From assembly GCA_048885865.1 (NCBI GenBank), contig JBHLLF010000009.1, positions 38,768 through 102,767 on the forward strand: DNA of 64,000 nt, read 5' to 3'. The first letter of the stretch is position 1. Each line of letters opens with the position of its first letter. Below are positions 1-64,000 of this stretch, piece by piece. Position numbers and translations under genes: made by a program. This DNA is from Candidatus Hermodarchaeota archaeon (GTDB lineage: Archaea > Asgardarchaeota > Thorarchaeia > Thorarchaeales > Thorarchaeaceae). Under the pieces are notes generated by a model. The model saw nothing but the letters and a program-made list of their open reading frames with translations, did no database searches and was not told the DNA's origin.

Positions 1-2
1 AA

Positions 3-260
3 CAAGTTAGGGAACAACAGATTGCTGAGGCACAGGCGCAGAAGGAGGCAATTCTACGACAGATATTGACTCCCGAGGCCCGTTCTAGGCTCACGAACAT
101 CAGAATGGTCAAGCCCCAAGTTGCAGAACAGATTGAGTTGCAGCTCATTCAGCTGGCTTCATCTGGAAGGCTGAGGGCGAGAGTGACTGATGAACAATTG
201 AAGAAACTGCTCCAACAGATAACTGGAAAGGAACGAGAGAGGAAAATCTCGTTTAGATAG
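3..260 (+). CDS. PDCD5/TFAR19-like DNA-binding protein (5'-partial)
   Basis: The frame is open from the window start: [26 protein letters not shown]...IELQLIQLA. It sits in the usual position before L39e. Confidence 0.9.
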
Positions 261-278
261 CTGCGTAAGGTGAAAGAA

Positions 279-434
279 ATGGCAAGGAACAAACCCCTCG
301 CGAAGAAACTCAGGATGGCAAGAGCACTCAAGAGTAATTCCTCAGTGCCCACCTGGGCTGTAGTTAAGACTGGTGGGAAAGTAAGAAGAACACCCAAGCA
401 GCGAAACTGGCGCGAAACCAAACTCAAACCGTAG
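279..434 (+). CDS. rpl39e: 50S ribosomal protein L39e (not in ORF track)
   Basis: Manual translation gives [58 protein letters not shown]-like motif upstream. Confidence 0.95.
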
Positions 435-447
435 TCAGGTGTGCTAA

Positions 448-846
448 ATGATTGATGAGAAAGAGATTGAGGAGATTCCTGAACTCGAAGAGATAGAAGA
501 GATTGGCGAGGATGAGGAGATCGAAGCTGTAGAGGATAGGCCAGATGCTGAGGAAGTTGAACCCGCTGAAGTCGTTCCAGAGGAAGAAATCATCGATGAA
601 CGAATCTACACAGTACCCCTGAGAAAAGCATACTGGACTGGCAGCAGACTCCGTAGGTCTAATAGGGCCGTAAGAATACTCAGAGAGTTCGTAGAACGTC
701 ACATGAAGCCCGAAGAGGTTGTGATTCAACCTGAGGTGAACGAGAGAATCTGGGAGAGAGGGATCCAGAAGCCTCCACGAAGGATAAGAATTCGGGCAAC
801 CAAAAACTCAGATAACCTTGTCCGAGTTTATCTGGCAGAGGGATAG
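448..846 (+). CDS. rpl31e: 50S ribosomal protein L31e with acidic N-terminal extension
   Basis: ERIYTVPLR...RAVRILREFVERHMK...VNERIWERGIQKPPRRIRIR. Confidence 0.95.
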   Translation: MIDEKEIEEIPELEEIEEIGEDEEIEAVEDRPDAEEVEPAEVVPEEEIIDERIYTVPLRKAYWTGSRLRRSNRAVRILREFVERHMKPEEVVIQPEVNERIWERGIQKPPRRIRIRATKNSDNLVRVYLAEG

Positions 847-851
847 TATAA

Positions 852-1517
852 ATGATCGCCCGATATGACTTCGAGGGCGATTCAAATGTTGGTGCCTTTG
901 GAATCGCCACAGACAGGTATGTGTTTGTTTCTCCAAACATGTCAGAAAGGTCCATAGATACTATGGAACGTGTCTTCAATCTTCCATTGGTGCAGTCAAC
1001 AGTGGCCACCTTAGATGTGATTGGCCTTGTCTGTGTAGCGAATTCAAATGGCATTCTTCTTCCATACACAACTAATGATGATGAGCTTGAGGCATTGAAG
1101 GAATATCCTGACATTCGGGTAGAGTGGATTGATAACAAGATGACGGCTCTGGGCAATATCATCCTAGCAAATGATAGCGGAGCTATTTGCCATCCAGATT
1201 TTGACAAGAATGCGCGAGCCAAGATTTCAGACGCTCTAGATATCGAGGTCATTCCAGGAACCGTGGCTAATCTACCCACTGTTGGGTCCAACACAGCAAT
1301 AACAAATCAGGGTGCTATTGTCCATCCTATGGCCACAACAGCTGAAATTGAGAAGATATCACAGCTGTTAAAAGTGCACGTCGAGGTTGGCACAGTCAAC
1401 CGAGGCAGTCCCTACACCAGTCTAGGTGTAATGGCGAATATGGACAGCATGATTGTTGGGTCAGAAACAACGGGTGTGGAATTGGCCCACATCAGTCAAG
1501 TCCTAGGCTTTGTCTAA
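852..1517 (+). CDS. eif6: Translation initiation factor 6 (aIF6)
   Basis: GDSNVGAF, GNIILAND, GTVNRG and GSETTGVEL motifs; synteny. Confidence 0.95.
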   Translation: MIARYDFEGDSNVGAFGIATDRYVFVSPNMSERSIDTMERVFNLPLVQSTVATLDVIGLVCVANSNGILLPYTTNDDELEALKEYPDIRVEWIDNKMTALGNIILANDSGAICHPDFDKNARAKISDALDIEVIPGTVANLPTVGSNTAITNQGAIVHPMATTAEIEKISQLLKVHVEVGTVNRGSPYTSLGVMANMDSMIVGSETTGVELAHISQVLGFV

Positions 1518-1532
1518 AGAGGTGTTATTCAG

Positions 1533-1775
1533 ATGAGTTCCAAAGTATGGAGAGCAAAGGGCGAGTATCGTAAGATGAAACGGAAGTTCACTTTCTCAAA
1601 GGAGATGATTGCACTGAAAGAGGCTCATGTTATGGAGAAGATTTACTCTGAGCTAGGCAGTCGTCACAGAGTGAAAAGAAAGGATATCACAGTCACTGAG
1701 CTTGTTGAGATTAAACCTGAAGAGGCGACGAATCTGGAGCTCAGAAGGATACTCGGACTGGAGAGCGAACTCTAA
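1533..1775 (+). CDS. rpl18a: 50S ribosomal protein LX/L18a (eL20)
   Basis: F.KE...EKIYSELGSRHRVKRKDI; synteny. Confidence 0.9.
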   Translation: MSSKVWRAKGEYRKMKRKFTFSKEMIALKEAHVMEKIYSELGSRHRVKRKDITVTELVEIKPEEATNLELRRILGLESEL

Positions 1776-2212
1776 TGACGGAGGAGCAACAGAAACTCCT
1801 TCAGCAGCTCTACCGGGAACAACAACTCGCTGAGTCCAACCTAAATGCCCTTCAACAACAAATCGAATTGACACAGGTGCTGCTAAATCAGTACCAAAAT
1901 GGGTTTATCGTGTTAAAAGAGCTTGAAAGCGGAAAGGAAGGCCAAGAAACGATGTTCAATGTTGGAGGAGGTATCTTCGTACAGGCAAAGCTGATAGATA
2001 CCTCCAAAGTGACAAGAGCCCTCGGAAGCGGAGTCAGAATCGAGCAGAGTCTTGAGCAGGCCATTGAAGGAGTCGAAAAGGCCATCGAGAGTCTTGGTAG
2101 ACAGTATGAGAGCCTTATTACTGAACTAGGAAAGATCGCCAGAAGGTCAGAAGAGATTGATGCTCAGATGAGACAACTGGTGGCACAGATGCAAGGCCAG
2201 GGGGCACAATAG
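1775..2212 (+). CDS. pfdA: Prefoldin alpha subunit
   Basis: Coiled coils flank the VGGGIFVQA...LGSGVRIE hairpins; synteny. Confidence 0.9.
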   Translation: MTEEQQKLLQQLYREQQLAESNLNALQQQIELTQVLLNQYQNGFIVLKELESGKEGQETMFNVGGGIFVQAKLIDTSKVTRALGSGVRIEQSLEQAIEGVEKAIESLGRQYESLITELGKIARRSEEIDAQMRQLVAQMQGQGAQ

Positions 2213-2213
2213 C

Positions 2214-3122
2214 TTGTTTGAGAAGCTCCGGGGTGCAATGGACTCTGCGGTCACTAAAGCCACCACTAAGGAGCTAAACGAGAAGAACCTTGCAGATGCG
2301 GTATGGGACCTTCAGATGGTCCTAATTCAGAACGATGTCGCAGTAGATGTTGCTGAGCATATTTGTAACCTGACCAAGGAGAAGCTGATTGGGACGAGAG
2401 CAGGTCGTCTGGAGAAGACTGGTAAACTGTTCAGAGCTGCAATCTATGAGTCAATAATGGAAGTCTTGACGCCTGAACATCCACTTGATCCAATTCAGTT
2501 CGCCTCTGACAAGAAAGCAAAAGGAGAACATACCGTGATTCTCTTTGTGGGTGTAAACGGGACTGGAAAGACAACTACATTGGCAAAGCTGGCAAATCTC
2601 TACAAGAAGAACGGTTTCTCTGTTGTTATCGCAGCTGGAGATACATTCCGCGCCGGAAGTATTGAGCAGCTTGAAGAACACGCAAAAAGGCTTGGAATTC
2701 GAGTCATCAAGCAGAATTATGGCTCTGATGCAGCAGCTGTAGCATATGATGCGATATCCCACGCACGGGCAAAAGGGATTGACATTGTTTTGATAGACTC
2801 AGCAGGTAGAATGCAGAGTAACAAGAACCTCATCTCTGAGATGCAGAAGATTGCGAGAGTTACCGAACCAGACTTGAAAATCTTCGTGGGAGATGCACTT
2901 GCAGGGAATGATGCTCTCTCTCAAGCAAAAGAGTTCAATGATGCGATAGAGATAGATGGGGCTATTCTGACTAAGGTGGATGCGGATCCCTCTGGAGGTG
3001 CCGCGCTTTCAGTGGCCTTTGTTACAGGTCGACCTGTGGTCTATATCGGAGTTGGGCAGAGTTATGATGATCTACGCAAGTTCGAGCCTGAGTGGTTTGC
3101 CCAGAGACTCGTAGCTAGTTAA
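2214..3122 (+). CDS. ftsY: SRP receptor FtsY
   Basis: GVNGTGKTTT, DTFRAGS, DSAGR, TKVD; TTG start. Confidence 0.96.
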   Translation: MFEKLRGAMDSAVTKATTKELNEKNLADAVWDLQMVLIQNDVAVDVAEHICNLTKEKLIGTRAGRLEKTGKLFRAAIYESIMEVLTPEHPLDPIQFASDKKAKGEHTVILFVGVNGTGKTTTLAKLANLYKKNGFSVVIAAGDTFRAGSIEQLEEHAKRLGIRVIKQNYGSDAAAVAYDAISHARAKGIDIVLIDSAGRMQSNKNLISEMQKIARVTEPDLKIFVGDALAGNDALSQAKEFNDAIEIDGAILTKVDADPSGGAALSVAFVTGRPVVYIGVGQSYDDLRKFEPEWFAQRLVAS

Positions 3123-3194
3123 ACAGGTGGACAGTTTTATTACGCGGCAGAATCTGAGACCTCAGTATCTAATCCACTAGTCGAGGTAACCATT

Positions 3195-4121
3195 TTGGAT
3201 TTCAAAGGTAGAAGTTTTGTAGATCTTTCAGATTTCAACAGAGATGAACTGAGAGTCTTTCTTGATAAGGCACATGAGCTGAAACGCAAACAGAATAATG
3301 GAGAGCCCCACCAGATTCTGAAGGGCAAGTCACTTGCGATGATCTTCATGAAGTCATCGACAAGGACGCGTGTTTCCTTTGAAGTGGGGATGACTCAGCT
3401 TGGTGGTCATGCGCTCTACCTTCAGCCTAGTGGCACACAGCTTGGCAGAGGAGAAACGATTGCAGACACTGCTAAGGTCCTAAGCAGATATTGTGATGTG
3501 ATTATGGCCCGAGTATTTGGCCATAATGAGGTGACTGAATTAGCCGAACATGCTACAGTTCCCGTAATCAATGGACTTTCTGACTATAATCATCCTTGTC
3601 AAATCATGGCTGACATGATGACGATTGAGGAACAAAAGGGTAAGCTGGAAGGACTCAAGATAGCATATGTCGGTGACTCAAACAATGTGAGCAATTCGAT
3701 AATGCAAGGTTGCACCATTATGGGAATGGATGTCACGATTGGCTCGCCGAAAGGGTACACTCCCTCTGAGGAAATCATCAAGAAAGCTGACGCATTGAGC
3801 AAGACCTACAACACAACCGTTGAAGTGGTTAACGATCCTGCTGATGCCGTGAAAGGAGCTGCTGTAATATACACTGACACCTTCTTCAGCATGGGTCAGG
3901 AAAAATCAAAAGAGAAGGAAGATGCCTTAATGCCATTCCAAGTCAATAGGGCTCTTGTTGGCAAGGCAAGCAAAGATGTGATTGTGATGCACTGCCTGCC
4001 GGCTCATCGTGATGAAGAGCTGACCTCTGATATAATGGATGATGACAAGTATAGTGTTGTATTTGACCAAGCAGAGAATCGTCTGCATGCGCAGAAGGGA
4101 ATAATGGCACTCATAGTGTAA
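3195..4121 (+). CDS. argF: Ornithine carbamoyltransferase
   Basis: STRTR, HPCQ, HCLP, QAENR motifs. Confidence 0.95.
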   Translation: MDFKGRSFVDLSDFNRDELRVFLDKAHELKRKQNNGEPHQILKGKSLAMIFMKSSTRTRVSFEVGMTQLGGHALYLQPSGTQLGRGETIADTAKVLSRYCDVIMARVFGHNEVTELAEHATVPVINGLSDYNHPCQIMADMMTIEEQKGKLEGLKIAYVGDSNNVSNSIMQGCTIMGMDVTIGSPKGYTPSEEIIKKADALSKTYNTTVEVVNDPADAVKGAAVIYTDTFFSMGQEKSKEKEDALMPFQVNRALVGKASKDVIVMHCLPAHRDEELTSDIMDDDKYSVVFDQAENRLHAQKGIMALIV

Positions 4122-4133
4122 GAGGCTGTAGAA

Positions 4134-5105
4134 TTGGTGCGAGAGATTGTTGTCGTGGGCAGAATCAATGTAGACGTGATTATGGAAGTCGGCAGGATTC
4201 CAGCAAAGAATGAGCATGTCACAAGCAGACAAGGTTTCATATCTTTTGGCGGTTCGGCATCAAACTTTGCTACCCAAGCAGCTAGACTCGGTGTGGGCAC
4301 AGGGATAGTCGGTTGCGTTGGTGATGACTTCTATGGGCAGCAGGCCTTGAAAGATCTATCAAATGCTGGTGTAGATACCAGTTCAGTTCTAGTCTTGGAC
4401 AACCAACCAACTGGCATATTCTTTCTAGCGGAGCAGAAGAATGGAGACAGAGTTGTTATTTCAGAACCAGGCGCAAATCGATTTCTAGAGAAACATGTCC
4501 TTGATGAAGACCTTCTGATAAAATCTACAGTTGTGCATCTCGCTGGTGCATTTCCAATGCTGACATCTAGAATCCAAGAGGTGTCCACAGCGAATGGAAT
4601 GATATTTTCCTTTGATCCAGGAAGGGCCGCGGGCTCTTTGGACTTCAAATCAGTCCTTCGGAGAACCGATCTTCTGTTTCTAAACCAAGGAGAGCTACGC
4701 AACTACTTCAAGATTAACCCGAACGAGAAGGCATTGAAAGCGTTTGCCAAGACAATACCGGGAATTGTGATAGTCAAGAAGGGAGAGAAAGGCGCGGTTG
4801 CTACTGATGGGTTTGAGTACTGCACATCCCCGGTTTTCGATGTCCCTGCGGTTGACACGTTGGGAGCTGGAGATGCTTTTGCAGCCGGCTTTGTCACTGC
4901 CTGGACTCGCTCAGAGAGGATTGAGCAAGCGCTTCATGTCGCTAATGCGGTTGCGGCTCTGACAATTACCAAGAAAGGTGCTCAAAACGGACAGCCCACA
5001 ATGGATGAAACAGCTAGGCTTCTGAAGAAGAACAGAGTAGCAATCGACTCAGTATTGAGAACCTTCAAGCCCAAGAAACGAAGAAAGGGAAAGGGTAGGC
5101 GATAG
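4134..5105 (+). CDS. PfkB/ribokinase-family carbohydrate kinase with basic C-terminal tail
   Basis: GGSASN and DTLGAGDAFAAGF signature. Confidence 0.9.
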   Translation: MVREIVVVGRINVDVIMEVGRIPAKNEHVTSRQGFISFGGSASNFATQAARLGVGTGIVGCVGDDFYGQQALKDLSNAGVDTSSVLVLDNQPTGIFFLAEQKNGDRVVISEPGANRFLEKHVLDEDLLIKSTVVHLAGAFPMLTSRIQEVSTANGMIFSFDPGRAAGSLDFKSVLRRTDLLFLNQGELRNYFKINPNEKALKAFAKTIPGIVIVKKGEKGAVATDGFEYCTSPVFDVPAVDTLGAGDAFAAGFVTAWTRSERIEQALHVANAVAALTITKKGAQNGQPTMDETARLLKKNRVAIDSVLRTFKPKKRRKGKGRR

Positions 5106-5175
5106 TCGGTATTACCGTCGTAGTATTCCACTTTTTCTTAGGAGAATACACCGATATTAGCACGGAACTGAAGGT

Positions 5176-6369
5176 GTGATTGAGCTTATGCATCCATTAT
5201 TGGAAGAGGTCCTTCGTACAGCGCCAACTGGACAACGTGAAACACAGTATGGCAAGTCCTCAAAGAAGACTCCTGCGAAATCTGCCACAACTGATGAGGA
5301 TCTGGCTAGTATTTTGGAATCCGTCAGCGCCAGGATACTCGTAGTTGGAGTTGGCGGAGCTGGTAACAATGCAGTAACACGTTTGATGCAAGTTGGAGTA
5401 GAAGGAGCGGAAACACTTGCAGCTAACACGGATGCGCAGGACCTCTATTTTTGCAGCTCAAACCATAAGCTGCTTCTTGGCAGGGAAACCTGTGGAGGAC
5501 TCGGAGCTGGAAACGACCCCGATATAGGTGAAGCTGCGGCTCTAGAAACATATGAAGTCATTAAAGATGTGATTCGAGGCGATCTTGTGTTTATAACCGC
5601 TGGAATGGGTGGTGGAACAGGAACAGGCGCCGCACCGCTAATTGCCAAAGCCGCACAAGAAAATGGTGCTCTGACAGTGGCCATTGTGTGTCTGCCCTTT
5701 GAAGTGGAGGGGGACACTAGAAGACGGAATGCTCAGCGTGGCCTCAATGCAATCATGGAACATGTGGATACCTTGATAGCCATACCCAATGAGAAGCTCT
5801 TGGAGATAGCTCCTGACCTTTCCTTGCCAGAGGCCTTCATGGTGGCCGATGAGGTCCTAGTGAGAGCTGTAAAGGGCATCGCGGAATTGATCTCAAAGCC
5901 TGGGCTTGTGAACCTAGACTTTGCTGATGTCCGTACAACGATGAAGAATGGTGGCGTTTCAATCATCGCACTTGGCGAGGGAGAGGGAGAGAACAGAGCT
6001 GAAGACGCTGTAATCAATGCTCTGAGGAACCCCTTGATAGAAGTTTCAATTGAGAACGCGCGTAACATTCTTGTCAATGTCAGTGGCAGCACTGACCTTC
6101 AGTTGTCTGAGGCAAAGCAAGTCGTACAACTGGTGACTGAGCAAGTGAATCCTGGAGTAGAGATAATCTATGGGGCATTGATCGCTCCAGAACTTGAGGA
6201 TCGAATTCGTGTGACCATTATTGCATCTGGTGTAAGCTCTCCGTATGTCTTCGATAAGACAGAGAGAGTAATGCCTTTAGCAGATGACCTGAAGACTGAC
6301 TTGGGACTTCAGAGGTTGGATGAATCCGACATGGACAATCAGGAAGGGTTAAAAGAAGACTCGGACTGA
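5176..6369 (+). CDS. ftsZ: Cell division protein FtsZ (ftsZ1-type context)
   Basis: GVGGAGNNA, GMGGGTGTG, NLDFADV; upstream of secE-spt5. Confidence 0.97.
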   Translation: MIELMHPLLEEVLRTAPTGQRETQYGKSSKKTPAKSATTDEDLASILESVSARILVVGVGGAGNNAVTRLMQVGVEGAETLAANTDAQDLYFCSSNHKLLLGRETCGGLGAGNDPDIGEAAALETYEVIKDVIRGDLVFITAGMGGGTGTGAAPLIAKAAQENGALTVAIVCLPFEVEGDTRRRNAQRGLNAIMEHVDTLIAIPNEKLLEIAPDLSLPEAFMVADEVLVRAVKGIAELISKPGLVNLDFADVRTTMKNGGVSIIALGEGEGENRAEDAVINALRNPLIEVSIENARNILVNVSGSTDLQLSEAKQVVQLVTEQVNPGVEIIYGALIAPELEDRIRVTIIASGVSSPYVFDKTERVMPLADDLKTDLGLQRLDESDMDNQEGLKEDSD

Positions 6370-6419
6370 GAGCAGTCGAATCCTACTTGAGGGATTCAGA
6401 CACCAGGATGTGAACACAT

Positions 6420-6635
6420 TTGGGCATTAGTGAATTCATTCAAGAGAGCAGACGCATCCTAAAGCTAGCTACCAAGCCTTCCAGGACGGAACTTTGGACA
6501 AGCACAAAGATTACGCTATTAGCTATGGTTCTAGTTGGTCTGCTTAGTTTCATTGTCCAAATCTTCATGACTACTATTACCAGCGACTGGGGTACCGAAA
6601 GCTGGATACCGATATCATTGGCAGGGCTGTTATAG
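6420..6635 (+). CDS. secE: Protein translocase SecE/Sec61-gamma
   Basis: RILKLATKPSRTE followed by one TM helix; synteny. Confidence 0.93.
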   Translation: MGISEFIQESRRILKLATKPSRTELWTSTKITLLAMVLVGLLSFIVQIFMTTITSDWGTESWIPISLAGLL

Positions 6636-6679
6636 TCCCTAGCCTATCCAGCAGCCGAACATATCAAGGGGGTTTCTAG

Positions 6680-7360
6680 TTGGAGCCAAAAAGCAGCATT
6701 TACGCGGTTCGCACTACCATAGGACAAGAGAAGGGCGTTACAGACCTTATAACTACAGCAGTCATAGGTGAAACAGATGTCTGGACATGTCCTTTCTGTT
6801 CTGAGGAGTTTTCTTCTAAGGAAGCCACCTTAGAGCACATGAGCAGCTGCAAGAAGAAGAAAAAGAAGTCAGGAGAGCCAAAGTTGGTATCGACCAACCA
6901 GCTTCTGGGACGGGTCAAGGCAATTTTGGTACCCGAAACTCTTCGAGGCTATGTATTCCTAGAGACCCTTGAGTTTAGAGATGTGGAGATTGCAATCTCA
7001 GGTGTACCGCATGTTAGAGGCCGCGTAGGTGGCAAGGTCAGCTTTGAAGAAATCGATAAGTTCTTGGTACCAAAGCCGGCTGCAGAAGGAATCTCGACTG
7101 GAGATGTTGTAGAGATCATTTCTGGACCATTCAAGGGGGAACGAGCCAAGGTTGCACGAGTTGACGCGGCAAAGGAGGAACTCATTCTGGAGCTTTTAGA
7201 CAGCCCGCATACAATTCCGATACGTGTCCACGCAGACTTTGCTAAAATAGTTGAGAAAGCACATCGTGAGGAAGAGGTCGAGGTCACCGGTGATGATGAA
7301 GACCGGGCTGATGAGAAGGAAGAGGATTTGGAAGACGACTCTTTCTGGGCTCACGACTAG
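6680..7360 (+). CDS. spt5: Transcription elongation factor Spt5 (NusG) with Zn-finger insertion and acidic tail
   Basis: NGN domain (IYAVRTTIGQE...LRGYVFLE) plus KOW (GDVVEIISGPFKGERAKV). Confidence 0.95.
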   Translation: MEPKSSIYAVRTTIGQEKGVTDLITTAVIGETDVWTCPFCSEEFSSKEATLEHMSSCKKKKKKSGEPKLVSTNQLLGRVKAILVPETLRGYVFLETLEFRDVEIAISGVPHVRGRVGGKVSFEEIDKFLVPKPAAEGISTGDVVEIISGPFKGERAKVARVDAAKEELILELLDSPHTIPIRVHADFAKIVEKAHREEEVEVTGDDEDRADEKEEDLEDDSFWAHD

Positions 7361-7435
7361 CAGGGACCATTCAGTCACTCCAAAATGCTTAAAACATTCT
7401 AGATGTGGGGTCGAATCATCTCCTTAATTGGACAT

Positions 7436-7566
7436 AGACGCACGACGTCGTGTCTGGGGTGAAGAAAGTGACAATGAATGCAGTAGACCGAACTGGACAG
7501 AGTACTACTTGTGCCATTAGGTCGACCATAATCGTGGCGTCCAAGGACCCATCGAGGTTACTGCAT
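7436..7566 (+). promoter_or_regulatory. Structured leader of the L11-L1-P0-L12 operon (putative)
   Basis: Palindrome CACGACGTCGTG at 7441-7452. ATGCAGTAGACC (7478-7489) pairs with GGTTACTGCAT (7556-7566) directly before the GGAG SD. Confidence 0.45.
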
Positions 7567-7582
7567 CAGGAGTTGTGAAAAA

Positions 7583-8089
7583 TTGAGCGAAACTAAGCCA
7601 ATTATTGTAGAGGCGATGGTAGAGGGTGGCAAAGCCTCCGGAGGGCCGCCGATTGGACCGGCTCTTGGACCTACTGGGGTAAACATATTCCAGGTCGTCA
7701 CCAAAATCAATGAGGTCACTGAAGCCTTTGCTGGTCTCAAGGTACCTGTGAAGATAACGGTCAACCCAAATGACAAGAGCTTCACCGTTGATGTGGGAAC
7801 TCCACCAACTAGCGCACTGATCTTGAAAGAGATTGGGCAACCAAAGGGCTCCGGAGAGCCAAACACAAACATCGTTGGAAACCTCACTATTGACCAGATC
7901 AAGTCAATTGCAAAGGGCAAAGCGAGTGACATCTCCGCACTCAACTTGAAGAGTGCAGCTCTGATTGTGTCTGGCACCTGCGTTTCAATGGGTGTGACTG
8001 TGGAAGGAAAGGCTGCCAAGGAGTTCCAGCAGGAAGTCAAAGATGGTGTCTGGGACAGCCAGCTGGACGAACCACTCAGGGAGGGCTAA
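7583..8089 (+). CDS. rpl11: 50S ribosomal protein L11
   Basis: GGKASGGPPIGPALGP, GTCVSMGVTVEG. Confidence 0.97.
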   Translation: MSETKPIIVEAMVEGGKASGGPPIGPALGPTGVNIFQVVTKINEVTEAFAGLKVPVKITVNPNDKSFTVDVGTPPTSALILKEIGQPKGSGEPNTNIVGNLTIDQIKSIAKGKASDISALNLKSAALIVSGTCVSMGVTVEGKAAKEFQQEVKDGVWDSQLDEPLREG

Positions 8090-8092
8090 TCT

Positions 8093-8755
8093 ATGTCAGT
8101 CAAAGTTGAACCCATAGAAGCCGCCGTCGCTGAGGCGAGAAAACTTGGAACTAAGAAGAAAAGGAAGTTCAAGCAGAGCTTTGATGTTGCTGTCAACTTC
8201 AGGAAGAAGGAGCTTGATGTTACCAAGCCAGAGAATCGATTCAATCAGGATGTTGTGCTCCCCAATGCGATGTTTCCTCCTGTAAAGGTATGCGCCTTTG
8301 GCGATGGTGATTTCGCGGAAAAAGCTCTGGCTGCTGGAGTTCAGAGGGTTGTGTCAAAAGACGAAATCCCAAAGCTTGGCGATGAAAAGAAGGAGAGAAA
8401 AGCCTTAGCAAAGGGCTTCGACTTTTTCATTGCGGCAGTAGATGCGATGCCCCTCGTGGGACGTTACCTAGGACAGGCATTGGGGCCCAGAGGGAAGATG
8501 CCAAGACCGTTCCCACCACAAGCAGATCTCAGTCCTGTGGTAGAGCAGTATCAACGGACTGTCCGAGTAAGGATGAGGAATACCCCAACGTTCCACGTCA
8601 AGGTTGGTCATGTGAATATGGCTGACAAAGAGGTTGCTGACAACATTGCGGCAGTTCTAAGCTTCGTGGACAGCAAGGGATTCCTGGACCGTGTCGGCAG
8701 CGTGCTCGTCAAGAGCACAATGGGACCAACGGTCAATGTACCAATCGAGAGGTGA
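8093..8755 (+). CDS. rpl1: 50S ribosomal protein L1
   Basis: RKFKQSFD, LGQALGPRGKMP, KSTMGP. Confidence 0.97.
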   Translation: MSVKVEPIEAAVAEARKLGTKKKRKFKQSFDVAVNFRKKELDVTKPENRFNQDVVLPNAMFPPVKVCAFGDGDFAEKALAAGVQRVVSKDEIPKLGDEKKERKALAKGFDFFIAAVDAMPLVGRYLGQALGPRGKMPRPFPPQADLSPVVEQYQRTVRVRMRNTPTFHVKVGHVNMADKEVADNIAAVLSFVDSKGFLDRVGSVLVKSTMGPTVNVPIER

Positions 8756-9774
8756 TTGAAATGTCAGTTTACGAGAAGACTATTCCACAATGGAAACTTG
8801 ACAAAGTAGCTGAACTCGCCGCCAGAATTGACGAGAGCGAGATGATTGGTCTTGTGAACGTGGAAGGTGTTGGAGCAAAGCAACTCTCAGGAATCAGAGA
8901 GAGCCTGAGAGGCTCAGCAACAATGATGATGGCACGGAATACACTGATGATTAGGGCTCTTGAGGCAGCCAAGAAAAAGGGAATCAAGAATCTCATAGAA
9001 CATGTTTCAGGCCCTGTGGCCTTCATGTTCAGCAATCAGGACCCATTCGTTCTGACAAAGTTTCTTGGCGAAAACAGGGCAGCAGCCCCAGCCAAAGGCG
9101 GTCAGATTGCGCCAAAGGACATTGTTGTTCCAGCCATGAATACGGGTGTTGCTCCTGGTCCATTCATCAGCGAGCTGGCTGCATTAAGGATTCCAGCTCG
9201 TGTGAAAGGAGGAGTCATTCATGTCACTGATGACACCGTTGCTGTTAAGGCTGGAGATATAATCTCAAACGCGATGGCGCAGATGTTGACAAGACTGGGA
9301 ATCGAACCCATGGAACTCCAGCTGAAGCTCATAGCAGCCTATGCCGACGGATCGGTAATGACCGGTGACAGTCTGGAGATTGACCTGGGTGGTCTGTTGG
9401 CCCAGGTCGTGGCAGGCCATCAGTATGCAGTCAATCTGTCGATAAACACCGGATATCCCACAGTAGAAACTATTCCTATGCTGCTTGCTAAGGCTAGTTT
9501 TGAGGCCAAGCGTCTGACTATGGAGATAGGCTTTTTCGAACCAGATATGATTGGCGAGTTCTTAGCCAAGGCAAACTCAGAAGCATTTGCGCTTGCAGCA
9601 ATAATCTCTGAGAAAGACCCCGACGCAATATCCTCCGAAGCCCTTAGCCAGGTTCAGGCTGCTGCAGCATCAGCTACTGCGGCTCCAGCAGAGGAGCCAG
9701 AGCAACCTGAAGAGGTTGAGGAAGAGGAGGAGGAGGAAGAAGAAGTTGCAGGCCTCGGCGGCCTGTTTGGATAA
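8752..9774 (+). CDS. rpl10: 50S ribosomal protein L10/P0 (start may be ATG 8761)
   Basis: IPQWK, RNTL, TGVAPGP, acidic tail ending GLGGLFG. Confidence 0.96.
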   Translation: MIEMSVYEKTIPQWKLDKVAELAARIDESEMIGLVNVEGVGAKQLSGIRESLRGSATMMMARNTLMIRALEAAKKKGIKNLIEHVSGPVAFMFSNQDPFVLTKFLGENRAAAPAKGGQIAPKDIVVPAMNTGVAPGPFISELAALRIPARVKGGVIHVTDDTVAVKAGDIISNAMAQMLTRLGIEPMELQLKLIAAYADGSVMTGDSLEIDLGGLLAQVVAGHQYAVNLSINTGYPTVETIPMLLAKASFEAKRLTMEIGFFEPDMIGEFLAKANSEAFALAAIISEKDPDAISSEALSQVQAAAASATAAPAEEPEQPEEVEEEEEEEEEVAGLGGLFG

Positions 9775-9794
9775 TAGTAACGAGGTAGATAGAA

Positions 9795-10100
9795 ATGGAG
9801 TACGTATATACAGCACTTCTGCTCCACAAAGCAGGCCAGAAGGTCAATGCCAAGAACATGGAAGCTGTACTCACCGCTGCAGGTGTTGAAGCTGACAAGG
9901 GCAGAATCAAGGCACTTCTTGCAGCCTTGAAGGATGTTGACATTGATGAGGCTTTGAAGGGTGCAGCTATGCCAATGGCTGTCGCTGCAGCTCCTGCAGC
10001 TGGTGGCGCCACTGAGGCAGCCCCAGCTAAAGAGGAGAAGAAGGAAGAAGAGGAAGAGGAAGAAGAGGTCACTGCTGGTCTCGGTAGCCTCTTTGGTTAG
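9795..10100 (+). CDS. rpl12: 50S ribosomal stalk protein L12/P1
   Basis: [11 protein letters not shown]...EEEE...GLGSLFG. Confidence 0.97.
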
Positions 10101-10138
10101 AGTGGAACCCGATCATAAGATCAGTCCCTCTAGTGAGA

Positions 10139-10180
10139 GGGCGGGCAGGTTGCGAGCCTGTCCGCTCACCAGCGTTTTTT
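10139..10180 (+). terminator. GC-rich hairpin plus T-tract after rpl12
   Basis: GGGCGGGCAGG/CCTGTCCGCTC stem, then TTTTTT at 10175-10180. Confidence 0.65.
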
Positions 10181-10230
10181 GTCTGATTTGACCCACAGAA
10201 ACATATGCCGCCGAATCAAGACTAGATGGC

Positions 10231-11019
10231 GTGAAGATTGTATATCATCCCCTAATGCGCAATTCCTATGATGGGACTCCTGCAGGTGCATCAGGCCGAC
10301 TTGACACTGCCATTGAGATTCTAAGTGGGCATCCGGAATACGAGTTCGTTGAGCCAAGTCCTGCTACAGATGAGCAGATTCTACGAGCTCATGGTCCAGG
10401 GCATCTGGATGAGGTAAGGCGGGATACTGACTACACACGCCAAGGACTCCTTTATGAGATGGCGGCGCTCGCAGCTGGTGGAGCCATTATGACTGCCGAG
10501 ATAGCAGTGGAAGGGGAGCCTGCCTTCGGACTGATACGGCCTCCAGGTCACCATGCATCGTGGGACAGCTATTGGGGATACTGCTATCACAACAATATTG
10601 CAGTTTCACTCCTGCATCTCAAGGCACTGGCGAAGATTGAAACTGCATTTATTCTGGACTTTGACCTTCACACTGGAGATGGCAATATCAATATCTTGGG
10701 AGATAGCGAGGATTATGTCATCTATAATCCTCGAGGGCATGGAGATGATGCCTATCTGGCAGATACGAAGAGGGCTCTGGATTCCAGTCCAGATGTGGAT
10801 ATTATAGTCGCATCTGCTGGATTTGATCAGTATATTGACGACTGGGGAAGCAACCTCTCAATGGAGGCCTTTAGGAAAATTGGCAAGATGATGCATGACT
10901 TTGCCATGGAGAGATGTGAGGGCAGGAGATATGGCCTCCTAGAGGGGGGTTATAACTTTGAGGACCTTGGAAAGAACATTCTTGCCTTTTGCGAGGGTCT
11001 AAGATTAGGGACGGATTAG
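10231..11019 (+). CDS. Histone deacetylase-family (AcuC/HDAC-like) protein
   Basis: RPPGHHA, DFDLHTGDG, SAGFD, LEGGY. Confidence 0.92.
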   Translation: MKIVYHPLMRNSYDGTPAGASGRLDTAIEILSGHPEYEFVEPSPATDEQILRAHGPGHLDEVRRDTDYTRQGLLYEMAALAAGGAIMTAEIAVEGEPAFGLIRPPGHHASWDSYWGYCYHNNIAVSLLHLKALAKIETAFILDFDLHTGDGNINILGDSEDYVIYNPRGHGDDAYLADTKRALDSSPDVDIIVASAGFDQYIDDWGSNLSMEAFRKIGKMMHDFAMERCEGRRYGLLEGGYNFEDLGKNILAFCEGLRLGTD

Positions 11020-11084
11020 ATTGTGTCCCTGATATTCATGGTGACCTTAAATTACGAAGCCATGACTCACTGCTGGTGAGAGGC

Positions 11085-11333
11085 TTGCGACTATTCAATC
11101 TCCTTAGTCCATTATCAGACTTTGTAAGCATGATAGCAATTTACTTAGCTGAGATCTGGGACTTTCTAATCTTCCTTGGGAGGGTTTCAGGAGTAATTGT
11201 CATCCTTGTTGGGGCAATCCTCTGGTTTACTGAGGTCAATCCCGGTCGGGGAAAGGGATTGGTCGCCAGTGGGATACTCCTGTCAATTGTAGTGCAATAC
11301 TTCGTGATGTATCCACCATCATTCGTACTCTGA
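11085..11333 (+). CDS. Small two-TM membrane protein, TrbC/VirB2-pilin-like pattern (start uncertain: TTG 11085 or ATG 11130)
   Basis: Two hydrophobic helices joined by a short basic loop (NPGRGKG); GGTGA before TTG. Confidence 0.6.
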   Translation: MRLFNLLSPLSDFVSMIAIYLAEIWDFLIFLGRVSGVIVILVGAILWFTEVNPGRGKGLVASGILLSIVVQYFVMYPPSFVL

Positions 11334-11368
11334 CCTCATAACATCCCCGGTTTCACACACACCCGCTA

Positions 11369-11400
11369 GGCTCGGGGGCGATCTGCTCTCGAGCCACCTT
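11369..11400 (+). terminator. 3' hairpin
   Basis: 11-bp stem GGCTCGGGGGC/GCTCTCGAGCC with G-U pairs on the + strand. Confidence 0.45.
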
Positions 11401-11436
11401 CTATATAGATTACATGTTGCTCTTACCGAATTTTCC

Positions 11437-11476
11437 ATTTCCAACAAATTTATTAATTATAGTTAATATTGGAAAT
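11437..11476. promoter_or_regulatory. Palindromic operator-like site upstream of TspO-like gene
   Basis: Near-perfect palindrome TATTAATTATAGTTAATA (11451-11468), flanked by ATTTCCAA/TTGGAAAT. Confidence 0.5.
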
Positions 11477-11478
11477 TT

Positions 11479-12288
11479 ATGTCGAAGATAAATCCAATCT
11501 ACCTACAGATTGCCAATGTGGTGGCGGTTGTAGGGAGCACAGTGTTCAATGCACTAGTGAACATTCTACCTCTCAACGGGATAACTACTGGTGAGGTTTC
11601 AAATGCGTATCCTAACCTCTTCACGCCTGCAAACTACGTGTTCTCAATTTGGGGTGTAATCTACACATTACTATTCGTATTCATGTTCTATCAGATTAGA
11701 ACGAGTCAACGTGACTCACAATACCTTCAGGACATTGGATACCTATACCTACTTAGTGCTGTGATAAACATCGCTTGGCTCACGGTATTCCATTATTCAT
11801 ATCCAGCCCCCAATGATCTAATCATTCTTACAACAGTTCCCATTTTTGGACTGTTTCTGACCCTTCTCTACATCTACCTGCGATTAGGTGTTGGTGTGAA
11901 AGAGGCATCAAGGGGAGTGAAACTTGCAGTTCATTTGCCCCTGAGCGTCTATCTCGGTTGGCTATCAGTCGCAACAATTGCAAATACAGCCTCTGTCCTC
12001 AATCATCTTGGGAGGAGTCCAGAGATTCCTATCCCGATTCAGGAGACTTGGACTGCGCTAGTGATAGTGGTTGCGTTCCTCATCACGGTTCTGATGTTGA
12101 TCAGAAGAAGAGACTTTGCTTTCAGTTTCGTCGTCATTTGGGCCACAATAGGGATTGCAGCAAAACAAGCCGCTGTGCCTCTGATCTACTTCACTGCGTT
12201 GGGAGTTGCAGTCGCCATTCTTATACTCATTCTTCTACTTCCATTGTTGAAGAAAGAGGGTTTCTCAAAGTACTACATGATGGGCTGA
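11479..12288 (+). CDS. TspO/MBR-related tryptophan-rich membrane protein
   Basis: LNGITTGEVSNAYPNLFTPANYVFSIWGVIY, SVYLGWLSVATIAN; multi-TM. Confidence 0.85.
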   Translation: MSKINPIYLQIANVVAVVGSTVFNALVNILPLNGITTGEVSNAYPNLFTPANYVFSIWGVIYTLLFVFMFYQIRTSQRDSQYLQDIGYLYLLSAVINIAWLTVFHYSYPAPNDLIILTTVPIFGLFLTLLYIYLRLGVGVKEASRGVKLAVHLPLSVYLGWLSVATIANTASVLNHLGRSPEIPIPIQETWTALVIVVAFLITVLMLIRRRDFAFSFVVIWATIGIAAKQAAVPLIYFTALGVAVAILILILLLPLLKKEGFSKYYMMG

Positions 12289-12336
12289 GAGGGCGCGCGT
12301 TGGGCAAGTCTTTGCTCAGCGCACCTCTTTTATTTT
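12288..12336 (+). terminator. Hairpin plus T-tract
   Basis: Stem GCGTTGGGCAA/TTGCTCAGCGC, outer AGAGG/CCTCT, then TTTTATTTT. Confidence 0.6.
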
Positions 12337-12414
12337 CCACATGAGGTAGAAAGGTACCAGTGAGTATATCACGGACCATGACCTAAGACTCCGAAAACAG
12401 ATGATATCAGCGGG

Positions 12415-12879
12415 ATGAAAATGACTGGAAGACAAATGGATTCAAAAACTCAGGAGAAACTAGCGCAACTGTTCGATTCTCAACTGATAGCTGTATTAGG
12501 AACTTCAAGTGATGACGATCCTTACACCTGTCTTGTGGGATTCAAGTTCACATCGGACCTCAAGAATGTCATTTTTGCTACCATGAGGAATCGCTTGAAG
12601 TATCGCCAAATCAGTTCAAATCCCAGAGTTTCATTAATCATTGATGATCGGAAGAATTCTCCTTCGGACTTCAATCATGCCACATCGGTAACAATAGTAG
12701 GTACTGCAATAGACACTGAAGAACCAGAGCGTGAAAGGCTTGCAGACATGTTGGTTGAGAAACACCCGTTCCTGAAGGACTTCGTGAAAGATCCCAGCTG
12801 TGCAATCATGAAAGTCATGGTTGAGAGGATGTATATTGTTGGTGATTTTGAGAAAGTGCAGAAAATCAATATGGCATAG
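12415..12879 (+). CDS. Pyridoxamine 5'-phosphate oxidase-like (FMN split-barrel) protein
   Basis: AVLGT...PY...FAT...KYRQISSNPRVSLIID. Confidence 0.85.
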   Translation: MKMTGRQMDSKTQEKLAQLFDSQLIAVLGTSSDDDPYTCLVGFKFTSDLKNVIFATMRNRLKYRQISSNPRVSLIIDDRKNSPSDFNHATSVTIVGTAIDTEEPERERLADMLVEKHPFLKDFVKDPSCAIMKVMVERMYIVGDFEKVQKINMA

Positions 12880-12928
12880 TCTCGCCCAACCAATTCTCTT
12901 TTAAGAATATGAAAATGTGAAACAGTTA

Positions 12929-13037
12929 GGGCCCGTTGCCTAGTCTGGTTTCAGTGAGCTTTTCGCCTCTGAAAGGCACATAGGGCGCTAGCCTTCTAAG
13001 TTAGAGGTCGACGGTTCAAATCCGTCCGGGCCCGCCA
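12929..13037 (+). tRNA. tRNA-Arg(UCU) with 31-nt D-loop intron (12949-12979, position 19/20)
   Basis: Acceptor GGGCCCG/CGGGCCC; anticodon arm CTAGC-CTTCTAA-GTTAG; T arm GACGG-TTCAAAT-CCGTC; encoded CCA; strict BHB motif at the intron. Confidence 0.93.
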
Positions 13038-13047
13038 TCTGCTTCTT

Positions 13048-14790
13048 CTAATCAAACTTGAGAGCTCGTGCCAACCATGGTGAGATCTCGGTCCCTACGA
13101 TTGATTCCAAGTGGAAAAGTCCCTCCAAGGATTCTTCAGTTCTTATTCTGGCTGCTCTTTTCGACCCAATTCCTGGGATAGCCTTCCACTGCGCAAGGGA
13201 AACAGTGTGTGCTTTGAGCGGGTAGGGAAGGACTGTGACTGATCGAGGGCCATGATCAACAACAAATACGTCGGCATATACCCCCGGATCCGGTCCGCTC
13301 GGCATGAAGCAGAGCAATGGGTATGTACCAAGAGGCCGCAGAAGGTAGTTGTTGCCTTCCATCTGTTCCATGAAGACTGACTGAATCACAGTTCCAGAAG
13401 GTGCAACTTTCTTAATCATTTCCACATCGATTTCTTCACGAACCTGCTTCTTGTGTTGAAAGAAATCGTGCTTCTTGACCTTACTTTTCCTCGTATCTCC
13501 TACTCTCGTACCAGAAAATCCAATGACCTGGCGAATATTGATTCGACGTACGATGAGGTTCTCTTCCACTAAGTTCTGGAGAAACGCATAGTTGTACTCC
13601 AGAGTCTTTTTGCTCTCTCCCGGAAGACCGTATAGGAGATTGATTCCAGGCAGTAGATGTGGAAGACCCCACTCTGGTCTATGGCCTCCGACCTCATTTA
13701 GCAGTCTTACCGCTTCAAGCACTTGGTCCTCGTCAGCCTTCAAATTGTTACGACGAATCACCTCTGGATCTACTGATTCCACCCCAAATGCGGCAACATC
13801 ACCGGAAGTATGATGTTTAATGATAGACTTGGCCACCTCTGTGCTCTCATGTGGATGTCGCGCAATGGTGCCAGGATTCACGTTGTCGATATGAAGGACG
13901 TGTAATCCAGGGGCAGCTCTACGAACCTTAGAGAAGAGCTCCTCGATTACATCAGGATTCGGTTTCGGAAACTCTTCTTCACCAATTTCTTTGGACCCAA
14001 ATGTAAACAGGTCTGCCTGATTGCCAATCCTGAACGCTCTTGCACCCTGCTCATAGAGAGATTCGATCTCCTTTGCCACATCAGACGCAGTCCTTTGCAT
14101 CGGTTTCCCATAGAGAGGCTCAGTGCAGAAGGAGCAACCACCGGAGATATAGCGAGGGCAGCCGCGGTATGTTTCAACCTCACAAATCATGTACCCTGCT
14201 GAATATCCAGGGTGTTGTGGTAGTACGCATGCGCCCCGTTTCGCAAACTCTTCTACTTCATCCAATGCGTTTCTGGTGCTAGAGAAATCGACTGAGGATA
14301 AATCTCCGTGCGCATCCATTATTCTAGCTGATACTATCTCGGGGTCTCCCGTGGCAATGTAGTCGAATGGAGGGCTGAGGACATCCGAGCTCAGAGCTAG
14401 TCGTCCACCCTCAACTCCACAGCCAAATCGCGCCCATGGACCGACTAATACCTTTGGAATATCCTCTAGCCTAGCATCAGAAAAGAATCGTTTCGCTTCC
14501 TTCACAGAAATTGGCGTACCACCAAGATACTTGCCAGGGACGATCATCCCAGCAATGAGAAGGATAAGATCCGTGGTCGACCAAAGGTCTTGTGGGTCAG
14601 TATGCCTGCGAACAGTATCAATAGTCTGATAGAGGACCTCGGTCTTCGCAGACCTGCTCCAGATGGCTCCTGCGATATATCTGGGGTAAGGACTAACGTA
14701 AGGAGGCACTCCCAGATTCGTGGGTTCATCAACATAGCCATCAACGATGACAATTCTGTCCAGCTCATTCCCACTCCCTGAAGTTATCAT
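13048..14790 (-). CDS. Radical SAM protein with C-terminal helix-hairpin-helix (COG1031-like); start ATG 14790 or CTG 14763
   Basis: DGYVDEP..LGVPPY, ETYRGCPRYISGGCSFC (Cx7Cx2C), IPGIGSKRA HhH. Confidence 0.85.
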   Translation of the reverse strand: MITSGSGNELDRIVIVDGYVDEPTNLGVPPYVSPYPRYIAGAIWSRSAKTEVLYQTIDTVRRHTDPQDLWSTTDLILLIAGMIVPGKYLGGTPISVKEAKRFFSDARLEDIPKVLVGPWARFGCGVEGGRLALSSDVLSPPFDYIATGDPEIVSARIMDAHGDLSSVDFSSTRNALDEVEEFAKRGACVLPQHPGYSAGYMICEVETYRGCPRYISGGCSFCTEPLYGKPMQRTASDVAKEIESLYEQGARAFRIGNQADLFTFGSKEIGEEEFPKPNPDVIEELFSKVRRAAPGLHVLHIDNVNPGTIARHPHESTEVAKSIIKHHTSGDVAAFGVESVDPEVIRRNNLKADEDQVLEAVRLLNEVGGHRPEWGLPHLLPGINLLYGLPGESKKTLEYNYAFLQNLVEENLIVRRINIRQVIGFSGTRVGDTRKSKVKKHDFFQHKKQVREEIDVEMIKKVAPSGTVIQSVFMEQMEGNNYLLRPLGTYPLLCFMPSGPDPGVYADVFVVDHGPRSVTVLPYPLKAHTVSLAQWKAIPGIGSKRAARIRTEESLEGLFHLESIVGTEISPWLARALKFD

Positions 14791-15757
14791 ATCCCGCTGT
14801 AGAGATTTCGAGTGGCCCTTCCGAGGTTTCGTAGTAGACTCCTTTGCCTTCCAAGGCATATCCTATCTGTTTCAGTGGAACATGCATTCTGGTGGCAATC
14901 GTGTATGCTTCATCCCAATGAGCCTCAGGTATAGCAAGTACTAGTATGAATTCCTCTCCACCCTCCATTACCATTTTCCATTCAGGAATGTAAAGGTCTC
15001 TTGAGAAATAGGTCACACCTTCTGCTATGGGCAAGTCTTCAATCATAAAGGACACATTGCTCTGGGCAGCCATTGTGTTCAGTGTGATGCCGAGACCATC
15101 ACTGCTGTCCATCGAAGCTGATACAAGGCCTCTCTCAGCCAGTGCAGAAACAATTCCAAAATGAATATCTGGCCTATAAGCAGCGCCGATTGCTCGACTC
15201 CTAAGGTCATCATCAGCCTGTTTTCCCTTCAAAAGCACTTCAAATGCAACAGATGTAAGGCCAAAATCACCAGTGACGGCAATTACATCACCTTCTTTTG
15301 CGCCTCCGCGAGACACAATGCTGTCAGGTGATGCAATTCCTATTGCTACTCCTGTAAGCACCACGTCTCTCGAAGATCCGACATCTCCCCCAATGAATGG
15401 AACACCGGACTTCACGCAATATTGAGAGAATCCTCGAATCAGTTCTTTAGCTGCAAGGACATCAAACTCCTTTGGAACGCATAATGATAGCATCGTCGCG
15501 AGAGGCTTGGCACCCTTTGCAACGATATCGCTCAAGGCCATGACAGCGGTCTTTCTGCCAGCCTGGGCTTCAGTCATACCTGGTAGCCAGTCCGTTTCAC
15601 GGACAAAAGTATCTACGTTGACAACGATACTCGTTCGGTCGGAGATTGGAATGTCAGAAGCGTCTTCATCAAATCCGAGTCGGGCATCAGCAATCTCATC
15701 AACGAGCTCTCTGATTCTCTTGAGAAACTCACGCTCTCCAATCTCTTTGGTGCTCAT
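14765..15757 (-). CDS. thiL: Thiamine-monophosphate kinase
   Basis: IGEREF, LSDIVAKGAKP, IGGD, MDSSDGL, GGEEF. Confidence 0.93.
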   Translation of the reverse strand: MSTKEIGEREFLKRIRELVDEIADARLGFDEDASDIPISDRTSIVVNVDTFVRETDWLPGMTEAQAGRKTAVMALSDIVAKGAKPLATMLSLCVPKEFDVLAAKELIRGFSQYCVKSGVPFIGGDVGSSRDVVLTGVAIGIASPDSIVSRGGAKEGDVIAVTGDFGLTSVAFEVLLKGKQADDDLRSRAIGAAYRPDIHFGIVSALAERGLVSASMDSSDGLGITLNTMAAQSNVSFMIEDLPIAEGVTYFSRDLYIPEWKMVMEGGEEFILVLAIPEAHWDEAYTIATRMHVPLKQIGYALEGKGVYYETSEGPLEISTAGYDNFREWE

Positions 15758-15834
15758 CTGCTAGCCTCCTACCTGAATCCTTTGTGTTCATGATAAACTT
15801 TTATAACAAATACATTAGGTTGCGCCGCAGACGG

Positions 15835-15911
15835 GCCTCGGTGGCCAAGCGGTTTAAGGCGACTGCTTCGTAAGCAGTAGATCGGGGGTTCAAATCCCCC
15901 CCGGGGCTCCA
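15835..15911 (+). tRNA. tRNA-Thr(CGU)
   Basis: Acceptor GCCTCGG/CCGGGGC; ACTGC-TTCGTAA-GCAGT; GGGGG-TTCAAAT-CCCCC; CCA. Confidence 0.96.
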
Positions 15912-15926
15912 CTTATTCTTCTCATG

Positions 15927-15977
15927 ATATCATTTGATTTTAGGAAAGCGGTCTTTCAGACCGCTCCAAAATGATAT
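15927..15977. repeat. Imperfect inverted repeat downstream of tRNA-Thr
   Basis: Core AGCGGTCT-TTC-AGACCGCT; outer arms ATATCATTT/AAATGATAT. Confidence 0.6.
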
Positions 15978-16003
15978 ATCCTTCTTACGCAGCCAAGTAA
16001 TGC

Positions 16004-16279
16004 ATGACAACGAAGAAGTCATTCACCAGTAGAGAGGCAAAAGAGATTGGAGATAGGCTTGGCATCAAGTGGGATGAATTTGATGTAGAGCAATTTCGAA
16101 TGGGAATGGACGTGGAGTTAGAACACGGGAAACGAGACGAAGCCACAAATGTGACTAACGATGATGCATTGATGACAGGCAAGATTGCGTTAGCCCACCT
16201 CAAGGAGTTCCCAGACTACTATGATAGGCTGGACAAGCTTGAGGAAGAAGCAAAAGCCTTCTGGAAGGAACGGGAATAG
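16004..16279 (+). CDS. DUF5661-like protein
   Basis: GMDVELEHG...TNVTNDD...KIALAHLKEFPDYYDRL. Confidence 0.8.
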   Translation: MTTKKSFTSREAKEIGDRLGIKWDEFDVEQFRMGMDVELEHGKRDEATNVTNDDALMTGKIALAHLKEFPDYYDRLDKLEEEAKAFWKERE

Positions 16280-16321
16280 AGTCGGATTGAAAGTCCTTGC
16301 TTTTGACCGAAATCATTCATC

Positions 16322-16936
16322 TCAAACAACTACGCCGCTTTTGACGACAATTCGCAGAGTGTCCTTAATTTTACCCCAATCAAATGGTTTGCCTGTGACT
16401 AGTGAATAGAGTGACAGGCCGTTTGATGATCCTATCAGTATTCCAGCCAGGCTCTCAGCATCGATGTCTTTTCTGAACTCACCGTTCGCTTGACCCTCTT
16501 CAATTATATCAGCGAGAAAGCGAAGTGTCTTGAAGTACTGTTTCTGGAACTTCGACCTCCAAGACTTCTGTCTTGAGGCCTGTATTTGGAGCTCAAATGT
16601 AAGCCGACATTGCTCATCGGATTCATCGAACATAGAGTCTGGTAGGAGAGACAATGTCTTCTCCAACTTGGTCCAAGCTGAGTCTTCTGGGGAGAACAAC
16701 GTCTTTACTCCCTCAAGACTGGTATCACTTGCCTTTTCCATTACGGATAGGAAAAGCTGCTCCTTACTGTCGAAATGTCCATATATGGCGCCTTTGCTAT
16801 AGCCGCTTTCCTTGACGATGTCATCCATCGATGTTCCGTGATATCCCTTTTCTGAGAAAAGAGATTCTGCGGCTTCCAATATTGTGTTGAGAATCTGCTG
16901 CTTCTTTTCTGCGGTGACCTTTGGCATGTTAATCAA
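16322..16936 (-). CDS. TetR/AcrR-family transcriptional regulator (start possibly ATG 16927)
   Basis: ILEAAESLFSEKGYHGTSMDDIVKESGYSKGAIYGHFDSKEQLF. Confidence 0.95.
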   Translation of the reverse strand: MINMPKVTAEKKQQILNTILEAAESLFSEKGYHGTSMDDIVKESGYSKGAIYGHFDSKEQLFLSVMEKASDTSLEGVKTLFSPEDSAWTKLEKTLSLLPDSMFDESDEQCRLTFELQIQASRQKSWRSKFQKQYFKTLRFLADIIEEGQANGEFRKDIDAESLAGILIGSSNGLSLYSLVTGKPFDWGKIKDTLRIVVKSGVVV

Positions 16937-16957
16937 TCATCTCATTCAATTCTAATG

Positions 16958-16975
16958 AAACCGACTGGTTAGTTT
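16958..16975. promoter_or_regulatory. TetR-type operator 1
   Basis: AAACCGACTGGTTAGTTT. Confidence 0.8.
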
Positions 16976-17032
16976 CGAATAAATGTATCGATTAGGGACT
17001 GAATTCTTGCGCCTGGCGGAAGATTTATATTA

Positions 17033-17050
17033 AAACCGACCGGTTAGTTT
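17033..17050. promoter_or_regulatory. TetR-type operator 2
   Basis: AAACCGACCGGTTAGTTT, just after a TTTATA TATA-like box. Confidence 0.8.
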
Positions 17051-17062
17051 TAATAATAATAG

Positions 17063-17080
17063 AAACCGACTGGTCGGTTT
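17063..17080. promoter_or_regulatory. TetR-type operator 3
   Basis: AAACCGACTGGTCGGTTT, a near-perfect palindrome. Confidence 0.85.
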
Positions 17081-17106
17081 ATATCAAGATAATAGAGGTA
17101 AAACAG

Positions 17107-18465
17107 TTGAAAACTGAAACAAAACAGGAAGAACAGCAACTCTTGATAGAAGCTGTCACTATCGATACTGAATCGACGCTTCTCACCACTGATGAGGTGT
17201 CAATGGACCTACAGATTGATACTGATAAGACGCACCAACTGAAGGATTTCATGAAGATACTAGGAGGTCAAGGATTCTCATTAGTTGGTAGTGCACTAGT
17301 TCAATTCTCACTAGTTTGGTGGTTGACCATAGCAACCGGGAGCGCAATAGTCCTAGCGATTGCCACAATCATGGCTTTGCTCCCTCAGATATTGATTAGT
17401 CCTTTCGCGGGAGTCCTGGTTGATAGGTGGGATCGTCGCAAGGTCTTGATCACTTCAGATGGCATAGCCGCTTTGATGATTGTGGTACTAGCATTTCTGT
17501 TTGCTCAAGGGTCTGCCAATATTTTCCATGTATATGGCATAATGGCGATACGTTCGGCAGTTGGAGTGTTTCAATGGCCAGCATTGCAGGCGTCAGTTTC
17601 ACTCATGGTACCCGATGAGCACCTATCTAGAATCAATGGACTGTATCAGTCTCTGTCCGGACTGGCTCAAATAGCAGCTCCTCCTCTGGGAGCGATGCTT
17701 TTATTGATCATGCCAATTCAGACGATATTGCTGATTGATATCGGCACTGCAGCTCTAGCAATCTTTCCATTGATGTTCATTAGGATTCCACAGCCAGACA
17801 GAGAACAATCAACACAGGAAAGCTCTTCCATTCTGACTGATATGATGCGAGGCGTGAGATTCCTTACACGATGGAGAGGTGGTCAATTCACGCTCGTTGC
17901 AATGATGATTACGAACCTGATTCTGATTCCTTCGATGTCATTAGTACCCATCTTAGCATTGGTTCACTTCAATGGAGGTGCATTTGAGTTAGCATGGCTT
18001 CAGTCAGCCCTGGGTGTGGGAATGCTGGTAGGTGGAATAGCATTGAGCGTTTGGGGCGGGTTCAAGCGTCGAATGGATACAGTGGTGGTAGCAATAGTCG
18101 CAATGGGCATAGCCATATTCGCGGTGGGAATGACTCCGAGCGGATTATTCTTTCTGGCTGTTGCGGGACTGTTCATAGCGGGAGTTATGGTTCCAATGGC
18201 CTCTGGGTCTATAATGGCTATTCTACAGACCATTGTTCCCAAGGAGATTCAGGGCCGGGTCTTCTCAGTTGTCATCAGTCTCTCACCATTGATGGCGCCT
18301 GTAGGTCTTGCAATAGCAGGCCCCATCGCTGAGGCGTTTGGAACGTCCATCTGGTATCTAATCAGTGGTGTTGTTATGATACTAATAGGAGTCGTAGGGC
18401 GTCTTGACACCACAATTATGGGAATGGAGGAGGCTGAAAACCTGCTCCCAGCCCCTCCATTGTGA
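17107..18465 (+). CDS. MFS efflux transporter (MefA/DHA3-like)
   Basis: GQGFSLVGSALVQFSLVWWLT, GVLVDRWDRRKV, QGRVFS; about 12 TM. Confidence 0.92.
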   Translation: MKTETKQEEQQLLIEAVTIDTESTLLTTDEVSMDLQIDTDKTHQLKDFMKILGGQGFSLVGSALVQFSLVWWLTIATGSAIVLAIATIMALLPQILISPFAGVLVDRWDRRKVLITSDGIAALMIVVLAFLFAQGSANIFHVYGIMAIRSAVGVFQWPALQASVSLMVPDEHLSRINGLYQSLSGLAQIAAPPLGAMLLLIMPIQTILLIDIGTAALAIFPLMFIRIPQPDREQSTQESSSILTDMMRGVRFLTRWRGGQFTLVAMMITNLILIPSMSLVPILALVHFNGGAFELAWLQSALGVGMLVGGIALSVWGGFKRRMDTVVVAIVAMGIAIFAVGMTPSGLFFLAVAGLFIAGVMVPMASGSIMAILQTIVPKEIQGRVFSVVISLSPLMAPVGLAIAGPIAEAFGTSIWYLISGVVMILIGVVGRLDTTIMGMEEAENLLPAPPL

Positions 18466-18487
18466 ATACCAAATGCGTCATGTAGAA

Positions 18488-18532
18488 CCCGGGGAGTGGC
18501 AGGCCAAACAACACTCCCCTGGGCCCCCTTTT
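18488..18532 (+). terminator. Hairpin plus T-tract
   Basis: CCCGGGGAGTG/CACTCCCCTGGG, then TTTT. Confidence 0.55.
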
Positions 18533-18640
18533 CTAGCGTTATTCAGTGACCAATGATGATTTGCATGATTCGTGAAGAGCATCCAGTGAGTCGGCGTTTA
18601 CCTTAAGGATTATAGTGTGCGAGCTGATTATCTATAGCAT

Positions 18641-18985
18641 GTGAACGACATGACCAAAGCTTCCTATCCAGATATCATCAAGAAACTCCCGAAAGTGAAA
18701 CACTCAATGGATGGCGTCGAGGGCTGGCTCGCTCAGGGGAAGGATTTCCAGATAGCATTCTTTGAGATTCAACCCACAGCAAAGGTGCCACCACACACCC
18801 ACGGAGCTCAGTTCGGAGTCGTAATGGAGGGCGAAATTACCCTAACAATAGGCGATGACACTCAAGTCTATGGCAAGGGTGACACCTATATCATTCCTGC
18901 AGGCGTCATTCACCATGCAGAGTGCAAGTCTGTTGTCCTTGTAATGGACTATTTTGATGATGCAGATAGATATGAAACCGAATAG
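18641..18985 (+). CDS. Cupin-domain protein
   Basis: PPHTHGAQFGVVMEG...IPAGVIHHA. Confidence 0.88.
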   Translation: MNDMTKASYPDIIKKLPKVKHSMDGVEGWLAQGKDFQIAFFEIQPTAKVPPHTHGAQFGVVMEGEITLTIGDDTQVYGKGDTYIIPAGVIHHAECKSVVLVMDYFDDADRYETE

Positions 18986-18989
18986 ATTC

Positions 18990-19244
18990 CTACTCCCTCC
19001 AAGCCTCATTCGAAAACTCGATTGCATGCAACACCTTCTGACCGAACTCGTTTGAATCGCATTCAAAAGTGTACATCACAAATCCATCATAAGCAAAGAA
19101 GTGCATTCTTCGCACATGATAGATGATCTTCGGCTGTGCAACTTGCACAAGCTCAAGGAACTCGTCCCGCTTAAACTTCACACGGTAAGAACTTGTATGT
19201 TGAGCGGCTGCCGCCGCAGCGGCTGCTCCACCTGCAAATGCCAT
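18990..19244 (-). CDS. Hypothetical protein with N-terminal poly-Ala
   Basis: Clean ORF with GGTG SD-like motif; fills the gap convergent to the cupin gene. Confidence 0.7.
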   Translation of the reverse strand: MAFAGGAAAAAAAAQHTSSYRVKFKRDEFLELVQVAQPKIIYHVRRMHFFAYDGFVMYTFECDSNEFGQKVLHAIEFSNEAWRE

Positions 19245-19357
19245 CTTATTGCACCTAATGGTATTCTGAGTTTCTTGATATCTAAACTTGGCTCTTGAAG
19301 CAGCTTATTGCTGTGAATTACACAGTGCTTATCTGATAGGGACCATACTGCCAAGCT

Positions 19358-20125
19358 ATGGCTCATCCAGGAGTAATGCGCGATTCTGAGGGACGAGTCC
19401 CTCATGTATACCTGAGAGAAGGTGATGTCGCGGAATATGTCTTGCTGCCTGGCCCTCCAGAGAGAGCAAGAGTGACAGCCTCAATGTTTGACAGTTCCAA
19501 AGAATTGGGATTCCATAGGGAATACCTCAGCTTCACCGGGGAGTATCAGGGCATTGAGGTCTCAGTGGTGTCCACGGGAATGGGAGTCTTCTCTGCGGTC
19601 GTCGCAGTTGAAGAACTCGCCGCCATTGGAGCTAATACATTCATTAGAATTGGGTCATGTGCGACGTATCAAGAGGAGATTCAACTTGGGGATAACATCA
19701 TAGCTACTGGGTGTATCAGGGACGAAGGGTGTACACTGGAATATGCACCATTGGCATTCCCGGCAATACCTGACCTATCTGTGATGACAGCACTCATAGA
19801 TTCAGCTAAGGAAGTCGGGGCCACGTATCATACGGGAGTTGTGCGAACCTGTGAGAACTTTTACTTGCGCGACCGGTCACCAGTCCTCAATGCACAATAT
19901 GCGAAACTGGGTGCTGTTGCTCTTGATATGGAGCTCTCTGCTATATTGATGGCTTCGATTGATTTGGGAAAAAGAGCTGGTGGCATTCTCACTGTGGGAT
20001 CCAACTTGGTCACGACTGAGAACCGGTATAAGGGGGACCGAATCACTGAGTTTGACGCCGGCGAGAAGAATATGATAAGAATAGCCTTAGAAACGGTAAG
20101 AAAATTGCACTCTCAAGACCACTGA
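19358..20125 (+). CDS. udp: Nucleoside (uridine-type) phosphorylase, PNP/UDP family
   Basis: LLPGPPERA, REY, STGMG, EEL...GANTFIRIGSC, DME. Confidence 0.85.
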   Translation: MAHPGVMRDSEGRVPHVYLREGDVAEYVLLPGPPERARVTASMFDSSKELGFHREYLSFTGEYQGIEVSVVSTGMGVFSAVVAVEELAAIGANTFIRIGSCATYQEEIQLGDNIIATGCIRDEGCTLEYAPLAFPAIPDLSVMTALIDSAKEVGATYHTGVVRTCENFYLRDRSPVLNAQYAKLGAVALDMELSAILMASIDLGKRAGGILTVGSNLVTTENRYKGDRITEFDAGEKNMIRIALETVRKLHSQDH

Positions 20126-20460
20126 TCCACCTCTAGACCTGTGCAGCTGCCCACAGCTTTATTCGTATTCAGAAGAACTCAACCGGACCAAAGAGGCGAA
20201 AATAGAAATGAAATACATTAGAAAACGAAAGGCTAGGAAAAAGCACTGGCAGTCACTCCCCCCATTCGAGTGGTATGCAGCAGCAGGACGATGAGTACTC
20301 ATTCACTCATCAATCTAGTTTCCCGAGGTCTTAATGAATTGACGCAGTTTCACTGACCTCGGTCCATACTTCTTCTCGAAAATTGGCATCCTTGCTACGG
20401 GCCTCTCCGACATCTTTAAGTGATTTGAAAATGCATCACCAAATCGCGAACACAAACGAT

Positions 20461-20580
20461 GCGGAGGTTGCCAAGCCTGGCCAAAGGCGCTAGGTTGAGG
20501 GCCTAGTTCAGTAGTGATTCGCGAGACTCCGGGTAATTCGTAGACCCGGGGCGCGTATTCAAATCTCGCCCTCCGCACCA
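20461..20580 (+). tRNA. tRNA-Leu(GAG) with 32-nt T-arm intron (20526-20557, position 53/54)
   Basis: Acceptor GCGGAGG/CCTCCGC; CTAGG-TTGAGGG-CCTAG; long variable arm; removing the intron restores GCGAG-TTCAAAT-CTCGC; CCA. Confidence 0.93.
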
Positions 20581-20612
20581 CCTTCTTCTTGATTCATTGA
20601 AATAGATTATTA

Positions 20613-20840
20613 CTATTCTTTGTCATCAATTCCAGGTAGATGACCCCCATAAAACCCGCCCATGCCCATGCCTTTAACCCCTCCCAAGTTTGAAGCTTGT
20701 GGTGCCGTATCTGAATACCTCGCTTGTGCAGAAGGAACACTAGTTTGCGAAGACTTGTTCCTTCTATCTTCTGGATAAAGCAAGAGAATGAGTGCGATAA
20801 TGATTACACCAGCGATAAGCCCAGTAAACCACAGATTCAA
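20613..20840 (-). CDS. Small single-TM hypothetical protein
   Basis: N-terminal hydrophobic helix and Gly-rich tail; lies between tRNA-Leu and its 3'-end copy. Confidence 0.6.
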   Translation of the reverse strand: MNLWFTGLIAGVIIIALILLLYPEDRRNKSSQTSVPSAQARYSDTAPQASNLGGVKGMGMGGFYGGHLPGIDDKE

Positions 20841-20903
20841 CTCAGTTAGCTTCCGTATTGATTTTGGTTTGAGTTGAGATAAACATTACCACGAACGAGA
20901 TAT

Positions 20904-20927
20904 TTCAAATCTCACCCTCCGCACCAC
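20904..20927 (+). repeat. Direct repeat of tRNA-Leu 3' exon (att-like copy 1)
   Basis: TTCAAATCTCACCCTCCGCACCAC versus 20558-20581 TTCAAATCTCGCCCTCCGCACCAC, 23/24 identical. Confidence 0.9.
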
Positions 20928-21005
20928 TTTTCCTATTCTCTTTGAGGACTAGCTATCTTCTTATTATCGGAATCAAACCGGAGTGTGTTTGAAAGGTGAT
21001 CTCAT

Positions 21006-21509
21006 TTGAATGAAGGGAATCACAAATTCAATGACAAACTTGTAATGACATATGCTCAATACTTCAAGGCAATGACAAGCCGGGCTGCAAGCATAATCAG
21101 GGCATTTGAATCCGCCTTTGGAAGGGAAGAAGTCCATCAAGTTCTCAAGGATTGGTCAGAGAACGCGGCGCGTAAAATGGCCCCAGACTCAATAGCTGAT
21201 TTTCAGAAGTTCAAAAACTACTGGAAGACTACATTAGAGTCTGAGAATTGGTCAAAGATTCTGACCTGCGAGTTTCTTGAAGAGTCCAATAGGAAGTTGG
21301 CGTGCAAGTATTCCGAATGCCTATGGGCGGAAACAATGAAGGATATGAATACTGAAGATATTGGTTACATTCTATTTTGCCACCCGGATTTTGAAATGGC
21401 AAAAGCAATGCATCCGAATCTAAGATTGGAGCGGTCTCGTACGCTTATGGAAGGGCATGAATTCTGTGATCACACATTCTATTGGGATGAGAAACCAACA
21501 CCTGATTAG
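21006..21509 (+). CDS. L-2-amino-thiazoline-4-carboxylate hydrolase-like (ATC_hydrolase) protein
   Basis: CLWAE...GYILFCHPDF...LRLERSRTLMEGHEFCD. Confidence 0.8.
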   Translation: MNEGNHKFNDKLVMTYAQYFKAMTSRAASIIRAFESAFGREEVHQVLKDWSENAARKMAPDSIADFQKFKNYWKTTLESENWSKILTCEFLEESNRKLACKYSECLWAETMKDMNTEDIGYILFCHPDFEMAKAMHPNLRLERSRTLMEGHEFCDHTFYWDEKPTPD

Positions 21510-21528
21510 TGGCTGTGTGCTTATATTA

Positions 21529-21551
21529 CGCCCTGCGAACCATCTGCTTCT
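21529..21551 (+). repeat. Degenerate repeat of tRNA-Leu 3' end plus trailer (att-like copy 2)
   Basis: CGCCCTGCGAACCATCTGCTTCT versus CGCCCTCCGCACCACCTTCTTCT, 19/23 gapless, intergenic. Confidence 0.55.
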
Positions 21552-21561
21552 AGGTGAGTTT

Positions 21562-22101
21562 TCACCTCACAAGCAGGATTGCGTATCTATTCATTGTCTG
21601 ATCATAGTCAGATAGAACCTCTATCGGATAACCCACAGCCCTCGCTGTTGAAAAGACATCTACAGCCATGGCTTCTGGTGGAGGTCTGGAAAGCCTCTTC
21701 TGCTTGCAGTCTTCTCTAGCGCTAACACATTCATCGCACAACGAACAGTTGTCTGCAGGGAGGATGAAAGCCTTGACTTCTCCTGAAAGAAACACCTCTC
21801 GCTCTAGCTTGAGAAGCTTCAGGTTTATTTCCTTCATTATTTCATGACGATCATCAGGATTGTCAAGTTCTATAGATAGGTGAAACAAGGCAATGTCATT
21901 ATATTCGTCAAATAGCTCCCTGCACTCGGATACTGATGGCGTGTTAGGAGGACATGCAGCGCATTGTCCATAGCTGGAGCATCCCCATGTGCATTTCATA
22001 CGCACCCATTGGGAAACAACGACTTCCTTGGGACCAATCCATTTGTAGTCATCGAATCCATGTTTCACAAACAGAGTTTCAAGATTCTTCAGACCGCTCA
22101 T
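21562..22101 (-). CDS. DUF2284 family Cys-rich metal-binding protein
   Basis: RMKCTWGCSSYGQCAACPP, CSLCDEC, RPPPEAMAVDVF. Confidence 0.85.
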   Translation of the reverse strand: MSGLKNLETLFVKHGFDDYKWIGPKEVVVSQWVRMKCTWGCSSYGQCAACPPNTPSVSECRELFDEYNDIALFHLSIELDNPDDRHEIMKEINLKLLKLEREVFLSGEVKAFILPADNCSLCDECVSAREDCKQKRLSRPPPEAMAVDVFSTARAVGYPIEVLSDYDQTMNRYAILLVR

Positions 22102-22227
22102 AGTCTATCATCCTGATGCAAATATTGGCTTGTTTTTAGATTTGCCTTTGAACGTAACCTTCGCTTTCTAGATTCCATGGGACTTTTCAGAAGGATTAGT
22201 TCTGCTAACAGATAGGAGGCTATTGTA

Positions 22228-22548
22228 ATGAGTCTGTATGATCAATTCAAAGAAGAGATGAGGGAGGTCTGCACTGAATATCACAACTTGCTCCGGCAAA
22301 AAGAAGCTCTTGAAGCCCAACTAGAAACGCTTCATGATTACATAGAAGCCACCATGAAGAAATACAAGCAGAATGAATACGATGAACCAGAAGTGCCTGT
22401 GAAGGTTGACAGAATCGAGTATATGACCGAGCGTATGAAGAGGGGTGGCAAGAAAAAGCTCAAGGAGATTCTGACAGAAAAGCAGTGGTCGGAAATTTAC
22501 ACAGAGAAGAAGGTTGTGAGCTATCGAATAACTCAGCGAGAAGAATGA
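22228..22548 (+). CDS. Hypothetical coiled-coil/basic protein
   Basis: Strong GGAGG SD; 106-aa ORF. Confidence 0.8.
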   Translation: MSLYDQFKEEMREVCTEYHNLLRQKEALEAQLETLHDYIEATMKKYKQNEYDEPEVPVKVDRIEYMTERMKRGGKKKLKEILTEKQWSEIYTEKKVVSYRITQREE

Positions 22549-22762
22549 GTCCTTTGTTTTGGACCCACCCATCACGGGGAGGCAAACCGCATGTTCAGGG
22601 TGGGTCCTTTGAGGGAGTTGTCGTCAGGAGCGTGATAGGGGGTTCCGAAGACAGAGGAACTCTCGCGCTTGGCGGGTCCGGATTGTCAAGGTGGGGAGCA
22701 AGAGAGGGCATAGGGACTCGGACTTTTTGAGAGGCCCAAGGGAACCCCCAGAGAGTCTTGCA
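22547..22762 (+). ncRNA. Candidate structured non-coding RNA / 3' element
   Basis: GC-rich intergenic region with several long stems; the G-U pairs favour the + strand. Confidence 0.45.
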
Positions 22763-22956
22763 CACTACTTACAATCATGAACCCTGTTGGGGAGATATAA
22801 GGCTGTAATGCGAATTGGGGACATTCAAGAATATGGTAATTGCGAAAAATTCGTCAAAATGAAATGGTTTTGAACGAGTAGTACATTCCACGGAGAAGAG
22901 GAATCTATAAAGGAGAACCAGTTTTTGATGAAATCAAACAGCAGGAGTGGGCAGCC

Positions 22957-23961
22957 ACGACAACTCCAAAGATAGGAATCATTGGTACAGGCAACATGGG
23001 AAGGATTCATGCCCGGGTTCTCAGCAATATTCGAGCTCTCTCGGCCGTGGCTGATACCGATATGAAGCAGGCTGAAGAAGTGGCCCAGATGTATGGCGTA
23101 GATGCCTTCAGTGACTTCGAGTCATTGATTGAGCACGCGGAGTTAGATGGCGTCATCATTTCCACTCCAACTGCAACACATGCCGAAATAGCTGAGAGTG
23201 TTGCCAAGAAACAGAATGGAATAAGAGGTATTCTGATTGAGAAACCACTAGCAAGCAACCTCAAGGATGCGCGAAAGCTTGCCGAACTCCTAAGGAAGAA
23301 GGACATCATTGTCTTAGTTGGACACTCTGAGATTTACAACCCGGTAGTTGAACGGGCATTGAACCTGATCAATGAAGGTGCCATTGGAGTCCCTCAGACG
23401 GTAATCCATGATAGGCGCGGATTTGTACAGGCAGAAAGATTGCCATCTCTCGGAGACGTGTTTGAAGACATTGGGGTTCATGATTTTGACATCATGACTC
23501 GGATAAGCAGTGGTAACGCTACTCTCTATGCTCAATGCCAGACCAAGAACGAGATTCTGAACACCGGAAATGTCACGGTGAGGTTCGAAAATGAGGCACA
23601 ACACATCTTCCATTTATCGAGGCAATATGTAGGCAGGAAAAGGAGCATGGATGTTTCTGGGACAAAGGGAACCCTGAACCTTGACCTCTTTGGACAGGTC
23701 ATTAAAGTTCAAGACCTCGATCAAGCGCCTCTGGCTGACAGCAGGACAATCCAGCTAATAGAACGTGGTGCTACAATCAAAGTGTATGGAGAACCCATTC
23801 TACAGGTGATAACTGACTTTCTACACTGCATAGAAACAGGTAGCTCACCCAAGGTTAATTTGGATGATGGAATTTTAGCCCTCGAAGTGGTTGAAGCAGC
23901 GAGAAAGAGTGCGGTCTCAGGGAAGGTCGTTGATATCAATATTCAGTCTCGACACATCTGA
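22957..23961 (+). CDS. Gfo/Idh/MocA-family oxidoreductase; apparent ACG start
   Basis: The Rossmann motif KIGIIGTGNMG begins upstream of the first ATG (22996). EKP and DIGVHDFD motifs present. Confidence 0.85.
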   Translation, partial: TTTPKIGIIGTGNMGRIHARVLSNIRALSAVADTDMKQAEEVAQMYGVDAFSDFESLIEHAELDGVIISTPTATHAEIAESVAKKQNGIRGILIEKPLASNLKDARKLAELLRKKDIIVLVGHSEIYNPVVERALNLINEGAIGVPQTVIHDRRGFVQAERLPSLGDVFEDIGVHDFDIMTRISSGNATLYAQCQTKNEILNTGNVTVRFENEAQHIFHLSRQYVGRKRSMDVSGTKGTLNLDLFGQVIKVQDLDQAPLADSRTIQLIERGATIKVYGEPILQVITDFLHCIETGSSPKVNLDDGILALEVVEAARKSAVSGKVVDINIQSRHI

Positions 23962-25238
23962 GCGAAGAGATGAGTTCGCTCAGAAGATGTGATTTCAACA
24001 TTGATGGTACTGCCCAGAGTGACTTCCTCAAGCAGTATGATTGGCTTATAGGCGAAGTTTCTACAGACGATACCACCTCTAGGACCGGCTTCAGTCGCAA
24101 TCACCTCTCCAGTCCAACCCACCCATGAGGCATTTAGATCAGTCACAAAATCCGATACAATGGAACTCAATTTCCGGCTTCTTTCCTTCTTGACTGAGGT
24201 ATCAACTTTGTTGTTAGCTCTTGAAGCCGCCGTGCCAGGACGGTCACCATACTTTGAGATGTTAACTACCTCAGGACGCAGCCGCTGCAACAGGTGGACA
24301 GTGTCTTCAAAATCGGAGGCCATTTCTCCCGGAAACCCCACGATGATGTCAGTCGCAATTGTGGCTCTGGGGATTCTTCCTCTGATTTTTGAAACGATTT
24401 CAGTCCATTCAGTAACTGTGTATTTTCGTCCCATCGCAGTGAGTAAACCATCGCTTCCTGTCTGGAGAGGCACATGAAAGAACTTGAAGAAATGTTCTGA
24501 CTCCATTACGGCGATTAGGTCATCTATTGTATCAAGGACTAGATTGGGATTGAACATACCTAGTCTGAATTTATGGTTTCCTTCAATCTGATCCAAGTTA
24601 TTGAGAAGTCCAACAAGCGTTTCACCGGTGTCATGTCCAAAGACTCCGGCATCCTGAGATGTCAGACGAATCTCTCCGTACCCGAGATGTACGCACCTCT
24701 CTACTACGGTATGAATCTCAGAAACACTATAGCTACGCACACTTCCCCTAGCGAATCGTACAGCACAATAGGCACAGCTTCCAAGGCATCCTTCACAGAT
24801 TGGTATTGTGCAAATCACACTGTCCGGGGGCCCCTCAAAGAATCTCAATTTTGATTCATAGTCTGACTCAAGATGGACAATTCCCCTCTCTCCCTTTAAC
24901 ACCCGATCGGCAACATTGCCGAGTGTCTCTAGTGACTGAGGGCCTAGAAGCGCTGCAAATGAGGGGATTGCTCGCTGGATTCGGTCTATAGAGATTCGAG
25001 GCAGACATCCTGCTACTATAACTGGAACAGGCTGGTTTCCGAGCTCTTCGAGGCGATGAATAATTCTGTCCTCTGTCGGTTCCTTTACACCGCACGTATT
25101 GAGAACGATGAGATTCGCCACCTCAATATTATGTGTCTGCTCTGCTCCTAGCCCATTAAGTCGGCTCACTATTAAATCTGAATCTGCTTTGTTGAGTGAA
25201 CAACCATATGTTTCCAAGTAAAAGGTAGTTTCGTCCAA
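23943..25238 (-). CDS. mtaB: tRNA t6A37 methylthiotransferase (archaeal/eukaryotic MtaB/CDKAL1 type)
   Basis: ETYGCSLN, NTCGVK, GCL, CLGSCAYC, TDIIVGFPGE, C-terminal TRAM. Confidence 0.88.
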   Translation of the reverse strand: MDETTFYLETYGCSLNKADSDLIVSRLNGLGAEQTHNIEVANLIVLNTCGVKEPTEDRIIHRLEELGNQPVPVIVAGCLPRISIDRIQRAIPSFAALLGPQSLETLGNVADRVLKGERGIVHLESDYESKLRFFEGPPDSVICTIPICEGCLGSCAYCAVRFARGSVRSYSVSEIHTVVERCVHLGYGEIRLTSQDAGVFGHDTGETLVGLLNNLDQIEGNHKFRLGMFNPNLVLDTIDDLIAVMESEHFFKFFHVPLQTGSDGLLTAMGRKYTVTEWTEIVSKIRGRIPRATIATDIIVGFPGEMASDFEDTVHLLQRLRPEVVNISKYGDRPGTAASRANNKVDTSVKKERSRKLSSIVSDFVTDLNASWVGWTGEVIATEAGPRGGIVCRNFAYKPIILLEEVTLGSTINVEITSSERTHLFAQMCRD

Positions 25239-25246
25239 GATTCAGA

Positions 25247-25552
25247 CTATCCTCCTTGGACATGAGGAAGCATTGCTATCTCATCATCTTGAAACACAGC
25301 GGTCCCTTCACCCTCCAGCGTTGTGACATCCTTTTTGTTAAGCATAATGATTAGATTGCCGCTTATCTTGTCACCTTCCATGATTATCTGCTCCAATTCA
25401 GGCCCACCAATCTCGAGAACCTTGTTAACCACATCTCTAATGGTGGATCCATCCGGTACATCCACTGTAAGAACTTGGCTAGCGAGAGTCCTTCGAATTG
25501 GACCAAAAGACTTGAACTTCACCTGCACCGTAAAGACCGACCATTTGAACAC
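25247..25552 (-). CDS. MoaD/ThiS/SAMP ubiquitin-like protein
   Basis: Beta-grasp pattern; C-terminal PHVQGG. Confidence 0.9.
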   Translation of the reverse strand: MFKWSVFTVQVKFKSFGPIRRTLASQVLTVDVPDGSTIRDVVNKVLEIGGPELEQIIMEGDKISGNLIIMLNKKDVTTLEGEGTAVFQDDEIAMLPHVQGG

Positions 25553-25564
25553 TTCAGAAGTGTG

Positions 25565-25936
25565 CTATTCAGCGTTTTGATAGTGCAGAATAGCTTCATC
25601 CACCAAATCATCAACGACCTTGATGATGCCCTGAATCTCCTTAGACGTTGCTGCCTCATAATGAATACCGACGGTTGATATCACAGGACGCATCAGTGCC
25701 TTGCACATTTTCTCTGCAGACGAGTTTGCCACCACGTAGTCCTTATGCCCAGGTAGTGTGATGCTATTCACGCTAATGGTGGAGGCGTCTCTATAATGAC
25801 TTCTGGTTGGATATGCAACTGCTACGCCACCAATGTGATGCTCGTCCCCTCCGAAGATTGCCACTAGCAAATCCTTGCCAATACTCTTTGCTTCAAGATA
25901 GATAGTGTGACGTCCAGCCTGTTTCTCAAACATCAT
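25565..25936 (-). CDS. LpdD/proteasome-assembly-chaperone (PAC4)-like small protein
   Basis: IGKDLLVAIFGGDEHHIGGVAVA...LPGHKD...VGIH pattern. Confidence 0.65.
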   Translation of the reverse strand: MMFEKQAGRHTIYLEAKSIGKDLLVAIFGGDEHHIGGVAVAYPTRSHYRDASTISVNSITLPGHKDYVVANSSAEKMCKALMRPVISTVGIHYEAATSKEIQGIIKVVDDLVDEAILHYQNAE

Positions 25937-25971
25937 TAGGGAACATCCTCCTTATGAGCGGAATACACCCC

Positions 25972-27516
25972 TTATGCATCTATACCTTCCCGCTTTTGAA
26001 ACATGCGCCATGACAGAGTCAAGGTCTTGGGATGGGCGGCACGGTACTCATCCAGATGGCGGACAGAAGTGGAATACGGAGCTCCTTTGACCTTCTCAGG
26101 TTCTTTGTACGCCTCTTCAGATATCTTTCTGAAAGCGGAAATAAGAACGTCCAGCTCCTGTTTTGACTCAGTTTCTGTTGGCTCTATCATCAGAGCCTCA
26201 GGAACAATCAACGGGAAGTACACAGTTGGTGCGTGAACGCCGAAATCCAGAAGGCGCTTTGCAACATTCATGGCTGACACACCGGTTTCATCCAGAAGCT
26301 CTTCACCTGAGATAACGCATTCGTGCATTCGGGGAGCATCCTGTGAATATGGGAGAGTGAAGCCAGGAATAGCACTTACATGATGTGCAACGTAATTGGC
26401 ATTCAGAACTGCATTCTCCGCTACTGCACGAAGCCCTCTCTTGCCTAGAGAATAGATGTAGGCATAGGCCCTCACCAACATCCCGAAATTCCCGAAGTAG
26501 CCATGGACTTTCCCTATTGTCTGAGGGTAATCATAGTTCCAATCGAAGCAACCATCAAGTTGTTTCACAATACGAGGAACTGGGAGAAAATCCACCAGCT
26601 CTTTCTTGACTCCAACAGCGCCAGCACCTGGACCACCTCCACCGTGTGGAGTAGAGAATGACTTGTGCAGGTTCATATGGACCACATCAAAGCCCATATC
26701 TCCTGGTCGAGTTATGCCCATAATGGCATTCAAGTTGGCACCATCATAGTACAGAAGTCCGCCAGCATCATGAACTATGTCAGCGATCTCCTCGATATCT
26801 TTCTCAAACACCCCTATTGTGTTGGGATTTGTTAGCATCAGTCCAGCTGTTTTTGGTCCTGATGCAGATTTTAGAGCTTCAATATTCACCAGCCCATCTT
26901 CGCTAGATGGTACAACAACCACTCTGTAACCTGCCATGGCCGCTGATGCAGGATTTGTACCATGAGCCGCATCTGGAATCAGCATTTCATTGCGTTGATC
27001 GCATTCTTCTGTGACGCATTTATGATACTCACGAATCAGCATAACTCCTGTATATTCACCTTGAGCCCCTGCTGCAGGCTGCAGTGTCACTGCATCCATA
27101 CCAGTGATTTCAGCTAACCAATGTTCTAACTCCCACATCAGTTCAAGGGCACCCTGACTCATTGAAGCATCCTGACTTGGGTGAAGCCATGCGAATCCGT
27201 TTAGATTGGCAGCCCAGTCATTGATGACTGGATTATATTTCATCGTGCAACTGCCGAGCGGGTACGTGCCTGTGGAAACAGAGAAATTCATCTGTGAGAG
27301 TCGGGTGAAGTGTCTGATGACCTGAAGCTCAGAAACCTCAGGAATTGCAGGTGGAGTCTTGCGCTGCATCTCCTTTGGGATGATGGAGTCAATTTTCCCG
27401 GCGGACTGTCTGACTTCAGCTTCAACTTCAGGAAACTGATGACTGGTGGCTCCTATACTCGACTTCTCGAATATTAGAGGCACATTCCAGCGGGCTTGGC
27501 GATATTCAGTCATCAC
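25972..27516 (-). CDS. gcvPB: Glycine dehydrogenase (decarboxylating) subunit 2
   Basis: PLGSCTMKYNP, QPAAGAQGE, HGTNPASA, NLHKSFSTPHGGGGPG. Confidence 0.97.
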   Translation of the reverse strand: MMTEYRQARWNVPLIFEKSSIGATSHQFPEVEAEVRQSAGKIDSIIPKEMQRKTPPAIPEVSELQVIRHFTRLSQMNFSVSTGTYPLGSCTMKYNPVINDWAANLNGFAWLHPSQDASMSQGALELMWELEHWLAEITGMDAVTLQPAAGAQGEYTGVMLIREYHKCVTEECDQRNEMLIPDAAHGTNPASAAMAGYRVVVVPSSEDGLVNIEALKSASGPKTAGLMLTNPNTIGVFEKDIEEIADIVHDAGGLLYYDGANLNAIMGITRPGDMGFDVVHMNLHKSFSTPHGGGGPGAGAVGVKKELVDFLPVPRIVKQLDGCFDWNYDYPQTIGKVHGYFGNFGMLVRAYAYIYSLGKRGLRAVAENAVLNANYVAHHVSAIPGFTLPYSQDAPRMHECVISGEELLDETGVSAMNVAKRLLDFGVHAPTVYFPLIVPEALMIEPTETESKQELDVLISAFRKISEEAYKEPEKVKGAPYSTSVRHLDEYRAAHPKTLTLSWRMFQKREGIDA

Positions 27517-28928
27517 CTGCCACCTCCGCTGGCAACAATTTGATCTATAGCATCGACCAGCTCATCAATTGCATCCTTTGTATGGATTTCTGTGCAACAT
27601 ACAAGCATAGATTCACCGAGTTCCGGGAAGTCCGAGGTCAGAATCGTTCCTCCTTGAATTCCTCGGTCCAAGAGACCCTGATGAACCGCATGAGCTGAAA
27701 TACCATCGGCAAAAGAAATCACGAATTCCTTCCAAAAGGCATCACCAATTGAGGGAGCTTCCACACCTGATAGTGCGTTCAGTCTGTTGGCTGCGTAGTG
27801 CGATTTGTAGGCGATTGCTTCTCCAAGTTCTCTGAAGCCATCTGGACCCAGTAATGATGTGTCGATAGCAGCAGTGACAGCAATGAGTGCCTGGTTTGAA
27901 CAGATGTTGCTTGTAGCTTTCTCCCTACGTATGTGCTGCTCGCGAGGACTTAGTGTCAGGACGAATCCCCGTTTGAATGGTTCTTCAGAAGTCCTTGTCA
28001 TTCCCACAAGTCGACCTGGCAATTGACGAATTAGTTTCATGTCATCAATACAGCCGAATATCCCAAGAAGAGGCCCGCCATAGGACATGGGGGATCCCAG
28101 GCCTTGTCCCTCCGCCACAACAATGTCTGCTCCATAATCACCAGGTGGACGCAATATACCCATTGACATTATGTCTACTCCTGCAATTAGTAGGGCATTT
28201 GCGTCATGCACCAGCTCATTGATCTTGTCGACATTCGCTTCTATGAATCCGAGATAACTGGGATTCTCAAGATACACCCCTGCAACATCCTCGCTTAGTC
28301 TAGACTCGAGGTCGGCAATGTCCATCTGTCCGCTCTCTCTGTCATAGTCTATCTTCTCAACCTCTATCCCAAGAGGCTCTGCATAGGTGTTGATGACTCT
28401 CCAATGAATTGGATTAGTGGTACCTGGAACCAGGACGCGATTACGCTTCTTTTTCACTCGGACACTCATCAGGACAGCTTCAGCAAGAGCACTCGCCATG
28501 TCATACATGCTGCTATTTACAACTTCAATCTCTAGCAGCTCAGCCATCAGACTCTGATATTCAAAGAGGGTCTGGAGCATCCCTTGACTGATCTCCGGTT
28601 GGTAGCTTGTATATGCAGTGACAAATTCTGACCGCCCTGCTAGGGCTCTTGTAGCAGAAGGTATGTAGTGCATTCCAAGTCCGTTACCAAGGAACACCCT
28701 CCCACTATCCGCTGGCTTATTCTTGTCTGCTAGCTCCTGCATCCTTCGTGCTACTTCGATTTCTGTGTGAGACTCAGGGATTTTCAAATCACGACCAAGT
28801 CTGAACGTTTCGGGAATATTCGAGAAGAGGTCGTCAAGATTCTTCTTTCCTATCGATTTGAGCATCTCTTTTTTCGCGCCTTCGGTCAACGGAAGCCACG
28901 GATGTTTGAAGTCCATAGAGTGGGCCAC
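27513..28928 (-). CDS. gcvPA: Glycine dehydrogenase (decarboxylating) subunit 1
   Basis: YTSYQPEISQGMLQ, NSSMYD, REQHIRREKATSNICSNQAL. Confidence 0.97.
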   Translation of the reverse strand: MAHSMDFKHPWLPLTEGAKKEMLKSIGKKNLDDLFSNIPETFRLGRDLKIPESHTEIEVARRMQELADKNKPADSGRVFLGNGLGMHYIPSATRALAGRSEFVTAYTSYQPEISQGMLQTLFEYQSLMAELLEIEVVNSSMYDMASALAEAVLMSVRVKKKRNRVLVPGTTNPIHWRVINTYAEPLGIEVEKIDYDRESGQMDIADLESRLSEDVAGVYLENPSYLGFIEANVDKINELVHDANALLIAGVDIMSMGILRPPGDYGADIVVAEGQGLGSPMSYGGPLLGIFGCIDDMKLIRQLPGRLVGMTRTSEEPFKRGFVLTLSPREQHIRREKATSNICSNQALIAVTAAIDTSLLGPDGFRELGEAIAYKSHYAANRLNALSGVEAPSIGDAFWKEFVISFADGISAHAVHQGLLDRGIQGGTILTSDFPELGESMLVCCTEIHTKDAIDELVDAIDQIVASGGGR

Positions 28929-29065
28929 CAGCTATTCTTGCTGACTCTGGTCCGAGAGACCCGGTAAAATAGCCTTTCCCCTTGACCCAAAAGGATGACT
29001 TGAAAGGCTCGAATGCTTTTTATGTCATGTAAAGAGAGAGCTTTCATGCAGGAGGCTCTGAACTC

Positions 29066-29386
29066 ATGAAACCATGGCTGATGGATATTCTGGCGTGTCC
29101 AGTGAAAGAGTGCAGAAGCGAGCTGCAACTGGATGTCTACGAGAGCCACATCAAGCACATAGAAGAGGAGGAATTTGAGGAGATCGAGGCTGCGCTAATA
29201 ACCTGTCCAAAGTGTGGTCGTTGGTACCCTGTAATTGATGGAATCCCCTGTATGTTGCCCGATGACCTAAGGATGTCAGGAAAGCAGAATATTGAGGAAA
29301 CTGCATTTCTAAAACGATGGATGGAACGCATTCCTTCCGAAATCCTTGAAAAGGGAGTGCCATTTGGCCTGTCAACCGAAGATTGA
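29066..29386 (+). CDS. trm112: Trm112-like methyltransferase activator
   Basis: LMDILACP...CPKCGRWYPVIDGIPCMLPD. Confidence 0.9.
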   Translation: MKPWLMDILACPVKECRSELQLDVYESHIKHIEEEEFEEIEAALITCPKCGRWYPVIDGIPCMLPDDLRMSGKQNIEETAFLKRWMERIPSEILEKGVPFGLSTED

Positions 29387-29417
29387 AAGGTCTTTGTGTC
29401 TGCAAAAGGATACAATT

Positions 29418-29493
29418 AGCCCCGTGGTGTAGCGGTCCAGCATTGAGGGTTTTGGCCTCTCAGACCCAGGTTCGAGTCCTGGCGGGGCTACCA
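29418..29493 (+). tRNA. tRNA-Gln(UUG)
   Basis: Acceptor AGCCCCG/CGGGGCT; GAGGG-TTTTGGC-CTCTC; CCAGG-TTCGAGT-CCTGG; CCA. Confidence 0.95.
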
Positions 29494-29494
29494 C

Positions 29495-30340
29495 CTACTT
29501 CTCCTTTACACCAATAGGCTCAGATGGGTCCTCGATTTGTACTCTGAAAAGCCTCTTGACCTGAGTCAGGACAAGACGACTTCCATTGACTAATACTTCA
29601 ATCTCTATATGGTCTTGAAGACCCGAGGTCGATATCTTCTTCTCGAGAACTGCTTGGACTTGAAAGACCCCAGCCGGATTGTCCATGACCACGGTCAATC
29701 TGAGCGGCTTTTCTCCTTTGTCTAGAATTATGTCCCGAATGGCCATAGCACTGACAGAGTGTATGTCAACTTTTCCTTTCTGAAAAGGTATGATTGTACG
29801 ACCTTTTGTCAGGTCGCAACCATCGCCCAGCTTCGTGATGCCAGCCTCAAATGTCAAACATTGTGTGTCATCATCATGTGCGTATATCCCATGCGCAATG
29901 AAGCTGAGAATATCAGTTGCTTTGGCCGGATCGTCATATATCTCAACCAATTTGGATTCAAGGATAGGGATAGCCAACGACAATGATGCCTGAGGATGTT
30001 CAGTTCTATGCACAACCATTCCTATATCGTGGAGGTAGGTGGAGGCCAGTACAACAAGACGGGCGTCATCAGTGTCACCAATCCCTTCAGCTACAATGTT
30101 GGGCTGGAATGTTTCGTCCAAGATGTCAAAGGCCTTTAGTGCATTCCATGTAGCCACTTCAGCATGGACATGCCCATGGTCTGTGTATCCAAGCCTAGAA
30201 ACAGCCATCCTGTTTGCAGTCCGAAGGTATGATTGGACTTTAGGAGAGCCAGCAAGATATTGATACATCTGTAATGCCTTTGTGTTCGGAGTCAAGAGCT
30301 CTCGCGCGCTGACTCCATCGCGATTGAGGAATTCGTTCAT
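29495..30340 (-). CDS. HD-superfamily phosphohydrolase
   Basis: RLGYTDHGHVH, YLHDIG, DGCD, DIHSVSA. Confidence 0.9.
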   Translation of the reverse strand: MNEFLNRDGVSARELLTPNTKALQMYQYLAGSPKVQSYLRTANRMAVSRLGYTDHGHVHAEVATWNALKAFDILDETFQPNIVAEGIGDTDDARLVVLASTYLHDIGMVVHRTEHPQASLSLAIPILESKLVEIYDDPAKATDILSFIAHGIYAHDDDTQCLTFEAGITKLGDGCDLTKGRTIIPFQKGKVDIHSVSAMAIRDIILDKGEKPLRLTVVMDNPAGVFQVQAVLEKKISTSGLQDHIEIEVLVNGSRLVLTQVKRLFRVQIEDPSEPIGVKEK

Positions 30341-30411
30341 TTTAAGCCCTCGAGGGGAAAATCCACTTGTTGGTTCTTATGATAAGACTTGCGAAAGCTG
30401 ATTAACCACTC

Positions 30412-33390
30412 TTAAAGGTCGCCGGCTTCCTCTTGGATAGTTAAAAGAGTACGATCAATCGCACTTGTCGCCTTCTGAATCGTCTTGAGATAGTCTTGAC
30501 GGGACTTCTCGAAGGCAACTCGACTGATTCGCTGCTTCTTTTTCCGAAGCAGAAGCTGACGGAGGCCTGCCTTCGCACCTTCAATCCGCTCATTGTGAAG
30601 CTCCAACTGAGACACCATATCACGGTATCTAGCGCCATGTTTGGACAGATCATCCTTCACCTTAGGAAGATCAGAGTCAATCTTATCGAGCTGTGACTTG
30701 ATGTCACGCTCACGGATCATGAACTCTCTCTTCTTCACCTTGCCTCGCCTTCTTGCGGCTTCCAATTTCTCAAGGTCCATATTTAGAGCTGTCTTCCTAG
30801 AGTAGAGGTTTGCGAATTGGCGAAGTAGTTCTGGTGGGGCTCCGGTCTGTCGCTGATCTTCGACTTCATAGTCTTCCTCATCAAACTCACCTCTCTCAAA
30901 ATCTAAGTGCACGCCTCTATAGGAAATGTAGGCAAGAGCTAGAAGACCCACAATTACAGTGAGGCCGAGAGGCCTTGCGGCGATGAGGGGGGATACTTGA
31001 TACAGGAGCAGTATTTCTATTGGATTGTAGTTGCTTGTGTTGTACATATCATATCTCAGAGTTGTGTCAAACACACCATACAATAGTCTGTATTCTCCGG
31101 AAACGCTCAAGGTATTCACGGAATAGGGCAGAACTAGATCAACACAGTGATGCTCGATTAGGATATCGTCAAGTGCTCCAAATGGAATATCGAGAAGATT
31201 TCCCCCTACAGCGAGTTCTTCATAATCGTTGATTTGAACTATGTATTCTATGTTGAATTCATAGGAGTAGCCTGGTAGGAATTGCTGTGGCCCAAACCTA
31301 TCTTCCAAGAGGGTGATGCGTATCTGCCTAGAAGCGTTCCATTCGCCTTCTATAGTAAGTTGTGATTGAACCAGCAAACCAACTCGGTCGTAGACCTTGA
31401 CATTTGTTGAATAAGCGGGCAGTGTAAATGTGAGCTGACTTTCTGGTGACAACCCAACGTTGTCAACATGAATTGTTTCCTTGTATGAAAGCCATCCCCA
31501 AGGATCCACTCGGACGACAGTTGTACGTTCTGCAACAATGTGCGTCGTGAAAGATCTAAAAGCATTGGTAAACTCCTCAATGTTGAGAGGAGCTAGATTC
31601 GATGCAGTGGTATCTGGAGATGGATAGTTTGGAGACTGCGAGTCACCCGTTCGATATGCCATTGTGAGAGATGCGCGTCTAATGACATAAGGCACCACTG
31701 GAAACTTCAGGAATGTGAATTCATATTCCTTGTCCGTGATGTCGGTCATAGTGTTGAGAGAATGCATCTGCATTGTCACGGTAAGTATGTAGGACTCGCC
31801 ATAGCTGACAGGCTGTGCGAAATGAATGCGCCAACGTAACATTCCCCGCAGGTCTTCAAGTCGAACTATCTCTAGGTCAATGCCGTTCTGGTCCGCTGCA
31901 CTCGATGAAAGCAGGTATGATTCCCACTTCATTGGAAGATACATCTCCATTGCGGATATCACAGAAGAACCATTGTTCGTGACGGTAAATTTGTCCCTAA
32001 CGCGGGTTCTCATGTATGACTCTGTACCAATGCTTCTATCCACATCAAGTCTCATTCCAAGCAGAGGAACGAATGGACGGTCCAAATTGAAGACTACAGA
32101 AGCAATGCCGGTTGCATTTGATGGATCTGTAGCGTTGAACCAGATAGTATGAAAGCCCTCTTTGTAGCTGGTCAAATCCAAACGATCTTCCCAGAACGCG
32201 GTCTCGTAATTGAAGGTCAAATCATTCCATGATTCTTCATCATCCAATCGATATTGGACATTCTTTACTCTGGTGTTATCAGTGGCGTTGACCTCAACAT
32301 TTGCAATCCATGAGAGAGTTTCTCCAGAGGAAGGACTCTTTATGATAAGGTTGGGACCTGAATTTGGAACCAGCTGCACTATAGGAGCCTTGAACCAGTG
32401 GGTACGTTGATCAGGAATATTAGCAGTATTTTCTGTATTGCTGAACATAAAGATGAACGGGTACATGAAATCGGTGCTATTCAAGAGTGGTATATCATCC
32501 GAATCCGTAGTGTTCATGGCAATGATGTACTCCACTTGAGTGGTGCTACCATCATCTGATGCATTAGCAAACAGTATTCTGCCTTGATCAGCATCGGCAA
32601 TGTGTTGGAGTGTGCTCACACCGTGTTCATCACTGTATACAATCTGACTTGCATCAGCGGGATTCTCTCTTCTTGTCATTCCTTCTCTAGTTATTCTCGT
32701 CAGTGTTATCTCATACTCAAGGTCAAGTCCATAGAGGTCGTGAGTGGGATCAGTGTAAGCCTCTGTCGCAGGAATTATGAAGTGACGCACCTCACCAATT
32801 CTCATTCCGAAGATTGACTCTCGATACATTGCAAGCGAGGGTAGATTAGCTAGCTGCTCTGCTGATTCGTCATTCGGAAAATCGTTTTCTTGCAATACTG
32901 TGCCATTGGGAAGAGTCAGGATATAGTGAACGGTCACGGAGTCTGTGCCAATTGCCCTCCAGACTTCATCTGATGGAGCCCCAGGAGCATATCCAAAAAG
33001 CAAATCGCTATTGTTCAGCCCTGCTGTGGTGAATCTATCCGTATAGTTTTGCCAACCCACACCAATCCATCCAGAAGTTTGAGCCTCAAGTCCAAGATAG
33101 ATGTGCGTTCCATTATGTTCCATATACGCCGATATGCCAGTCACAGGATCTGTATAGCTAGATGCATATTCCCAAGGATCAATAATCCCATCAGCAGCTC
33201 CATAGTGCCGGTCCGCAAATGCAACTGATATCAGATTCGAGGACTCGGCCACTGAACTTAGCTGCGTAGCATCATGAGCCAAATTGTTAGATTCCCATGT
33301 TCCTGTTGAGGGAACCAAAGCGAGGACGCCACTTGTTAAAAAGAGCGCCATTATCGCGATTGTCCCTATCCGTCTATGCAGCAGGCTCAA
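30412..33390 (-). CDS. Ribophorin-I (OST1/RPN1)-like membrane protein with N-terminal DOMON-like, FKBP-like and Ig-like domains
   Basis: Signal/anchor at aa ~8-26. RPN1-like motifs ERTTVVRVDPWGWLSYKETIHVDNVG, LPAYSTNVKVYDRVG, FLPGYSYEFNIEY, VDLVLP. TM at aa 807-824, then a cytoplasmic coiled coil. Confidence 0.75.
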   Translation of the reverse strand: MSLLHRRIGTIAIMALFLTSGVLALVPSTGTWESNNLAHDATQLSSVAESSNLISVAFADRHYGAADGIIDPWEYASSYTDPVTGISAYMEHNGTHIYLGLEAQTSGWIGVGWQNYTDRFTTAGLNNSDLLFGYAPGAPSDEVWRAIGTDSVTVHYILTLPNGTVLQENDFPNDESAEQLANLPSLAMYRESIFGMRIGEVRHFIIPATEAYTDPTHDLYGLDLEYEITLTRITREGMTRRENPADASQIVYSDEHGVSTLQHIADADQGRILFANASDDGSTTQVEYIIAMNTTDSDDIPLLNSTDFMYPFIFMFSNTENTANIPDQRTHWFKAPIVQLVPNSGPNLIIKSPSSGETLSWIANVEVNATDNTRVKNVQYRLDDEESWNDLTFNYETAFWEDRLDLTSYKEGFHTIWFNATDPSNATGIASVVFNLDRPFVPLLGMRLDVDRSIGTESYMRTRVRDKFTVTNNGSSVISAMEMYLPMKWESYLLSSSAADQNGIDLEIVRLEDLRGMLRWRIHFAQPVSYGESYILTVTMQMHSLNTMTDITDKEYEFTFLKFPVVPYVIRRASLTMAYRTGDSQSPNYPSPDTTASNLAPLNIEEFTNAFRSFTTHIVAERTTVVRVDPWGWLSYKETIHVDNVGLSPESQLTFTLPAYSTNVKVYDRVGLLVQSQLTIEGEWNASRQIRITLLEDRFGPQQFLPGYSYEFNIEYIVQINDYEELAVGGNLLDIPFGALDDILIEHHCVDLVLPYSVNTLSVSGEYRLLYGVFDTTLRYDMYNTSNYNPIEILLLYQVSPLIAARPLGLTVIVGLLALAYISYRGVHLDFERGEFDEEDYEVEDQRQTGAPPELLRQFANLYSRKTALNMDLEKLEAARRRGKVKKREFMIRERDIKSQLDKIDSDLPKVKDDLSKHGARYRDMVSQLELHNERIEGAKAGLRQLLLRKKKQRISRVAFEKSRQDYLKTIQKATSAIDRTLLTIQEEAGDL

Positions 33391-33575
33391 TCCAAATCAC
33401 CGTGATTCAATAGGGTCCGCGGTATACTGTATACTAGATAGGCCGCGAACGATGCGCTCGAACCTCTGGATTCGTTAAATAGGTTTCGTCATGCAAATCG
33501 TTGTACCACTGCATTCTTCTATCCGAAAAGTGTAAAAAAGGGCTGTATTTGTGCCCGGCAAAGGAGACAGCCCAA

Positions 33576-34583
33576 TTGTTAAACGTCCTCATAGTCATCA
33601 TTCTTGCATTCTCAATAGTACTCCTTGCCATGCCTAGTACAATCCGGATTCTAAAAGAAAAGGGCATAGTAGGAGTGGATGTCCACAAACTCGACAAGCC
33701 AGATGTGGCGAAAGGAGGGGGATTTGTAGTTCTGTTTGCTATAGTAGCCTCCCTGCTAATCGTGATTGGAATAACAACCTTTCAGGGTCAAGAAGTTGAT
33801 ACAGGACTCTTAGCTGCATTGGTTTCAATCCTCCTCGCAGGGATGATTGGGCTATTGGATGACAATCTTGACTTCAGAAATAGGACTAAGATAGCGCTTC
33901 CAATGCTTGCATCAATCCCAATGATGGCCATGCAGGTGGGTACAACCACAATGTCAATTCCATTAATTGGAACTGTTGACTTTGGCGTACTCTATCCTCT
34001 TGTGGTCATTCCTCTTATGATGACGTTCATTATCGATTCCACCAACATGTATGGAGGAATGAATGGCTTGGAGGCAGGTCTCTCGACAATTAACTCTGCA
34101 GCTCTTATTCTATATGTAGTGCTCCTATCGCTCATTGACGGAGTCGAAACAACGCAGGCACTTCTTGACTCAGGTGTAGTGGCTGGAGCGCTTCTTGGTG
34201 CATCCACTGCTTTTCTCATCTTCAACAGGTATCCTGCAAGGATATTGCCTGGAGACGTTGGGAGACTTCCAATGGGTGCAGCAATAGCTACGGCACTAAT
34301 TTTAGGAAACATGGACAGACTGGCTATTTTCCTTTATGCACCATTCGGTCTCAATTTTCTCCTATACATCTTGTACAGACTCTATGTACACCGTAGAGGA
34401 ATAGAATATGTGAAGTTCGCCAGTCCAAGAGAAGACGGCACTCTCGAGGTCGAGGGCCCATTCACTATGTACTGGATGCTACCATATCTTTCAGAGAATG
34501 TAACCGAAGAGAGAAACGTTGCTCTGTTGATACTACTACAAGCAGTAATTGCGTTTGGTTCAGTGTTCCTGCTGGCATTTTAA
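33576..34583 (+). CDS. UDP-GlcNAc:dolichyl/polyprenyl-phosphate GlcNAc-1-P transferase (AglH/ALG7/DPAGT1-like, MraY-like family)
   Basis: GVDVHKLDKP.VAKGGG, IGLLDD, NMYGGMNGLEAG, FNRYPARILPGDVG. TTG after GGAG taken as start (the ORF is open from 33501). Confidence 0.85.
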   Translation: MLNVLIVIILAFSIVLLAMPSTIRILKEKGIVGVDVHKLDKPDVAKGGGFVVLFAIVASLLIVIGITTFQGQEVDTGLLAALVSILLAGMIGLLDDNLDFRNRTKIALPMLASIPMMAMQVGTTTMSIPLIGTVDFGVLYPLVVIPLMMTFIIDSTNMYGGMNGLEAGLSTINSAALILYVVLLSLIDGVETTQALLDSGVVAGALLGASTAFLIFNRYPARILPGDVGRLPMGAAIATALILGNMDRLAIFLYAPFGLNFLLYILYRLYVHRRGIEYVKFASPREDGTLEVEGPFTMYWMLPYLSENVTEERNVALLILLQAVIAFGSVFLLAF

Positions 34584-34592
34584 AGAGTGATA

Positions 34593-35642
34593 TCACTGTA
34601 GTTTGTCAGCAAGATAGGTATCGACCACAAAGTCCATTCCATATCTACTGAAGGCCTGTTGCTCGGCTTTTCTTCGCAGCCCTTGAAACTCAGCAATGTG
34701 TTTCTGCCAATCTGGTCCTACGTATCTGATGTCACGTGCAAGCTCGTCTAGTCGTTTGAGGTCTGCGCTGGTCATTGGTTCAGATGGTAGTGAGTATTCT
34801 TGAATATCATCTGGCGTCACTCCAATCCACTCAGCAGCTGGAATTGCTAGACCTGGGATATGGGCGGCATTAGCACTGCCACTCTTCACAACTTGAGCTA
34901 TGTGCATCCCCCAAGGATCGCCATCAGTGAAGAGAAAGACAGGGAGCCTGAAGGCTTCATGCAGTTTTCGCATCAGAGTACGTGTGGATCTTGGAGGCTG
35001 ACCCCCAAGTTGTATAAGAATCGACTGATAGCGTTTCCAGGCCTTGGTTTCAATCAGTCGAGAGAACATACCACCAGACTCAACCGCCAGAATCATCTCT
35101 GCATCTGTTTCAAGAGGATTGGCCGTCATCAGGGCCCTTCCTATTGGAAATCCATCAGGACTCAAGGTGAGATCAACCTCTCGTCCTTCGTACCCAGGGA
35201 CTGTATAACTCATCTTGACTGAGCCAAAAATGGCAGAGTGTTCCTCTGGAAAGATGCCAAAGACTTCACGTGGTTTGCCTGTCAGGCACTCGAGGTCTGT
35301 AATGATGCGATCTGATTCTGCCTGGTCATTGAATCTTACTCCAAAAGCTTCACTGGAGTAATACAGGTCCCTCAATGAACTTGTTCGATTGCTTTCCAAG
35401 AGTTGCTTCGCGAAATATGCAACCCATATCAGTTGAGCAAAGCTTCGGATGTGTTTCAGATTGCTTGAATCTCGCTTAACTCGAGAGTTTCCAAGTACAA
35501 ATTGATTCAGTTTTGAATCAAACTCAATATTATCCGTGCCTCGATTGGGAATGTCAATTGTTGGGAATTCTCCGTCAGTTATAGCCTCATTAATCCGCAC
35601 CCCCATTGCGGTGAGTATGTTGATTGGATTTTGCTCAGACAT
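34593..35642 (-). CDS. top6A: DNA topoisomerase VI subunit A
   Basis: SLRDLYY, Q.ESD, AVESGG, FTDGDPWG, KAEQQA. Confidence 0.95.
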   Translation of the reverse strand: MSEQNPINILTAMGVRINEAITDGEFPTIDIPNRGTDNIEFDSKLNQFVLGNSRVKRDSSNLKHIRSFAQLIWVAYFAKQLLESNRTSSLRDLYYSSEAFGVRFNDQAESDRIITDLECLTGKPREVFGIFPEEHSAIFGSVKMSYTVPGYEGREVDLTLSPDGFPIGRALMTANPLETDAEMILAVESGGMFSRLIETKAWKRYQSILIQLGGQPPRSTRTLMRKLHEAFRLPVFLFTDGDPWGMHIAQVVKSGSANAAHIPGLAIPAAEWIGVTPDDIQEYSLPSEPMTSADLKRLDELARDIRYVGPDWQKHIAEFQGLRRKAEQQAFSRYGMDFVVDTYLADKLQ

Positions 35643-37152
35643 CAGTGTTCACCTCAAACAGAGATTCGACCATATGTGTGGTAGACGGGGGTGGCTCTGA
35701 ATCTGCAAGAGCTGAGCCATATTTGGCAACTATTTCGAACATCTCTGAGAATTCACGCATCTTTCTCGCATCGCGCTTGGCCTTATCGCGGCGACCTGTA
35801 TGCTTCCTCAGCGCGCGCCCAAGCTTTCGAATAAGACCAGTGACCTCTAATTCAATCTCTGCCGCATGTTCCAATGACTGCTTTCCAGCTGCTCTATATG
35901 GTACTTTTGTTGAACCAAAATGGATGAAGAGTGCTACAGGTAGGGACATAGAGAACCCGTAATGCTTCCAATTGATTTGCTTCACAATCTTCGTCATTAC
36001 ATCTTCGCTCCCATCATAGAGTAGGGGGACTCTATTTGCAAAACGATAGAGAGTCGGCGTATCTACATGTGAAAACTCGCTCCCAAACACAATGGCTCCT
36101 TCCACGAAGAACGGATTTCCCTGCCACTCCGAAGGAGGCTGCCTCGAATACTGCTTCCATGAGGGATGAAAGAGAGATTCTATAGAAGTTAGGAAGGGCT
36201 CCTCACCGATTGGACTAAGGCATCTGCTATCAGGACGCCCAAATCCATCAAAGCGGCGTAGAGATGAACTCAGACGGGCGATATCAGCACGTGTGAGAGA
36301 CTCAATTTTAACACCTGCATTGAATCCAATGAATTTCAGAAATCTCGCGGCAGTTCTTGGGCCTACTTGCTGAAATTCATCGATTAGGAAATCTTGGATT
36401 TTCTTTGAAGGGCTCCTTATCATCAATCTCCGAAGTAGTTCCAAATCCGCAGATCTGGGGTGTGGTTTGGAAGATATAGGGAGATCCGGGACCCCTTTTG
36501 ACCAACCGCCTACTCTGACTATTTCGTCTCCGTTGAAGTTCAACTCGATGACTGCGTGAGGAGAGGCAATTGTGCTCAGTCTAACGTATTCAATGACACG
36601 CTCTGAAGCCCGCCTCCAATCACCTCTAAGCGTGAGCGTCACAGTTGTACCGTCTAACAGTCTGACCTCCTCGCGTACGTTCTCAATAATCGGCAAGTTC
36701 TTTTCGATGTCAATAAGGAGGTTGTAGACCCTTCCAGAACCCGAATCATTCTGAGTGTGAACAACGACAGGCGAATCAGTAGTGATTTGGCTGTACAGGA
36801 TTGCCATCGTCACTCCAAGTCCAAAAGTTCCTCTCTTCTGCCTCAGATCGTATTTGCTGCCATACAAGACTCTTCCAAATGCCTCAGGTACTTTCTGATA
36901 GGGAATTCCTGTACCATTGTCAGTAACTTTAATGCACAATATATCAGAAGACTGAGCAGCGATATCGACCTTTATTTGCGGAATGCGCTGTGCATCTTCG
37001 CAGGCATCTAGGCTGTTTTCAACGAGTTCTCGCACCGTAGAATAGACTGCTTGCGTTGAGTTCCCAAATCCTGCCATTTGGCGATTCCTGTAAAAGAACT
37101 CGGCAGGCGAGAGACTGCGAAAACCTTCCACAGATTGGTCCATCACGGTCAT
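35635..37152 (-). CDS. top6B: DNA topoisomerase VI subunit B
   Basis: SPAEFFYRN, ELVENSLDA, DNGTG, RGTFGLG, RFANRVPLLY. Confidence 0.95.
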   Translation of the reverse strand: MTVMDQSVEGFRSLSPAEFFYRNRQMAGFGNSTQAVYSTVRELVENSLDACEDAQRIPQIKVDIAAQSSDILCIKVTDNGTGIPYQKVPEAFGRVLYGSKYDLRQKRGTFGLGVTMAILYSQITTDSPVVVHTQNDSGSGRVYNLLIDIEKNLPIIENVREEVRLLDGTTVTLTLRGDWRRASERVIEYVRLSTIASPHAVIELNFNGDEIVRVGGWSKGVPDLPISSKPHPRSADLELLRRLMIRSPSKKIQDFLIDEFQQVGPRTAARFLKFIGFNAGVKIESLTRADIARLSSSLRRFDGFGRPDSRCLSPIGEEPFLTSIESLFHPSWKQYSRQPPSEWQGNPFFVEGAIVFGSEFSHVDTPTLYRFANRVPLLYDGSEDVMTKIVKQINWKHYGFSMSLPVALFIHFGSTKVPYRAAGKQSLEHAAEIELEVTGLIRKLGRALRKHTGRRDKAKRDARKMREFSEMFEIVAKYGSALADSEPPPSTTHMVESLFEVNTDV

Positions 37153-37205
37153 TGTACAACAGTTGAGAGGGCCTATGGCATTATTAGCTCGGGTATTACA
37201 TCGCT

Positions 37206-37772
37206 TCAGAGATCGGTGTCTTCCCAGATCTCCGCCTCCATTCTACTCATGTTTCTACGGGCTCTCTCCAACATTCCGTATACTGCACCATGAGGGGCTC
37301 CGCCAATGAGCATGTCTATGGCTTTCTGGGCATATTGTAGGCCAGGATCATATCCGATGAGAGATACTGTTCTGCCATAGATCGAAATCTTTGACTCCGT
37401 AATCTGTTCTATTGCTCGTCTAGTTCTACCGTTCTCTCCTATGATCCTGCCAGCTACTCGCTTTAGTTGGTTAGGGGATGAACCAACTACTTCACGCAAT
37501 GAGATTACGAGTAGACGTGCATCTTCATCAATGAGGGACAGTGCATTCTTGGGGCTGAATCCACGAGCCATGGCTCGAATTATGTCTTTGGCTTTCCAAG
37601 CTAGGACTGGATCCTCCGTGTCCTCACGACCGGTTATCTTTACGATGCCCTCTGAGTCGACTTCTATTTTTGTGTTTGTCAACTTCTCTACTCTCTTTCT
37701 CACTCTACCGTTACGACCTACGATGACGCCAACACGTTCTGCTGGCACTCTGACGGTTTCATGTAAGTGCAT
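37206..37772 (-). CDS. KH-domain pre-rRNA processing protein (Dim2/Pno1)
   Basis: RVGVIVGRNG, ARGFSP, GRIIGENGRTR, GAPHGAVY. Confidence 0.92.
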   Translation of the reverse strand: MHLHETVRVPAERVGVIVGRNGRVRKRVEKLTNTKIEVDSEGIVKITGREDTEDPVLAWKAKDIIRAMARGFSPKNALSLIDEDARLLVISLREVVGSSPNQLKRVAGRIIGENGRTRRAIEQITESKISIYGRTVSLIGYDPGLQYAQKAIDMLIGGAPHGAVYGMLERARRNMSRMEAEIWEDTDL

Positions 37773-38561
37773 CTAATCTTCACCAGAGGACAGTATCTCT
37801 TTTGTTATCTCCTTTGGGTCTTGAGCCTCCACCCCGAGCTTCTGGAAAAAGGTTGTGATGTTGCTAATATCTCGAAGCAGATACCGGCTTGCATGGTCAT
37901 GATTCTTGAGAACGGCCTGTGACACGTCGATGATCACAGGTCCTTCTTGCCAGAGGATATTGTATTCACTTAGGTCCGCATGGACAAGTCCTGCCTTATT
38001 ATAGCCAGCATAAATCATGTTGATGATTTCATTGAATGTATCAACTGGAGATTCGATTTCTACGTTCTTCATCAGTCTAGCTGGTGTTCCAGCTTCTAAA
38101 TCACCAATGAACTCCATAACAAGTACATTCCGTTGAATGTCGATGGGCTTGGGAACACGAACTCCTGCTTCATGATACCGATTCAGGTTCTTATACTCCT
38201 TCAATGCCCATTGTGGAATCAGAGTTCTGCTGCGGCGGCCAACACGTTTGAACCGAGGATCACCCACTATATACTCAAGCATATAGTCTGTTTCAGCAGT
38301 ACTCACACGGAAGATCTTGACGGCGACTGGTGTGCCTTCAGGGTCTTCACCGGTGTAAACATTGGCTTCCTTTCCAGTACTGATTGTGCCATGAATCACA
38401 TTGATTGTACCTCTATTGAGAAGCTTGTATAAAGCCTTCAAGGTTGGAGGGTCAATTACACCCTCGATTACCTTGAATTCATCTGAGTCCTTCCGCCGTT
38501 TCATCTTTCGGCGATCAAGCTCGGATAGAAGTCGCTCATGCTTCTTGTCTAGGTCTTTCAA
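37773..38561 (-). CDS. rio1: RIO1 serine kinase
   Basis: ISTGKEANVY, AVKIFR, VHADLSEYN, IDVSQAV. Confidence 0.95.
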   Translation of the reverse strand: MKDLDKKHERLLSELDRRKMKRRKDSDEFKVIEGVIDPPTLKALYKLLNRGTINVIHGTISTGKEANVYTGEDPEGTPVAVKIFRVSTAETDYMLEYIVGDPRFKRVGRRSRTLIPQWALKEYKNLNRYHEAGVRVPKPIDIQRNVLVMEFIGDLEAGTPARLMKNVEIESPVDTFNEIINMIYAGYNKAGLVHADLSEYNILWQEGPVIIDVSQAVLKNHDHASRYLLRDISNITTFFQKLGVEAQDPKEITKEILSSGED

Positions 38562-38637
38562 CTTGCCATGACTTCCTAAGAGAGCCAGTTGAACTGAACT
38601 CAGTGCTAGTCTGGCTGCATTTCAGAAAAAGGTTAGC

Positions 38638-38991
38638 CTAGAACATCTTCAGAAGACCCCTCTTCTGAAGCCAGTCCAGTTCATTGCCTCGGTATCTGTA
38701 GACAACATCACACTTCTGATCGGATTGGAAGTCCCAAGGCAAAATTATGACCGTGTCACCAACACGCATCCAGACTCGTTTCTTCATTCGACCGGGTATA
38801 CGTCCGACCCGAATCTCACCATCCTCACATCGCACCCTGACTCTATCGAAGCCCAACATCTGGATGATGATTCCATACATCTCTCCATCATCGCGTCGAG
38901 GAGTTCTAACTCGGACTAGTTCTTCGGTTTGGGAATCCTGTGGTTTGCGTTTACCTTTACGGGACAAAATAATCCTCCGTTCATGGTCCAT
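38638..38991 (-). CDS. eif1a: Translation initiation factor 1A (start probably TTG ~38967)
   Basis: MLGFDRVRVRCEDG...RIPGRMKKRVWMRVGD...PWDFQ. Confidence 0.95.
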   Translation of the reverse strand: MDHERRIILSRKGKRKPQDSQTEELVRVRTPRRDDGEMYGIIIQMLGFDRVRVRCEDGEIRVGRIPGRMKKRVWMRVGDTVIILPWDFQSDQKCDVVYRYRGNELDWLQKRGLLKMF

Positions 38992-39067
38992 ACTATGGAG
39001 TGCTTAGGACCTGAATCTCAGTGCCGAGGGTATCCATTTAAGCGTAGCTCTCCACACATCCGAGAAT

Positions 39068-40156
39068 TCAGTCAGTAGGTGGAATCAGGAATACTCGGTC
39101 GTCCAAGTAAAGTCCAAAAGCTGTATCGCCATTTGATACATCTATTGTCATGTCCTTCTGGTCAATCTCATGCATTTCAAAGCTCTCAGAGTCCATGATT
39201 TGGACTGGTTGATTTTGGAGATTCGATACTACAATGAATTGACGCTTGTCGGATTCTGGTGCAATGAACTCGATAGTCCGCCACTTTGCGCTTTTTGGAT
39301 TGATTGTGAATCTATTCCCATTCTTGAGATCATAGCAACTGAGGCCACCACGACCCATTGCTGTCACCTGACATGGCTTTGAGTCAACTCGTATGAAGTC
39401 CCCAGGTGCGAATCTCTGAAGACGAATGAGGACGGTTATCCGATACTTCTTCTTACCACCCTTGTCTTCGCCAATTAGTTTGTAGTTTTCCTTGCGCTCG
39501 GCAAGATACCTTTGCTGAAGATCGTCTGCTATTCGTTTGCAAAGGTGCTCAGAACCAATCTTGAAGTCTAGTCCATATTTGTTCCTGCTTATCTCCGTCA
39601 CGAAGGCCTTGATGTCCTTGCCATAATCTGCCACAGTTAAATCCGTGACCACTGAAACTATCTCATCCTCTTCCCCATCTGTAATTGATCTCTCATCAGC
39701 TCGAACCTGAAGTATAGCTTCATGGTAACCTCCACTCATCATAGCACATGTATCACATGTCGCATAGCTGAATCGCAACTCGACAGGGTAACTCTCAGAA
39801 TGTGCACCTAGAAACGGATTCGAAGTTCCTGCCGCAATTACCATGATATTACGTACTCTGTCCAGTATCTTTTCCTCTGTGTACTCTAGCTGGACGCCGT
39901 CAACATTCAGCTCAACTTCCTGTTGCAAAAGAATCTCGATTTGACGATCTATAAGCTCTTCAGGGTCAGACGGCTGTTTGATAATCGTCTTCCATCCACC
40001 GGGTACTTTTACTGCTCCGCACCGTTTGCAAGTAGTTAGTTTGAGTGGAGACCTGACCTCGACTAATGGGTGTGCTATTCTATAGCATTCAGCACAGAGC
40101 CCATCAATCTCGGACTTATTTCCGCACTCGTAACAGGGAGCAGTCAAGGTCATCAA
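39068..40156 (-). CDS. nmd3: NMD3 family ribosome biogenesis protein
   Basis: Four CxxC pairs, GGYHEAILQVR, C-terminal OB-like region. Confidence 0.9.
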   Translation of the reverse strand: MMTLTAPCYECGNKSEIDGLCAECYRIAHPLVEVRSPLKLTTCKRCGAVKVPGGWKTIIKQPSDPEELIDRQIEILLQQEVELNVDGVQLEYTEEKILDRVRNIMVIAAGTSNPFLGAHSESYPVELRFSYATCDTCAMMSGGYHEAILQVRADERSITDGEEDEIVSVVTDLTVADYGKDIKAFVTEISRNKYGLDFKIGSEHLCKRIADDLQQRYLAERKENYKLIGEDKGGKKKYRITVLIRLQRFAPGDFIRVDSKPCQVTAMGRGGLSCYDLKNGNRFTINPKSAKWRTIEFIAPESDKRQFIVVSNLQNQPVQIMDSESFEMHEIDQKDMTIDVSNGDTAFGLYLDDRVFLIPPTD

Positions 40157-40259
40157 CCGTGATAGATTACTGATTCCTTAAAACGTGGTAGGATTCACCA
40201 GCGTGTTGAACTCTTCGTGTCATCGGAAGCCTTTTTTGAATTATGATTAATAACCCTTC

Positions 40260-40691
40260 ATGCCTCGAAGGAAGCAGTTCAGAAAGGTTTCTGAAGAGCC
40301 CTCGATATCCATCTTTAAGCCTGCTGGCATTCCTGCAAAAGAGCTAGATGAGATTCTCATTACAGTTGACGAATTTGAGGCAGTGAGACTGGCTGATTAC
40401 GAGGGAATGAATCAGAGAGAAGCCAGCGATGTAATGCATGTTAGCCAACCCACGTTCAATCGGATTTTGACTTCGGCAAGAAAGAAGATTGCAGAGACCA
40501 TAGTACGTGGAATTGTGCTCCGGATCGAGGGGGGAGAATATGTCCTGCCCTGTGATGTTCGTGTTTTTGAATGCGAAAAATGCAGGAATACAATAGAGGC
40601 TCCTCTAGGACAACCTAGACCTAAGATTTGTCCCGAGTGTGGTTCAGACACTCTATACAGAAAGAAGATGCTCAAAGAAGCCAATGAGTGA
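40260..40691 (+). CDS. DUF134 HTH protein with C-terminal Zn ribbon
   Basis: MPR...FKPAG...DEFEAVRLADYEG..Q..A...M.VSQPTF; CxxC...CPEC. Confidence 0.9.
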   Translation: MPRRKQFRKVSEEPSISIFKPAGIPAKELDEILITVDEFEAVRLADYEGMNQREASDVMHVSQPTFNRILTSARKKIAETIVRGIVLRIEGGEYVLPCDVRVFECEKCRNTIEAPLGQPRPKICPECGSDTLYRKKMLKEANE

Positions 40692-40697
40692 TCCAAA

Positions 40698-41099
40698 ATG
40701 ACTTTACACAAAATAGCAGTGCCAGCGATTTCTGAGCAGGGACTTGACAGTCCATTAAGTGCACATTTCGGTCATAGCCCAATGTTTGTTATTTCCACTG
40801 TTGAAGACGGAAGGGTTGTTCAGGTGGAAACTCTGAGGAATGCAGGGCATTCCAGTTGTGCTGAACCGGTGATCGCATTGGCAGACAGAGGGGTCAAGGT
40901 CCTAATAGTATCAGGAATGGGAGGTCGACCGTACATGGTGACTCAGCAAGTGGGAATCTCTGTAGTCAAAGCAGAAGGAGTCACAGTGAGGGAGGTCCTG
41001 AACAACTATCTGGAAGGAATTGCATCGGACATGGGAATGGACGCACTCTGTGGTGGGAAACCAAAGACAGGATGTGGTGGAGAACCACATAATCACTAA
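40698..41099 (+). CDS. NifB/NifX-family (FeMo-co-like) protein
   Basis: KIAVP...SAHFGHSPMF...GMGGR. Confidence 0.88.
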   Translation: MTLHKIAVPAISEQGLDSPLSAHFGHSPMFVISTVEDGRVVQVETLRNAGHSSCAEPVIALADRGVKVLIVSGMGGRPYMVTQQVGISVVKAEGVTVREVLNNYLEGIASDMGMDALCGGKPKTGCGGEPHNH

Positions 41100-41398
41100 A
41101 GACGAACCCATTGGGCGTGTGGATGTCCCTCTATATAGGCGACGGCTTGTTCATGTACGAAACCTGCCTTCATTGCAGTCTTGACGCTTGTTGAGCCAAC
41201 CATGTTTGCAATGGTTGCTTTGTTGAGATGCTCGACACAGACCTTGACATCAACCAATTCGTTCCCATAGAACTCTGGAGAAACCTTGAACTCGACTGCA
41301 CCCTCCGTCAGCGTCTTTCCGAGAAGCGCCTCGTCACACATAGCAACTACATAATGTCCGTCATGTGTTTCACGTGCGCGCATGTAGACATTAGGCAT
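41096..41398 (-). CDS. DUF424 family protein
   Basis: VVAMCDEALLGK...FYG...ATIANMVG...HAQ. Confidence 0.88.
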   Translation of the reverse strand: MPNVYMRARETHDGHYVVAMCDEALLGKTLTEGAVEFKVSPEFYGNELVDVKVCVEHLNKATIANMVGSTSVKTAMKAGFVHEQAVAYIEGHPHAQWVRL

Positions 41399-41412
41399 AC
41401 GTATTTCTCCTA

Positions 41413-41838
41413 TCAGACCGGTCTTACTGAAGTTCGAGCTCCGCATGCTGAGCAGCTTAGATAGTAAGCATTGCCCTCTTTGGCCATGCTAGTGTCTGGA
41501 CGTGTGCATACTGGACAAATAACATATGATTCGATGTATCTGCCCAATACATCATCTACTTGATCAGACATAAACTTCCCATTGAAGATAGCATTGCTCC
41601 CTTCGATATTGCCTGCTGTGGCTAGCTGACCGGCCACGTATTTGAGCACCTCTTTCCCTGGACGGTTCAGAATGTTGATTATCTCCTGAAAGTTCTGCCA
41701 AAAACTTCTACTGCCCTGAACCATCAATTGGACTGCCGGAACTTGGAATCTCTCTCCAGACCTCTTGAATGCATCTTCTGGAACTTGAGAACGCGCCCTT
41801 TCCAGTAGACTCTCGTAGTCGTCCATAATCCAAATCAC
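41413..41838 (-). CDS. eif2b: Translation initiation factor 2 beta subunit
   Basis: YESLLERA, ERFQVP, YVICPVCTRPDT...CSACGA. Confidence 0.95.
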   Translation of the reverse strand: MIWIMDDYESLLERARSQVPEDAFKRSGERFQVPAVQLMVQGSRSFWQNFQEIINILNRPGKEVLKYVAGQLATAGNIEGSNAIFNGKFMSDQVDDVLGRYIESYVICPVCTRPDTSMAKEGNAYYLSCSACGARTSVRPV

Positions 41839-41875
41839 TCGGCATTCGCTATTAAGCTGTCGCTCTGTACTTCGT

Positions 41876-42616
41876 TCAGGAGTCAGCCAGACGATAGACC
41901 CCGACTTTAACTTCTACCAGACTTCCCTGACCTTGAAGATCTAGGACCTTTAGCTGAATATCTGTCCTGTCATGTCCTTTCTCTTCAAAAAAATTGACAA
42001 TAGATGCTATAGGAACACCTTCTTCCTCAGAGTTCTCTTCGATGTACTGCATAATCTGTTTGTAGATTTTGCCAGAAACCGGCTTTCCTTTCTTCTCCGG
42101 AGGCTTCTCTACAACTTCGCGTTTCGGAGGTGGAGCCGATTCCTCGAAAAAGTCCTGCGATTCAGAAATAGCTTCGAGTGACACCCCGGTGCGAGTGAGC
42201 ATTGCAGCATATCGTTCTAGCTGATGGACAGTCATGTAATTTGGGTCGTCGAGTTCTCGCACTATTTCGGGAGAAACGTAGATTTCACCCTGGTACTCTT
42301 TTATTTTCCCGATAATGAGCGCTAGAATATTCGCCTGAACCTTCTCGAGAGAAGATGCTTCACTACCCCAAGCCTTTGCTCTAATAGTTTCAGTTCCATC
42401 ATCAATTGTTATGCTTGCATAGCCTTCTTTCGAATAATGATCGACTATTAGACCAACTAGAGCAACTCTTCGCAATTCTACGCCATATGGAGAGATAACA
42501 TGAGAGCCATTATCATCCCCAAAGGTTCCGTTCACAATATCACTCACTGCAGCTCGTACCGCAGTCATTCTCTCTCGACTCAGGGTAGTCCACCTGTCTG
42601 TACTTGTTTTGTTCAC
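41876..42616 (-). CDS. RPA2/RPA32-like OB-fold ssDNA-binding protein with C-terminal winged helix
   Basis: RVALVGLIV...ITIDDGTETIRAKAW...IIGKIKEY; linker; wH ending EVKVGVYR. Confidence 0.8.
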   Translation of the reverse strand: MNKTSTDRWTTLSRERMTAVRAAVSDIVNGTFGDDNGSHVISPYGVELRRVALVGLIVDHYSKEGYASITIDDGTETIRAKAWGSEASSLEKVQANILALIIGKIKEYQGEIYVSPEIVRELDDPNYMTVHQLERYAAMLTRTGVSLEAISESQDFFEESAPPPKREVVEKPPEKKGKPVSGKIYKQIMQYIEENSEEEGVPIASIVNFFEEKGHDRTDIQLKVLDLQGQGSLVEVKVGVYRLADS

Positions 42617-42654
42617 TCTTCAGTATTTATCGTTCTCTATATGATTAGAATCTT

Positions 42655-43686
42655 CTAGAAGAAGTCTGTTAGTGAACTCTGATGAGTAGATTCTCTTAGC
42701 TCCCTTTGAGCTTCTTCCAAGCGTTCTAGAGACTTCTCGACCCGATTTGAGCTGAAGTCGTGCTTTCCACAGAGGATTCGAACAATCGCGTCACGATCAG
42801 GATCGGCCCACTTTGGCTCCACAACATCCATCTTGGGGGGATTCAGAAAGATTTTCCTTATCTCTTCGTAGGGAAAGTCCAGTTTAATCTCGCGTTCCTT
42901 CTCGATTTTCTCAAGACTTCCATACTGCTTGACCCATTTCAGTGCAGTCTTGGGTCCTACTCCCTCCAACTTGTCATTGTAGTCGGTGCCAATAAGGATA
43001 GCAATGTCAATGAGCTGTTCTCGAGTTATCTCCAAGTGCTTGAGATTCAGGTCCAAGTCAATGATTTCAGGACTGATTGTCCTATACTTGGAGCGTCCAA
43101 ATCTCCTTCTTCCTGAGATATTCAGATTTCTAATCATCCGAGGACAGTTGTATAACAGTGAGTCATTGTCCTGACTTGCACTTGCCCATACGACGTTAGC
43201 CCTAGTCATCTGCGCCGCCAGAGCCTCACCCTCGGATAGCGCCTGTATCACTGGGATCCCGAGAGCTTCCAGCAGCTCTTTACTCTCCTCAATCATGGGA
43301 CTAGTTAGTCTAGAGCTGGCTTGCCCAGCCTTCCGTGCATCCTCAATTCGACCTTCTGCCTTGGCTCGTGCCCACTCCTCTCTTGCCGCCTCGCGAATTT
43401 CTTGTCGTCGTTGAACCTCTGCAGCCTTTAGCGTGGGAGCCTCACCATCGAATACAAAGACCGGACTAATTCCATTCTCAAGTAAGTTAAGGTTTCGATA
43501 GAAGAGTCCAGAGAGATGACTGGTCACACGACCTTGTCGATCCATGAGGGGCGTCCCATCTGGTTGTCTGATGCTTGCGAGAAAGGCATAGATTGTGTTG
43601 AAGGCATCAATCGCAATTTTGCGTCCACCAAGCTCTCTCAATGAGATTGGCTCGGCGGTCACTATATCACCTAGTTTGGTACCCAT
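42655..43686 (-). CDS. fen: Flap endonuclease 1
   Basis: AIDAFN, IRQPDGTPL, SEGEA, GTDYN, PIP box QSSLTDFF. Confidence 0.97.
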   Translation of the reverse strand: MGTKLGDIVTAEPISLRELGGRKIAIDAFNTIYAFLASIRQPDGTPLMDRQGRVTSHLSGLFYRNLNLLENGISPVFVFDGEAPTLKAAEVQRRQEIREAAREEWARAKAEGRIEDARKAGQASSRLTSPMIEESKELLEALGIPVIQALSEGEALAAQMTRANVVWASASQDNDSLLYNCPRMIRNLNISGRRRFGRSKYRTISPEIIDLDLNLKHLEITREQLIDIAILIGTDYNDKLEGVGPKTALKWVKQYGSLEKIEKEREIKLDFPYEEIRKIFLNPPKMDVVEPKWADPDRDAIVRILCGKHDFSSNRVEKSLERLEEAQRELRESTHQSSLTDFF

Positions 43687-43852
43687 AAGATTCTCTCCAG
43701 ACTTACTAGCGGGTCTTCATAGTCCCTACAGCCATATATGGATTGAGCTCAATCGTGATGAGTTGCGCAAGGTATACGCTTCGACAGGTTTATAAAAACC
43801 GCACAGCTGGGCCCATGAAACGCAACCAGCGATAATACCCTCTGGTGATAAT

Positions 43853-44029
43853 TTGTCCAATATGAGAGCTATCAGATGCACTTCATGTCACCGTTCAATC
43901 TCTCCACAGGAGAACAGTGTGAAGTTTCAGTGTCCATCATGCGGCGAGTTCATGATTTGGCGGTGTGAGGTCTGTAGACGTTTCTCTGTCAAGTATAGCT
44001 GCCCCAATTGCGCGTTCGAGGGCCCATAG
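43853..44029 (+). CDS. Zn-ribbon protein DUF1610/HVO_2753-like (not in ORF track)
   Basis: Manual translation gives ...CTSCHRSISPQENSVKFQCPSCGEFMIWRCEVCRRFSVKYSCPNCAFEGP*. Usual position before EF1beta. Confidence 0.92.
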   Translation: MSNMRAIRCTSCHRSISPQENSVKFQCPSCGEFMIWRCEVCRRFSVKYSCPNCAFEGP

Positions 44030-44051
44030 TCAGAAATGGAGTTGATTTGTA

Positions 44052-44318
44052 ATGGCACGAGTTGTTGTCACATTAAAGGTAATGCCAGAAGACGTAGATG
44101 TCAATCTCGAGGACTTATTGGAACGCATCAAGTCTAATATTCCGGATGGGACAGATGTCCGAGCAACTGAGATAGTTCCAGTGGCATTTGGCTTGAAGGC
44201 GCTAAGGATGAATGTTGCCAGAGAAGAATCGATGGGTGGCACTGACGATATCGAAGCGGCGATTGGTTCTCTTGAAGGTGTGGCTCAGGTCGAAGTCGAA
44301 ATGGTTTCGCGCATGTAG
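44052..44318 (+). CDS. ef1b: Elongation factor 1-beta
   Basis: LKVMPE...PVAFGLKAL. Confidence 0.95.
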   Translation: MARVVVTLKVMPEDVDVNLEDLLERIKSNIPDGTDVRATEIVPVAFGLKALRMNVAREESMGGTDDIEAAIGSLEGVAQVEVEMVSRM

Positions 44319-44492
44319 AGGGATTCGCGCCAACTGCATACAGCATTTCGAAATAACGATTAGAACTCAGAGTTTATAACTAGTCTTTTATCGAAATCTT
44401 CTGTGAATCAACTCCTCTTGGAGCCTGATTATATCGGTGTTAAAAAACCCTTTATGGGAACCTGAGAGAGAGGAGTTGAAGGTCGTCTGTAA

Positions 44493-46748
<2,256 letters not shown>

Positions 46749-46762
46749 AGAGGGAAAAAGGA

Positions 46763-47023
46763 ATGACTTCGTGGAGCGTCATGCCTCTTAGAAACATTGT
46801 GATGGATATACTTCAGAAGAGAAGAGGCGTCATTCTTGATGATGAGCTCGGGAGATCTCTGAAGAAGGCACTTGGTCAAGAGCCAAGCGATGCTGAATTA
46901 AACTCTGCGCTAATGGAGCTGGAGATTAACGGTCTCGTGCATGTGAGTCAAATCACAAAGACGAAGAGAAGAATCGAAGTTATAACTGAAGGACACGAGT
47001 TCCTGGCTGTCGATGAAGACTAG
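46763..47023 (+). CDS. Small winged-helix-like protein downstream of cdc48
   Basis: PLRNIVMDIL...SDAELNSALMELEINGLVHV. Confidence 0.75.
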   Translation: MTSWSVMPLRNIVMDILQKRRGVILDDELGRSLKKALGQEPSDAELNSALMELEINGLVHVSQITKTKRRIEVITEGHEFLAVDED

Positions 47024-47034
47024 TAGAGGCACGG

Positions 47035-47502
47035 ATGATGTCAGGCAAACGTGTTCTAGCTGCGGGCAAGTTCGACATTTTACATCTCGGGCATCTAGCA
47101 TATCTCGAACAAGCCAAGGAGATTGCTGGTAAAGAGGGCGAACTCATTGTTGTAATTGCCTTGGACAAGACCATTGAAAAGGAGAGGGGTGCTCCACCTG
47201 TCTTTCCTCAAGATCAACGTAGAAAGCTTGTGGAATCACTGGATGTCGTTGATAAAGCAATTCTTGGTTATGACACATCTGATCATTCTCTTATCGTTGC
47301 AGATGTGAAGCCAGACATTATCGCACTTGGTTATGACCAGACGACCAATATTCAATCATTAGAGAAGAGATTCCAGGAGAAAAACATGAAAATTGAAATC
47401 GTGAGACTCAAACAGCGAAAGGCGGATGGTCTGTTCTCCTCAACCCTGATACGAGAACGAATAATTGAATTCTACCGTGAGAACGGCAGGGCTCGGACTT
47501 AG
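47035..47502 (+). CDS. ribL: FAD synthase (cytidylyltransferase family)
   Basis: GKFDILHLGH, PDIIALGYDQ, SSTLI. Confidence 0.85.
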   Translation: MMSGKRVLAAGKFDILHLGHLAYLEQAKEIAGKEGELIVVIALDKTIEKERGAPPVFPQDQRRKLVESLDVVDKAILGYDTSDHSLIVADVKPDIIALGYDQTTNIQSLEKRFQEKNMKIEIVRLKQRKADGLFSSTLIRERIIEFYRENGRART

Positions 47503-48852
47503 CTACATCACCAGCTCGCCACGCGCTTTCGCATCTCTGACTAGAGTCGCTTTTCTCTTTCTTCGGTCAATTGTCCATTTCCATGTACCGGTCGCAATTG
47601 CAATCAATAGTACTAGACCGAACAGCCCAAGAAGCGTATACCAACCAAATGGGAAATGGACTAGGAAATCTGGAAGCGGGCCGGATATGAAATATGGCCA
47701 GTTCACCACAACTCCAAATGCATAAAGGAAGCCCACTATTGTAAGCTCCTTTAGATAGCCAATTCTGTGTTCATCTTTTTCGAAGAGAAATATTGCAGGA
47801 CCGAGCCAGAAGAGATACCAGGGCATCTCCCATCTGAACACAAAGAGGATTGCTGGAAGCATATAGATGTAGAGGGGTTTCAAGAGGTTGATTTTTCCTA
47901 ACAGAGAAGCATTTCGGAAGGCCTCACGCTCGGGGAGGTAGAGCCGAATCGTAAACAACATGAAAGCAGCATATATCAGAACCGGGATAAGAGCAGGTGG
48001 CCAGATATAGCTCCCAATGACCGTACTGTTCTCGACAATCGGAGAGTTTGTGAACAGACCCGGATACATCGGATTTACTATATAGGAACTATAGGTGGAC
48101 GTATTCAGAAAGTGGTTCAATAACGAGCTGAAATCAACACCTAGAAACAGGAATGGTATGACTGTGAGCGCCATGGATACAATGAACCAGATTAGTGACA
48201 CAGGAGCTGCAAGAAACAATATTGGCAGAGCAACCACGGAATAAATCTTGGTCTGGACTGAGAGACCTAGTGCAAACATACCTTTCCCATATTGCTTCTC
48301 TTGGAGAAGAACTAGTGACATAAGAAAGAGGCAGTCTACAATAGGCTCTAGTTTACCACCACCTGCAGACATAATCAGACCATAAACATAATATCCGGCG
48401 AAGAAAATCCGTGCCCAATTGTCTCTGAAGATACGGTCGCCTAGGAGAATTGCAACTAGAACTAGATTCAGATTGAACACGAGTGTCAGTATGAAGTTTA
48501 GCCACACTGGCTGCAAGCCCCCCTGCCCGGGGAATAACCATGTAGCTATTGAGAAGAAAATCAGACCAAACACAGGATACTCGTAGGTTATGTTGCCTAG
48601 ATAATCGGGAAGCACATGGTTGCCATCATTGTACCCCCATTCTGGAGGAAGGGCTGCCGCAAGCTCATGGTCGTTCATCTCGTAGACTTCGAACCCGTAT
48701 AACCAGAATGCCTCTCCGTACATCTCGTTCCGATTACGATCACGCTCTATGACCAAGGTGTTGGCAAAGGGGATTGCTATCATAGAGATCATCAAGCTTA
48801 GTACAAGCTCTCTTCGGAATCTCCAAATTGTGATTGAGATTGCGCGGAGCAT
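47503..48852 (-). CDS. Multi-pass membrane protein, GT-C (GT87-like) glycosyltransferase candidate; start uncertain
   Basis: YEYPV motif after the first loop, TKIY, PWY; about 10 TM. Confidence 0.6.
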   Translation of the reverse strand: MLRAISITIWRFRRELVLSLMISMIAIPFANTLVIERDRNRNEMYGEAFWLYGFEVYEMNDHELAAALPPEWGYNDGNHVLPDYLGNITYEYPVFGLIFFSIATWLFPGQGGLQPVWLNFILTLVFNLNLVLVAILLGDRIFRDNWARIFFAGYYVYGLIMSAGGGKLEPIVDCLFLMSLVLLQEKQYGKGMFALGLSVQTKIYSVVALPILFLAAPVSLIWFIVSMALTVIPFLFLGVDFSSLLNHFLNTSTYSSYIVNPMYPGLFTNSPIVENSTVIGSYIWPPALIPVLIYAAFMLFTIRLYLPEREAFRNASLLGKINLLKPLYIYMLPAILFVFRWEMPWYLFWLGPAIFLFEKDEHRIGYLKELTIVGFLYAFGVVVNWPYFISGPLPDFLVHFPFGWYTLLGLFGLVLLIAIATGTWKWTIDRRKRKATLVRDAKARGELVM

Positions 48853-48972
48853 TTTCGGTTTCACCAGAATCCATAGTTGCGGGCTACGATGGCCCGCTTC
48901 TCGATGTCCATAATTAAGGTTTTGTGAGCAGAGCGCAATCCTGTCATATATAATGACTAGCAATACAACCTG

Positions 48973-50925
48973 TCAATTCAGGTAGGTTGGGCAAGGCCAT
49001 GTGTCACACTTCAGACAGTTTGTGCACCTTTCAGAATCCACTGAAATCTTCTCATCATCAAGATTCAACGCGTTATGGTCACACTGAGGGACACAGGACC
49101 CACATGCCTGACAAAAGAGGGCACGTTTCACTGCACGTTCCACTTGCTTGGCCAGAACCTCAACCTCAGACTCATCCTTCCCACGTATGACCAAAGATCC
49201 AGAGCTAAATAGGGTGATTGTATTATCACCAAATCGTGTTCTGAGTGCACCGAGCTCTTCAGAAACCCTAGTTGTTCCTAAGATAGGCATCAGTTTTGAT
49301 ATTCGATTTAAATCGACTCCTTCTGAGAATTGCCCCTCCAAACTATATCCAGAGTCTGCACAAGGAGAAACTCCCTGTACTACTTCTAGCTCTAGGCGGT
49401 CAGCAGGTCCTGGACGAACGCTTTCAATGTCTAGCTCGAGTTCTTCTATCAACTTCAATTGGCCTGGAGGAAGACTCTTCCATCTCCAGAAGCCAAGCTC
49501 AGCCCATTCCTGGGAATAACCCAGCTTTTTGGCCCAATCACCGATTGTCCTTTTCCATCTCGCGTACAGATCTGGATGAGTTTCGCGAAGACTCTCAATC
49601 TCAGCAAGGGGTGATGCAGGACACAGGTAGCAACCCATTCTATGGTAGCCTTTGTTATACATAGGGTTGAACGGCTCTTCTTCTCTGAATATATAGAGCC
49701 AAACCTCTAATGCGTTCCACCTCTGAATCGGGTTAGCTGATGTTTGTCCAGGAACCCAAGGATTTGATGAAACTCTTGGCTCCTGTGAACGCTGGAATGA
49801 CTCTAGTTTTCTCTGACCCATGAAGCTCAGTGTATCGCCACCAATCTTCTCACTGATTGCTATTGCAGCAGGACCAAGCTTGAGAACTTTGCAGCACCAA
49901 CGGAAATCCCTTGCAGGGGGTCCAAAGGTCTCTATTGACTCCCAAAATTGCTCACCGGCTTCCTGAGTCACAACTGTGGCCTGATGTCTTTGCGCAAAGC
50001 CATTCAGGTATTCTATTGTCTCGGGAAGCTCAAGACCGGTGTCCATAAAGAACAGAGGAGGACTCTCATTCAGAGCCTTTTTCACGAGAAGATATGTGAC
50101 CAGAGAGTCCTTGCCCCCACTGAACCCTACAACCACTGGTAAATGGTACTTCTCAATGGTCCGGTTTATGAACGAAATTGCCTCGAGTTCTATTACGTCA
50201 ATGTCATTGGTGCTAGACCGTACAGCATCATCCCAAGAAGCCGTCGTATGATTGATTGATGGCGGCCTTGGGTCGTCCACCTCACGGATTTTGACTGCAA
50301 AGCCTTTCGACTCACTAGCCATCTCCGCACCACTCATTCTCGCAATTCCGACACCTATCACGACTCCATTCGAATCAGCTACCCAGACTTCATCACCGAC
50401 CTCAATGGCTGAGTCACACCCAGCCACTCCGGGAAGCATCAGGTTTGCACCGCTTTTCAGGTACTGGAAGACCCCCTCATAGCATGAAACCCATTTCTGC
50501 TTGCTATGTCGTGCTATTCTTCGGGCTCCTTCCAGCGAGAGAAGGAAAGTGTAGTCCCTCTGAGGGATGTCGTAACGATGACGACCTATGACATAGCCGT
50601 CCACAACGTACTCAAACATTGCATCTAGTGAGGACACCTTGTTGATCACTATGGTCTTGTCTGCGGGCAGGACTTTCTGACCTACACCTTCACCAAACTG
50701 CTTGTCAATGGTAGATATTGCAGATTGCAAATGCCCCTCCATCGCTGGATATGGATCTCCGGGTGGTGATATCTCCACTTTTCTTGGCTCTTGACCACAG
50801 ACTCCACAACTGGTTTCAGCTGGCCTTGGTACATTGCACTCATCACACCAATACAGCCTGATTTTGGTGAGAAACGGTGCATGAGACCTTCTGAACTTTC
50901 TACGGCCTTGTTTCTTTCGAGCCAG
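48973..50925 (-). CDS. PAPS-reductase-family protein with Zn ribbon, PUA and 4Fe-4S domains; apparent CTG start
   Basis: In-frame N-terminal WCDECNVP...CGVCG upstream of GTG 50778; FSGGKDS, RWCCKVLKLGP, RMGCYLCP, CQACGSC. Confidence 0.85.
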   Translation of the reverse strand: MARKKQGRRKFRRSHAPFLTKIRLYWCDECNVPRPAETSCGVCGQEPRKVEISPPGDPYPAMEGHLQSAISTIDKQFGEGVGQKVLPADKTIVINKVSSLDAMFEYVVDGYVIGRHRYDIPQRDYTFLLSLEGARRIARHSKQKWVSCYEGVFQYLKSGANLMLPGVAGCDSAIEVGDEVWVADSNGVVIGVGIARMSGAEMASESKGFAVKIREVDDPRPPSINHTTASWDDAVRSSTNDIDVIELEAISFINRTIEKYHLPVVVGFSGGKDSLVTYLLVKKALNESPPLFFMDTGLELPETIEYLNGFAQRHQATVVTQEAGEQFWESIETFGPPARDFRWCCKVLKLGPAAIAISEKIGGDTLSFMGQRKLESFQRSQEPRVSSNPWVPGQTSANPIQRWNALEVWLYIFREEEPFNPMYNKGYHRMGCYLCPASPLAEIESLRETHPDLYARWKRTIGDWAKKLGYSQEWAELGFWRWKSLPPGQLKLIEELELDIESVRPGPADRLELEVVQGVSPCADSGYSLEGQFSEGVDLNRISKLMPILGTTRVSEELGALRTRFGDNTITLFSSGSLVIRGKDESEVEVLAKQVERAVKRALFCQACGSCVPQCDHNALNLDDEKISVDSERCTNCLKCDTWPCPTYLN

Positions 50926-50956
50926 TTGCAGTCAACTCCACTTTCTGAGGCTGCAC

Positions 50957-52747
50957 CTAGACATCCATTTTCAGCTTTTTGATGCGGTCTTTGGTGGGTC
51001 GCCCCTCTTTGTCCCAGCCCCTAAGGGAATAGTATTCTGTAAGCATGGTATCCAGATGAACTACGCGATCTCTGGAGTTGCCCTCTGGAAGTGGACTGAA
51101 GAATCGAGGAGGTAATTGGTCATCCTTAGTTGTTAAGCCTTCACGGTTGTTGAACATGCGCTCTAGATTATAGATGCGTTCGCCAATTTCAAGAATGTCT
51201 CGTCCACTTACTTGGAGGCCCGTGCCAGCGGCAAGGAATTCTGCATAATCATCAACTGTCCAAGCAAAGTTTGTGAACCGACAGAGAATCATTGAGTCCA
51301 TCACAGCAGAGAGGTTCTGATAGAGAATGACAAGATCAGCTTTCCCTCTTGGACTGTCTCGGTCAACCCTGACCGGACTCCCAAGAATCTCAGGACCAAT
51401 TAGGTATGACCGCAGGTGACAGCCGCCTCTATTGGACGTGGCATAGCCGAGGGCATGACCTTGAGCTCCCCGGGGATCATAGGCAGGAAGCTCCAGACCC
51501 TTTGCATGCATTGCTAACTCTGGAGCGCCGTACTTTTCTGCAAACGCTCGACTTCCTTCTCCTAGTTCAGCTCCAAGACCGCGGGCATGTCCCATGTCCC
51601 GTATTATCTCAATGAGACCCTCTGTTTCTCCAAACTGCAGAGGCGCATCAATCTTGCCTCTCTGCGCGAGTTCCATGGCACATCCTATAGTAGCACCAAC
51701 CGAGATCGTGTCAAGTCCAAGTAGATTACACTCATGATTGGCCAGGGTGATCCATTCTAGGTCGTTTATTCCACACTGGGGCCCAAAAGCCCAGATGGTC
51801 TCGTACTCTGGACCGCCAACCTCCTGATTGCCCACCCGGCTTATACGACCACACCCAATGGGACAGCCATAGCAGTTGTACCTTCCAACTAGCAGTCTCT
51901 CAATGAGTTTCTCTCCAGAAACTCCCACTGCATCATTGAATGTTCCTTCTTGGAAATTGTGGGTGGGTAGCATACCAAACTCATTGGTCACATTAACAAG
52001 GACAGACGTCCCGTAGATGGGAAGCGACTTGTCCGTCACAGCGTTCTTCTTGAGAAGCCGTCTTGCCCGCTTGACAGACTCCGCCAGTCTTTCTTTATCA
52101 TCTACTCCAATGCTTCCAGTACCTCTCACAACGATGGCCTTCAGGTTCTTCGAACCCATCACGGCACCTACCCCACCACGACCTGCAGCTCTATGCTTGT
52201 CCGTCATGATGGCAGCCAGATTGACTTTGTTTTCTCCTCCTGGGCCAATACATGCCACCTGTGCCTTTGAATCGGTTTCTTCTAGAAGCATGTCTGTACT
52301 TTCATACACATCTTTGCCCCATACCTTCGAGGCATCACGGATTTCGACCTGCTCGTCGTTAATCCATAGATACACTGGTTTGGAGGCGGCTCCTTCGAAG
52401 ATGATGGCGGCATAGCCTGCGCGACGGAGCTGTGCACCTATATAGCCTCCAACATTCGAGTCGAATATTGTACCAGTGAGAGGAGATTTTGTAATTACCT
52501 CAAGCCTGCCTGCAGTAGGAACAGGCATTGCTGTGAGGGGTCCAATAGCAAACACAAGGAGATTCTCAGGGGAGAGTGCATCTATTCCTGGGGATAGCGT
52601 GTCGTAGAGAATCTTGACGCCTAGACCTCTGCCTCCAAGATAGTTTCGATACAAGTCTTCTGGGATTGACTCGGTGGTGATCTTTGACTCCGAAAGGGAC
52701 ACTCGAAGAATCTTGGCATCAATATATGATATGGGTGAATCTGACAT
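50957..52747 (-). CDS. aor: Tungsten aldehyde:ferredoxin oxidoreductase
   Basis: YLGGRGLG, KSPLTG, AAGRGGVGAVMGSKNLKA, CYGCPIGC, PEYET, GLDTIS. Confidence 0.95.
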   Translation of the reverse strand: MSDSPISYIDAKILRVSLSESKITTESIPEDLYRNYLGGRGLGVKILYDTLSPGIDALSPENLLVFAIGPLTAMPVPTAGRLEVITKSPLTGTIFDSNVGGYIGAQLRRAGYAAIIFEGAASKPVYLWINDEQVEIRDASKVWGKDVYESTDMLLEETDSKAQVACIGPGGENKVNLAAIMTDKHRAAGRGGVGAVMGSKNLKAIVVRGTGSIGVDDKERLAESVKRARRLLKKNAVTDKSLPIYGTSVLVNVTNEFGMLPTHNFQEGTFNDAVGVSGEKLIERLLVGRYNCYGCPIGCGRISRVGNQEVGGPEYETIWAFGPQCGINDLEWITLANHECNLLGLDTISVGATIGCAMELAQRGKIDAPLQFGETEGLIEIIRDMGHARGLGAELGEGSRAFAEKYGAPELAMHAKGLELPAYDPRGAQGHALGYATSNRGGCHLRSYLIGPEILGSPVRVDRDSPRGKADLVILYQNLSAVMDSMILCRFTNFAWTVDDYAEFLAAGTGLQVSGRDILEIGERIYNLERMFNNREGLTTKDDQLPPRFFSPLPEGNSRDRVVHLDTMLTEYYSLRGWDKEGRPTKDRIKKLKMDV

Positions 52748-52759
52748 CAGTCATTCCTC

Positions 52760-53581
52760 CTAGTCATTGAACACATTTGCCGCTTTGTCCGGACACACCA
52801 AGCAACGCTCCTTGTACCAGACGTAGACCTCCTTTGGTTGTTTAGCAAGGTTAGCATGACGACTGGGACAGTCCCAGCATGGTCTGTCTTCCTGCATCCA
52901 GCTGTCGCTATACTGGGCCCATCGGAAATCTTCAACAATAGCAACACCGGCACTGGTTCCTAATCTGTCCGCACCCGCATCAAGCATCTTAATCGCGTCT
53001 TTGAAGCTGCGAATACCCCCCGCAGCTTTTACGCCCATATTCTTGCCTACAGTCTCTCGCATCAACCTTACATCATATGGAGTTGCACCCATAGGACCAA
53101 AACCAGTCGAGGTCTTCACAAAGTCAGCCCCAGCCTCCTTTGACAAAAGACAGCCCTTCCGTTTCTGGTCATCAGTCAGTAGACCGGTTTCAAGTATCAC
53201 CTTGGTGTGGGCATCACCAGATGCGGATACAACCGCCTCGATGTCATTACGGACAAAATCATAGTTCTCATCTCTCAGAGCACCAACATTCACGACCATG
53301 TCAACCTCATGAGCACCTGCCCGAACGGTTTCCTTGGTCTCGAAAGCTTTGGTTTCAGATGTATTGGCACCAAGTGGAAATCCAACCACGACACATACTT
53401 TCACATCTGAATCCTTCAGAAGCTCTGCAGCATAAGCGACGTGAACAGGATTGATACAAACAGCCGCGAAATTGTAAGTGAGAGCCTCTTCACAGATTTG
53501 GAGGATCTTACTCCTCTTTGTTTCGGCTTTTAGAACAGTATGATCAATAGTCTTTGCCAGTGCCTCGACGGTTAGGTCCAT
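52760..53581 (-). CDS. deoC: Deoxyribose-phosphate aldolase with Cys-rich C-terminal extension
   Basis: [40 protein letters not shown]. Confidence 0.95.
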
Positions 53582-53644
53582 GATAGTGCCACCAGACGCG
53601 GAATGCACTGTCGGGGGCTATTAACTCTTCTATAAGTCAGTAAA

Positions 53645-53983
53645 CTAGCGAGCGCCGAGATATGACTTGATGTCATCTAAGACTTCTTTCTGTAACCGAA
53701 TGACGTCGTGGACCTCTATCTCCTCAGCCTCTTTCACGACTGAATTTAGCTGTACTACAGTACCAACGGTTTCTACCTTTGCGAAGTCCACCGGAAACTC
53801 TACTTCTGCGCCCTTTACAATTAGCTCTGAGCGGGTAGGATGCAGCCCTATCCTAATGCTGCGGACTATCCCAATCCTTCGTGCCCTACTGTCTAAAACT
53901 TCCTTACCCAATATTCGGCCGGGCATGCTTAGTTCATATAGCTCAGCTTCGATACTAGGCATTGGCTCACTAGTTGTCATCAC
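53645..53983 (-). CDS. PRC-barrel domain protein
   Basis: ILGKEVLDSRARRIGIVRSI...VDFAKVETVGTVVQL. Confidence 0.75.
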   Translation of the reverse strand: MMTTSEPMPSIEAELYELSMPGRILGKEVLDSRARRIGIVRSIRIGLHPTRSELIVKGAEVEFPVDFAKVETVGTVVQLNSVVKEAEEIEVHDVIRLQKEVLDDIKSYLGAR

Positions 53984-54185
53984 GTCTGGCTCCTAGTCTT
54001 CCTCTGGTTGCAGGAGTCTTTTTAGACCTAGTATTATCAAGTGGCAGTCATTTTACCAAACCGTAGAATCCTGTAAGAAGCAATCTACATTGACGATTAT
54101 CAGCCAAGTGCTATTTCATCCATCATGCAAGACTACTCAATGCAAACATCAGCACTGTTTGAGTGTCGAATAAACATCTGTCTTC

Positions 54186-55466
54186 TCAAATGAACATCAC
54201 GAAGAGCACGATATAGATTGAGCAGAGTATAATCTGAATGATGTTCACCATTATCGCATTGAGAAGAAACTGGCGCCATGACATTTCTGATTTATCAAAG
54301 CTTATCATCGACAAAATTAGCAATGGAACTGCTCCAAACGGTGTGGCCACACCACCTAGAGCCGCCCCAAACCCTACACCCCAAAATAGTGGATCTCGTA
54401 CACCAGTAGGCCAGTTCATAACCGTGGCCATATCAACGACAAGAGGAGCGAAGACCGTTGCTATGGGTGGTCCACCAATAATGAAGGTTCCAGCCCAAGC
54501 TCCCAAGAGCAACATCAAAGATGCAGGAATTAGTTGTCCGCCGCTTGCTGAAATAATGGCGTCTGAAATAACGCTTAGAATTCCGACAAGTTCCAATGCG
54601 CCTGACAGAATGAAGAGCCCACCGATGAAAAAGATGATGTCCCATTCTATATCGCGAAGACTTGTCCGGGGTTCAGAGTGACTGACAGTCATGAAAACAG
54701 TCATCCCCGCAAGAGCAACAACATACGGCTGAGGGAATAGGATAAAGGCAACAATTAGCAGAACAAAGAATCCTGCGTATACCCAAAACAGTCGGCGATT
54801 TGGCACCATCATCCAAGGGTCCAAATCCATCAAACGATCATATGCCTTTGAGTCAACAACAGTCAGTTGACCACGAATTATGTAGTAAACAGTGACAAGT
54901 GATACTGCAATCACTAGTAGTGCAAATATCCCGAAACGTGTCAGGTAATAATCGAATCCGAATCCTGCGTAATCGGCAATGATGATATTTGGTGTAGTGC
55001 CAATCAAAGTGAACGCACCGCCAGCACCAACTGCTAGCATTTCTCCGAGGAAAAACCCATACGGCTTAATCTCGAGTGCATAGCATGTTAGAATCACTAG
55101 ATAACCCATAATCAATATTACAACTGAATTCGGCAACACGGTTGATAAAACAGCAGTCAGTAAGAAGAAGATTACAAATAGCTTCTTTGGATTCCCTCGT
55201 GTCAATCGGACAAAATATACTGCAAGAAACTGAAAGACGCCTGCCCCACGCATTACCTCAGCAACTACTGTCATTCCGGCAATGACAAGAATCGGCTCTA
55301 AACGTATCATAGCTAAGATTTCTTGATCTGAAAACCCATTCATGATAAGAGCGATTGATACTAATACGGCCCCGAATAATGCGGCTGACGTATGATGAAT
55401 CACCCGTGTTGCAATTAGCAACACGGTAATGAGGAAGATTATCAGAATCAGCAGCCATAGCTCCAC
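54186..55466 (-). CDS. ArsB/NhaD/SLC13-family ion permease
   Basis: GGAFTLIGTTPNIII, IEWDIIFFIGGLF, LGGVATPFG; about 12 TM. Confidence 0.88.
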   Translation of the reverse strand: MELWLLILIIFLITVLLIATRVIHHTSAALFGAVLVSIALIMNGFSDQEILAMIRLEPILVIAGMTVVAEVMRGAGVFQFLAVYFVRLTRGNPKKLFVIFFLLTAVLSTVLPNSVVILIMGYLVILTCYALEIKPYGFFLGEMLAVGAGGAFTLIGTTPNIIIADYAGFGFDYYLTRFGIFALLVIAVSLVTVYYIIRGQLTVVDSKAYDRLMDLDPWMMVPNRRLFWVYAGFFVLLIVAFILFPQPYVVALAGMTVFMTVSHSEPRTSLRDIEWDIIFFIGGLFILSGALELVGILSVISDAIISASGGQLIPASLMLLLGAWAGTFIIGGPPIATVFAPLVVDMATVMNWPTGVRDPLFWGVGFGAALGGVATPFGAVPLLILSMISFDKSEMSWRQFLLNAIMVNIIQIILCSIYIVLFVMFI

Positions 55467-55656
55467 CGTGGTTCACATACATCAATTATTTAGTTCTAGG
55501 AACAAGATTTGAGCTATTCAAATTTGTCTTCTTGGTGTTTGCATTCATAAGACTACCTTTCTCTGTGAGTATATCGATGGGTAGAAAACCATAGGAGTCT
55601 TTTTACATTGAGTACTAGCACTGTAAGTCAGAAACAATCTAGTCCATGGAGCTTTA

Positions 55657-57969
55657 GTGTTGGATAAGAATGAAACCTACGTGAATGGATCAATGATCCG
55701 AAAAGATAGTGTTGATTATCGAGCGTATCAGGTCAATCTTGCTGAGGTCGCCGCCAGAGAAAGTACGATGGTAGTTCTTAGCACGGGATTGGGAAAGACC
55801 GTAATTGCAGCGTTAGTGGCTGCAGCGCGTCTGACTCAAAATCCAAAATCAAAGGTCCTGTTTCTGGCACCTTCTCGACCTCTTGTGGATCAGCAGGCTC
55901 GGTATCTAAGGAGGGTTCTGGATATCGATGCTGAACATGTAGTATGCATGACTGGACATGACACCCCTGAGAACAGGCGCTCAATGTGGAGTGAGGCTAG
56001 AGTCTTCGTAATGACTCCGCAGGCTCTGCAAAATGATCTAGTGCAGAGGAGCTATGGGCTCCAAGAGGTTTCTCTGATTGTATACGATGAGGCACATAGG
56101 GGTGTGGGTAACTACGCATACACCTTCGTTGCAGAGCTATATGAGAAACAAGGAACAGACCAACTGTCCCTTGGTCTCACTGCATCTCCAGGCCACAAGG
56201 CAGACCATATCAAGACCGTCTGCAAGAATCTCCGTCTTGGTCGTGTTGAGGTTCGTACTGAGAAGAGCCCAGATGTACGTGACTATATTGTTTCCATAGA
56301 TACTGACGTCAGATATGTCAGGTTACCGTCTGAGGTCGAGGTCCTAAAGGACATTCTCTATGGCCTGCTCGACGAATACAAGAAGCCGATTCTTGAAAAT
56401 GGATTCTCTTTGCCCGACAGCCGGCGGCTAAGTCGGAAGGAGATTTTGAAAGTCCAGAAAGAGGTAAGGAAAGAGATTGGATCATACACCAAACCTCCCA
56501 GCAGTCTATTCCTGGTTATCAGGAACTTGACGGCGGCTCTTAGACTCGTTCATCTAATTGAGTTCATAGGCACTCAAGGCCTCACACCTACATATCGATA
56601 CATCCAAGGGATATACGAGGAAGTCCGTCACAAGAAGAGCTCTAAGGGTGTCAAAGACCTAATATCAAAGACTGAATTCAGTCAGTTTGAAAATCTTCTG
56701 AAGGCGCTCATAGACAAAGGACATCGACATCCAAAGGCTGATGCCATTCTTGAACTTGTGAGCGAGCAGCTGTCGGTGGATTTGGACTCGCGCATTCTTG
56801 TGTTCACAAGGTTTCGAGACACGGCTATGGAGGTCGTAGAAACTCTAGAACAGCTGAGAGATGCGAGAGTAAGCCGATTTGTAGGACAGAGCTCTCGACG
56901 TACAGACAAGGGATTCAGCCAGAAGAAACAGGTCGAGGTCCTTGAAGGATTCCGGAATAACGAGTTCAATGTATTAGTGGCCACACAGGTTGGGGAGGAG
57001 GGCCTTGATATCCCAGAGTGTAACTTGGTTGTGTTCTATGACTGCGTACCATCAGTAGTTCCTTACATCCAACGTAGAGGAAGAACAGGACGAAAGACAC
57101 CCGGTCGTGTAGTGATTTTTGTAGCCAGAGGAACTCACGATGAGTTCTATCACTGGAGTGTGATTAGGAAATTGAAGAAGATGCCAGATGCTCTAAAGGA
57201 GGCCGAGAAGGACTCAGATGAGGAGCAGACGAGCCTAGAGGACTTTGTGAGCGAAGATGACGAGTCTATGCACTCGCTTGAAGAGAAACCAACAGGTGCT
57301 CCAAGTTCGACTGATGATGCAATCAAGATGATTGTTGACTCTAGAGAGTTGCCAACTGCTGTAGCCAGGGAGCTTACTCGACTGGATGTAGAGATCTCTG
57401 GAGAGAGCCTGCAGATTGGGGACTATGTCATTTCTGAAGATGTCTGCGTTGAAAGAAAGGAGTCGGGAGACTTCATCCAGTCTCTAATAGATGGCAGGCT
57501 CTTCGTGCAGCTCTCGGCACTACGTTCATCGTATCGAAGACCTGTCCTCATAATTGAAGGAGAACAGCTGATAGGATTGCGAGCGGTGAACCCCGCATCA
57601 ATATATGGCGCATTGGCATCGATTGCTATTCGGATTCAAGTTCCCACGCTCTGGACTCGCAATGCAGAGGAAACAGCAAATGTCCTCTATCGGTTAGCAC
57701 ACCTTGAACAGGTAGGAGCAAAGAAGACGTTGCGAACCAGGTCAGGGGATGCTAGAGCCACTGATGCAGAAGCGTTAGAATACGTCTTATCGGGATTTCC
57801 CGGGGTAGATACAGTCATCTCAAGGGCTATCCTTTCCGAATTTGGGACTCTGGAGAATGTCTTCTCAGCTAGTGAAAAGGAACTGCAGAGCGTAAAGGGA
57901 GTGGGAAAGAAAATAGCCAGCAGAATCAGAACTCTTCTGACTACCGAGTATCCATCATACAGGGGCTAG
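55657..57969 (+). CDS. hef: Hef (FANCM-like) SF2 helicase-ERCC4 nuclease
   Basis: TGLGKT, DEAH, TAS, QRRGRTGR, VDSRE...GDY...VERK, HhH. Confidence 0.95.
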   Translation: MLDKNETYVNGSMIRKDSVDYRAYQVNLAEVAARESTMVVLSTGLGKTVIAALVAAARLTQNPKSKVLFLAPSRPLVDQQARYLRRVLDIDAEHVVCMTGHDTPENRRSMWSEARVFVMTPQALQNDLVQRSYGLQEVSLIVYDEAHRGVGNYAYTFVAELYEKQGTDQLSLGLTASPGHKADHIKTVCKNLRLGRVEVRTEKSPDVRDYIVSIDTDVRYVRLPSEVEVLKDILYGLLDEYKKPILENGFSLPDSRRLSRKEILKVQKEVRKEIGSYTKPPSSLFLVIRNLTAALRLVHLIEFIGTQGLTPTYRYIQGIYEEVRHKKSSKGVKDLISKTEFSQFENLLKALIDKGHRHPKADAILELVSEQLSVDLDSRILVFTRFRDTAMEVVETLEQLRDARVSRFVGQSSRRTDKGFSQKKQVEVLEGFRNNEFNVLVATQVGEEGLDIPECNLVVFYDCVPSVVPYIQRRGRTGRKTPGRVVIFVARGTHDEFYHWSVIRKLKKMPDALKEAEKDSDEEQTSLEDFVSEDDESMHSLEEKPTGAPSSTDDAIKMIVDSRELPTAVARELTRLDVEISGESLQIGDYVISEDVCVERKESGDFIQSLIDGRLFVQLSALRSSYRRPVLIIEGEQLIGLRAVNPASIYGALASIAIRIQVPTLWTRNAEETANVLYRLAHLEQVGAKKTLRTRSGDARATDAEALEYVLSGFPGVDTVISRAILSEFGTLENVFSASEKELQSVKGVGKKIASRIRTLLTTEYPSYRG

Positions 57970-57980
57970 GAGAAAGAAAT

Positions 57981-58652
57981 TCAGGGAACATCTGGGTTCT
58001 TGCGGAGTCCTTCCTTGTATGCCCTTCTGAATCTGTCTGTGAGTTCCTTGCTCAGTTTCTGATATCGCTCAAAATCAGAATCGTTAAGCTTGGCAAGACA
58101 GAGGATTCTCTTGAGAGCGAGATAGACTCCTGGATCCATGGCAGAAACCTTATCGAGGACTTCCTTCACCTCGGCCTTTGCCTTCTTCCACAGGCGGTCG
58201 CGTTCAACGAAATCCTCAGCTATCTCTCGAATCTCATCCTCATCTTCGAAAACGAATCCTAGGCCGCGCATCGTGCCCACTAAGTCAAGTGTCATGTCAA
58301 TGCCATTCACGGTTCTCTCAGGTAGGTCATCCATATCACTGGTTGCAATGAAGACGTTCTCAGCTGTGGCGACCCATAACTTTGTCATAATGTGTGAGCC
58401 ACCATTGCCAGCTGGCTCGAATCCATCCTGTGTGATGAGACCAGCCCGTTCTAGCTCCTTCAAGTGATAGCGGACGGTCTGAGGCTTCAGCTCTTTGCTC
58501 GGGTCAACATCTTCTAGAAATTCACAGATTTCGGATGTGGACATCCGCTTGGATCTAAGAGCATGAAGAATCCGCCTGCGATTCTCATCATTTAGGGCGC
58601 GGACTACTGCTGCAGTTTCTTCTTCACCAGCTACAATCCTAAGCGTTTCCAT
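57981..58652 (-). CDS. ArsR-like winged-helix transcriptional regulator
   Basis: ALNDENRRRILHAL...QTVRYHLKELERAGLI. Confidence 0.85.
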   Translation of the reverse strand: METLRIVAGEEETAAVVRALNDENRRRILHALRSKRMSTSEICEFLEDVDPSKELKPQTVRYHLKELERAGLITQDGFEPAGNGGSHIMTKLWVATAENVFIATSDMDDLPERTVNGIDMTLDLVGTMRGLGFVFEDEDEIREIAEDFVERDRLWKKAKAEVKEVLDKVSAMDPGVYLALKRILCLAKLNDSDFERYQKLSKELTDRFRRAYKEGLRKNPDVP

Positions 58653-58818
58653 CTCTCAAGACTCCATCAATGAATAGTTCATGTTCCAACGGCTCAATGA
58701 TAGGAAACGACTCCTATCGATTTGTTGATCGGTCCACAAGACCCCGCTTAGGGGCGACTTGCAGATATCGTTGTTCAATGTCACCTGAGATGCATCTTCT
58801 CGAGTGAGAAGGCGCATC

Positions 58819-59076
58819 TTATGCAGGGACGTAGATCCACTGACGCATGTCTTGCAGGCATGGTACTCTCTTGATTAGTTTCTTCTTGAGGAGCTTTCTC
58901 AGTGCGTATCTGACAGTCCTTGGTGCAAAAGACACCTTATCCAGAAGCTGCTTCGGTGTAACACCGTTCTTCCCACTGCTCCGGAGAATGTCCAATACGA
59001 TCATCTGGCTCTTGGTGAGCTTTAGTTCTTTAAGCTCCTCTCTCAATTGTTCATCTGACATCAATTTCGATATCAC
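58819..59076 (-). CDS. Small winged-helix (MarR/TrmB-like) protein (start possibly ATG 59061)
   Basis: LTKSQMIVLDIL...TPKQL...APRTVRYALRKL...DMRQWIY. Confidence 0.88.
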   Translation of the reverse strand: MISKLMSDEQLREELKELKLTKSQMIVLDILRSSGKNGVTPKQLLDKVSFAPRTVRYALRKLLKKKLIKRVPCLQDMRQWIYVPA

Positions 59077-59255
59077 CTACTTCCGTTCGTAAGGTTTGAA
59101 GCCCGCAGAGTTCTCAATCTTGCTTCAAACAACATCTAATAAGTTCACAACAACCCTTATTAATGTATCGCAGCCTCGAGTCGCATGTCGCGGTCTATAA
59201 CCGCGGACCTGTTTAGGCCAACTGTGTGAACTGGATTGCCCTATCATATTGACTT

Positions 59256-60242
59256 CTAGCTAGCTGTGACATCTCGCCTGAATATTACACGAAGGAACTC
59301 TTGGACCCCGAATGCAATGAGTGGAAGCAGTCCCAGGTACATTGGCCAGATGAACCGCATTGTAAAATATGCAAGAAAGAATGCAACCCAAGCAAGTCCG
59401 GATAGAGGGATAGCAGCATACAGAAACCAATCCTTCGCCTCTTTGAACCTCGTGGCATCACGATTTCTTAGGATAAGGGCCATGATTATTGGCGCGATAA
59501 TCAGCACGAAACTAAGAATGATTGCCTCCAATGTTATCCAAGGCCTTAGAAACAGATTGCTTAGAGTGAAGGGCCATACCCAGCCTGATCCTCCAGCAGA
59601 TGCACTCAATGCGAGTCTAGCCAAAAGATGCGAAGTTCCTGCAATCAGACCGATGTATATACTGTGTTTCCAATCACTACCGGACACAAGAGTTGTGACA
59701 AGATGAACTAGAACTAGGATGATTGCGGTTTCTTTGAAGAGCACCCCTACAGCCGTGATTATTGCAATATATTGCCACTTCCAAGAGCGAAGTATTCCGT
59801 ATATTCCGATGGCTAGGCAGAGTATGAAGGGCGTTTCCACCAATACCCCTGTCCCATATATCAAGACTGGAGGAGAAACCATACAAAGACCTGCAGCTAC
59901 CACTGACGGGAACATATCATAACCGAAGTGCCTCGCTATTCGATACATCACAAATGCAAGCGGAAATAGCAGCACGAAATTGATGGCCGGTATTGTGATT
60001 TCAGGATCAAGTGGAAGTATTGAAACAATGCCAGGCAGTAGAATCCGGTAGTTGAACGGAGGCGCGGTTTCAGACATCGGCACCAACCCTCTGAAGAAGT
60101 CTACCAGTGTCAGGTACTTCTCCGAGTCAGGAAAATCAGGGAAAGATGTTCCAAATCGTAGAAGCCCGACAATTGCAGTCGCTGCGAAAAGCAAAACGAG
60201 CAACAAAATCTCGATGTATTTGTTTTCTTTAGATTCCACCAT
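59256..60242 (-). CDS. Multi-pass membrane protein, GT-C/PMT-like glycosyltransferase candidate
   Basis: PDSEKY, PFNYRILLP, FKET; GGAGG SD before ATG 60242. Confidence 0.6.
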   Translation of the reverse strand: MVESKENKYIEILLLVLLFAATAIVGLLRFGTSFPDFPDSEKYLTLVDFFRGLVPMSETAPPFNYRILLPGIVSILPLDPEITIPAINFVLLFPLAFVMYRIARHFGYDMFPSVVAAGLCMVSPPVLIYGTGVLVETPFILCLAIGIYGILRSWKWQYIAIITAVGVLFKETAIILVLVHLVTTLVSGSDWKHSIYIGLIAGTSHLLARLALSASAGGSGWVWPFTLSNLFLRPWITLEAIILSFVLIIAPIIMALILRNRDATRFKEAKDWFLYAAIPLSGLAWVAFFLAYFTMRFIWPMYLGLLPLIAFGVQEFLRVIFRRDVTAS

Positions 60243-60463
60243 TAACTCCTCCACAGGCAGTATGTGTAGACCTCTAGGATTCAGCAGTCCATTGGTGCGG
60301 CAGATGCGAAGATGGTTCACAAATCTCCCATCGATGCCTGTCAAGCCCTGCGGACTGCGTCTTATAAGAAAGATGTTCCGGAAGACGGCGTGTCCAGAGG
60401 TGCATTCCTATTACATCCGGCAAACTCTATAACGAGGTACACTAATTGAAACCTCGAACCTCT

Positions 60464-61714
60464 ATGAAAAAGGCAGCCCTACTTGCCGCTGGCGAATCCA
60501 CACGAATGATGCCCTTAACAGCTAACATGCCAAAACATCTTCTTCCTATCGCAGGGAAACCTCTGGTGTTCCATACTCTTGAGGCACTAAGAGATGCGGG
60601 GATCAAAGAAACCTTGATGGTTGTTGGCTATCAAGGGGAGGAGCTGAAGAAAGGGATAGACTCTGTTGATTGGAGTCCTATGAACATCTCCTATGTTGAA
60701 CAGAAAGAGAGACGAGGGACGGCTCATGCTGCAGGTCATGCAAAAGAATTCGCCGGTGACGATCAACTAATTGTCATGAACGGGGATATTATGATGGGTC
60801 CTGATGCATTTCAAGGGCTCATTCAGCATCATAAAAAAGGGGGATTTGAGCTGACCTTGACAGTGTTCCCCATTAGTGACCCGTCGCCATATGGAGTGGT
60901 AGCAGTAAAAGATGGAAAGGCGACTGAGCTTATCGAAAAGCCTTCCAAGGACCAGATGGTAAGCAATCTGGTCAATGTGGGAATGTATGCTGCTGGTCCT
61001 TCGCTGTGGGAGTCCATTGAAAACACCAAGCTGTCTCAAAGAAAGGAGTATGAGATTACAGATTCGATTACAATGCTGATAAAGAAAGGAAATGTAGGCG
61101 CTTTCTCAATACCTTCTTGGTGGTTGGACATTGGGAAGCCATGGGACCTTCTGAAGGCTAACAAGAAGCTGCTAGGCTTCATCCAAGAACAAATCGCAGG
61201 TGATGTTGAAAAAGGGTCGACACTAAAGGGGGAGGTAATTGTGGAGAAGGGAGCAACCATACGGAGCGGAGCATATGTCGAAGGACCTGTGTTCATCGGG
61301 GAAGACTCTGTGATTGGGCCCAACTGCTTCATTCGGCCTCACACAAGCCTCGGCAAAGGGGTCAAGGTTGGGAATGGGTGTGAGGTCAAAAACTCGCTGA
61401 TAATGGATGGGTCTAGTATTGGGCATCTCTCATACGTAGGCGACTCTGTGATTGGCCGAAGGGTCAACTTTGGAGCGGGCACAATTACTGCAAATCTAAG
61501 ACACGATAATCAATCTGTGAAAGTCACTGTCAAAGGAAAGAGAGTGGATTCAGGTCGCAGAAAGCTGGGAACAATAGTTGGTGATGACGTCAAGACGGGT
61601 ATTGGTACCCTCTTGGCACCAGGGGTTGTGATTCACCAAGGTGCAAGGACTGGTATCGGGGTTATAGTTGAACGCGATGTAACGCCAGGGAAAATGGTCC
61701 ATGGCAACGGGTAA
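60464..61714 (+). CDS. glmU: Bifunctional sugar-1-P nucleotidyltransferase/acetyltransferase (archaeal GlmU)
   Basis: LAAGESTRMMPLT..PK, EKP, hexapeptide repeats, HLSYVGDS, NFGAGT, GRRKLG. Confidence 0.9.
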   Translation: MKKAALLAAGESTRMMPLTANMPKHLLPIAGKPLVFHTLEALRDAGIKETLMVVGYQGEELKKGIDSVDWSPMNISYVEQKERRGTAHAAGHAKEFAGDDQLIVMNGDIMMGPDAFQGLIQHHKKGGFELTLTVFPISDPSPYGVVAVKDGKATELIEKPSKDQMVSNLVNVGMYAAGPSLWESIENTKLSQRKEYEITDSITMLIKKGNVGAFSIPSWWLDIGKPWDLLKANKKLLGFIQEQIAGDVEKGSTLKGEVIVEKGATIRSGAYVEGPVFIGEDSVIGPNCFIRPHTSLGKGVKVGNGCEVKNSLIMDGSSIGHLSYVGDSVIGRRVNFGAGTITANLRHDNQSVKVTVKGKRVDSGRRKLGTIVGDDVKTGIGTLLAPGVVIHQGARTGIGVIVERDVTPGKMVHGNG

Positions 61715-61738
61715 AGACTGCATGATGAGGTACAAGCT

Positions 61739-63265
61739 TTGTCCAAGATCCGGCTCCGAGAACACAATGTTGTTGTCAAGGATCTTAGAGGTGTCAGCAT
61801 TCTTGTGGGATACTGCTACCCATCTACATATAGAGCAGGTATGACTGGGTTGGCAACACACCTGTTTTATGCACTCCTCAACAATAGAAGCGACGTTTCT
61901 TGCGAGCGATATTTTCGATATGATGTTCCATCACCTATTCATTCACTAGAAACATCTAGACCGTTATCAGAGAATCACATTGTGGCCTTCTCTCTCACAT
62001 GGGAAGAGGACATTATCAACCTCATTCAGATGCTAGAGCTTGGCTCGATTGCAGTTGAAGCAAAGGACAGGGGGGATGACAGCCCTATCGTGTTGGTCGG
62101 CGGCCCAGTTGTAAGCTCCAATCCTGAGCCCTACGTAGAGTTCGTAGACGCCTTTGTCATTGGCGAGGGGGATCTGGTCATACACGACATCATCAATGCC
62201 GTCAAGGATTCTTCTTCCAGGTCGATTGCTCTACAAGAACTGTCGGAAATTCCAGGGGTGTATGTTCCAGCAGCGGAACCATCCTCAGTGTCTAGGATAA
62301 TCATAGACGACCTTGATTCTCTTCCATACCCCACAACTCAAATCATCCCGGAAGTCAAGGAAGGGTCACAGCTTGAACCAGTTTTTGGGAAATCATTCCT
62401 GGCTGAAGTTACACGTGGATGTGGACATTCCTGCAAGTTTTGTCTGATTGGACACATCTGCCGCCCTCGAAGAATCAGGTCCCTTAAGAGACTGAAGGAG
62501 ATTATAGCACAAGGGCTTGGGTCATCTCCGGTGAAGAAAGTGTCATTGATTGGATCATCCCTTGGCGACCACGATGGCTTGGAGGAGCTTGCACATTGGG
62601 TCATAGGAAAAGGTGTTGAACTATCAGCTCCATCACTTCGAGCGGACTCGATTACGCCAGAGCTTCTAGAGGCTTTTGTGAAGGGAGGCCAACGAACACT
62701 CACAATCGCACCTGAGGCAGGGTCATCGCAACTCAGAAAGGTGATGGGCAAAGGACTTGATGACGAGGATATTGATAGAGCAGTCAGAATCGCCAAGGAA
62801 GCAGGGTACAAAGCAGCAAAACTCTACTTCATAATAGGTCTTCCAGAGGAATCTGAAGAGGATATTGTGGCCATAGCTAGAATGATCAAGCAGTTGGCTC
62901 AGACATATGGAATCAGGATTACTGCTAGCGTCAATCCATTTGTCCCCAAGGCGCATACAAGATGGGAAAGGGAAGCGCAGCCTACTGTTGAAGCACTTCG
63001 TGAGAAACTCAAGTTGATTGAGGGAGAGATACGGAATGTCCCAAGAGTGACCGTTGAGGGTGTTGATCCAAGAAATGCAAGAATTCAGGCAGCACTCTCA
63101 GTTGGTGATCGTTCAATTGGAAGAGTGATTCAGTTGGCTGCAAAGTATGGAGGACTTGGAGGCTGGAGAAGGGCGGAGAAAGAAACCGGAATCCCATTCT
63201 TCGCACTTGCGAATGAATCACGGTACACTGATGAGAAACTTCCATGGTCATTCATATCCAGCTAG
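61739..63265 (+). CDS. B12-binding-like radical SAM protein (YgiQ/TIGR03960-like)
   Basis: YPSTYRAGMTGL, GGP..NPEP, IGEG, RGCGHSCKFC, FVPKAHT. Confidence 0.85.
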   Translation: MSKIRLREHNVVVKDLRGVSILVGYCYPSTYRAGMTGLATHLFYALLNNRSDVSCERYFRYDVPSPIHSLETSRPLSENHIVAFSLTWEEDIINLIQMLELGSIAVEAKDRGDDSPIVLVGGPVVSSNPEPYVEFVDAFVIGEGDLVIHDIINAVKDSSSRSIALQELSEIPGVYVPAAEPSSVSRIIIDDLDSLPYPTTQIIPEVKEGSQLEPVFGKSFLAEVTRGCGHSCKFCLIGHICRPRRIRSLKRLKEIIAQGLGSSPVKKVSLIGSSLGDHDGLEELAHWVIGKGVELSAPSLRADSITPELLEAFVKGGQRTLTIAPEAGSSQLRKVMGKGLDDEDIDRAVRIAKEAGYKAAKLYFIIGLPEESEEDIVAIARMIKQLAQTYGIRITASVNPFVPKAHTRWEREAQPTVEALREKLKLIEGEIRNVPRVTVEGVDPRNARIQAALSVGDRSIGRVIQLAAKYGGLGGWRRAEKETGIPFFALANESRYTDEKLPWSFISS

Positions 63266-63355
63266 AATCAACTAGGCCATCTTGGCTACAGTTAAAAGGG
63301 AATATTCTAGAAAAGACTTGTAAAACATCCCACGAGCCCAAGTGCAGGCTGTCTG

Positions 63356-63709
63356 GTGGTTAGAATGGTTGACGAAGAATTCAAGGATGACTTTCCAGCG
63401 CTTGCCAAGGAGATGAGTGAGAGACGAACATTGACTCATAGGATAGATGGTGTCCGCACAATGTCTGATGATGAGCCTGATGAACCAAAAGAGCACAAGA
63501 CCTTCCTACCAGATGTTGTGGATTATATTCGAAGATGTGATACTGTTAATCAGGCACTTGAGATTGTAGACTACATGCTCAGCCGAGCGGAGATATCTCC
63601 CTCTGACGCTCGGCAAATTAAGTCCCAACTCAAGGCAGATGGTCTTCGAAGCTTTGGCGCCAAGAAGGAGAAAGACCACTACCTCCACCATGGTATAGAG
63701 CCTGAGTAA
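63356..63709 (+). CDS. DUF2095 family protein
   Basis: FPALAKEM...PDVVDYIRRCDT..QALEIVDY...GLRSFGAKKE. Confidence 0.85.
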   Translation: MVRMVDEEFKDDFPALAKEMSERRTLTHRIDGVRTMSDDEPDEPKEHKTFLPDVVDYIRRCDTVNQALEIVDYMLSRAEISPSDARQIKSQLKADGLRSFGAKKEKDHYLHHGIEPE

Positions 63710-63818
63710 AGCTCATTGCTATGGCCAGTTTCAGTATCCTCTGCTTATTCTACTGATAGGAGTGTATATGTCCCATACGAAGACATACTCGCATTGACGG
63801 CGGGCGGAGCTAGAGTGT

Positions 63819-63998
63819 CTAAGCAACCTTGTAGGCGCCTCTCTCCTTTGCCCACGAGATTGTGTCAGGATCGCATCTCTTCAGCTCACGCTCTGGGAAC
63901 TCGCTCAGCAGGTTCCATCCCAAGTCCAGGGTCTGTTCAAACGAACGGTCCTCGAACTCACCCTGACCAATGAACTCGGCCTCGAAACGGTCCGCAAA
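63819..63998 (-). CDS. atpB: A/V-type ATP synthase subunit B, C-terminal fragment (runs off window)
   Basis: Manual translation gives FADRFEAEFIGQGEFEDRSFEQTLDLGWNLLSEFPERELKR...*. Confidence 0.9.
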   Translation of the reverse strand, partial: FADRFEAEFIGQGEFEDRSFEQTLDLGWNLLSEFPERELKRCDPDTISWAKERGAYKVA

Positions 63999-64000
63999 CT

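Follow-up and report, generated by a model that had tools for sequence, protein, structure and literature searches.

A leucine tRNA gene in a Thorarchaeota genome heads an array of single-gene cassettes bounded by copies of the tRNA 3' end

We analyzed a 64,000-nucleotide stretch of DNA (hereafter the window) from the genome of an uncultured Asgard (Thor-) archaeon, in which positions 20461-22550 are the tRNA-proximal part of a gene-cassette array, made of three or four one-gene modules that follow a leucine tRNA gene, tRNA-Leu(GAG), at 20461-20580. Direct copies of TCAAATCTCGCCCTCCGCACCA form the cassette boundaries, and the features of the locus are given in Table 1. The analysis established the anatomy and the polarity of the array, the exchange of its modules among related genomes and the lack of a recombinase in cis, and it supports a polar accretion of cassettes that is driven in trans. 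The literature searched held no account of arrays like these.

Table 1. Features of the tRNA-Leu(GAG) locus (positions in the window)
Feature	Position	Strand	Basis
Left flank, PNP_UDP_1 phosphorylase gene, conserved	19358..20125	+	Pfam, 1.6e-27
tRNA-Leu(GAG) 5' exon: acceptor, D arm, anticodon arm, variable arm, T-stem 5' strand	20461..20525	+	ARAGORN after insert removal
32-nt intron-like insert at the junction of T-stem 5' strand and T loop	20526..20557	+	Presence/absence across relatives, fold
tRNA-Leu(GAG) 3' exon, T loop to CCA, reference repeat copy	20558..20580	+	ARAGORN, repeat search
Unit 1 (20581-20903) cargo: 75-aa single-pass membrane (TM) ORF	20613..20840	-	Conservation in relatives
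Repeat copy 1, 22/23 (23/24 with next base)	20904..20926	+	1 mismatch; perfect 23/23 in G015, G002
Unit 2 (20927-21519) cargo: ATC_hydrolase-family gene	21006..21509	+	Pfam PF14196, 8.4e-20
Repeat copy 2, decayed, 16/23; last 14 nt (21529-21542) 12/14	21520..21542	+	Synteny
Unit 3 cargo: DUF2284 metal-binding protein gene	21562..22101	-	Pfam PF10050, 4.9e-44
Candidate repeat copy 3, strongly decayed, ~12/23, 2-nt indel	~22153-22177 (approximate)	+	Synteny alone
Unit 4 or oldest neighbour: 106-aa coiled-coil-like ORF	22228..22548	+	Synteny with G011, G009, G006
Right flank, conserved: spacer and GFO_IDH_MocA oxidoreductase gene (22996-23961)	22556..23961	+	Pfam, 1.9e-19

In the raw sequence no tRNA was called at 20461-20580 by either ARAGORN or Rfam because the 32-nt insert splits the T arm. 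When the insert was cut out, ARAGORN called an 88-nt tRNA-Leu(gag) with an encoded CCA and a restored cloverleaf, which gives a gene to the tRNA-Leu 3' end that an earlier sequence-only reading had placed before the array. The 5' exon is identical in the relatives G015, G010 and G002. The insert was found in the source genome, G010, G002, G017, G018 and G020, in several genera, and was missing from G015, G008, G014, G004 and others; its predicted fold is a hairpin within the T arm, in which a bulge-helix-bulge motif was not apparent, and in the source genome it directly abuts the left end of the repeat. The 23-nt 3' end of tRNA-Leu(GAG) also terminates tRNA-Leu(UAG) on contig C12, and that of tRNA-Leu(CAG) on contig C104 differs from it by 1 nt.

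The repeat copies behind the tRNA differ in how well they are recognized. Copy 1, for which 23 of 24 identical bases had been read at 20904, was borne out with its one mismatch, and no match at three or fewer mismatches was obtained in 100 shuffles. For copy 2, the proposed 19/23 match at 21529 did not hold; the best register was instead 16/23 at 21520-21542, where the tRNA-like part is limited to the last 14 nt. Matches of at least 16/23 occur by chance about once per shuffled 64 kb and were seen in 3 of 300 shuffles of the 2-kb downstream stretch (p ~0.01 locally), by which copy 2 was ruled out as a repeat significant by itself and was accepted as a real one through synteny alone: its columns align with the intact tRNA 3' end directly before the DUF2284 gene in G008, G014 and G016, and its orthologue in G002 is CCTCCGCACCA. 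The candidate copy 3, located between the DUF2284 gene and the 106-aa gene, is not significant from its sequence match by itself and is visible by alignment with relatives alone, in which the homologous sequence upstream of the 106-aa gene is a tRNA end (G011 and G009) or an orphan copy (G006). The farther a copy lies from the tRNA, the lower its identity (22/23, 16/23 and ~12/23), as had been noticed, and the repeat spacings of 346 and 616 bp agree with the units of ~350 and ~620 bp described before.

Each unit carries one gene in either orientation, as was also first read from the letters (TM ORF on the minus, ATC_hydrolase gene on the plus and DUF2284 gene on the minus strand). The 75-aa TM ORF had no Pfam match, and its amino acid identity was 93% to the G015 copy and 76% to the G014 copy. 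On the left, the PNP_UDP_1 flank is syntenic at 82-95% nucleotide identity in G015, G010, G002, G014 and G008; on the right, the homology of the source genome with G002 and G010 restarts at 22556, and most genomes of the genus share the GFO_IDH_MocA gene in synteny.

A comparison across related MAGs had been suggested as a check, and it showed that the unit content behind tRNA-Leu(GAG) is not fixed but varies among Thorarchaeota relatives, with breakpoints that coincide with the repeat copies. In G015, whose flanks are 94-95% identical, the TM unit is separated from the tRNA by an extra 476-bp one-gene unit, the repeats of the array scoring 23/23, 22/23 and 23/23, so that the newest unit adjoins the tRNA, in line with the polarised accretion first inferred; the gain was accompanied by a replaced tract with a 270-nt indel, a ~82% identical promoter and loss of the intron. 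In G006, a 2.4-kb one-gene insert separates the tRNA from an orphan copy, and this copy bears the flank that directly trails the tRNA in G011 and G009. The 106-aa gene stands directly after the tRNA in the latter two genomes and after the orphan copy in G006, and was not found at the syntenic locus of G002, G010 and G004.

The first unit also differs by relative, being an S9 peptidase in G002, an acyl-CoA thioesterase in G010 and an alpha/beta hydrolase in G018. The ATC_hydrolase unit recurs in G002 with the same two bounding copies and other neighbours on either side, and in G014 the whole TM unit is located behind tRNA-Leu(UAG). The DUF2284 gene lies directly after tRNA-Leu(GAG) in G008 and G014 and after tRNA-Leu(UAG) in G016, and was not found at the syntenic locus of G002, G010 and G004. 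The complete genome of G004, with its GFO_IDH_MocA gene ~340 bp from the tRNA, presents a near-empty site. Five perfect copies were found within 4.6 kb in G020 (93% complete). No integrase-bearing element was found between the repeats in any relative, and none of the refuting outcomes that had been named beforehand, this one among them, occurred.

In the family genomes and 120 metagenome loci together, we counted 74 arrays with 120 units in total, for which the median unit length was 616 bp and a single ORF was present in 95 (79%); the reference genomes alone gave 40 units with a median of 921 bp and one ORF in 28. The median coding fraction of units was 0.84, and the ORFs of the 40 reference-genome units face both ways (31 vs 27), as do the cargo genes behind tRNA-Leu(GAG). 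Orphan tRNA-Leu 3' ends were present in 16 genera; since the tRNA-Leu 3' end differs in other Asgard lineages, the census pattern covers this order. A scan of other tRNAs, as had been proposed, showed that the source genome also has arrays at tRNA-Ala, Gly and Tyr, with the tRNA-Ala 3' end occurring eight times in 15 kb on contig C54. The cargo across arrays includes hydrolases, thioesterases and acetyltransferases, as well as defence genes, e.g., OLD, AbiV and Schlafen-like. A hidden hallmark gene in the units was sought by all-against-all clustering of 149 unit ORFs, which returned small accessory families alone, including CxxCxxCC, PrcB_C and GNAT.

In ~60% of the orphan copies, the identity begins exactly at T55 and position 54 can be any base, while in ~35% an imperfect T-stem/variable-arm sequence stands on the left of 22 perfect nucleotides. 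No conserved motif was found at the distal cassette end, where the T/C-rich tract after CCA alone was noted, which full tRNAs share, and no conserved or palindromic motif was found upstream of the copies.

These counts bear on the alternative named at the outset, that the units are remnants of successive larger integrase-bearing islands, i.e., multi-kb elements in which later deletions left short stretches between att copies. Tandem accretion at tRNA genes that leaves partial-tRNA scars and degenerate elements has been amply described, e.g., in Prochlorococcus (bioRxiv 10.1101/2020.12.28.424599), whose tycheposon islands resemble the arrays in that a tRNA is the entry point, partial tRNA copies lie between arrivals, the newest arrival adjoins the tRNA where variability is highest, and the content is mostly cargo. 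Some larger segments were also observed here, namely 11.4 kb behind tRNA-Tyr on contig C23 and 4-kb units in relatives. As in tRNA islands, direct repeats of the tRNA 3' part flank each segment and the tRNA is restored. However, tycheposon-type elements are multi-kb, encode tyrosine or serine recombinases and litter their islands with partial integrases (bioRxiv 10.1101/2020.12.28.424599), whereas the units here have a median of 0.6-0.9 kb and one gene, with no recombinase or fragment of one, and no element-encoded integrase or remnant was found in the segments (~80 unit ORFs; 143 loci). The units are filled by one intact ORF, as the high coding fraction and the 79% of single-ORF units indicate, and are thus complete minimal cassettes rather than debris, as the sequence-only reading had preferred. 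Moreover, identical units including both end sequences recur in separate arrays and behind different tRNA genes, and many repeats are perfect across arrays, which points to recent events and not to old debris. We regard an origin from decayed islands as very unlikely.

The search for a mobilising enzyme extended the observation of no integrase in the window to the whole 87%-complete genome, in which tyrosine recombinase (PF00589), serine recombinase (PF00239) and Cas1 (PF01867) all gave no match. In the cargo, a Pfam scan of ~80 unit ORFs found neither a recombinase or integrase nor integrase fragments or mobile-element hallmark genes. Tyrosine and serine recombinases were also not found in several relatives with perfect-repeat arrays, and in G020 both profiles gave nothing despite its five perfect copies. 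Within the genus, just 4 of 17 genomes had a tyrosine recombinase, and within the family 23 of 61; no PF00589 gene was found on any array contig of the relatives, none of the five PF00589 loci of the genus is near a tRNA, and five lineage integrases used as phmmer queries had no match in 143 repeat-bearing loci. On these results (empty genome profile searches, genus loci away from tRNAs, and the phmmer null) a resident integrase was rejected. Cas1 was found in 0 of 10 genomes of the genus with a model that divergent Asgard Cas1 homologues might evade. The exact 22-mer was also looked up in IMG/VR as a possible viral or plasmid attP and was absent. Reverse transcription primed by tRNA, which was considered as the copies end in CCA, was rejected because the cargo faces both ways and the CCA is gene-encoded here. 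The missing integrase is weak evidence either way, because MAGs often lose plasmids and viruses. The data support an agent that acts in trans, being absent from the array and undetectable in this genome; of the trans-acting recombinase proposed at first, action in trans stood, since nothing was found in cis, while the recombinase itself is what we infer, none having been seen in this genome or in several array-bearing relatives.

The explanation that we favour, with a probability of roughly 45%, is site-specific recombination at the T loop, for which both chemistry and enzyme are those that we infer. Modules would enter adjoining the tRNA, the incoming DNA would bring its own T-loop-to-CCA segment and complete the tRNA, and the former tRNA 3' end would be displaced downstream as an orphan; the gradient of repeat identity would then arise because displaced 3' ends decay there. 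Each module, delimited by a copy of the terminal 14-23 tRNA bases (T loop, T-stem 3' strand, acceptor 3' strand and CCA), behaves as an independent unit that any tRNA-Leu gene sharing the 23-base ending can acquire, lose or re-use. Formally, this would be conservative site-specific recombination that crosses over between T54 and T55, where the T loop begins, by a recombinase that may come from an element outside these bins or belong to an unrecognised family.

Williams reportedly described, in 2002, a T-loop class of tRNA integration sites of tyrosine integrases. The repeats resemble that class in that their identity extends from the 7-nt T loop through the tRNA 3' end and the T stem forms a natural dyad around the crossover, and differ in that no integrase is present and, in the source genome, the dyad is split by the 32-nt intron-like insert at the left edge of the repeat. 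The ~35% class of orphan copies with an imperfect left and 22 perfect nucleotides shows the pattern expected of hybrids between an element left arm and the host 3' end. The source genome, G010 and G002 have one tRNA allele including the intron, and their sequences part immediately after CCA, which also counts for a T-loop crossover. Against it stand the lack of a recognisable left half-site in most orphan copies and the null results for integrases in array-bearing genomes. Moreover, the replaced tract of G015 resembles homologous replacement more than a clean crossover, as does one orphan copy in G068, in which half of the T-arm intron is retained.

Both of these cases fit co-conversion, which would be expected if an RNA-guided nuclease of the TnpB family or another site-specific nuclease cut the tRNA gene in the manner of homing and the break were repaired from an allele or a paralogous tRNA-Leu locus with extra units, the new strand annealing via the 22-nt copy; one or more units and one repeat would be added, and a recombinase would be unnecessary. 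Asgard TnpB (OMEGA) elements, including the aCas1-associated groups Cas1H-Asgard-1/2, have been described, and their loci were reported with a conserved end motif, GTTCACTCA (Altae-Tran et al. 2023, PMC10691335). In G023 and G022, the first unit behind tRNA-Leu(UAG) encodes a 558-aa TnpB-like protein (PF07282, 1.9e-11; PDB TnpB/Cas12f matches at E ~1e-6) and is bounded by tRNA repeats of 33-89 nt. In 45 of 61 genomes its family has several copies; the family has GTTCACTCA downstream of tnpB and is often near tRNAs (about 12 of 30 copies within 1.5 kb of one). A tRNA gene piece directly follows GTTCACTCA in 8 of 24 TnpB modules by BLAST and in two tRNA-Leu(UAG) modules by eye, and family members occur in 8 of the 120 metagenome loci around the repeat and in 2 of the 40 units of the reference relatives.

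On the other hand, no family member was found in the source genome, its window included, or in G010, G008 and G009, all of which bear arrays. In 86 genomes searched with three patterns, GTTCACTCA was never followed by the tRNA-Leu 3' end, in sense or antisense, or by the T arm, and the tRNA-Leu guides that were observed begin at the anticodon and not at the T loop. No trace of an omega-RNA scaffold was seen in the units or arrays, nor co-occurring scaffold motifs in the source genome, and a TnpB guided by the tRNA-Leu 3' end or T arm was accordingly rejected. The RuvC-II position of the 558-aa protein is G and not E, and Cas1 as a partner of the family was dismissed, with none on the TnpB contigs and none in the genus. 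The sharp T54/T55 boundary common to unrelated units is also not obvious from homologous repair. We consider nuclease-triggered copying rather unlikely, next to which site-specific recombination at the T loop is preferred.

A further account is a chromosomal recombinase or integrase of a novel, Pfam-invisible family that recognises the DNA of the tRNA T arm and acceptor, which would make the arrays a true gene-capture system. That known families are missing from genomes with fresh arrays, and that the same behaviour is seen at several tRNAs, is consistent with it; however, no candidate gene emerged, the clustering of unit ORFs having given small accessory proteins only, and with an argument from absence of evidence we think such a family improbable.

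Among known systems, the arrays behave most like what the sequence-only reading had called integron-like, and this description stood for the behaviour. Integrons share the rows of mostly single-gene cassettes (79% of the 120 units), the short site-like repeats between them, the additions at one anchored end (as in G015 and G006), the lack of mobility genes in the cassettes, the accessory and defence cargo, and a content and order that vary among relatives. The description failed for the hallmarks: no IntI was found beside the anchor or anywhere in this genome (PF00589), the repeats are direct copies of the tRNA 3' end and not imperfect palindromic attC hairpin sites, the anchor is a functional tRNA gene and not an attI with a Pc promoter, and the cassette genes face both ways where those of most integrons are uniform.

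CRISPR arrays and casposons are alike in their polar insertion by a fixed 'leader' with duplication of a ~22-nt repeat, and casposons also use tRNA 3' ends. They are unlike the arrays in that no Cas1 was detected in the genome or the genus (PF01867), the 'spacers' would be genes of 0.3-4 kb, and there are no terminal inverted repeats. Aloposons (PMC8813620), which are giant-gene elements, were found to be unrelated.

More broadly, and tentatively, Thorarchaeota may possess a general integrase-free gene capture, in which an undescribed trans-acting enzyme or RNA-guided machinery adds single-gene cassettes, each marked by the terminal ~22 bases of some essential RNA or protein gene, to the 3' end of that gene, such that tRNA genes (possibly also rRNA, rnpB and some protein genes) would serve as integron-like platforms shuffling accessory and defence genes in these archaeal relatives of eukaryotes. 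Asgard archaea have large accessory gene sets enriched in bacterial genes by an acquisition route that is poorly known, and the arrays are a frequent and precise route for adding, removing and re-using single genes at tRNA genes. Should the agent prove to be a new recombinase, or an RNA-guided nuclease with repair, it would represent a new class of gene capture and a possible tool for genome engineering; if it is a conventional integrase of unsampled plasmids or viruses, the arrays mark where the missing Asgard mobilome should be sought. In addition, Thorarchaeota assemblies break at tRNA genes because of these arrays, which are also a ready marker of strain-level variation.

ARAGORN and Rfam found no tRNA at 20460-20580 in the raw sequence of contig C9, which belongs to a MAG of 3.58 Mb (117 contigs, 87% complete), and this region carries a perfect acceptor stem, D arm, GAG anticodon arm and long variable arm; once a 32-nt insert is taken out, ARAGORN calls an 88-nt tRNA-Leu(gag) there, its CCA encoded in the gene. 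The last 23 bases of tRNA-Leu(UAG) are the same, and those of tRNA-Leu(CAG) differ by 1 base. The sequence-only reading had described two downstream copies of this 3' end which decay with distance from the tRNA. Copy 1 is indeed nearly perfect, and identity declines along the array (22/23, 16/23, then about 12/23), but the 19/23 given for copy 2 was too high. The significance of copy 2 by itself is marginal (about one such match per 64 kb by chance, and 3 of 300 shuffles of the 2-kb stretch), but it is genuine despite its weak identity, since every column of it aligns with the intact 3' end of the tRNA that lies directly before the DUF2284 gene in three relatives (G008, G014 and G016); its orthologue in G002 still reads CCTCCGCACCA. 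The position of a third relic is occupied by the tRNA itself in G011 and G009, and by an orphan copy, that is, a 3' end without tRNA body, in G006. The earlier observation is confirmed and extended to an array of at least three units.

Positions and contents of repeat copies, units and related loci
Sequence	Feature	Position	Strand	Remarks
Window	T-arm insert	20526-20557		32 nt, between T-stem 5' strand and T loop
Window	tRNA-Leu 3' exon	20558-20580		TTCAAATCTCGCCCTCCGCACCA; reference repeat copy
Window	Repeat copy 1	20904-20926		One mismatch to TTCAAATCTCGCCCTCCGCACCA; no such match in shuffles
Window	Repeat copy 2	21520-21542		Best register, 16/23; tRNA-like in last 14 nt only
Window	Third relic	near 22153-22177		Precedes 106-aa gene
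Window	Unit cargo			75-aa membrane ORF (TM); protein sequence conserved in two further genomes
Window	Unit cargo			ATC_hydrolase gene (ATC)
Window	Unit cargo			DUF2284 gene
Window	tRNA-Arg(TCT)	~12929-13037	+	Insert of ~30 nt in D-arm region
Window; L017 (G015)	Differing tract	20126-20560; 1640-1900
G015 (94-95% identical)	Leu locus			tRNA, extra 476-bp unit (132-aa ORF), TM, ATC, DUF2284; repeats 23/23, 22/23, 23/23
G002	Leu locus			tRNA, S9 peptidase unit, perfect copy, ATC unit, copy 2, other DNA
G010	Leu locus			tRNA, acyl-CoA thioesterase unit, right flank
G008, G014	Leu locus			tRNA, DUF2284
G011, G009	Leu locus			tRNA, 106-aa gene
G006	Leu locus			tRNA, 2.4-kb one-gene unit, orphan copy, 106-aa gene
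G004 (complete genome)	Leu locus			tRNA, right-flank gene ~340 bp on
C54 (L001)	tRNA-Ala-type 3' ends	135-15321	+	Eight copies of TTCAAATCTCGCCCGGTCCACCA, 0-2 mismatches, within 15 kb
C23 (L002)	Segment behind tRNA-Tyr	5386-16803		11.4 kb, integrase-free
C9	tRNA-Gly(GCC) copy	27460 (contig)		1.2 kb downstream of its gene
C88 (L003)	Another tRNA end	6391-7614		Three copies, one inverted
L051	ORFs ending in repeat	7228-7602, 7677-8102
L067	ORFs ending in repeat	2197-2622, 2674-3138

Comparison with related MAGs showed that the flanking PNP_UDP_1 and GFO_IDH_MocA genes are syntenic across the genus and that the content between the tRNA and the right flank is variable, with all breakpoints among the compared relatives lying at copies of the tRNA end and the new material adjoining the tRNA. 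The TM unit, including both end sequences, was also found behind tRNA-Leu(UAG) in G014, and the DUF2284 unit behind tRNA-Leu(UAG) in G016; units also move between loci. The other origin proposed earlier, that the units are remnants of larger integrase-bearing islands, is the least likely of the explanations considered, as the units are filled by intact single genes, mobile-element debris is absent and whole units are re-used elsewhere. The close relative G015 differs from our genome in one contiguous tract, with surroundings 94-95% identical, and this tract, with an indel of 270 nt following PNP, only ~82% identity in the tRNA promoter, no intron and one extra unit, looks like the product of a single replacement event.

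A scan behind other tRNAs of the same genome revealed orphan 3' ends behind tRNA-Gly(GCC) and tRNA-Tyr and of tRNA-Ala type. The tRNA-Ala-type array on contig C54, where no recombinase is present, contains amidohydrolase, DUF4760, MarR, methyltransferase, flavodoxin, LVIVD, SBP plus beta-lactamase and luciferase-like modules; its copies divide accessory genes into modules of 1-3 genes, and the tRNA that anchors it is outside the contig, past its start. The tRNA-Tyr segment encodes octopine-DH-like, B12-mutase-like, radical SAM, SSB-like, small GTPase and TFIIB proteins. By pattern search, orphan tRNA-Leu ends occur throughout 61 genomes of 16 genera, in arrays with as many as six copies within 9 kb. 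The 40 units from reference genomes have a median length of 921 bp and a median coding fraction of 0.84, with one ORF in 28 of 40 and cargo orientations of 31 versus 27; addition of 120 metagenome loci brought the totals to 74 arrays and 120 units, with a median length of 616 bp and one ORF in 95. Identical cassettes reappear in different arrays. The cargo is of accessory or defence type, including ketopantoate reductase-like, GNAT, JAB, dienelactone hydrolase, OLD-like ATPase, HEPN_AbiV, Schlafen/GTPase, CxxCxxCC and PrcB_C proteins and many unknowns. The cassette array anchored on the tRNA 3' end is real, free of integrases and of a kind found across the family.

The absence of an integrase from the window holds, and extends to the whole genome, in which no PF00589, PF00239 or PF01867 match was found. 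Within the genus only 4 of 17 genomes have tyrosine recombinases, and within the family only 23 of 61, with none of these enzymes encoded on array contigs or adjoining tRNAs, and G020 (93% complete) has five perfect copies with neither PF00589 nor PF00239 found. Integrases of the lineage used as queries matched none of 143 repeat-bearing loci, and the 22-mer of the repeat was not in IMG/VR. In 38 of 61 Thorarchaeota genomes, several at least 95% complete, no PF00589 match and hence no XerA-type enzyme was detectable.

In about 60% of orphan copies identity starts exactly at the second T-loop base, with any base at position 54, and it ends at CCA; about 35% have imperfect T-stem or variable-arm sequence on the left with the 22 nt still perfect, and a small number of duplications extend further, one of them over 89 nt from the anticodon stem. 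A T/C-rich tract follows CCA in both orphans and real tRNAs, and no conserved motif was found at the distal end of units. We consider, with a probability of roughly 0.45, that units would enter by conservative site-specific recombination at the T loop with the enzyme supplied in trans, as suggested by the sharp boundary common to unrelated units, by 22 nt that stay perfect next to left arms that are imperfect, and by the unchanged tRNA allele in our genome, G010 and G002 though their first units differ. An enzyme of a novel family, a reading which overlaps with this one, is unlikely. A more probable though still doubtful alternative is that a nuclease triggers break-induced homologous copying which adds units; the G015 tract, where upstream indel, divergent promoter, intron loss and new unit come together, an orphan retaining half an intron, the lack of recombinases and a TnpB-like family directed at tRNAs all speak for it.

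In G023 and G022, a larger unit directly behind tRNA-Leu(UAG) encodes a 558-aa TnpB-like protein (PF07282; PDB TnpB/Cas12f matches) of a family that is multi-copy in 45 of 61 genomes (up to 24 copies), with no member in our genome. Its modules contain the GTTCACTCA motif, described downstream of Asgard tnpB by Altae-Tran et al. (PMC10691335), and about 40% have a tRNA within 1.5 kb. BLAST showed a tRNA fragment immediately beyond the conserved end in 8 of 24 modules, and reading by eye showed one in the two tRNA-Leu(UAG) modules, which suggests that the guides of these elements are aimed at tRNA genes. This downstream end reads GGAACACAGAAGTTTC, GTTCACTCAC and GGGTCAG in order, often followed directly by the fragment (tRNA-Tyr T arm, antisense tRNA-Arg 5' half, tRNA-Leu(UAG) from the anticodon in either sense, or a whole convergent tRNA), and the RuvC-II position is non-canonical in the relatives and metagenome loci (L070-L099, L139, L179). 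Against TnpB-driven copying, three pattern searches found a tRNA-Leu 3' end or T arm at the guide position in 0 of 86 genomes; since cargo units also have no remnant of the TnpB-associated scaffold and Cas1 is not associated with the family, its link to the 22-nt arrays is circumstantial.

The polarity and modular units of the integron-like accretion by a trans-acting recombinase proposed from sequence alone were upheld, and integrons behave alike, but the defining IntI, attC and uniform orientation are absent and the genome search did not find the enzyme. Tycheposon islands (bioRxiv 10.1101/2020.12.28.424599) share the topology of tandem accretion at tRNA genes, whereas the present array has no element-borne integrases and a single-gene grain. 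Our literature search found no published description of such arrays in Asgard archaea; we see in this type a new variant of accretion anchored at tRNAs, and there is a fair chance that its mechanism of gene capture is itself new.

Several cassette ORFs opposite the repeat strand run into the repeat and stop at a TGA supplied by the complement of TCAAAT, so that their last six codons are repeat-encoded. The T-arm insert of tRNA-Leu(GAG) is polymorphic: our genome, G010, G002 and three other genera have it, and G015, G008, G014, G004 and others lack it (loci L017, L018, L019, L028, L029, L033 and L052). Its exact position is the left edge of the repeat. In G068, one orphan copy keeps the 3' half of the insert, and other alleles carry variable-arm inserts instead. 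A second tRNA missed by ARAGORN, tRNA-Arg(TCT), was called only once its insert was removed on trial.

What the first reader, a model, noticed from the sequence alone, without database searches (positions are those of the whole stretch)
30412..33390. Ribophorin-I-like protein fused to a DOMON domain with an inserted FKBP fold and an Ig domain
Seen: signal/anchor; DOMON-like first half (HIYLGLEAQTSGWIGVGW...NSDLLFGY, aa ~85-135); an FKBP/SlyD-like segment at aa ~145-235, nt ~32686-32958 (DSVTVHYILTLPNGTVL...ESIFGMRIGEVRHFIIPATEAY...HDLYGLDLEYEITL); DOMON second half (DDGSTTQVEYIIAMNTTDSDDIPL); an Ig-like domain (aa ~343-438); two RPN1-like lumenal repeats (aa ~445-800); a TM helix; and a cytosolic coiled coil. 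Known: RPN1/OST1 is a non-catalytic subunit of the eukaryotic oligosaccharyltransferase with homologs in Asgard archaea, and FKBPs are prolyl isomerases/chaperones. Inference: one polypeptide coupling extracytoplasmic folding and glycan or ligand sensing to N-glycosylation, i.e. a prokaryotic analogue of ER quality control. Several FKBP active-site aromatics and the DOMON heme Met look substituted, so binding rather than catalysis is plausible. I do not know of a description of this architecture.
Basis: partly seen in the sequence, partly recalled or inferred. Interest (0 to 1): 0.85.

Follow-up and report, generated by a model that had tools for sequence, protein, structure and literature searches.

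The report
Thorarchaeal ribophorin I with FKBP-DOMON extension
This gene is the only ribophorin I (OST1) subunit of the protein N-glycosylation machinery found in a Thorarchaeota genome, and throughout that archaeal order it carries an extra outward-facing module, a prolyl-isomerase (FKBP) fold nested inside a ligand-binding DOMON fold plus an Ig domain, which links protein folding or ligand binding to the glycosylation/translocation site.

Summary
ORF 30412-33390 (-), 992 aa, reads as follows:
- signal peptide
- DOMON beta-sandwich (aa ~55-143 and 236-340) with an FKBP domain (aa ~145-235) inserted in a hairpin
- Big_7 Ig domain (346-438)
- two-lobed ribophorin I lumenal domain (445-800)
- one TM helix
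- a cytosolic domain homologous to the ribosome-binding four-helix bundle of Lokiarchaeal OST1 (PDB 8WHN)

**Fold evidence**
- aa 436-832 match human RPN1 at Foldseek E 1.8e-21, TM 0.73.
- aa 45-345 match DOMON-superfamily structures at Z 15.5-11.8, with the alignments spanning model residues 10-298 (168 aligned).
- FKBPs match the inserted segment alone at Z ~11.

**Distribution**
- It is the only OST1 homologue found in this 87%-complete genome.
- Among 400 Asgard genomes, the extended form (~985-1034 aa) occurs in 81/85 genomes of one family and 1/1 of its sister family.
- In the other families, the OST1 frames listed are ~580-650 aa.

**Selection and context**
- The extension is better conserved than the RPN1 part.
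- The gene sits head-to-head with a GT4 (AglH/Alg7-like) gene in conserved synteny.

The functional reading, a co-translocational folding or ligand-binding station built into OST, is plausible but untested. Human FKBP11 at the translocon and malectin-RPN1 are parallels. I found no published description. I class it as a new variant of a known kind.

The parts
30412..33390 (-). Whole gene, 992 aa plus stop: extended OST1/ribophorin I of a Thorarchaeota genome
   Evidence: ORF list and translation. 222 near-full-length homologues, those with a name labelled Thorarchaeota/Promethearchaeota and one Hodarchaeota.
33301..33390 (-). N-terminal signal peptide or anchor (aa 1-30), TTG start, conserved RR in the n-region
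   Evidence: Hydrophobic window at aa 7-30. Family consensus is conserved from residue 2. No TatC found in the 87%-complete genome, so Sec export is likely.
32962..33228 (-). DOMON fold, N-terminal half (aa 55-143), with the HYGxADGIIDPxEY and TSGWIGxxW motifs
   Evidence: VIA-align Z 15.5-11.8 to DOMON-superfamily structures. hhalign 99% to a Pfam-DOMON protein. Best-conserved extracellular segment, mean 0.78.
32686..32958 (-). FKBP domain (aa 145-235) inserted in a DOMON beta-hairpin; no SlyD-type IF insert
   Evidence: Pfam FKBP_C. Foldseek probability 1.0 to FKBP2/13, MIP and FKBP11. Z 11.1-11.6 on model residues 97-194. Pocket residues tabulated.
32371..32685 (-). DOMON fold, C-terminal half (aa 236-340)
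   Evidence: Same alignments as the N-half, spanning model residues up to 298-301.
32077..32355 (-). Ig-like domain (aa 346-438), Big_7 type
   Evidence: Pfam PF17957 at 35.3 bits, E 1.9e-8, matched in 20/30 members. Relatives are repeats in giant proteins of up to 4703 aa.
30991..32058 (-). Ribophorin I lumenal (here extracellular) domain, two beta-sandwich lobes (aa 445-800)
   Evidence: AF2 pLDDT 89.2. Foldseek to human RPN1 8b6l_O E 1.8e-21 TMq 0.73, 6s7o_E 5.1e-20, yeast Ost1 7oci_A 1.0e-18. Pfam Ribophorin_I 24.9 bits.
30907..30990 (-). Single transmembrane helix (aa 801-828)
   Evidence: Hydrophobic window at 799-828. Long helix at model residues 366-396.
30415..30846 (-). Cytosolic OST1 C-terminal domain (aa 849-992), homologous to the ribosome-binding four-helix bundle; net charge +12; most conserved part of the protein
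   Evidence: phmmer to 8whn_A E 2.6e-5. Profile E 5.6e-21. Mean conservation 0.85. K+R 34 against D+E 22. Ribosome binding of the MK-D1 domain is reported in PMC11417166.
33501..34583 (+). Divergently transcribed GT4 gene (polyprenyl-phosphate HexNAc-1-phosphate transferase family, AglH/Alg7/WecA/MraY-like), a conserved neighbour
   Evidence: Pfam Glycos_transf_4 E 3.4e-27. Weak MraY/WecA NCBIfam hits. Same head-to-head arrangement in two other Thorarchaeal genomes, one from each family sampled.

Best explanation
**What is shown**
- The gene encodes the Thorarchaeal orthologue of OST1/ribophorin I, the non-catalytic oligosaccharyltransferase subunit that in eukaryotes and Lokiarchaea carries a ribosome-binding cytosolic four-helix bundle.
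- It is a type I membrane protein. The ribophorin I domain is outside the cell, followed by one TM helix and then the four-helix bundle in the cytoplasm.
- In the order that contains this genome, about 400 residues have been added in front of the ribophorin I domain. They form a DOMON beta-sandwich with a complete FKBP domain inserted into one of its hairpins, followed by an Ig domain.

**What is inferred from homology**
- The protein sits beside AglB/STT3 and SecYEG.
- Its cytosolic bundle docks translating ribosomes.

**What is inferred and not shown**
- The FKBP keeps a conserved aromatic proline-peptide pocket. It binds, and possibly isomerises, proline-containing segments of polypeptides as they emerge from the channel.
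- The DOMON part binds a ligand, most likely a glycan, as in its CBM9 relatives.
- Folding assistance or substrate retention is thereby built into the glycosylation site.

**My odds**
- Identity and architecture: about 0.93.
- A role of the extension in nascent-chain or glycan handling at the translocon: about 0.4.
For: **Identity as OST1**
- RPN1 fold at E 1.8e-21, 14 orders of magnitude better than unrelated beta-sandwich proteins.
- C-terminal domain matches 8whn_A at E 5.6e-21. That domain binds ribosomes in pull-downs (PMC11417166).
- Only one OST1-like locus was found in the genome, with STT3 and an OST3/6-like gene present elsewhere.
- Other Asgard families have 580-650-aa proteins that align to aa 445-988 only. 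Those tested carry Pfam Ribophorin_I at 51-62 bits.

**The extension is real and under selection**
- It is present in 81/85 + 1/1 genomes of the order.
- Mean conservation is 0.78 for DOMON-N and 0.72 for FKBP, against 0.57-0.61 for the RPN1 lobes.
- Pocket residues Y156, L186, Y189, Y212 and Y226 are invariant in 30/30 sequences.

**Glycosylation context**
- The head-to-head GT4 gene is conserved across both families sampled.

**Eukaryotic parallels**
- Human FKBP11 is a membrane-anchored lumenal FKBP. It binds ribosome-associated translocons next to OST-A and has a basic cytosolic ribosome-contacting helix (PMC12804085). Its structure, 9n9j_A, is among the best fold matches.
- The lectin malectin works through ribophorin I (abstract of PMC9144812).
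Against: - No experiment or complex prediction places the extension near SecY or AglB.
- Catalytic D37 is replaced by Q, and F46 and V55 are replaced by small or polar residues, so isomerase activity is doubtful.
- In human FKBP11 the pocket is buried by a partner and a prolyl-isomerase role was argued against.
- Stand-alone copies of the same DOMON(FKBP)-Ig module, with their own membrane anchor, exist in a few genomes. The module can therefore work away from OST1.
- The best DOMON structural matches are haem-b proteins, not lectins.
- The Pfam Ribophorin_I score of this particular protein is 0.1 bit under the curated cut-off.
- The fusion is absent from the Asgard lineages nearest to eukaryotes.
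Confidence: 0.6

Rival explanations
1. The extension is a general cell-surface module for envelope organisation, adhesion or binding of an external ligand. It uses OST1 only as a membrane anchor and has no role in glycosylation or nascent-chain handling.
For: - Stand-alone paralogues exist. P0133 (586 aa), P0134 (567 aa) and P0129 (572 aa) carry the same DOMON(FKBP)-Ig module and a C-terminal TM anchor of their own. P0133 and P0134 also show a Ser/Thr-rich stalk.
- The Ig domain's relatives are repeats in giant proteins of up to 4703 aa.
- Related uninterrupted DOMON domains occur in a Hodarchaeales protein with TSP3 repeats and a TM anchor.
Against: - The fusion to OST1 is fixed and single-copy in 82 of 86 genomes of the order. 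The N-terminal module is better conserved than the RPN1 lobes.
- In a quick tree the stand-alone copies nest inside the fused clade on long branches. They look like secondary offshoots, not the ancestral state.
- A random anchor would not be expected to be the ribosome-docking OST subunit in every genome.
Confidence: 0.22
2. The DOMON domain binds haem b, like its best structural matches. The extension would then be an extracellular redox module coupled to the translocon, not a lectin.
For: - The top structural matches are haem-b DOMON proteins: ethylbenzene dehydrogenase gamma Z 15.5, NxrC Z 14.8, cellobiose dehydrogenase cytochromes Z 12.1-11.0.
- Candidate axial ligands are conserved: H92 and H263 in 30/30, H62 in 29/30, M315 in 28/30.
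Against: - Non-haem members of the superfamily score nearly as well: dopamine beta-hydroxylase DOMON Z 13.5, CBM9 Z 11.8.
- No TatC was found in the 87%-complete genome. Export would then be by Sec in the unfolded state, so a b-haem would have to be inserted outside the cell.
- Residue-level equivalence of the conserved His and Met to known haem ligands could not be established with these tools.
Confidence: 0.08
3. The protein is a ribosome-tethering accessory of SecYEG with a built-in chaperone. It works independently of AglB, so it has the OST1 fold but is not an OST subunit in function.
For: - The most conserved part is the cytosolic domain homologous to the ribosome-binding bundle.
- The gene is not linked to STT3 or OST3/6, which lie on another contig.
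- The MK-D1 study stresses ribosome recruitment to the translocon.
Against: - The head-to-head pairing with the GT4 gene of lipid-linked glycan synthesis is conserved.
- In every solved eukaryotic structure matched, RPN1/Ost1 is part of OST.
Confidence: 0.08
4. The long ORF is an assembly or gene-calling artefact that joins two genes.
For: None found.
Against: - More than 100 independent assemblies give frames of the same length, 932-1001 aa.
- 82 genomes show both modules in one open frame without stops.
- The DOMON/FKBP nesting is modelled with confidence.
Confidence: 0.01

Closest known systems
Eukaryotic ribophorin I / Ost1 (human RPN1 in PDB 8B6L chain O and 6S7O chain E; yeast Ost1 in 6EZN and 7OCI chain A)
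   Same: Two-lobed beta-sandwich lumenal domain, single TM helix and cytosolic helical domain, with type I topology. Foldseek E 1.8e-21 to 1.8e-16, TMq 0.65-0.73.
   Different: Sequence identity is only 14-15%. This protein has about 400 extra N-terminal residues (DOMON with nested FKBP, plus Ig) that no eukaryotic RPN1 in the matches carries. It lies in the cell membrane, not the ER.
Lokiarchaeal OST1 (Prometheoarchaeum MK-D1, WP_147663064.1; cytosolic domain in PDB 8WHN) and other Asgard OST1 proteins of ~560-650 aa
   Same: Homologous over aa 445-988. The C-terminal domain matches 8WHN at E 5.6e-21, and that domain was shown to pull down ribosomes (PMC11417166).
   Different: Canonical Asgard OST1 starts directly with the RPN1 domain after the signal peptide. 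The DOMON-FKBP-Ig extension is found only in the Thorarchaeal order.
Human FKBP11 at the secretory translocon (PDB 9N9J / 9YGY; PMC12804085)
   Same: An FKBP domain on the exoplasmic side, anchored in the membrane next to OST and coupled to a basic cytosolic ribosome-contacting element. It is a direct fold match (E 3.8e-5; Z 10.4).
   Different: FKBP11 is a separate small protein recruited dynamically. Here the FKBP is covalently part of OST1 and nested in a DOMON domain. This is an analogy, not orthology, and FKBP11's pocket serves as an adaptor surface rather than a demonstrated isomerase.
Malectin-ribophorin I pair of animal and plant ER quality control (PMC9144812 abstract)
   Same: A carbohydrate-binding beta-sandwich module working through ribophorin I.
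   Different: Malectin is a separate protein of another fold family. Glycan binding by the DOMON domain here is unproven.
DOMON superfamily (ethylbenzene dehydrogenase gamma 2IVF_C, NxrC 7B04_C, dopamine beta-hydroxylase DOMON 4ZEL_B, cellobiose dehydrogenase cytochrome 1D7C, CBM9 1I82)
   Same: Same beta-sandwich fold, Z 15.5-11.8 with 140-183 aligned residues. Profile homology to a Pfam-DOMON Hodarchaeales protein, 99%.
   Different: This one is interrupted by a whole FKBP domain, and its ligand is unknown. The Pfam DOMON model does not hit this protein directly. No other nested DOMON-FKBP cluster was seen in the Atlas fold search.
SlyD / archaeal FKBPs with an 'insert-in-flap' chaperone domain
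   Same: FKBP core fold, Z 11.6 to Thermus SlyD with 84 aligned residues. Both are examples of domain nesting that involve an FKBP.
   Different: In SlyD the FKBP is the host and the IF domain is the guest. Here the FKBP is the guest inside a DOMON host and has no IF domain: the alignment covers 84 of 157 SlyD residues over chain residues 1-137, so part of SlyD within that range has no counterpart here.

Membership tests
Ribophorin I / OST1 (Pfam PF04597) | Score over the curated Pfam threshold | tested here: inconclusive
   This protein scores 24.9 bits against a cut-off of 25, E 1.3e-5, covering only model positions 258-366. 10 of 30 close family members match at E <= 0.01, best 4e-8.
Ribophorin I / OST1 (Pfam PF04597) | Two-lobed beta-sandwich lumenal domain with the RPN1/Ost1 fold | tested here: met
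   AF2 pLDDT 89.2. The top eight Foldseek hits are all RPN1/Ost1 chains, E 1.8e-21 to 1.8e-16, TMq 0.65-0.73. The next hit is at 6.8e-7.
Ribophorin I / OST1 (Pfam PF04597) | Type I topology: signal peptide, single TM helix after the lumenal domain, cytosolic C-terminal helical bundle | tested here: met
   Only two hydrophobic segments, aa 7-30 and 799-828. The C-terminal domain is homologous to the 8WHN four-helix bundle at E 5.6e-21.
Ribophorin I / OST1 (Pfam PF04597) | Physical association with STT3/AglB and the Sec translocon; ribosome binding | not tested
   STT3 (919 aa) and an OST3/6-like gene are present in the genome, but no complex prediction or experiment was done.
FKBP_C (Pfam PF00254) | Score over the curated Pfam threshold | tested here: met
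   21.3 bits against a cut-off of 21.1. 28/30 members match, best 4.7e-11. The sister-family orthologue P0125 scores 50.8 bits.
FKBP_C (Pfam PF00254) | FKBP fold (five-stranded sheet wrapped round a short helix) | tested here: met
   Foldseek probability 1.0, TMt 0.74-0.75 to FKBP13/FKBP2. Z 11.1-11.6, rmsd 2.0.
FKBP_C (Pfam PF00254) | Canonical pocket and catalytic residues (FKBP12 numbering: Y26, F36, D37, F46, V55, I56, W59, Y82, H87, F99) | tested here: inconclusive
   Y26 and Y82 are kept, and I56 to L, W59 to Y and F99 to Y are invariant, each in 30/30. H87 is kept in 27/30. F36 becomes L/I/M, D37 becomes Q (27/30), F46 becomes S and V55 becomes A/L/S. Equivalences are taken from the ungapped HMMER alignments.
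FKBP_C (Pfam PF00254) | Peptidyl-prolyl isomerase activity | not testable with these tools
   This needs an enzyme assay.
DOMON superfamily (Pfam PF03351 and relatives EB_dh, CBM9) | Direct match to the Pfam DOMON model | tested here: not met
   No DOMON hit for aa 45-145 or 236-345, even at E <= 10. Only 2/30 family members match, best 0.0012. The nested FKBP splits the domain, which handicaps a linear HMM.
DOMON superfamily (Pfam PF03351 and relatives EB_dh, CBM9) | Profile-level homology to a bona fide DOMON domain | tested here: met
   hhalign of A2 against P0248 aa 379-538 gives 99.0%, E 6.7e-18. That stretch of P0248 scores 43.9 bits on PF03351 against a cut-off of 32.7.
DOMON superfamily (Pfam PF03351 and relatives EB_dh, CBM9) | DOMON beta-sandwich fold | tested here: met
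   Z 15.5, 14.8, 13.5, 12.1 and 11.8 to five different superfamily members, spanning model residues 10-298. An Atlas DOMON cluster aligns 163 residues at rmsd 2.0.
DOMON superfamily (Pfam PF03351 and relatives EB_dh, CBM9) | Ligand-binding residues (haem axial ligands or sugar-binding aromatics) | not testable with these tools
   No residue-level superposition is available. The conserved candidates are H62, H92, W108, W113, H263 and M315.
Big_7 bacterial Ig domain (Pfam PF17957) | Score over the curated Pfam threshold | tested here: met
   35.3 bits against a cut-off of 24.1, aa 346-416. 20/30 members match.

The most novel reading that the evidence does not exclude
Thorarchaea independently built a folding-and-reading station into the glycosylation machinery itself. 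A proline-peptide-binding FKBP and a glycan-binding DOMON lectin are fused to the ribosome-docking OST1 subunit, so that chains leaving SecYEG are held, isomerised or checked as they are glycosylated. This would be a one-polypeptide, convergent counterpart of the eukaryotic FKBP11-translocon and malectin-ribophorin I arrangements. It would also be a Rosetta-stone clue that the poorly understood lumenal domain of ribophorin I is a platform for nascent-chain handling.
Probability: 0.3. Interest if true: 0.8.

Novelty: new variant of a known kind. Interest (0 to 1): 0.6.

Why it matters
**An open question about ribophorin I.** Ribophorin I is conserved from Asgard archaea to humans, yet what its large lumenal domain does is still unclear. 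A lineage in which evolution has welded a chaperone-type FKBP and a ligand-binding DOMON domain onto it, and kept them more conserved than the ribophorin lobes, is a natural fusion experiment. It points to nascent-chain or glycan handling as the job done at that position.

**A parallel with recent eukaryotic findings.** It mirrors FKBP11 at the human translocon and malectin bound to RPN1. This suggests that coupling folding factors to OST is a recurrent solution and not an ER-specific invention.

**Practical points.**
- The proteins are currently named 'FKBP-type isomerase', 'Ig-like domain protein' or 'hypothetical' in the database names returned, so name-based surveys would miss the Thorarchaeal OST1.
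- The nested DOMON(FKBP) domain is a compact, confidently modelled ~300-residue unit that could be expressed and assayed directly.

**Limit.** The fusion is restricted to one order that is not the closest relative of eukaryotes. It informs mechanism and evolvability, not direct ancestry.

Tried and rejected
1. **Profile of the RPN1 part (A3) against PDB sequences.** No RPN1 hit; the best was an unrelated FN3 fusion at E 2.2. Sequence alone does not reach eukaryotic RPN1. Only the fold search did.
2. **Direct Pfam scan of the two DOMON halves.** Nothing. DOMON membership rests on the fold and on a transitive profile match.
3. **Feature search in the protein Atlas.** Only a weak lead, 0.75, to a DOMON/EB_dh cluster.
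5. **Complex prediction was not used.**
   - OST1 with STT3 is a textbook pair that would pass by likeness to solved structures, and STT3 would have to be truncated to fit the size limit.
   - In eukaryotes, as I recall, the contact also involves Ost5 (from memory, not checked here).
   - I do not claim a specific partner for the N-terminal module.
6. **Tat export.** Considered because of the conserved RR in the signal peptide and the haem-binding relatives. No TatC was found in the 87%-complete genome, and the motif does not fit the Tat consensus well.
7. **The repeat GTATACTGTATAC (33422-33434) in the shared intergenic region.** It is unique in the window but absent from the corresponding loci of two other Thorarchaeal genomes. 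There is no support for it as a conserved operator.
8. **A second, canonical OST1 in the same genome.** None found with the Pfam model or with profiles of either half.
9. **Gene-fusion artefact.** Rejected.
10. **SlyD-like FKBP with an IF chaperone insert.** Rejected. The domain aligns to the FKBP core only.
11. **Stand-alone module as the ancestral donor of the fusion.** Not supported. Stand-alone copies nest within the fused clade in a quick tree, with long-branch caveats.

Full report
**The gene.** Window 30412-33390 on the minus strand is a single open frame of 992 codons from a TTG start. Homologues conserve the sequence from the second residue onwards, so this start is probably right. 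A word-indexed search found 222 relatives. The 120 listed are nearly all full length (most 930-1001 aa, a few shorter or labelled partial), at 49-100% identity. Where a source names them, they are called 'Candidatus Thorarchaeota' or 'Promethearchaeota' archaeon, once 'Hodarchaeota'. Their annotations read 'FKBP-type peptidyl-prolyl cis-trans isomerase', 'Ig-like domain-containing protein' or 'hypothetical protein'. None of the names shown calls them ribophorin or OST1.

**Domain by domain.**

- *Pfam.* Three matches at or near the curated cut-offs: Big_7 Ig (aa 346-416, 35.3 bits), Ribophorin_I (aa 651-767, 24.9 bits against 25) and FKBP_C (aa 149-217, 21.3 bits against 21.1). Across 30 diverse family members, FKBP_C matches in 28, Big_7 in 20, Ribophorin_I in 10 and DOMON in 2.
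- *Ribophorin I domain.* I folded two pieces with 30-sequence alignments. Residues 436-832 gave pLDDT 89.2: two beta-sandwich lobes followed by a 31-residue helix. Its eight best Foldseek matches in the PDB are all ribophorin I/Ost1 chains of human and yeast OST, at E 1.8e-21 to 1.8e-16 and TM by query 0.65-0.73. The next, unrelated match (integrin) is at 6.8e-7.
- *DOMON and FKBP.* Residues 45-345 gave pLDDT 84.7. Foldseek found only the FKBP: probability 1.0, best TM by target 0.74-0.75 to human FKBP2/FKBP13, plus FKBP11 in the translocon structure 9N9J. The Foldseek-independent VIA-align search put DOMON-superfamily proteins on top:
  - ethylbenzene dehydrogenase gamma, Z 15.5, 168 aligned residues, model span 10-298
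  - NxrC, Z 14.8
  - the DOMON domain of dopamine beta-hydroxylase, Z 13.5
  - cellobiose dehydrogenase cytochrome, Z 12.1
  - CBM9, Z 11.8

  FKBPs came in at Z 11.6-11.1 on model residues 97-194 only. The DOMON alignments span the whole model but align only about 140-183 residues. The FKBP is therefore an insertion within the sandwich.
- *Independent check of the insertion.* The family profile aligns at 99% probability (E 6.7e-18) with the second, uninterrupted DOMON domain of a Hodarchaeales protein, with one long gap where the FKBP lies. That stretch passes the Pfam DOMON threshold at 43.9 bits against 32.7.
- *Cytosolic domain.* The C-terminal 150 residues match the crystallised cytosolic domain of Prometheoarchaeum MK-D1 OST1 (8WHN) at E 2.6e-5 with the single sequence and at E 5.6e-21 with a profile. 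The next hit, tropomyosin, is at 0.013. That domain is a four-helix bundle with the topology of the human RPN1 domain, and it pulled down ribosomes (PMC11417166).
- *Topology.* The only hydrophobic segments are aa 7-30 and 799-828. The cytosolic bundle carries a net charge of +12.

The one refinement is that the 'coiled coil' is the OST1 four-helix-bundle domain.

**Is it the OST1 of this organism?** The genome (117 contigs, 87% complete) gave one match each for the Pfam Ribophorin_I model and for profiles of either half of the protein, and each match is this gene. STT3/AglB (919 aa) lies on another contig, with an OST3/6-like gene about 4 kb away from it. The representative search over 1.84 billion proteins returned many proteins of ~550-625 aa that align to aa ~445-988 only. 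Three that I checked carry Pfam Ribophorin_I at 51-62 bits, and two of them are named Odinarchaeia and Asgardarchaeia. These are the canonical Asgard OST1 proteins. The Thorarchaeal protein is the same thing plus about 400 residues at the front.

**Distribution.**
- In 400 genomes of the phylum, the complete DOMON-FKBP module is found in 81 of 85 genomes of the window's family and in the single genome of the sister family of the same order, and nowhere else. Other families give only partial hits to ordinary FKBPs or to DOMON halves.
- The ribophorin domain is found in 238 of 400 genomes. The open frame is 981-1034 aa in the two Thorarchaeal families, apart from one 1233-aa frame and frames cut at contig ends. 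It is about 580-650 aa in every other listed match.
- The sister-family orthologue (P0125, 975 aa) has a more canonical FKBP, at 50.8 bits, keeping the Y...F-D motif.
- The N-terminal module is better conserved than the ribophorin lobes. Mean majority-residue frequency is 0.78 for DOMON-N, 0.72 for FKBP and 0.67 for DOMON-C, against 0.57-0.61 for the lobes. The cytosolic bundle is the most conserved, at 0.85.

**The FKBP pocket.** I used the ungapped HMMER alignments to Burkholderia MIP and wheat FKBP73 to map FKBP12 positions.
- Retained or conservatively replaced: Y26 (Y156, 30/30), I56 to L186 (30/30), W59 to Y189 (30/30), Y82 (Y212, 30/30), H87 (H217, 27/30), F99 to Y226 (30/30).
- Changed: F36 to L/I/M, D37 to Q (27/30), F46 to S (26/30), V55 to A/L/S.

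The aromatic cradle is kept under strong selection, while the residue most tied to catalysis (D37, from my own knowledge of FKBP12) is not. Peptide binding is more likely than efficient isomerisation, but sequence cannot settle this. There is no SlyD-type insert-in-flap domain.

**The DOMON ligand.** This could not be resolved. The best structural matches bind haem b, but a non-haem DOMON and a sugar-binding CBM9 score close behind. Conserved His, Met and Trp candidates exist, but I had no residue-level superposition. No TatC was found. This suggests Sec export of an unfolded chain, which mildly disfavours a b-haem cofactor.

**Context.** Upstream and divergent is a GT4 glycosyltransferase of the polyprenyl-phosphate HexNAc-1-phosphate transferase family (33501-34583; Pfam E 3.4e-27; weak MraY/WecA matches). 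The block NMD3 - eIF1A - RIO1 - KH - topoisomerase VI B/A - GT4 (reverse) - OST1 - a 281-289-aa protein without Pfam match is conserved in a 57%-identical relative and in the sister-family genome. The pair is conserved. The repeat is unique in the window but absent from the two other loci.

**Stand-alone copies.**
- Two genomes of the family have a second, shorter frame (586 and 598 aa) with the same module.
- Matching proteins P0133, P0134 and P0129 consist of signal peptide, DOMON(FKBP), Ig and further sequence, ending in their own TM anchor. P0133 and P0134 also show a Ser/Thr-rich stalk. P0133 is 40% identical to the window protein over 411 residues.
- In a quick maximum-likelihood tree of the N-terminal modules, these copies sit on long branches inside a well-supported (SH-aLRT 99) subclade of the fused genes, while the sister-family fused gene lies outside.
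- Allowing for long branches and the midpoint root, the fusion looks ancestral to the order and the stand-alone genes look secondary.

**How it most likely works.**
- *Shown:* a type I membrane protein with the OST1 fold and the OST1 cytosolic domain, extended outward by a conserved FKBP-in-DOMON module and an Ig spacer.
- *Inferred from homology:* it is the OST1 subunit beside AglB and SecYEG, and it docks ribosomes through the basic bundle.
- *Inferred by analogy and conservation only:* the FKBP pocket engages proline-containing stretches of emerging chains, and the DOMON face binds a glycan or other ligand. This gives a built-in holdase or reader at the glycosylation site.

Two eukaryotic findings make this plausible. 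FKBP11, a membrane-anchored lumenal FKBP with a basic cytosolic ribosome-binding helix, joins ribosome-bound translocons next to OST-A (PMC12804085). Malectin acts in glycoprotein quality control by binding ribophorin I (abstract of PMC9144812).

Against over-reading:
- FKBP11's pocket serves as an adaptor surface and not, apparently, as an isomerase.
- The Thorarchaeal module also exists away from OST1.
- Nothing here places it near the channel.

**Novelty.** Full-text searches for DOMON with Asgard, and for Thorarchaeota with oligosaccharyltransferase and FKBP, found no description of this architecture. The Asgard translocon papers I read treat OST1 as a canonical subunit. The library does not cover most subscription journals, so this is absence in what I could search. 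The parts are all known families. What is new is their combination and the nesting of an FKBP inside a DOMON domain. Neither the top 150 hits of the 1.84-billion-protein search nor the Atlas fold search showed this outside the Thorarchaeal-type relatives. I therefore class it as a new variant of a known kind, of moderate to good interest. It is real, conserved across a whole order and unannotated as OST1 in the names returned. It suggests what ribophorin I is for, but it is lineage-specific and functionally untested.

Noticed in passing
window 33501-34583 (+) and 33391-33500: A GT4 (AglH/Alg7/WecA-like) gene lies head-to-head with the OST1 gene across ~110 bp. The pairing and the wider block (NMD3, eIF1A, RIO1, KH, topoisomerase VI B/A) are conserved in two other Thorarchaeal genomes, one from each family sampled. 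The repeat GTATACTGTATAC at 33422-33434 is unique in the window but absent from those two loci.
   Followed up: partly
window 29495-30340 (-): A 281-aa ORF lies directly downstream of OST1 with no Pfam or NCBIfam match. It contains HGHVHAE and LHDIGM motifs that resemble an HD-type metal-dependent phosphohydrolase (my own reading). A 281-289-aa gene without Pfam match holds the same position in the other Thorarchaeal loci (L008, L009).
   Followed up: partly
L010 6001-7761 (P0133); also P0134, P0129; second matches in G318:C23:20716-21600 and G337:C125:6294-7160: Stand-alone membrane-anchored paralogues of the DOMON(FKBP)-Ig module without the ribophorin part. In L010 the gene sits next to carotenoid-type biosynthesis genes (SQS_PSY, amino oxidase, UbiA, Caroten_synth).
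   Followed up: partly
P0248 / P0286 (Hodarchaeales, 602-618 aa): A surface protein with two uninterrupted DOMON domains of the same subtype (shared H-x-G-x-x-DG...EY and TSGWI motifs), separated by bacterial TSP3-type repeats and ending in a TM anchor. It is the closest uninterrupted relative found for the host domain.
   Followed up: partly
own genome, contig C40: 2229-3470 (STT3 match, ORF 919 aa) and 7472-7792 (OST3_OST6 match): The catalytic AglB/STT3 gene and an OST3/6-like gene lie within about 4 kb of each other on a different contig from OST1.
   Followed up: no
L009 9985-13017: In the sister-family genome, the OST1 neighbourhood also holds an actin-family gene and a gene with weak or faint BBS2/BBS7 beta-propeller matches (precomputed Pfam hits only).
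   Followed up: no
window 30412-33390, protein positions N93, N115, N126, N162, N276, N293, N304, N368, N419, N425, N473, N685, N784: There are thirteen N-x-S/T sequons, all in the extracellular part. Five (N115, N126, N473, N685, N784) are conserved in 30/30 relatives, so the protein is probably itself N-glycosylated. It has a single cysteine, so no disulfides.
   Followed up: partly
window 44547-46748 (+), 55657-57969 (+), 50957-52747 (-): Ordinary archaeal genes elsewhere in the window: CDC48/VCP-type AAA ATPase, Hef-like helicase-ERCC4 nuclease, aldehyde:ferredoxin oxidoreductase.
   Followed up: no
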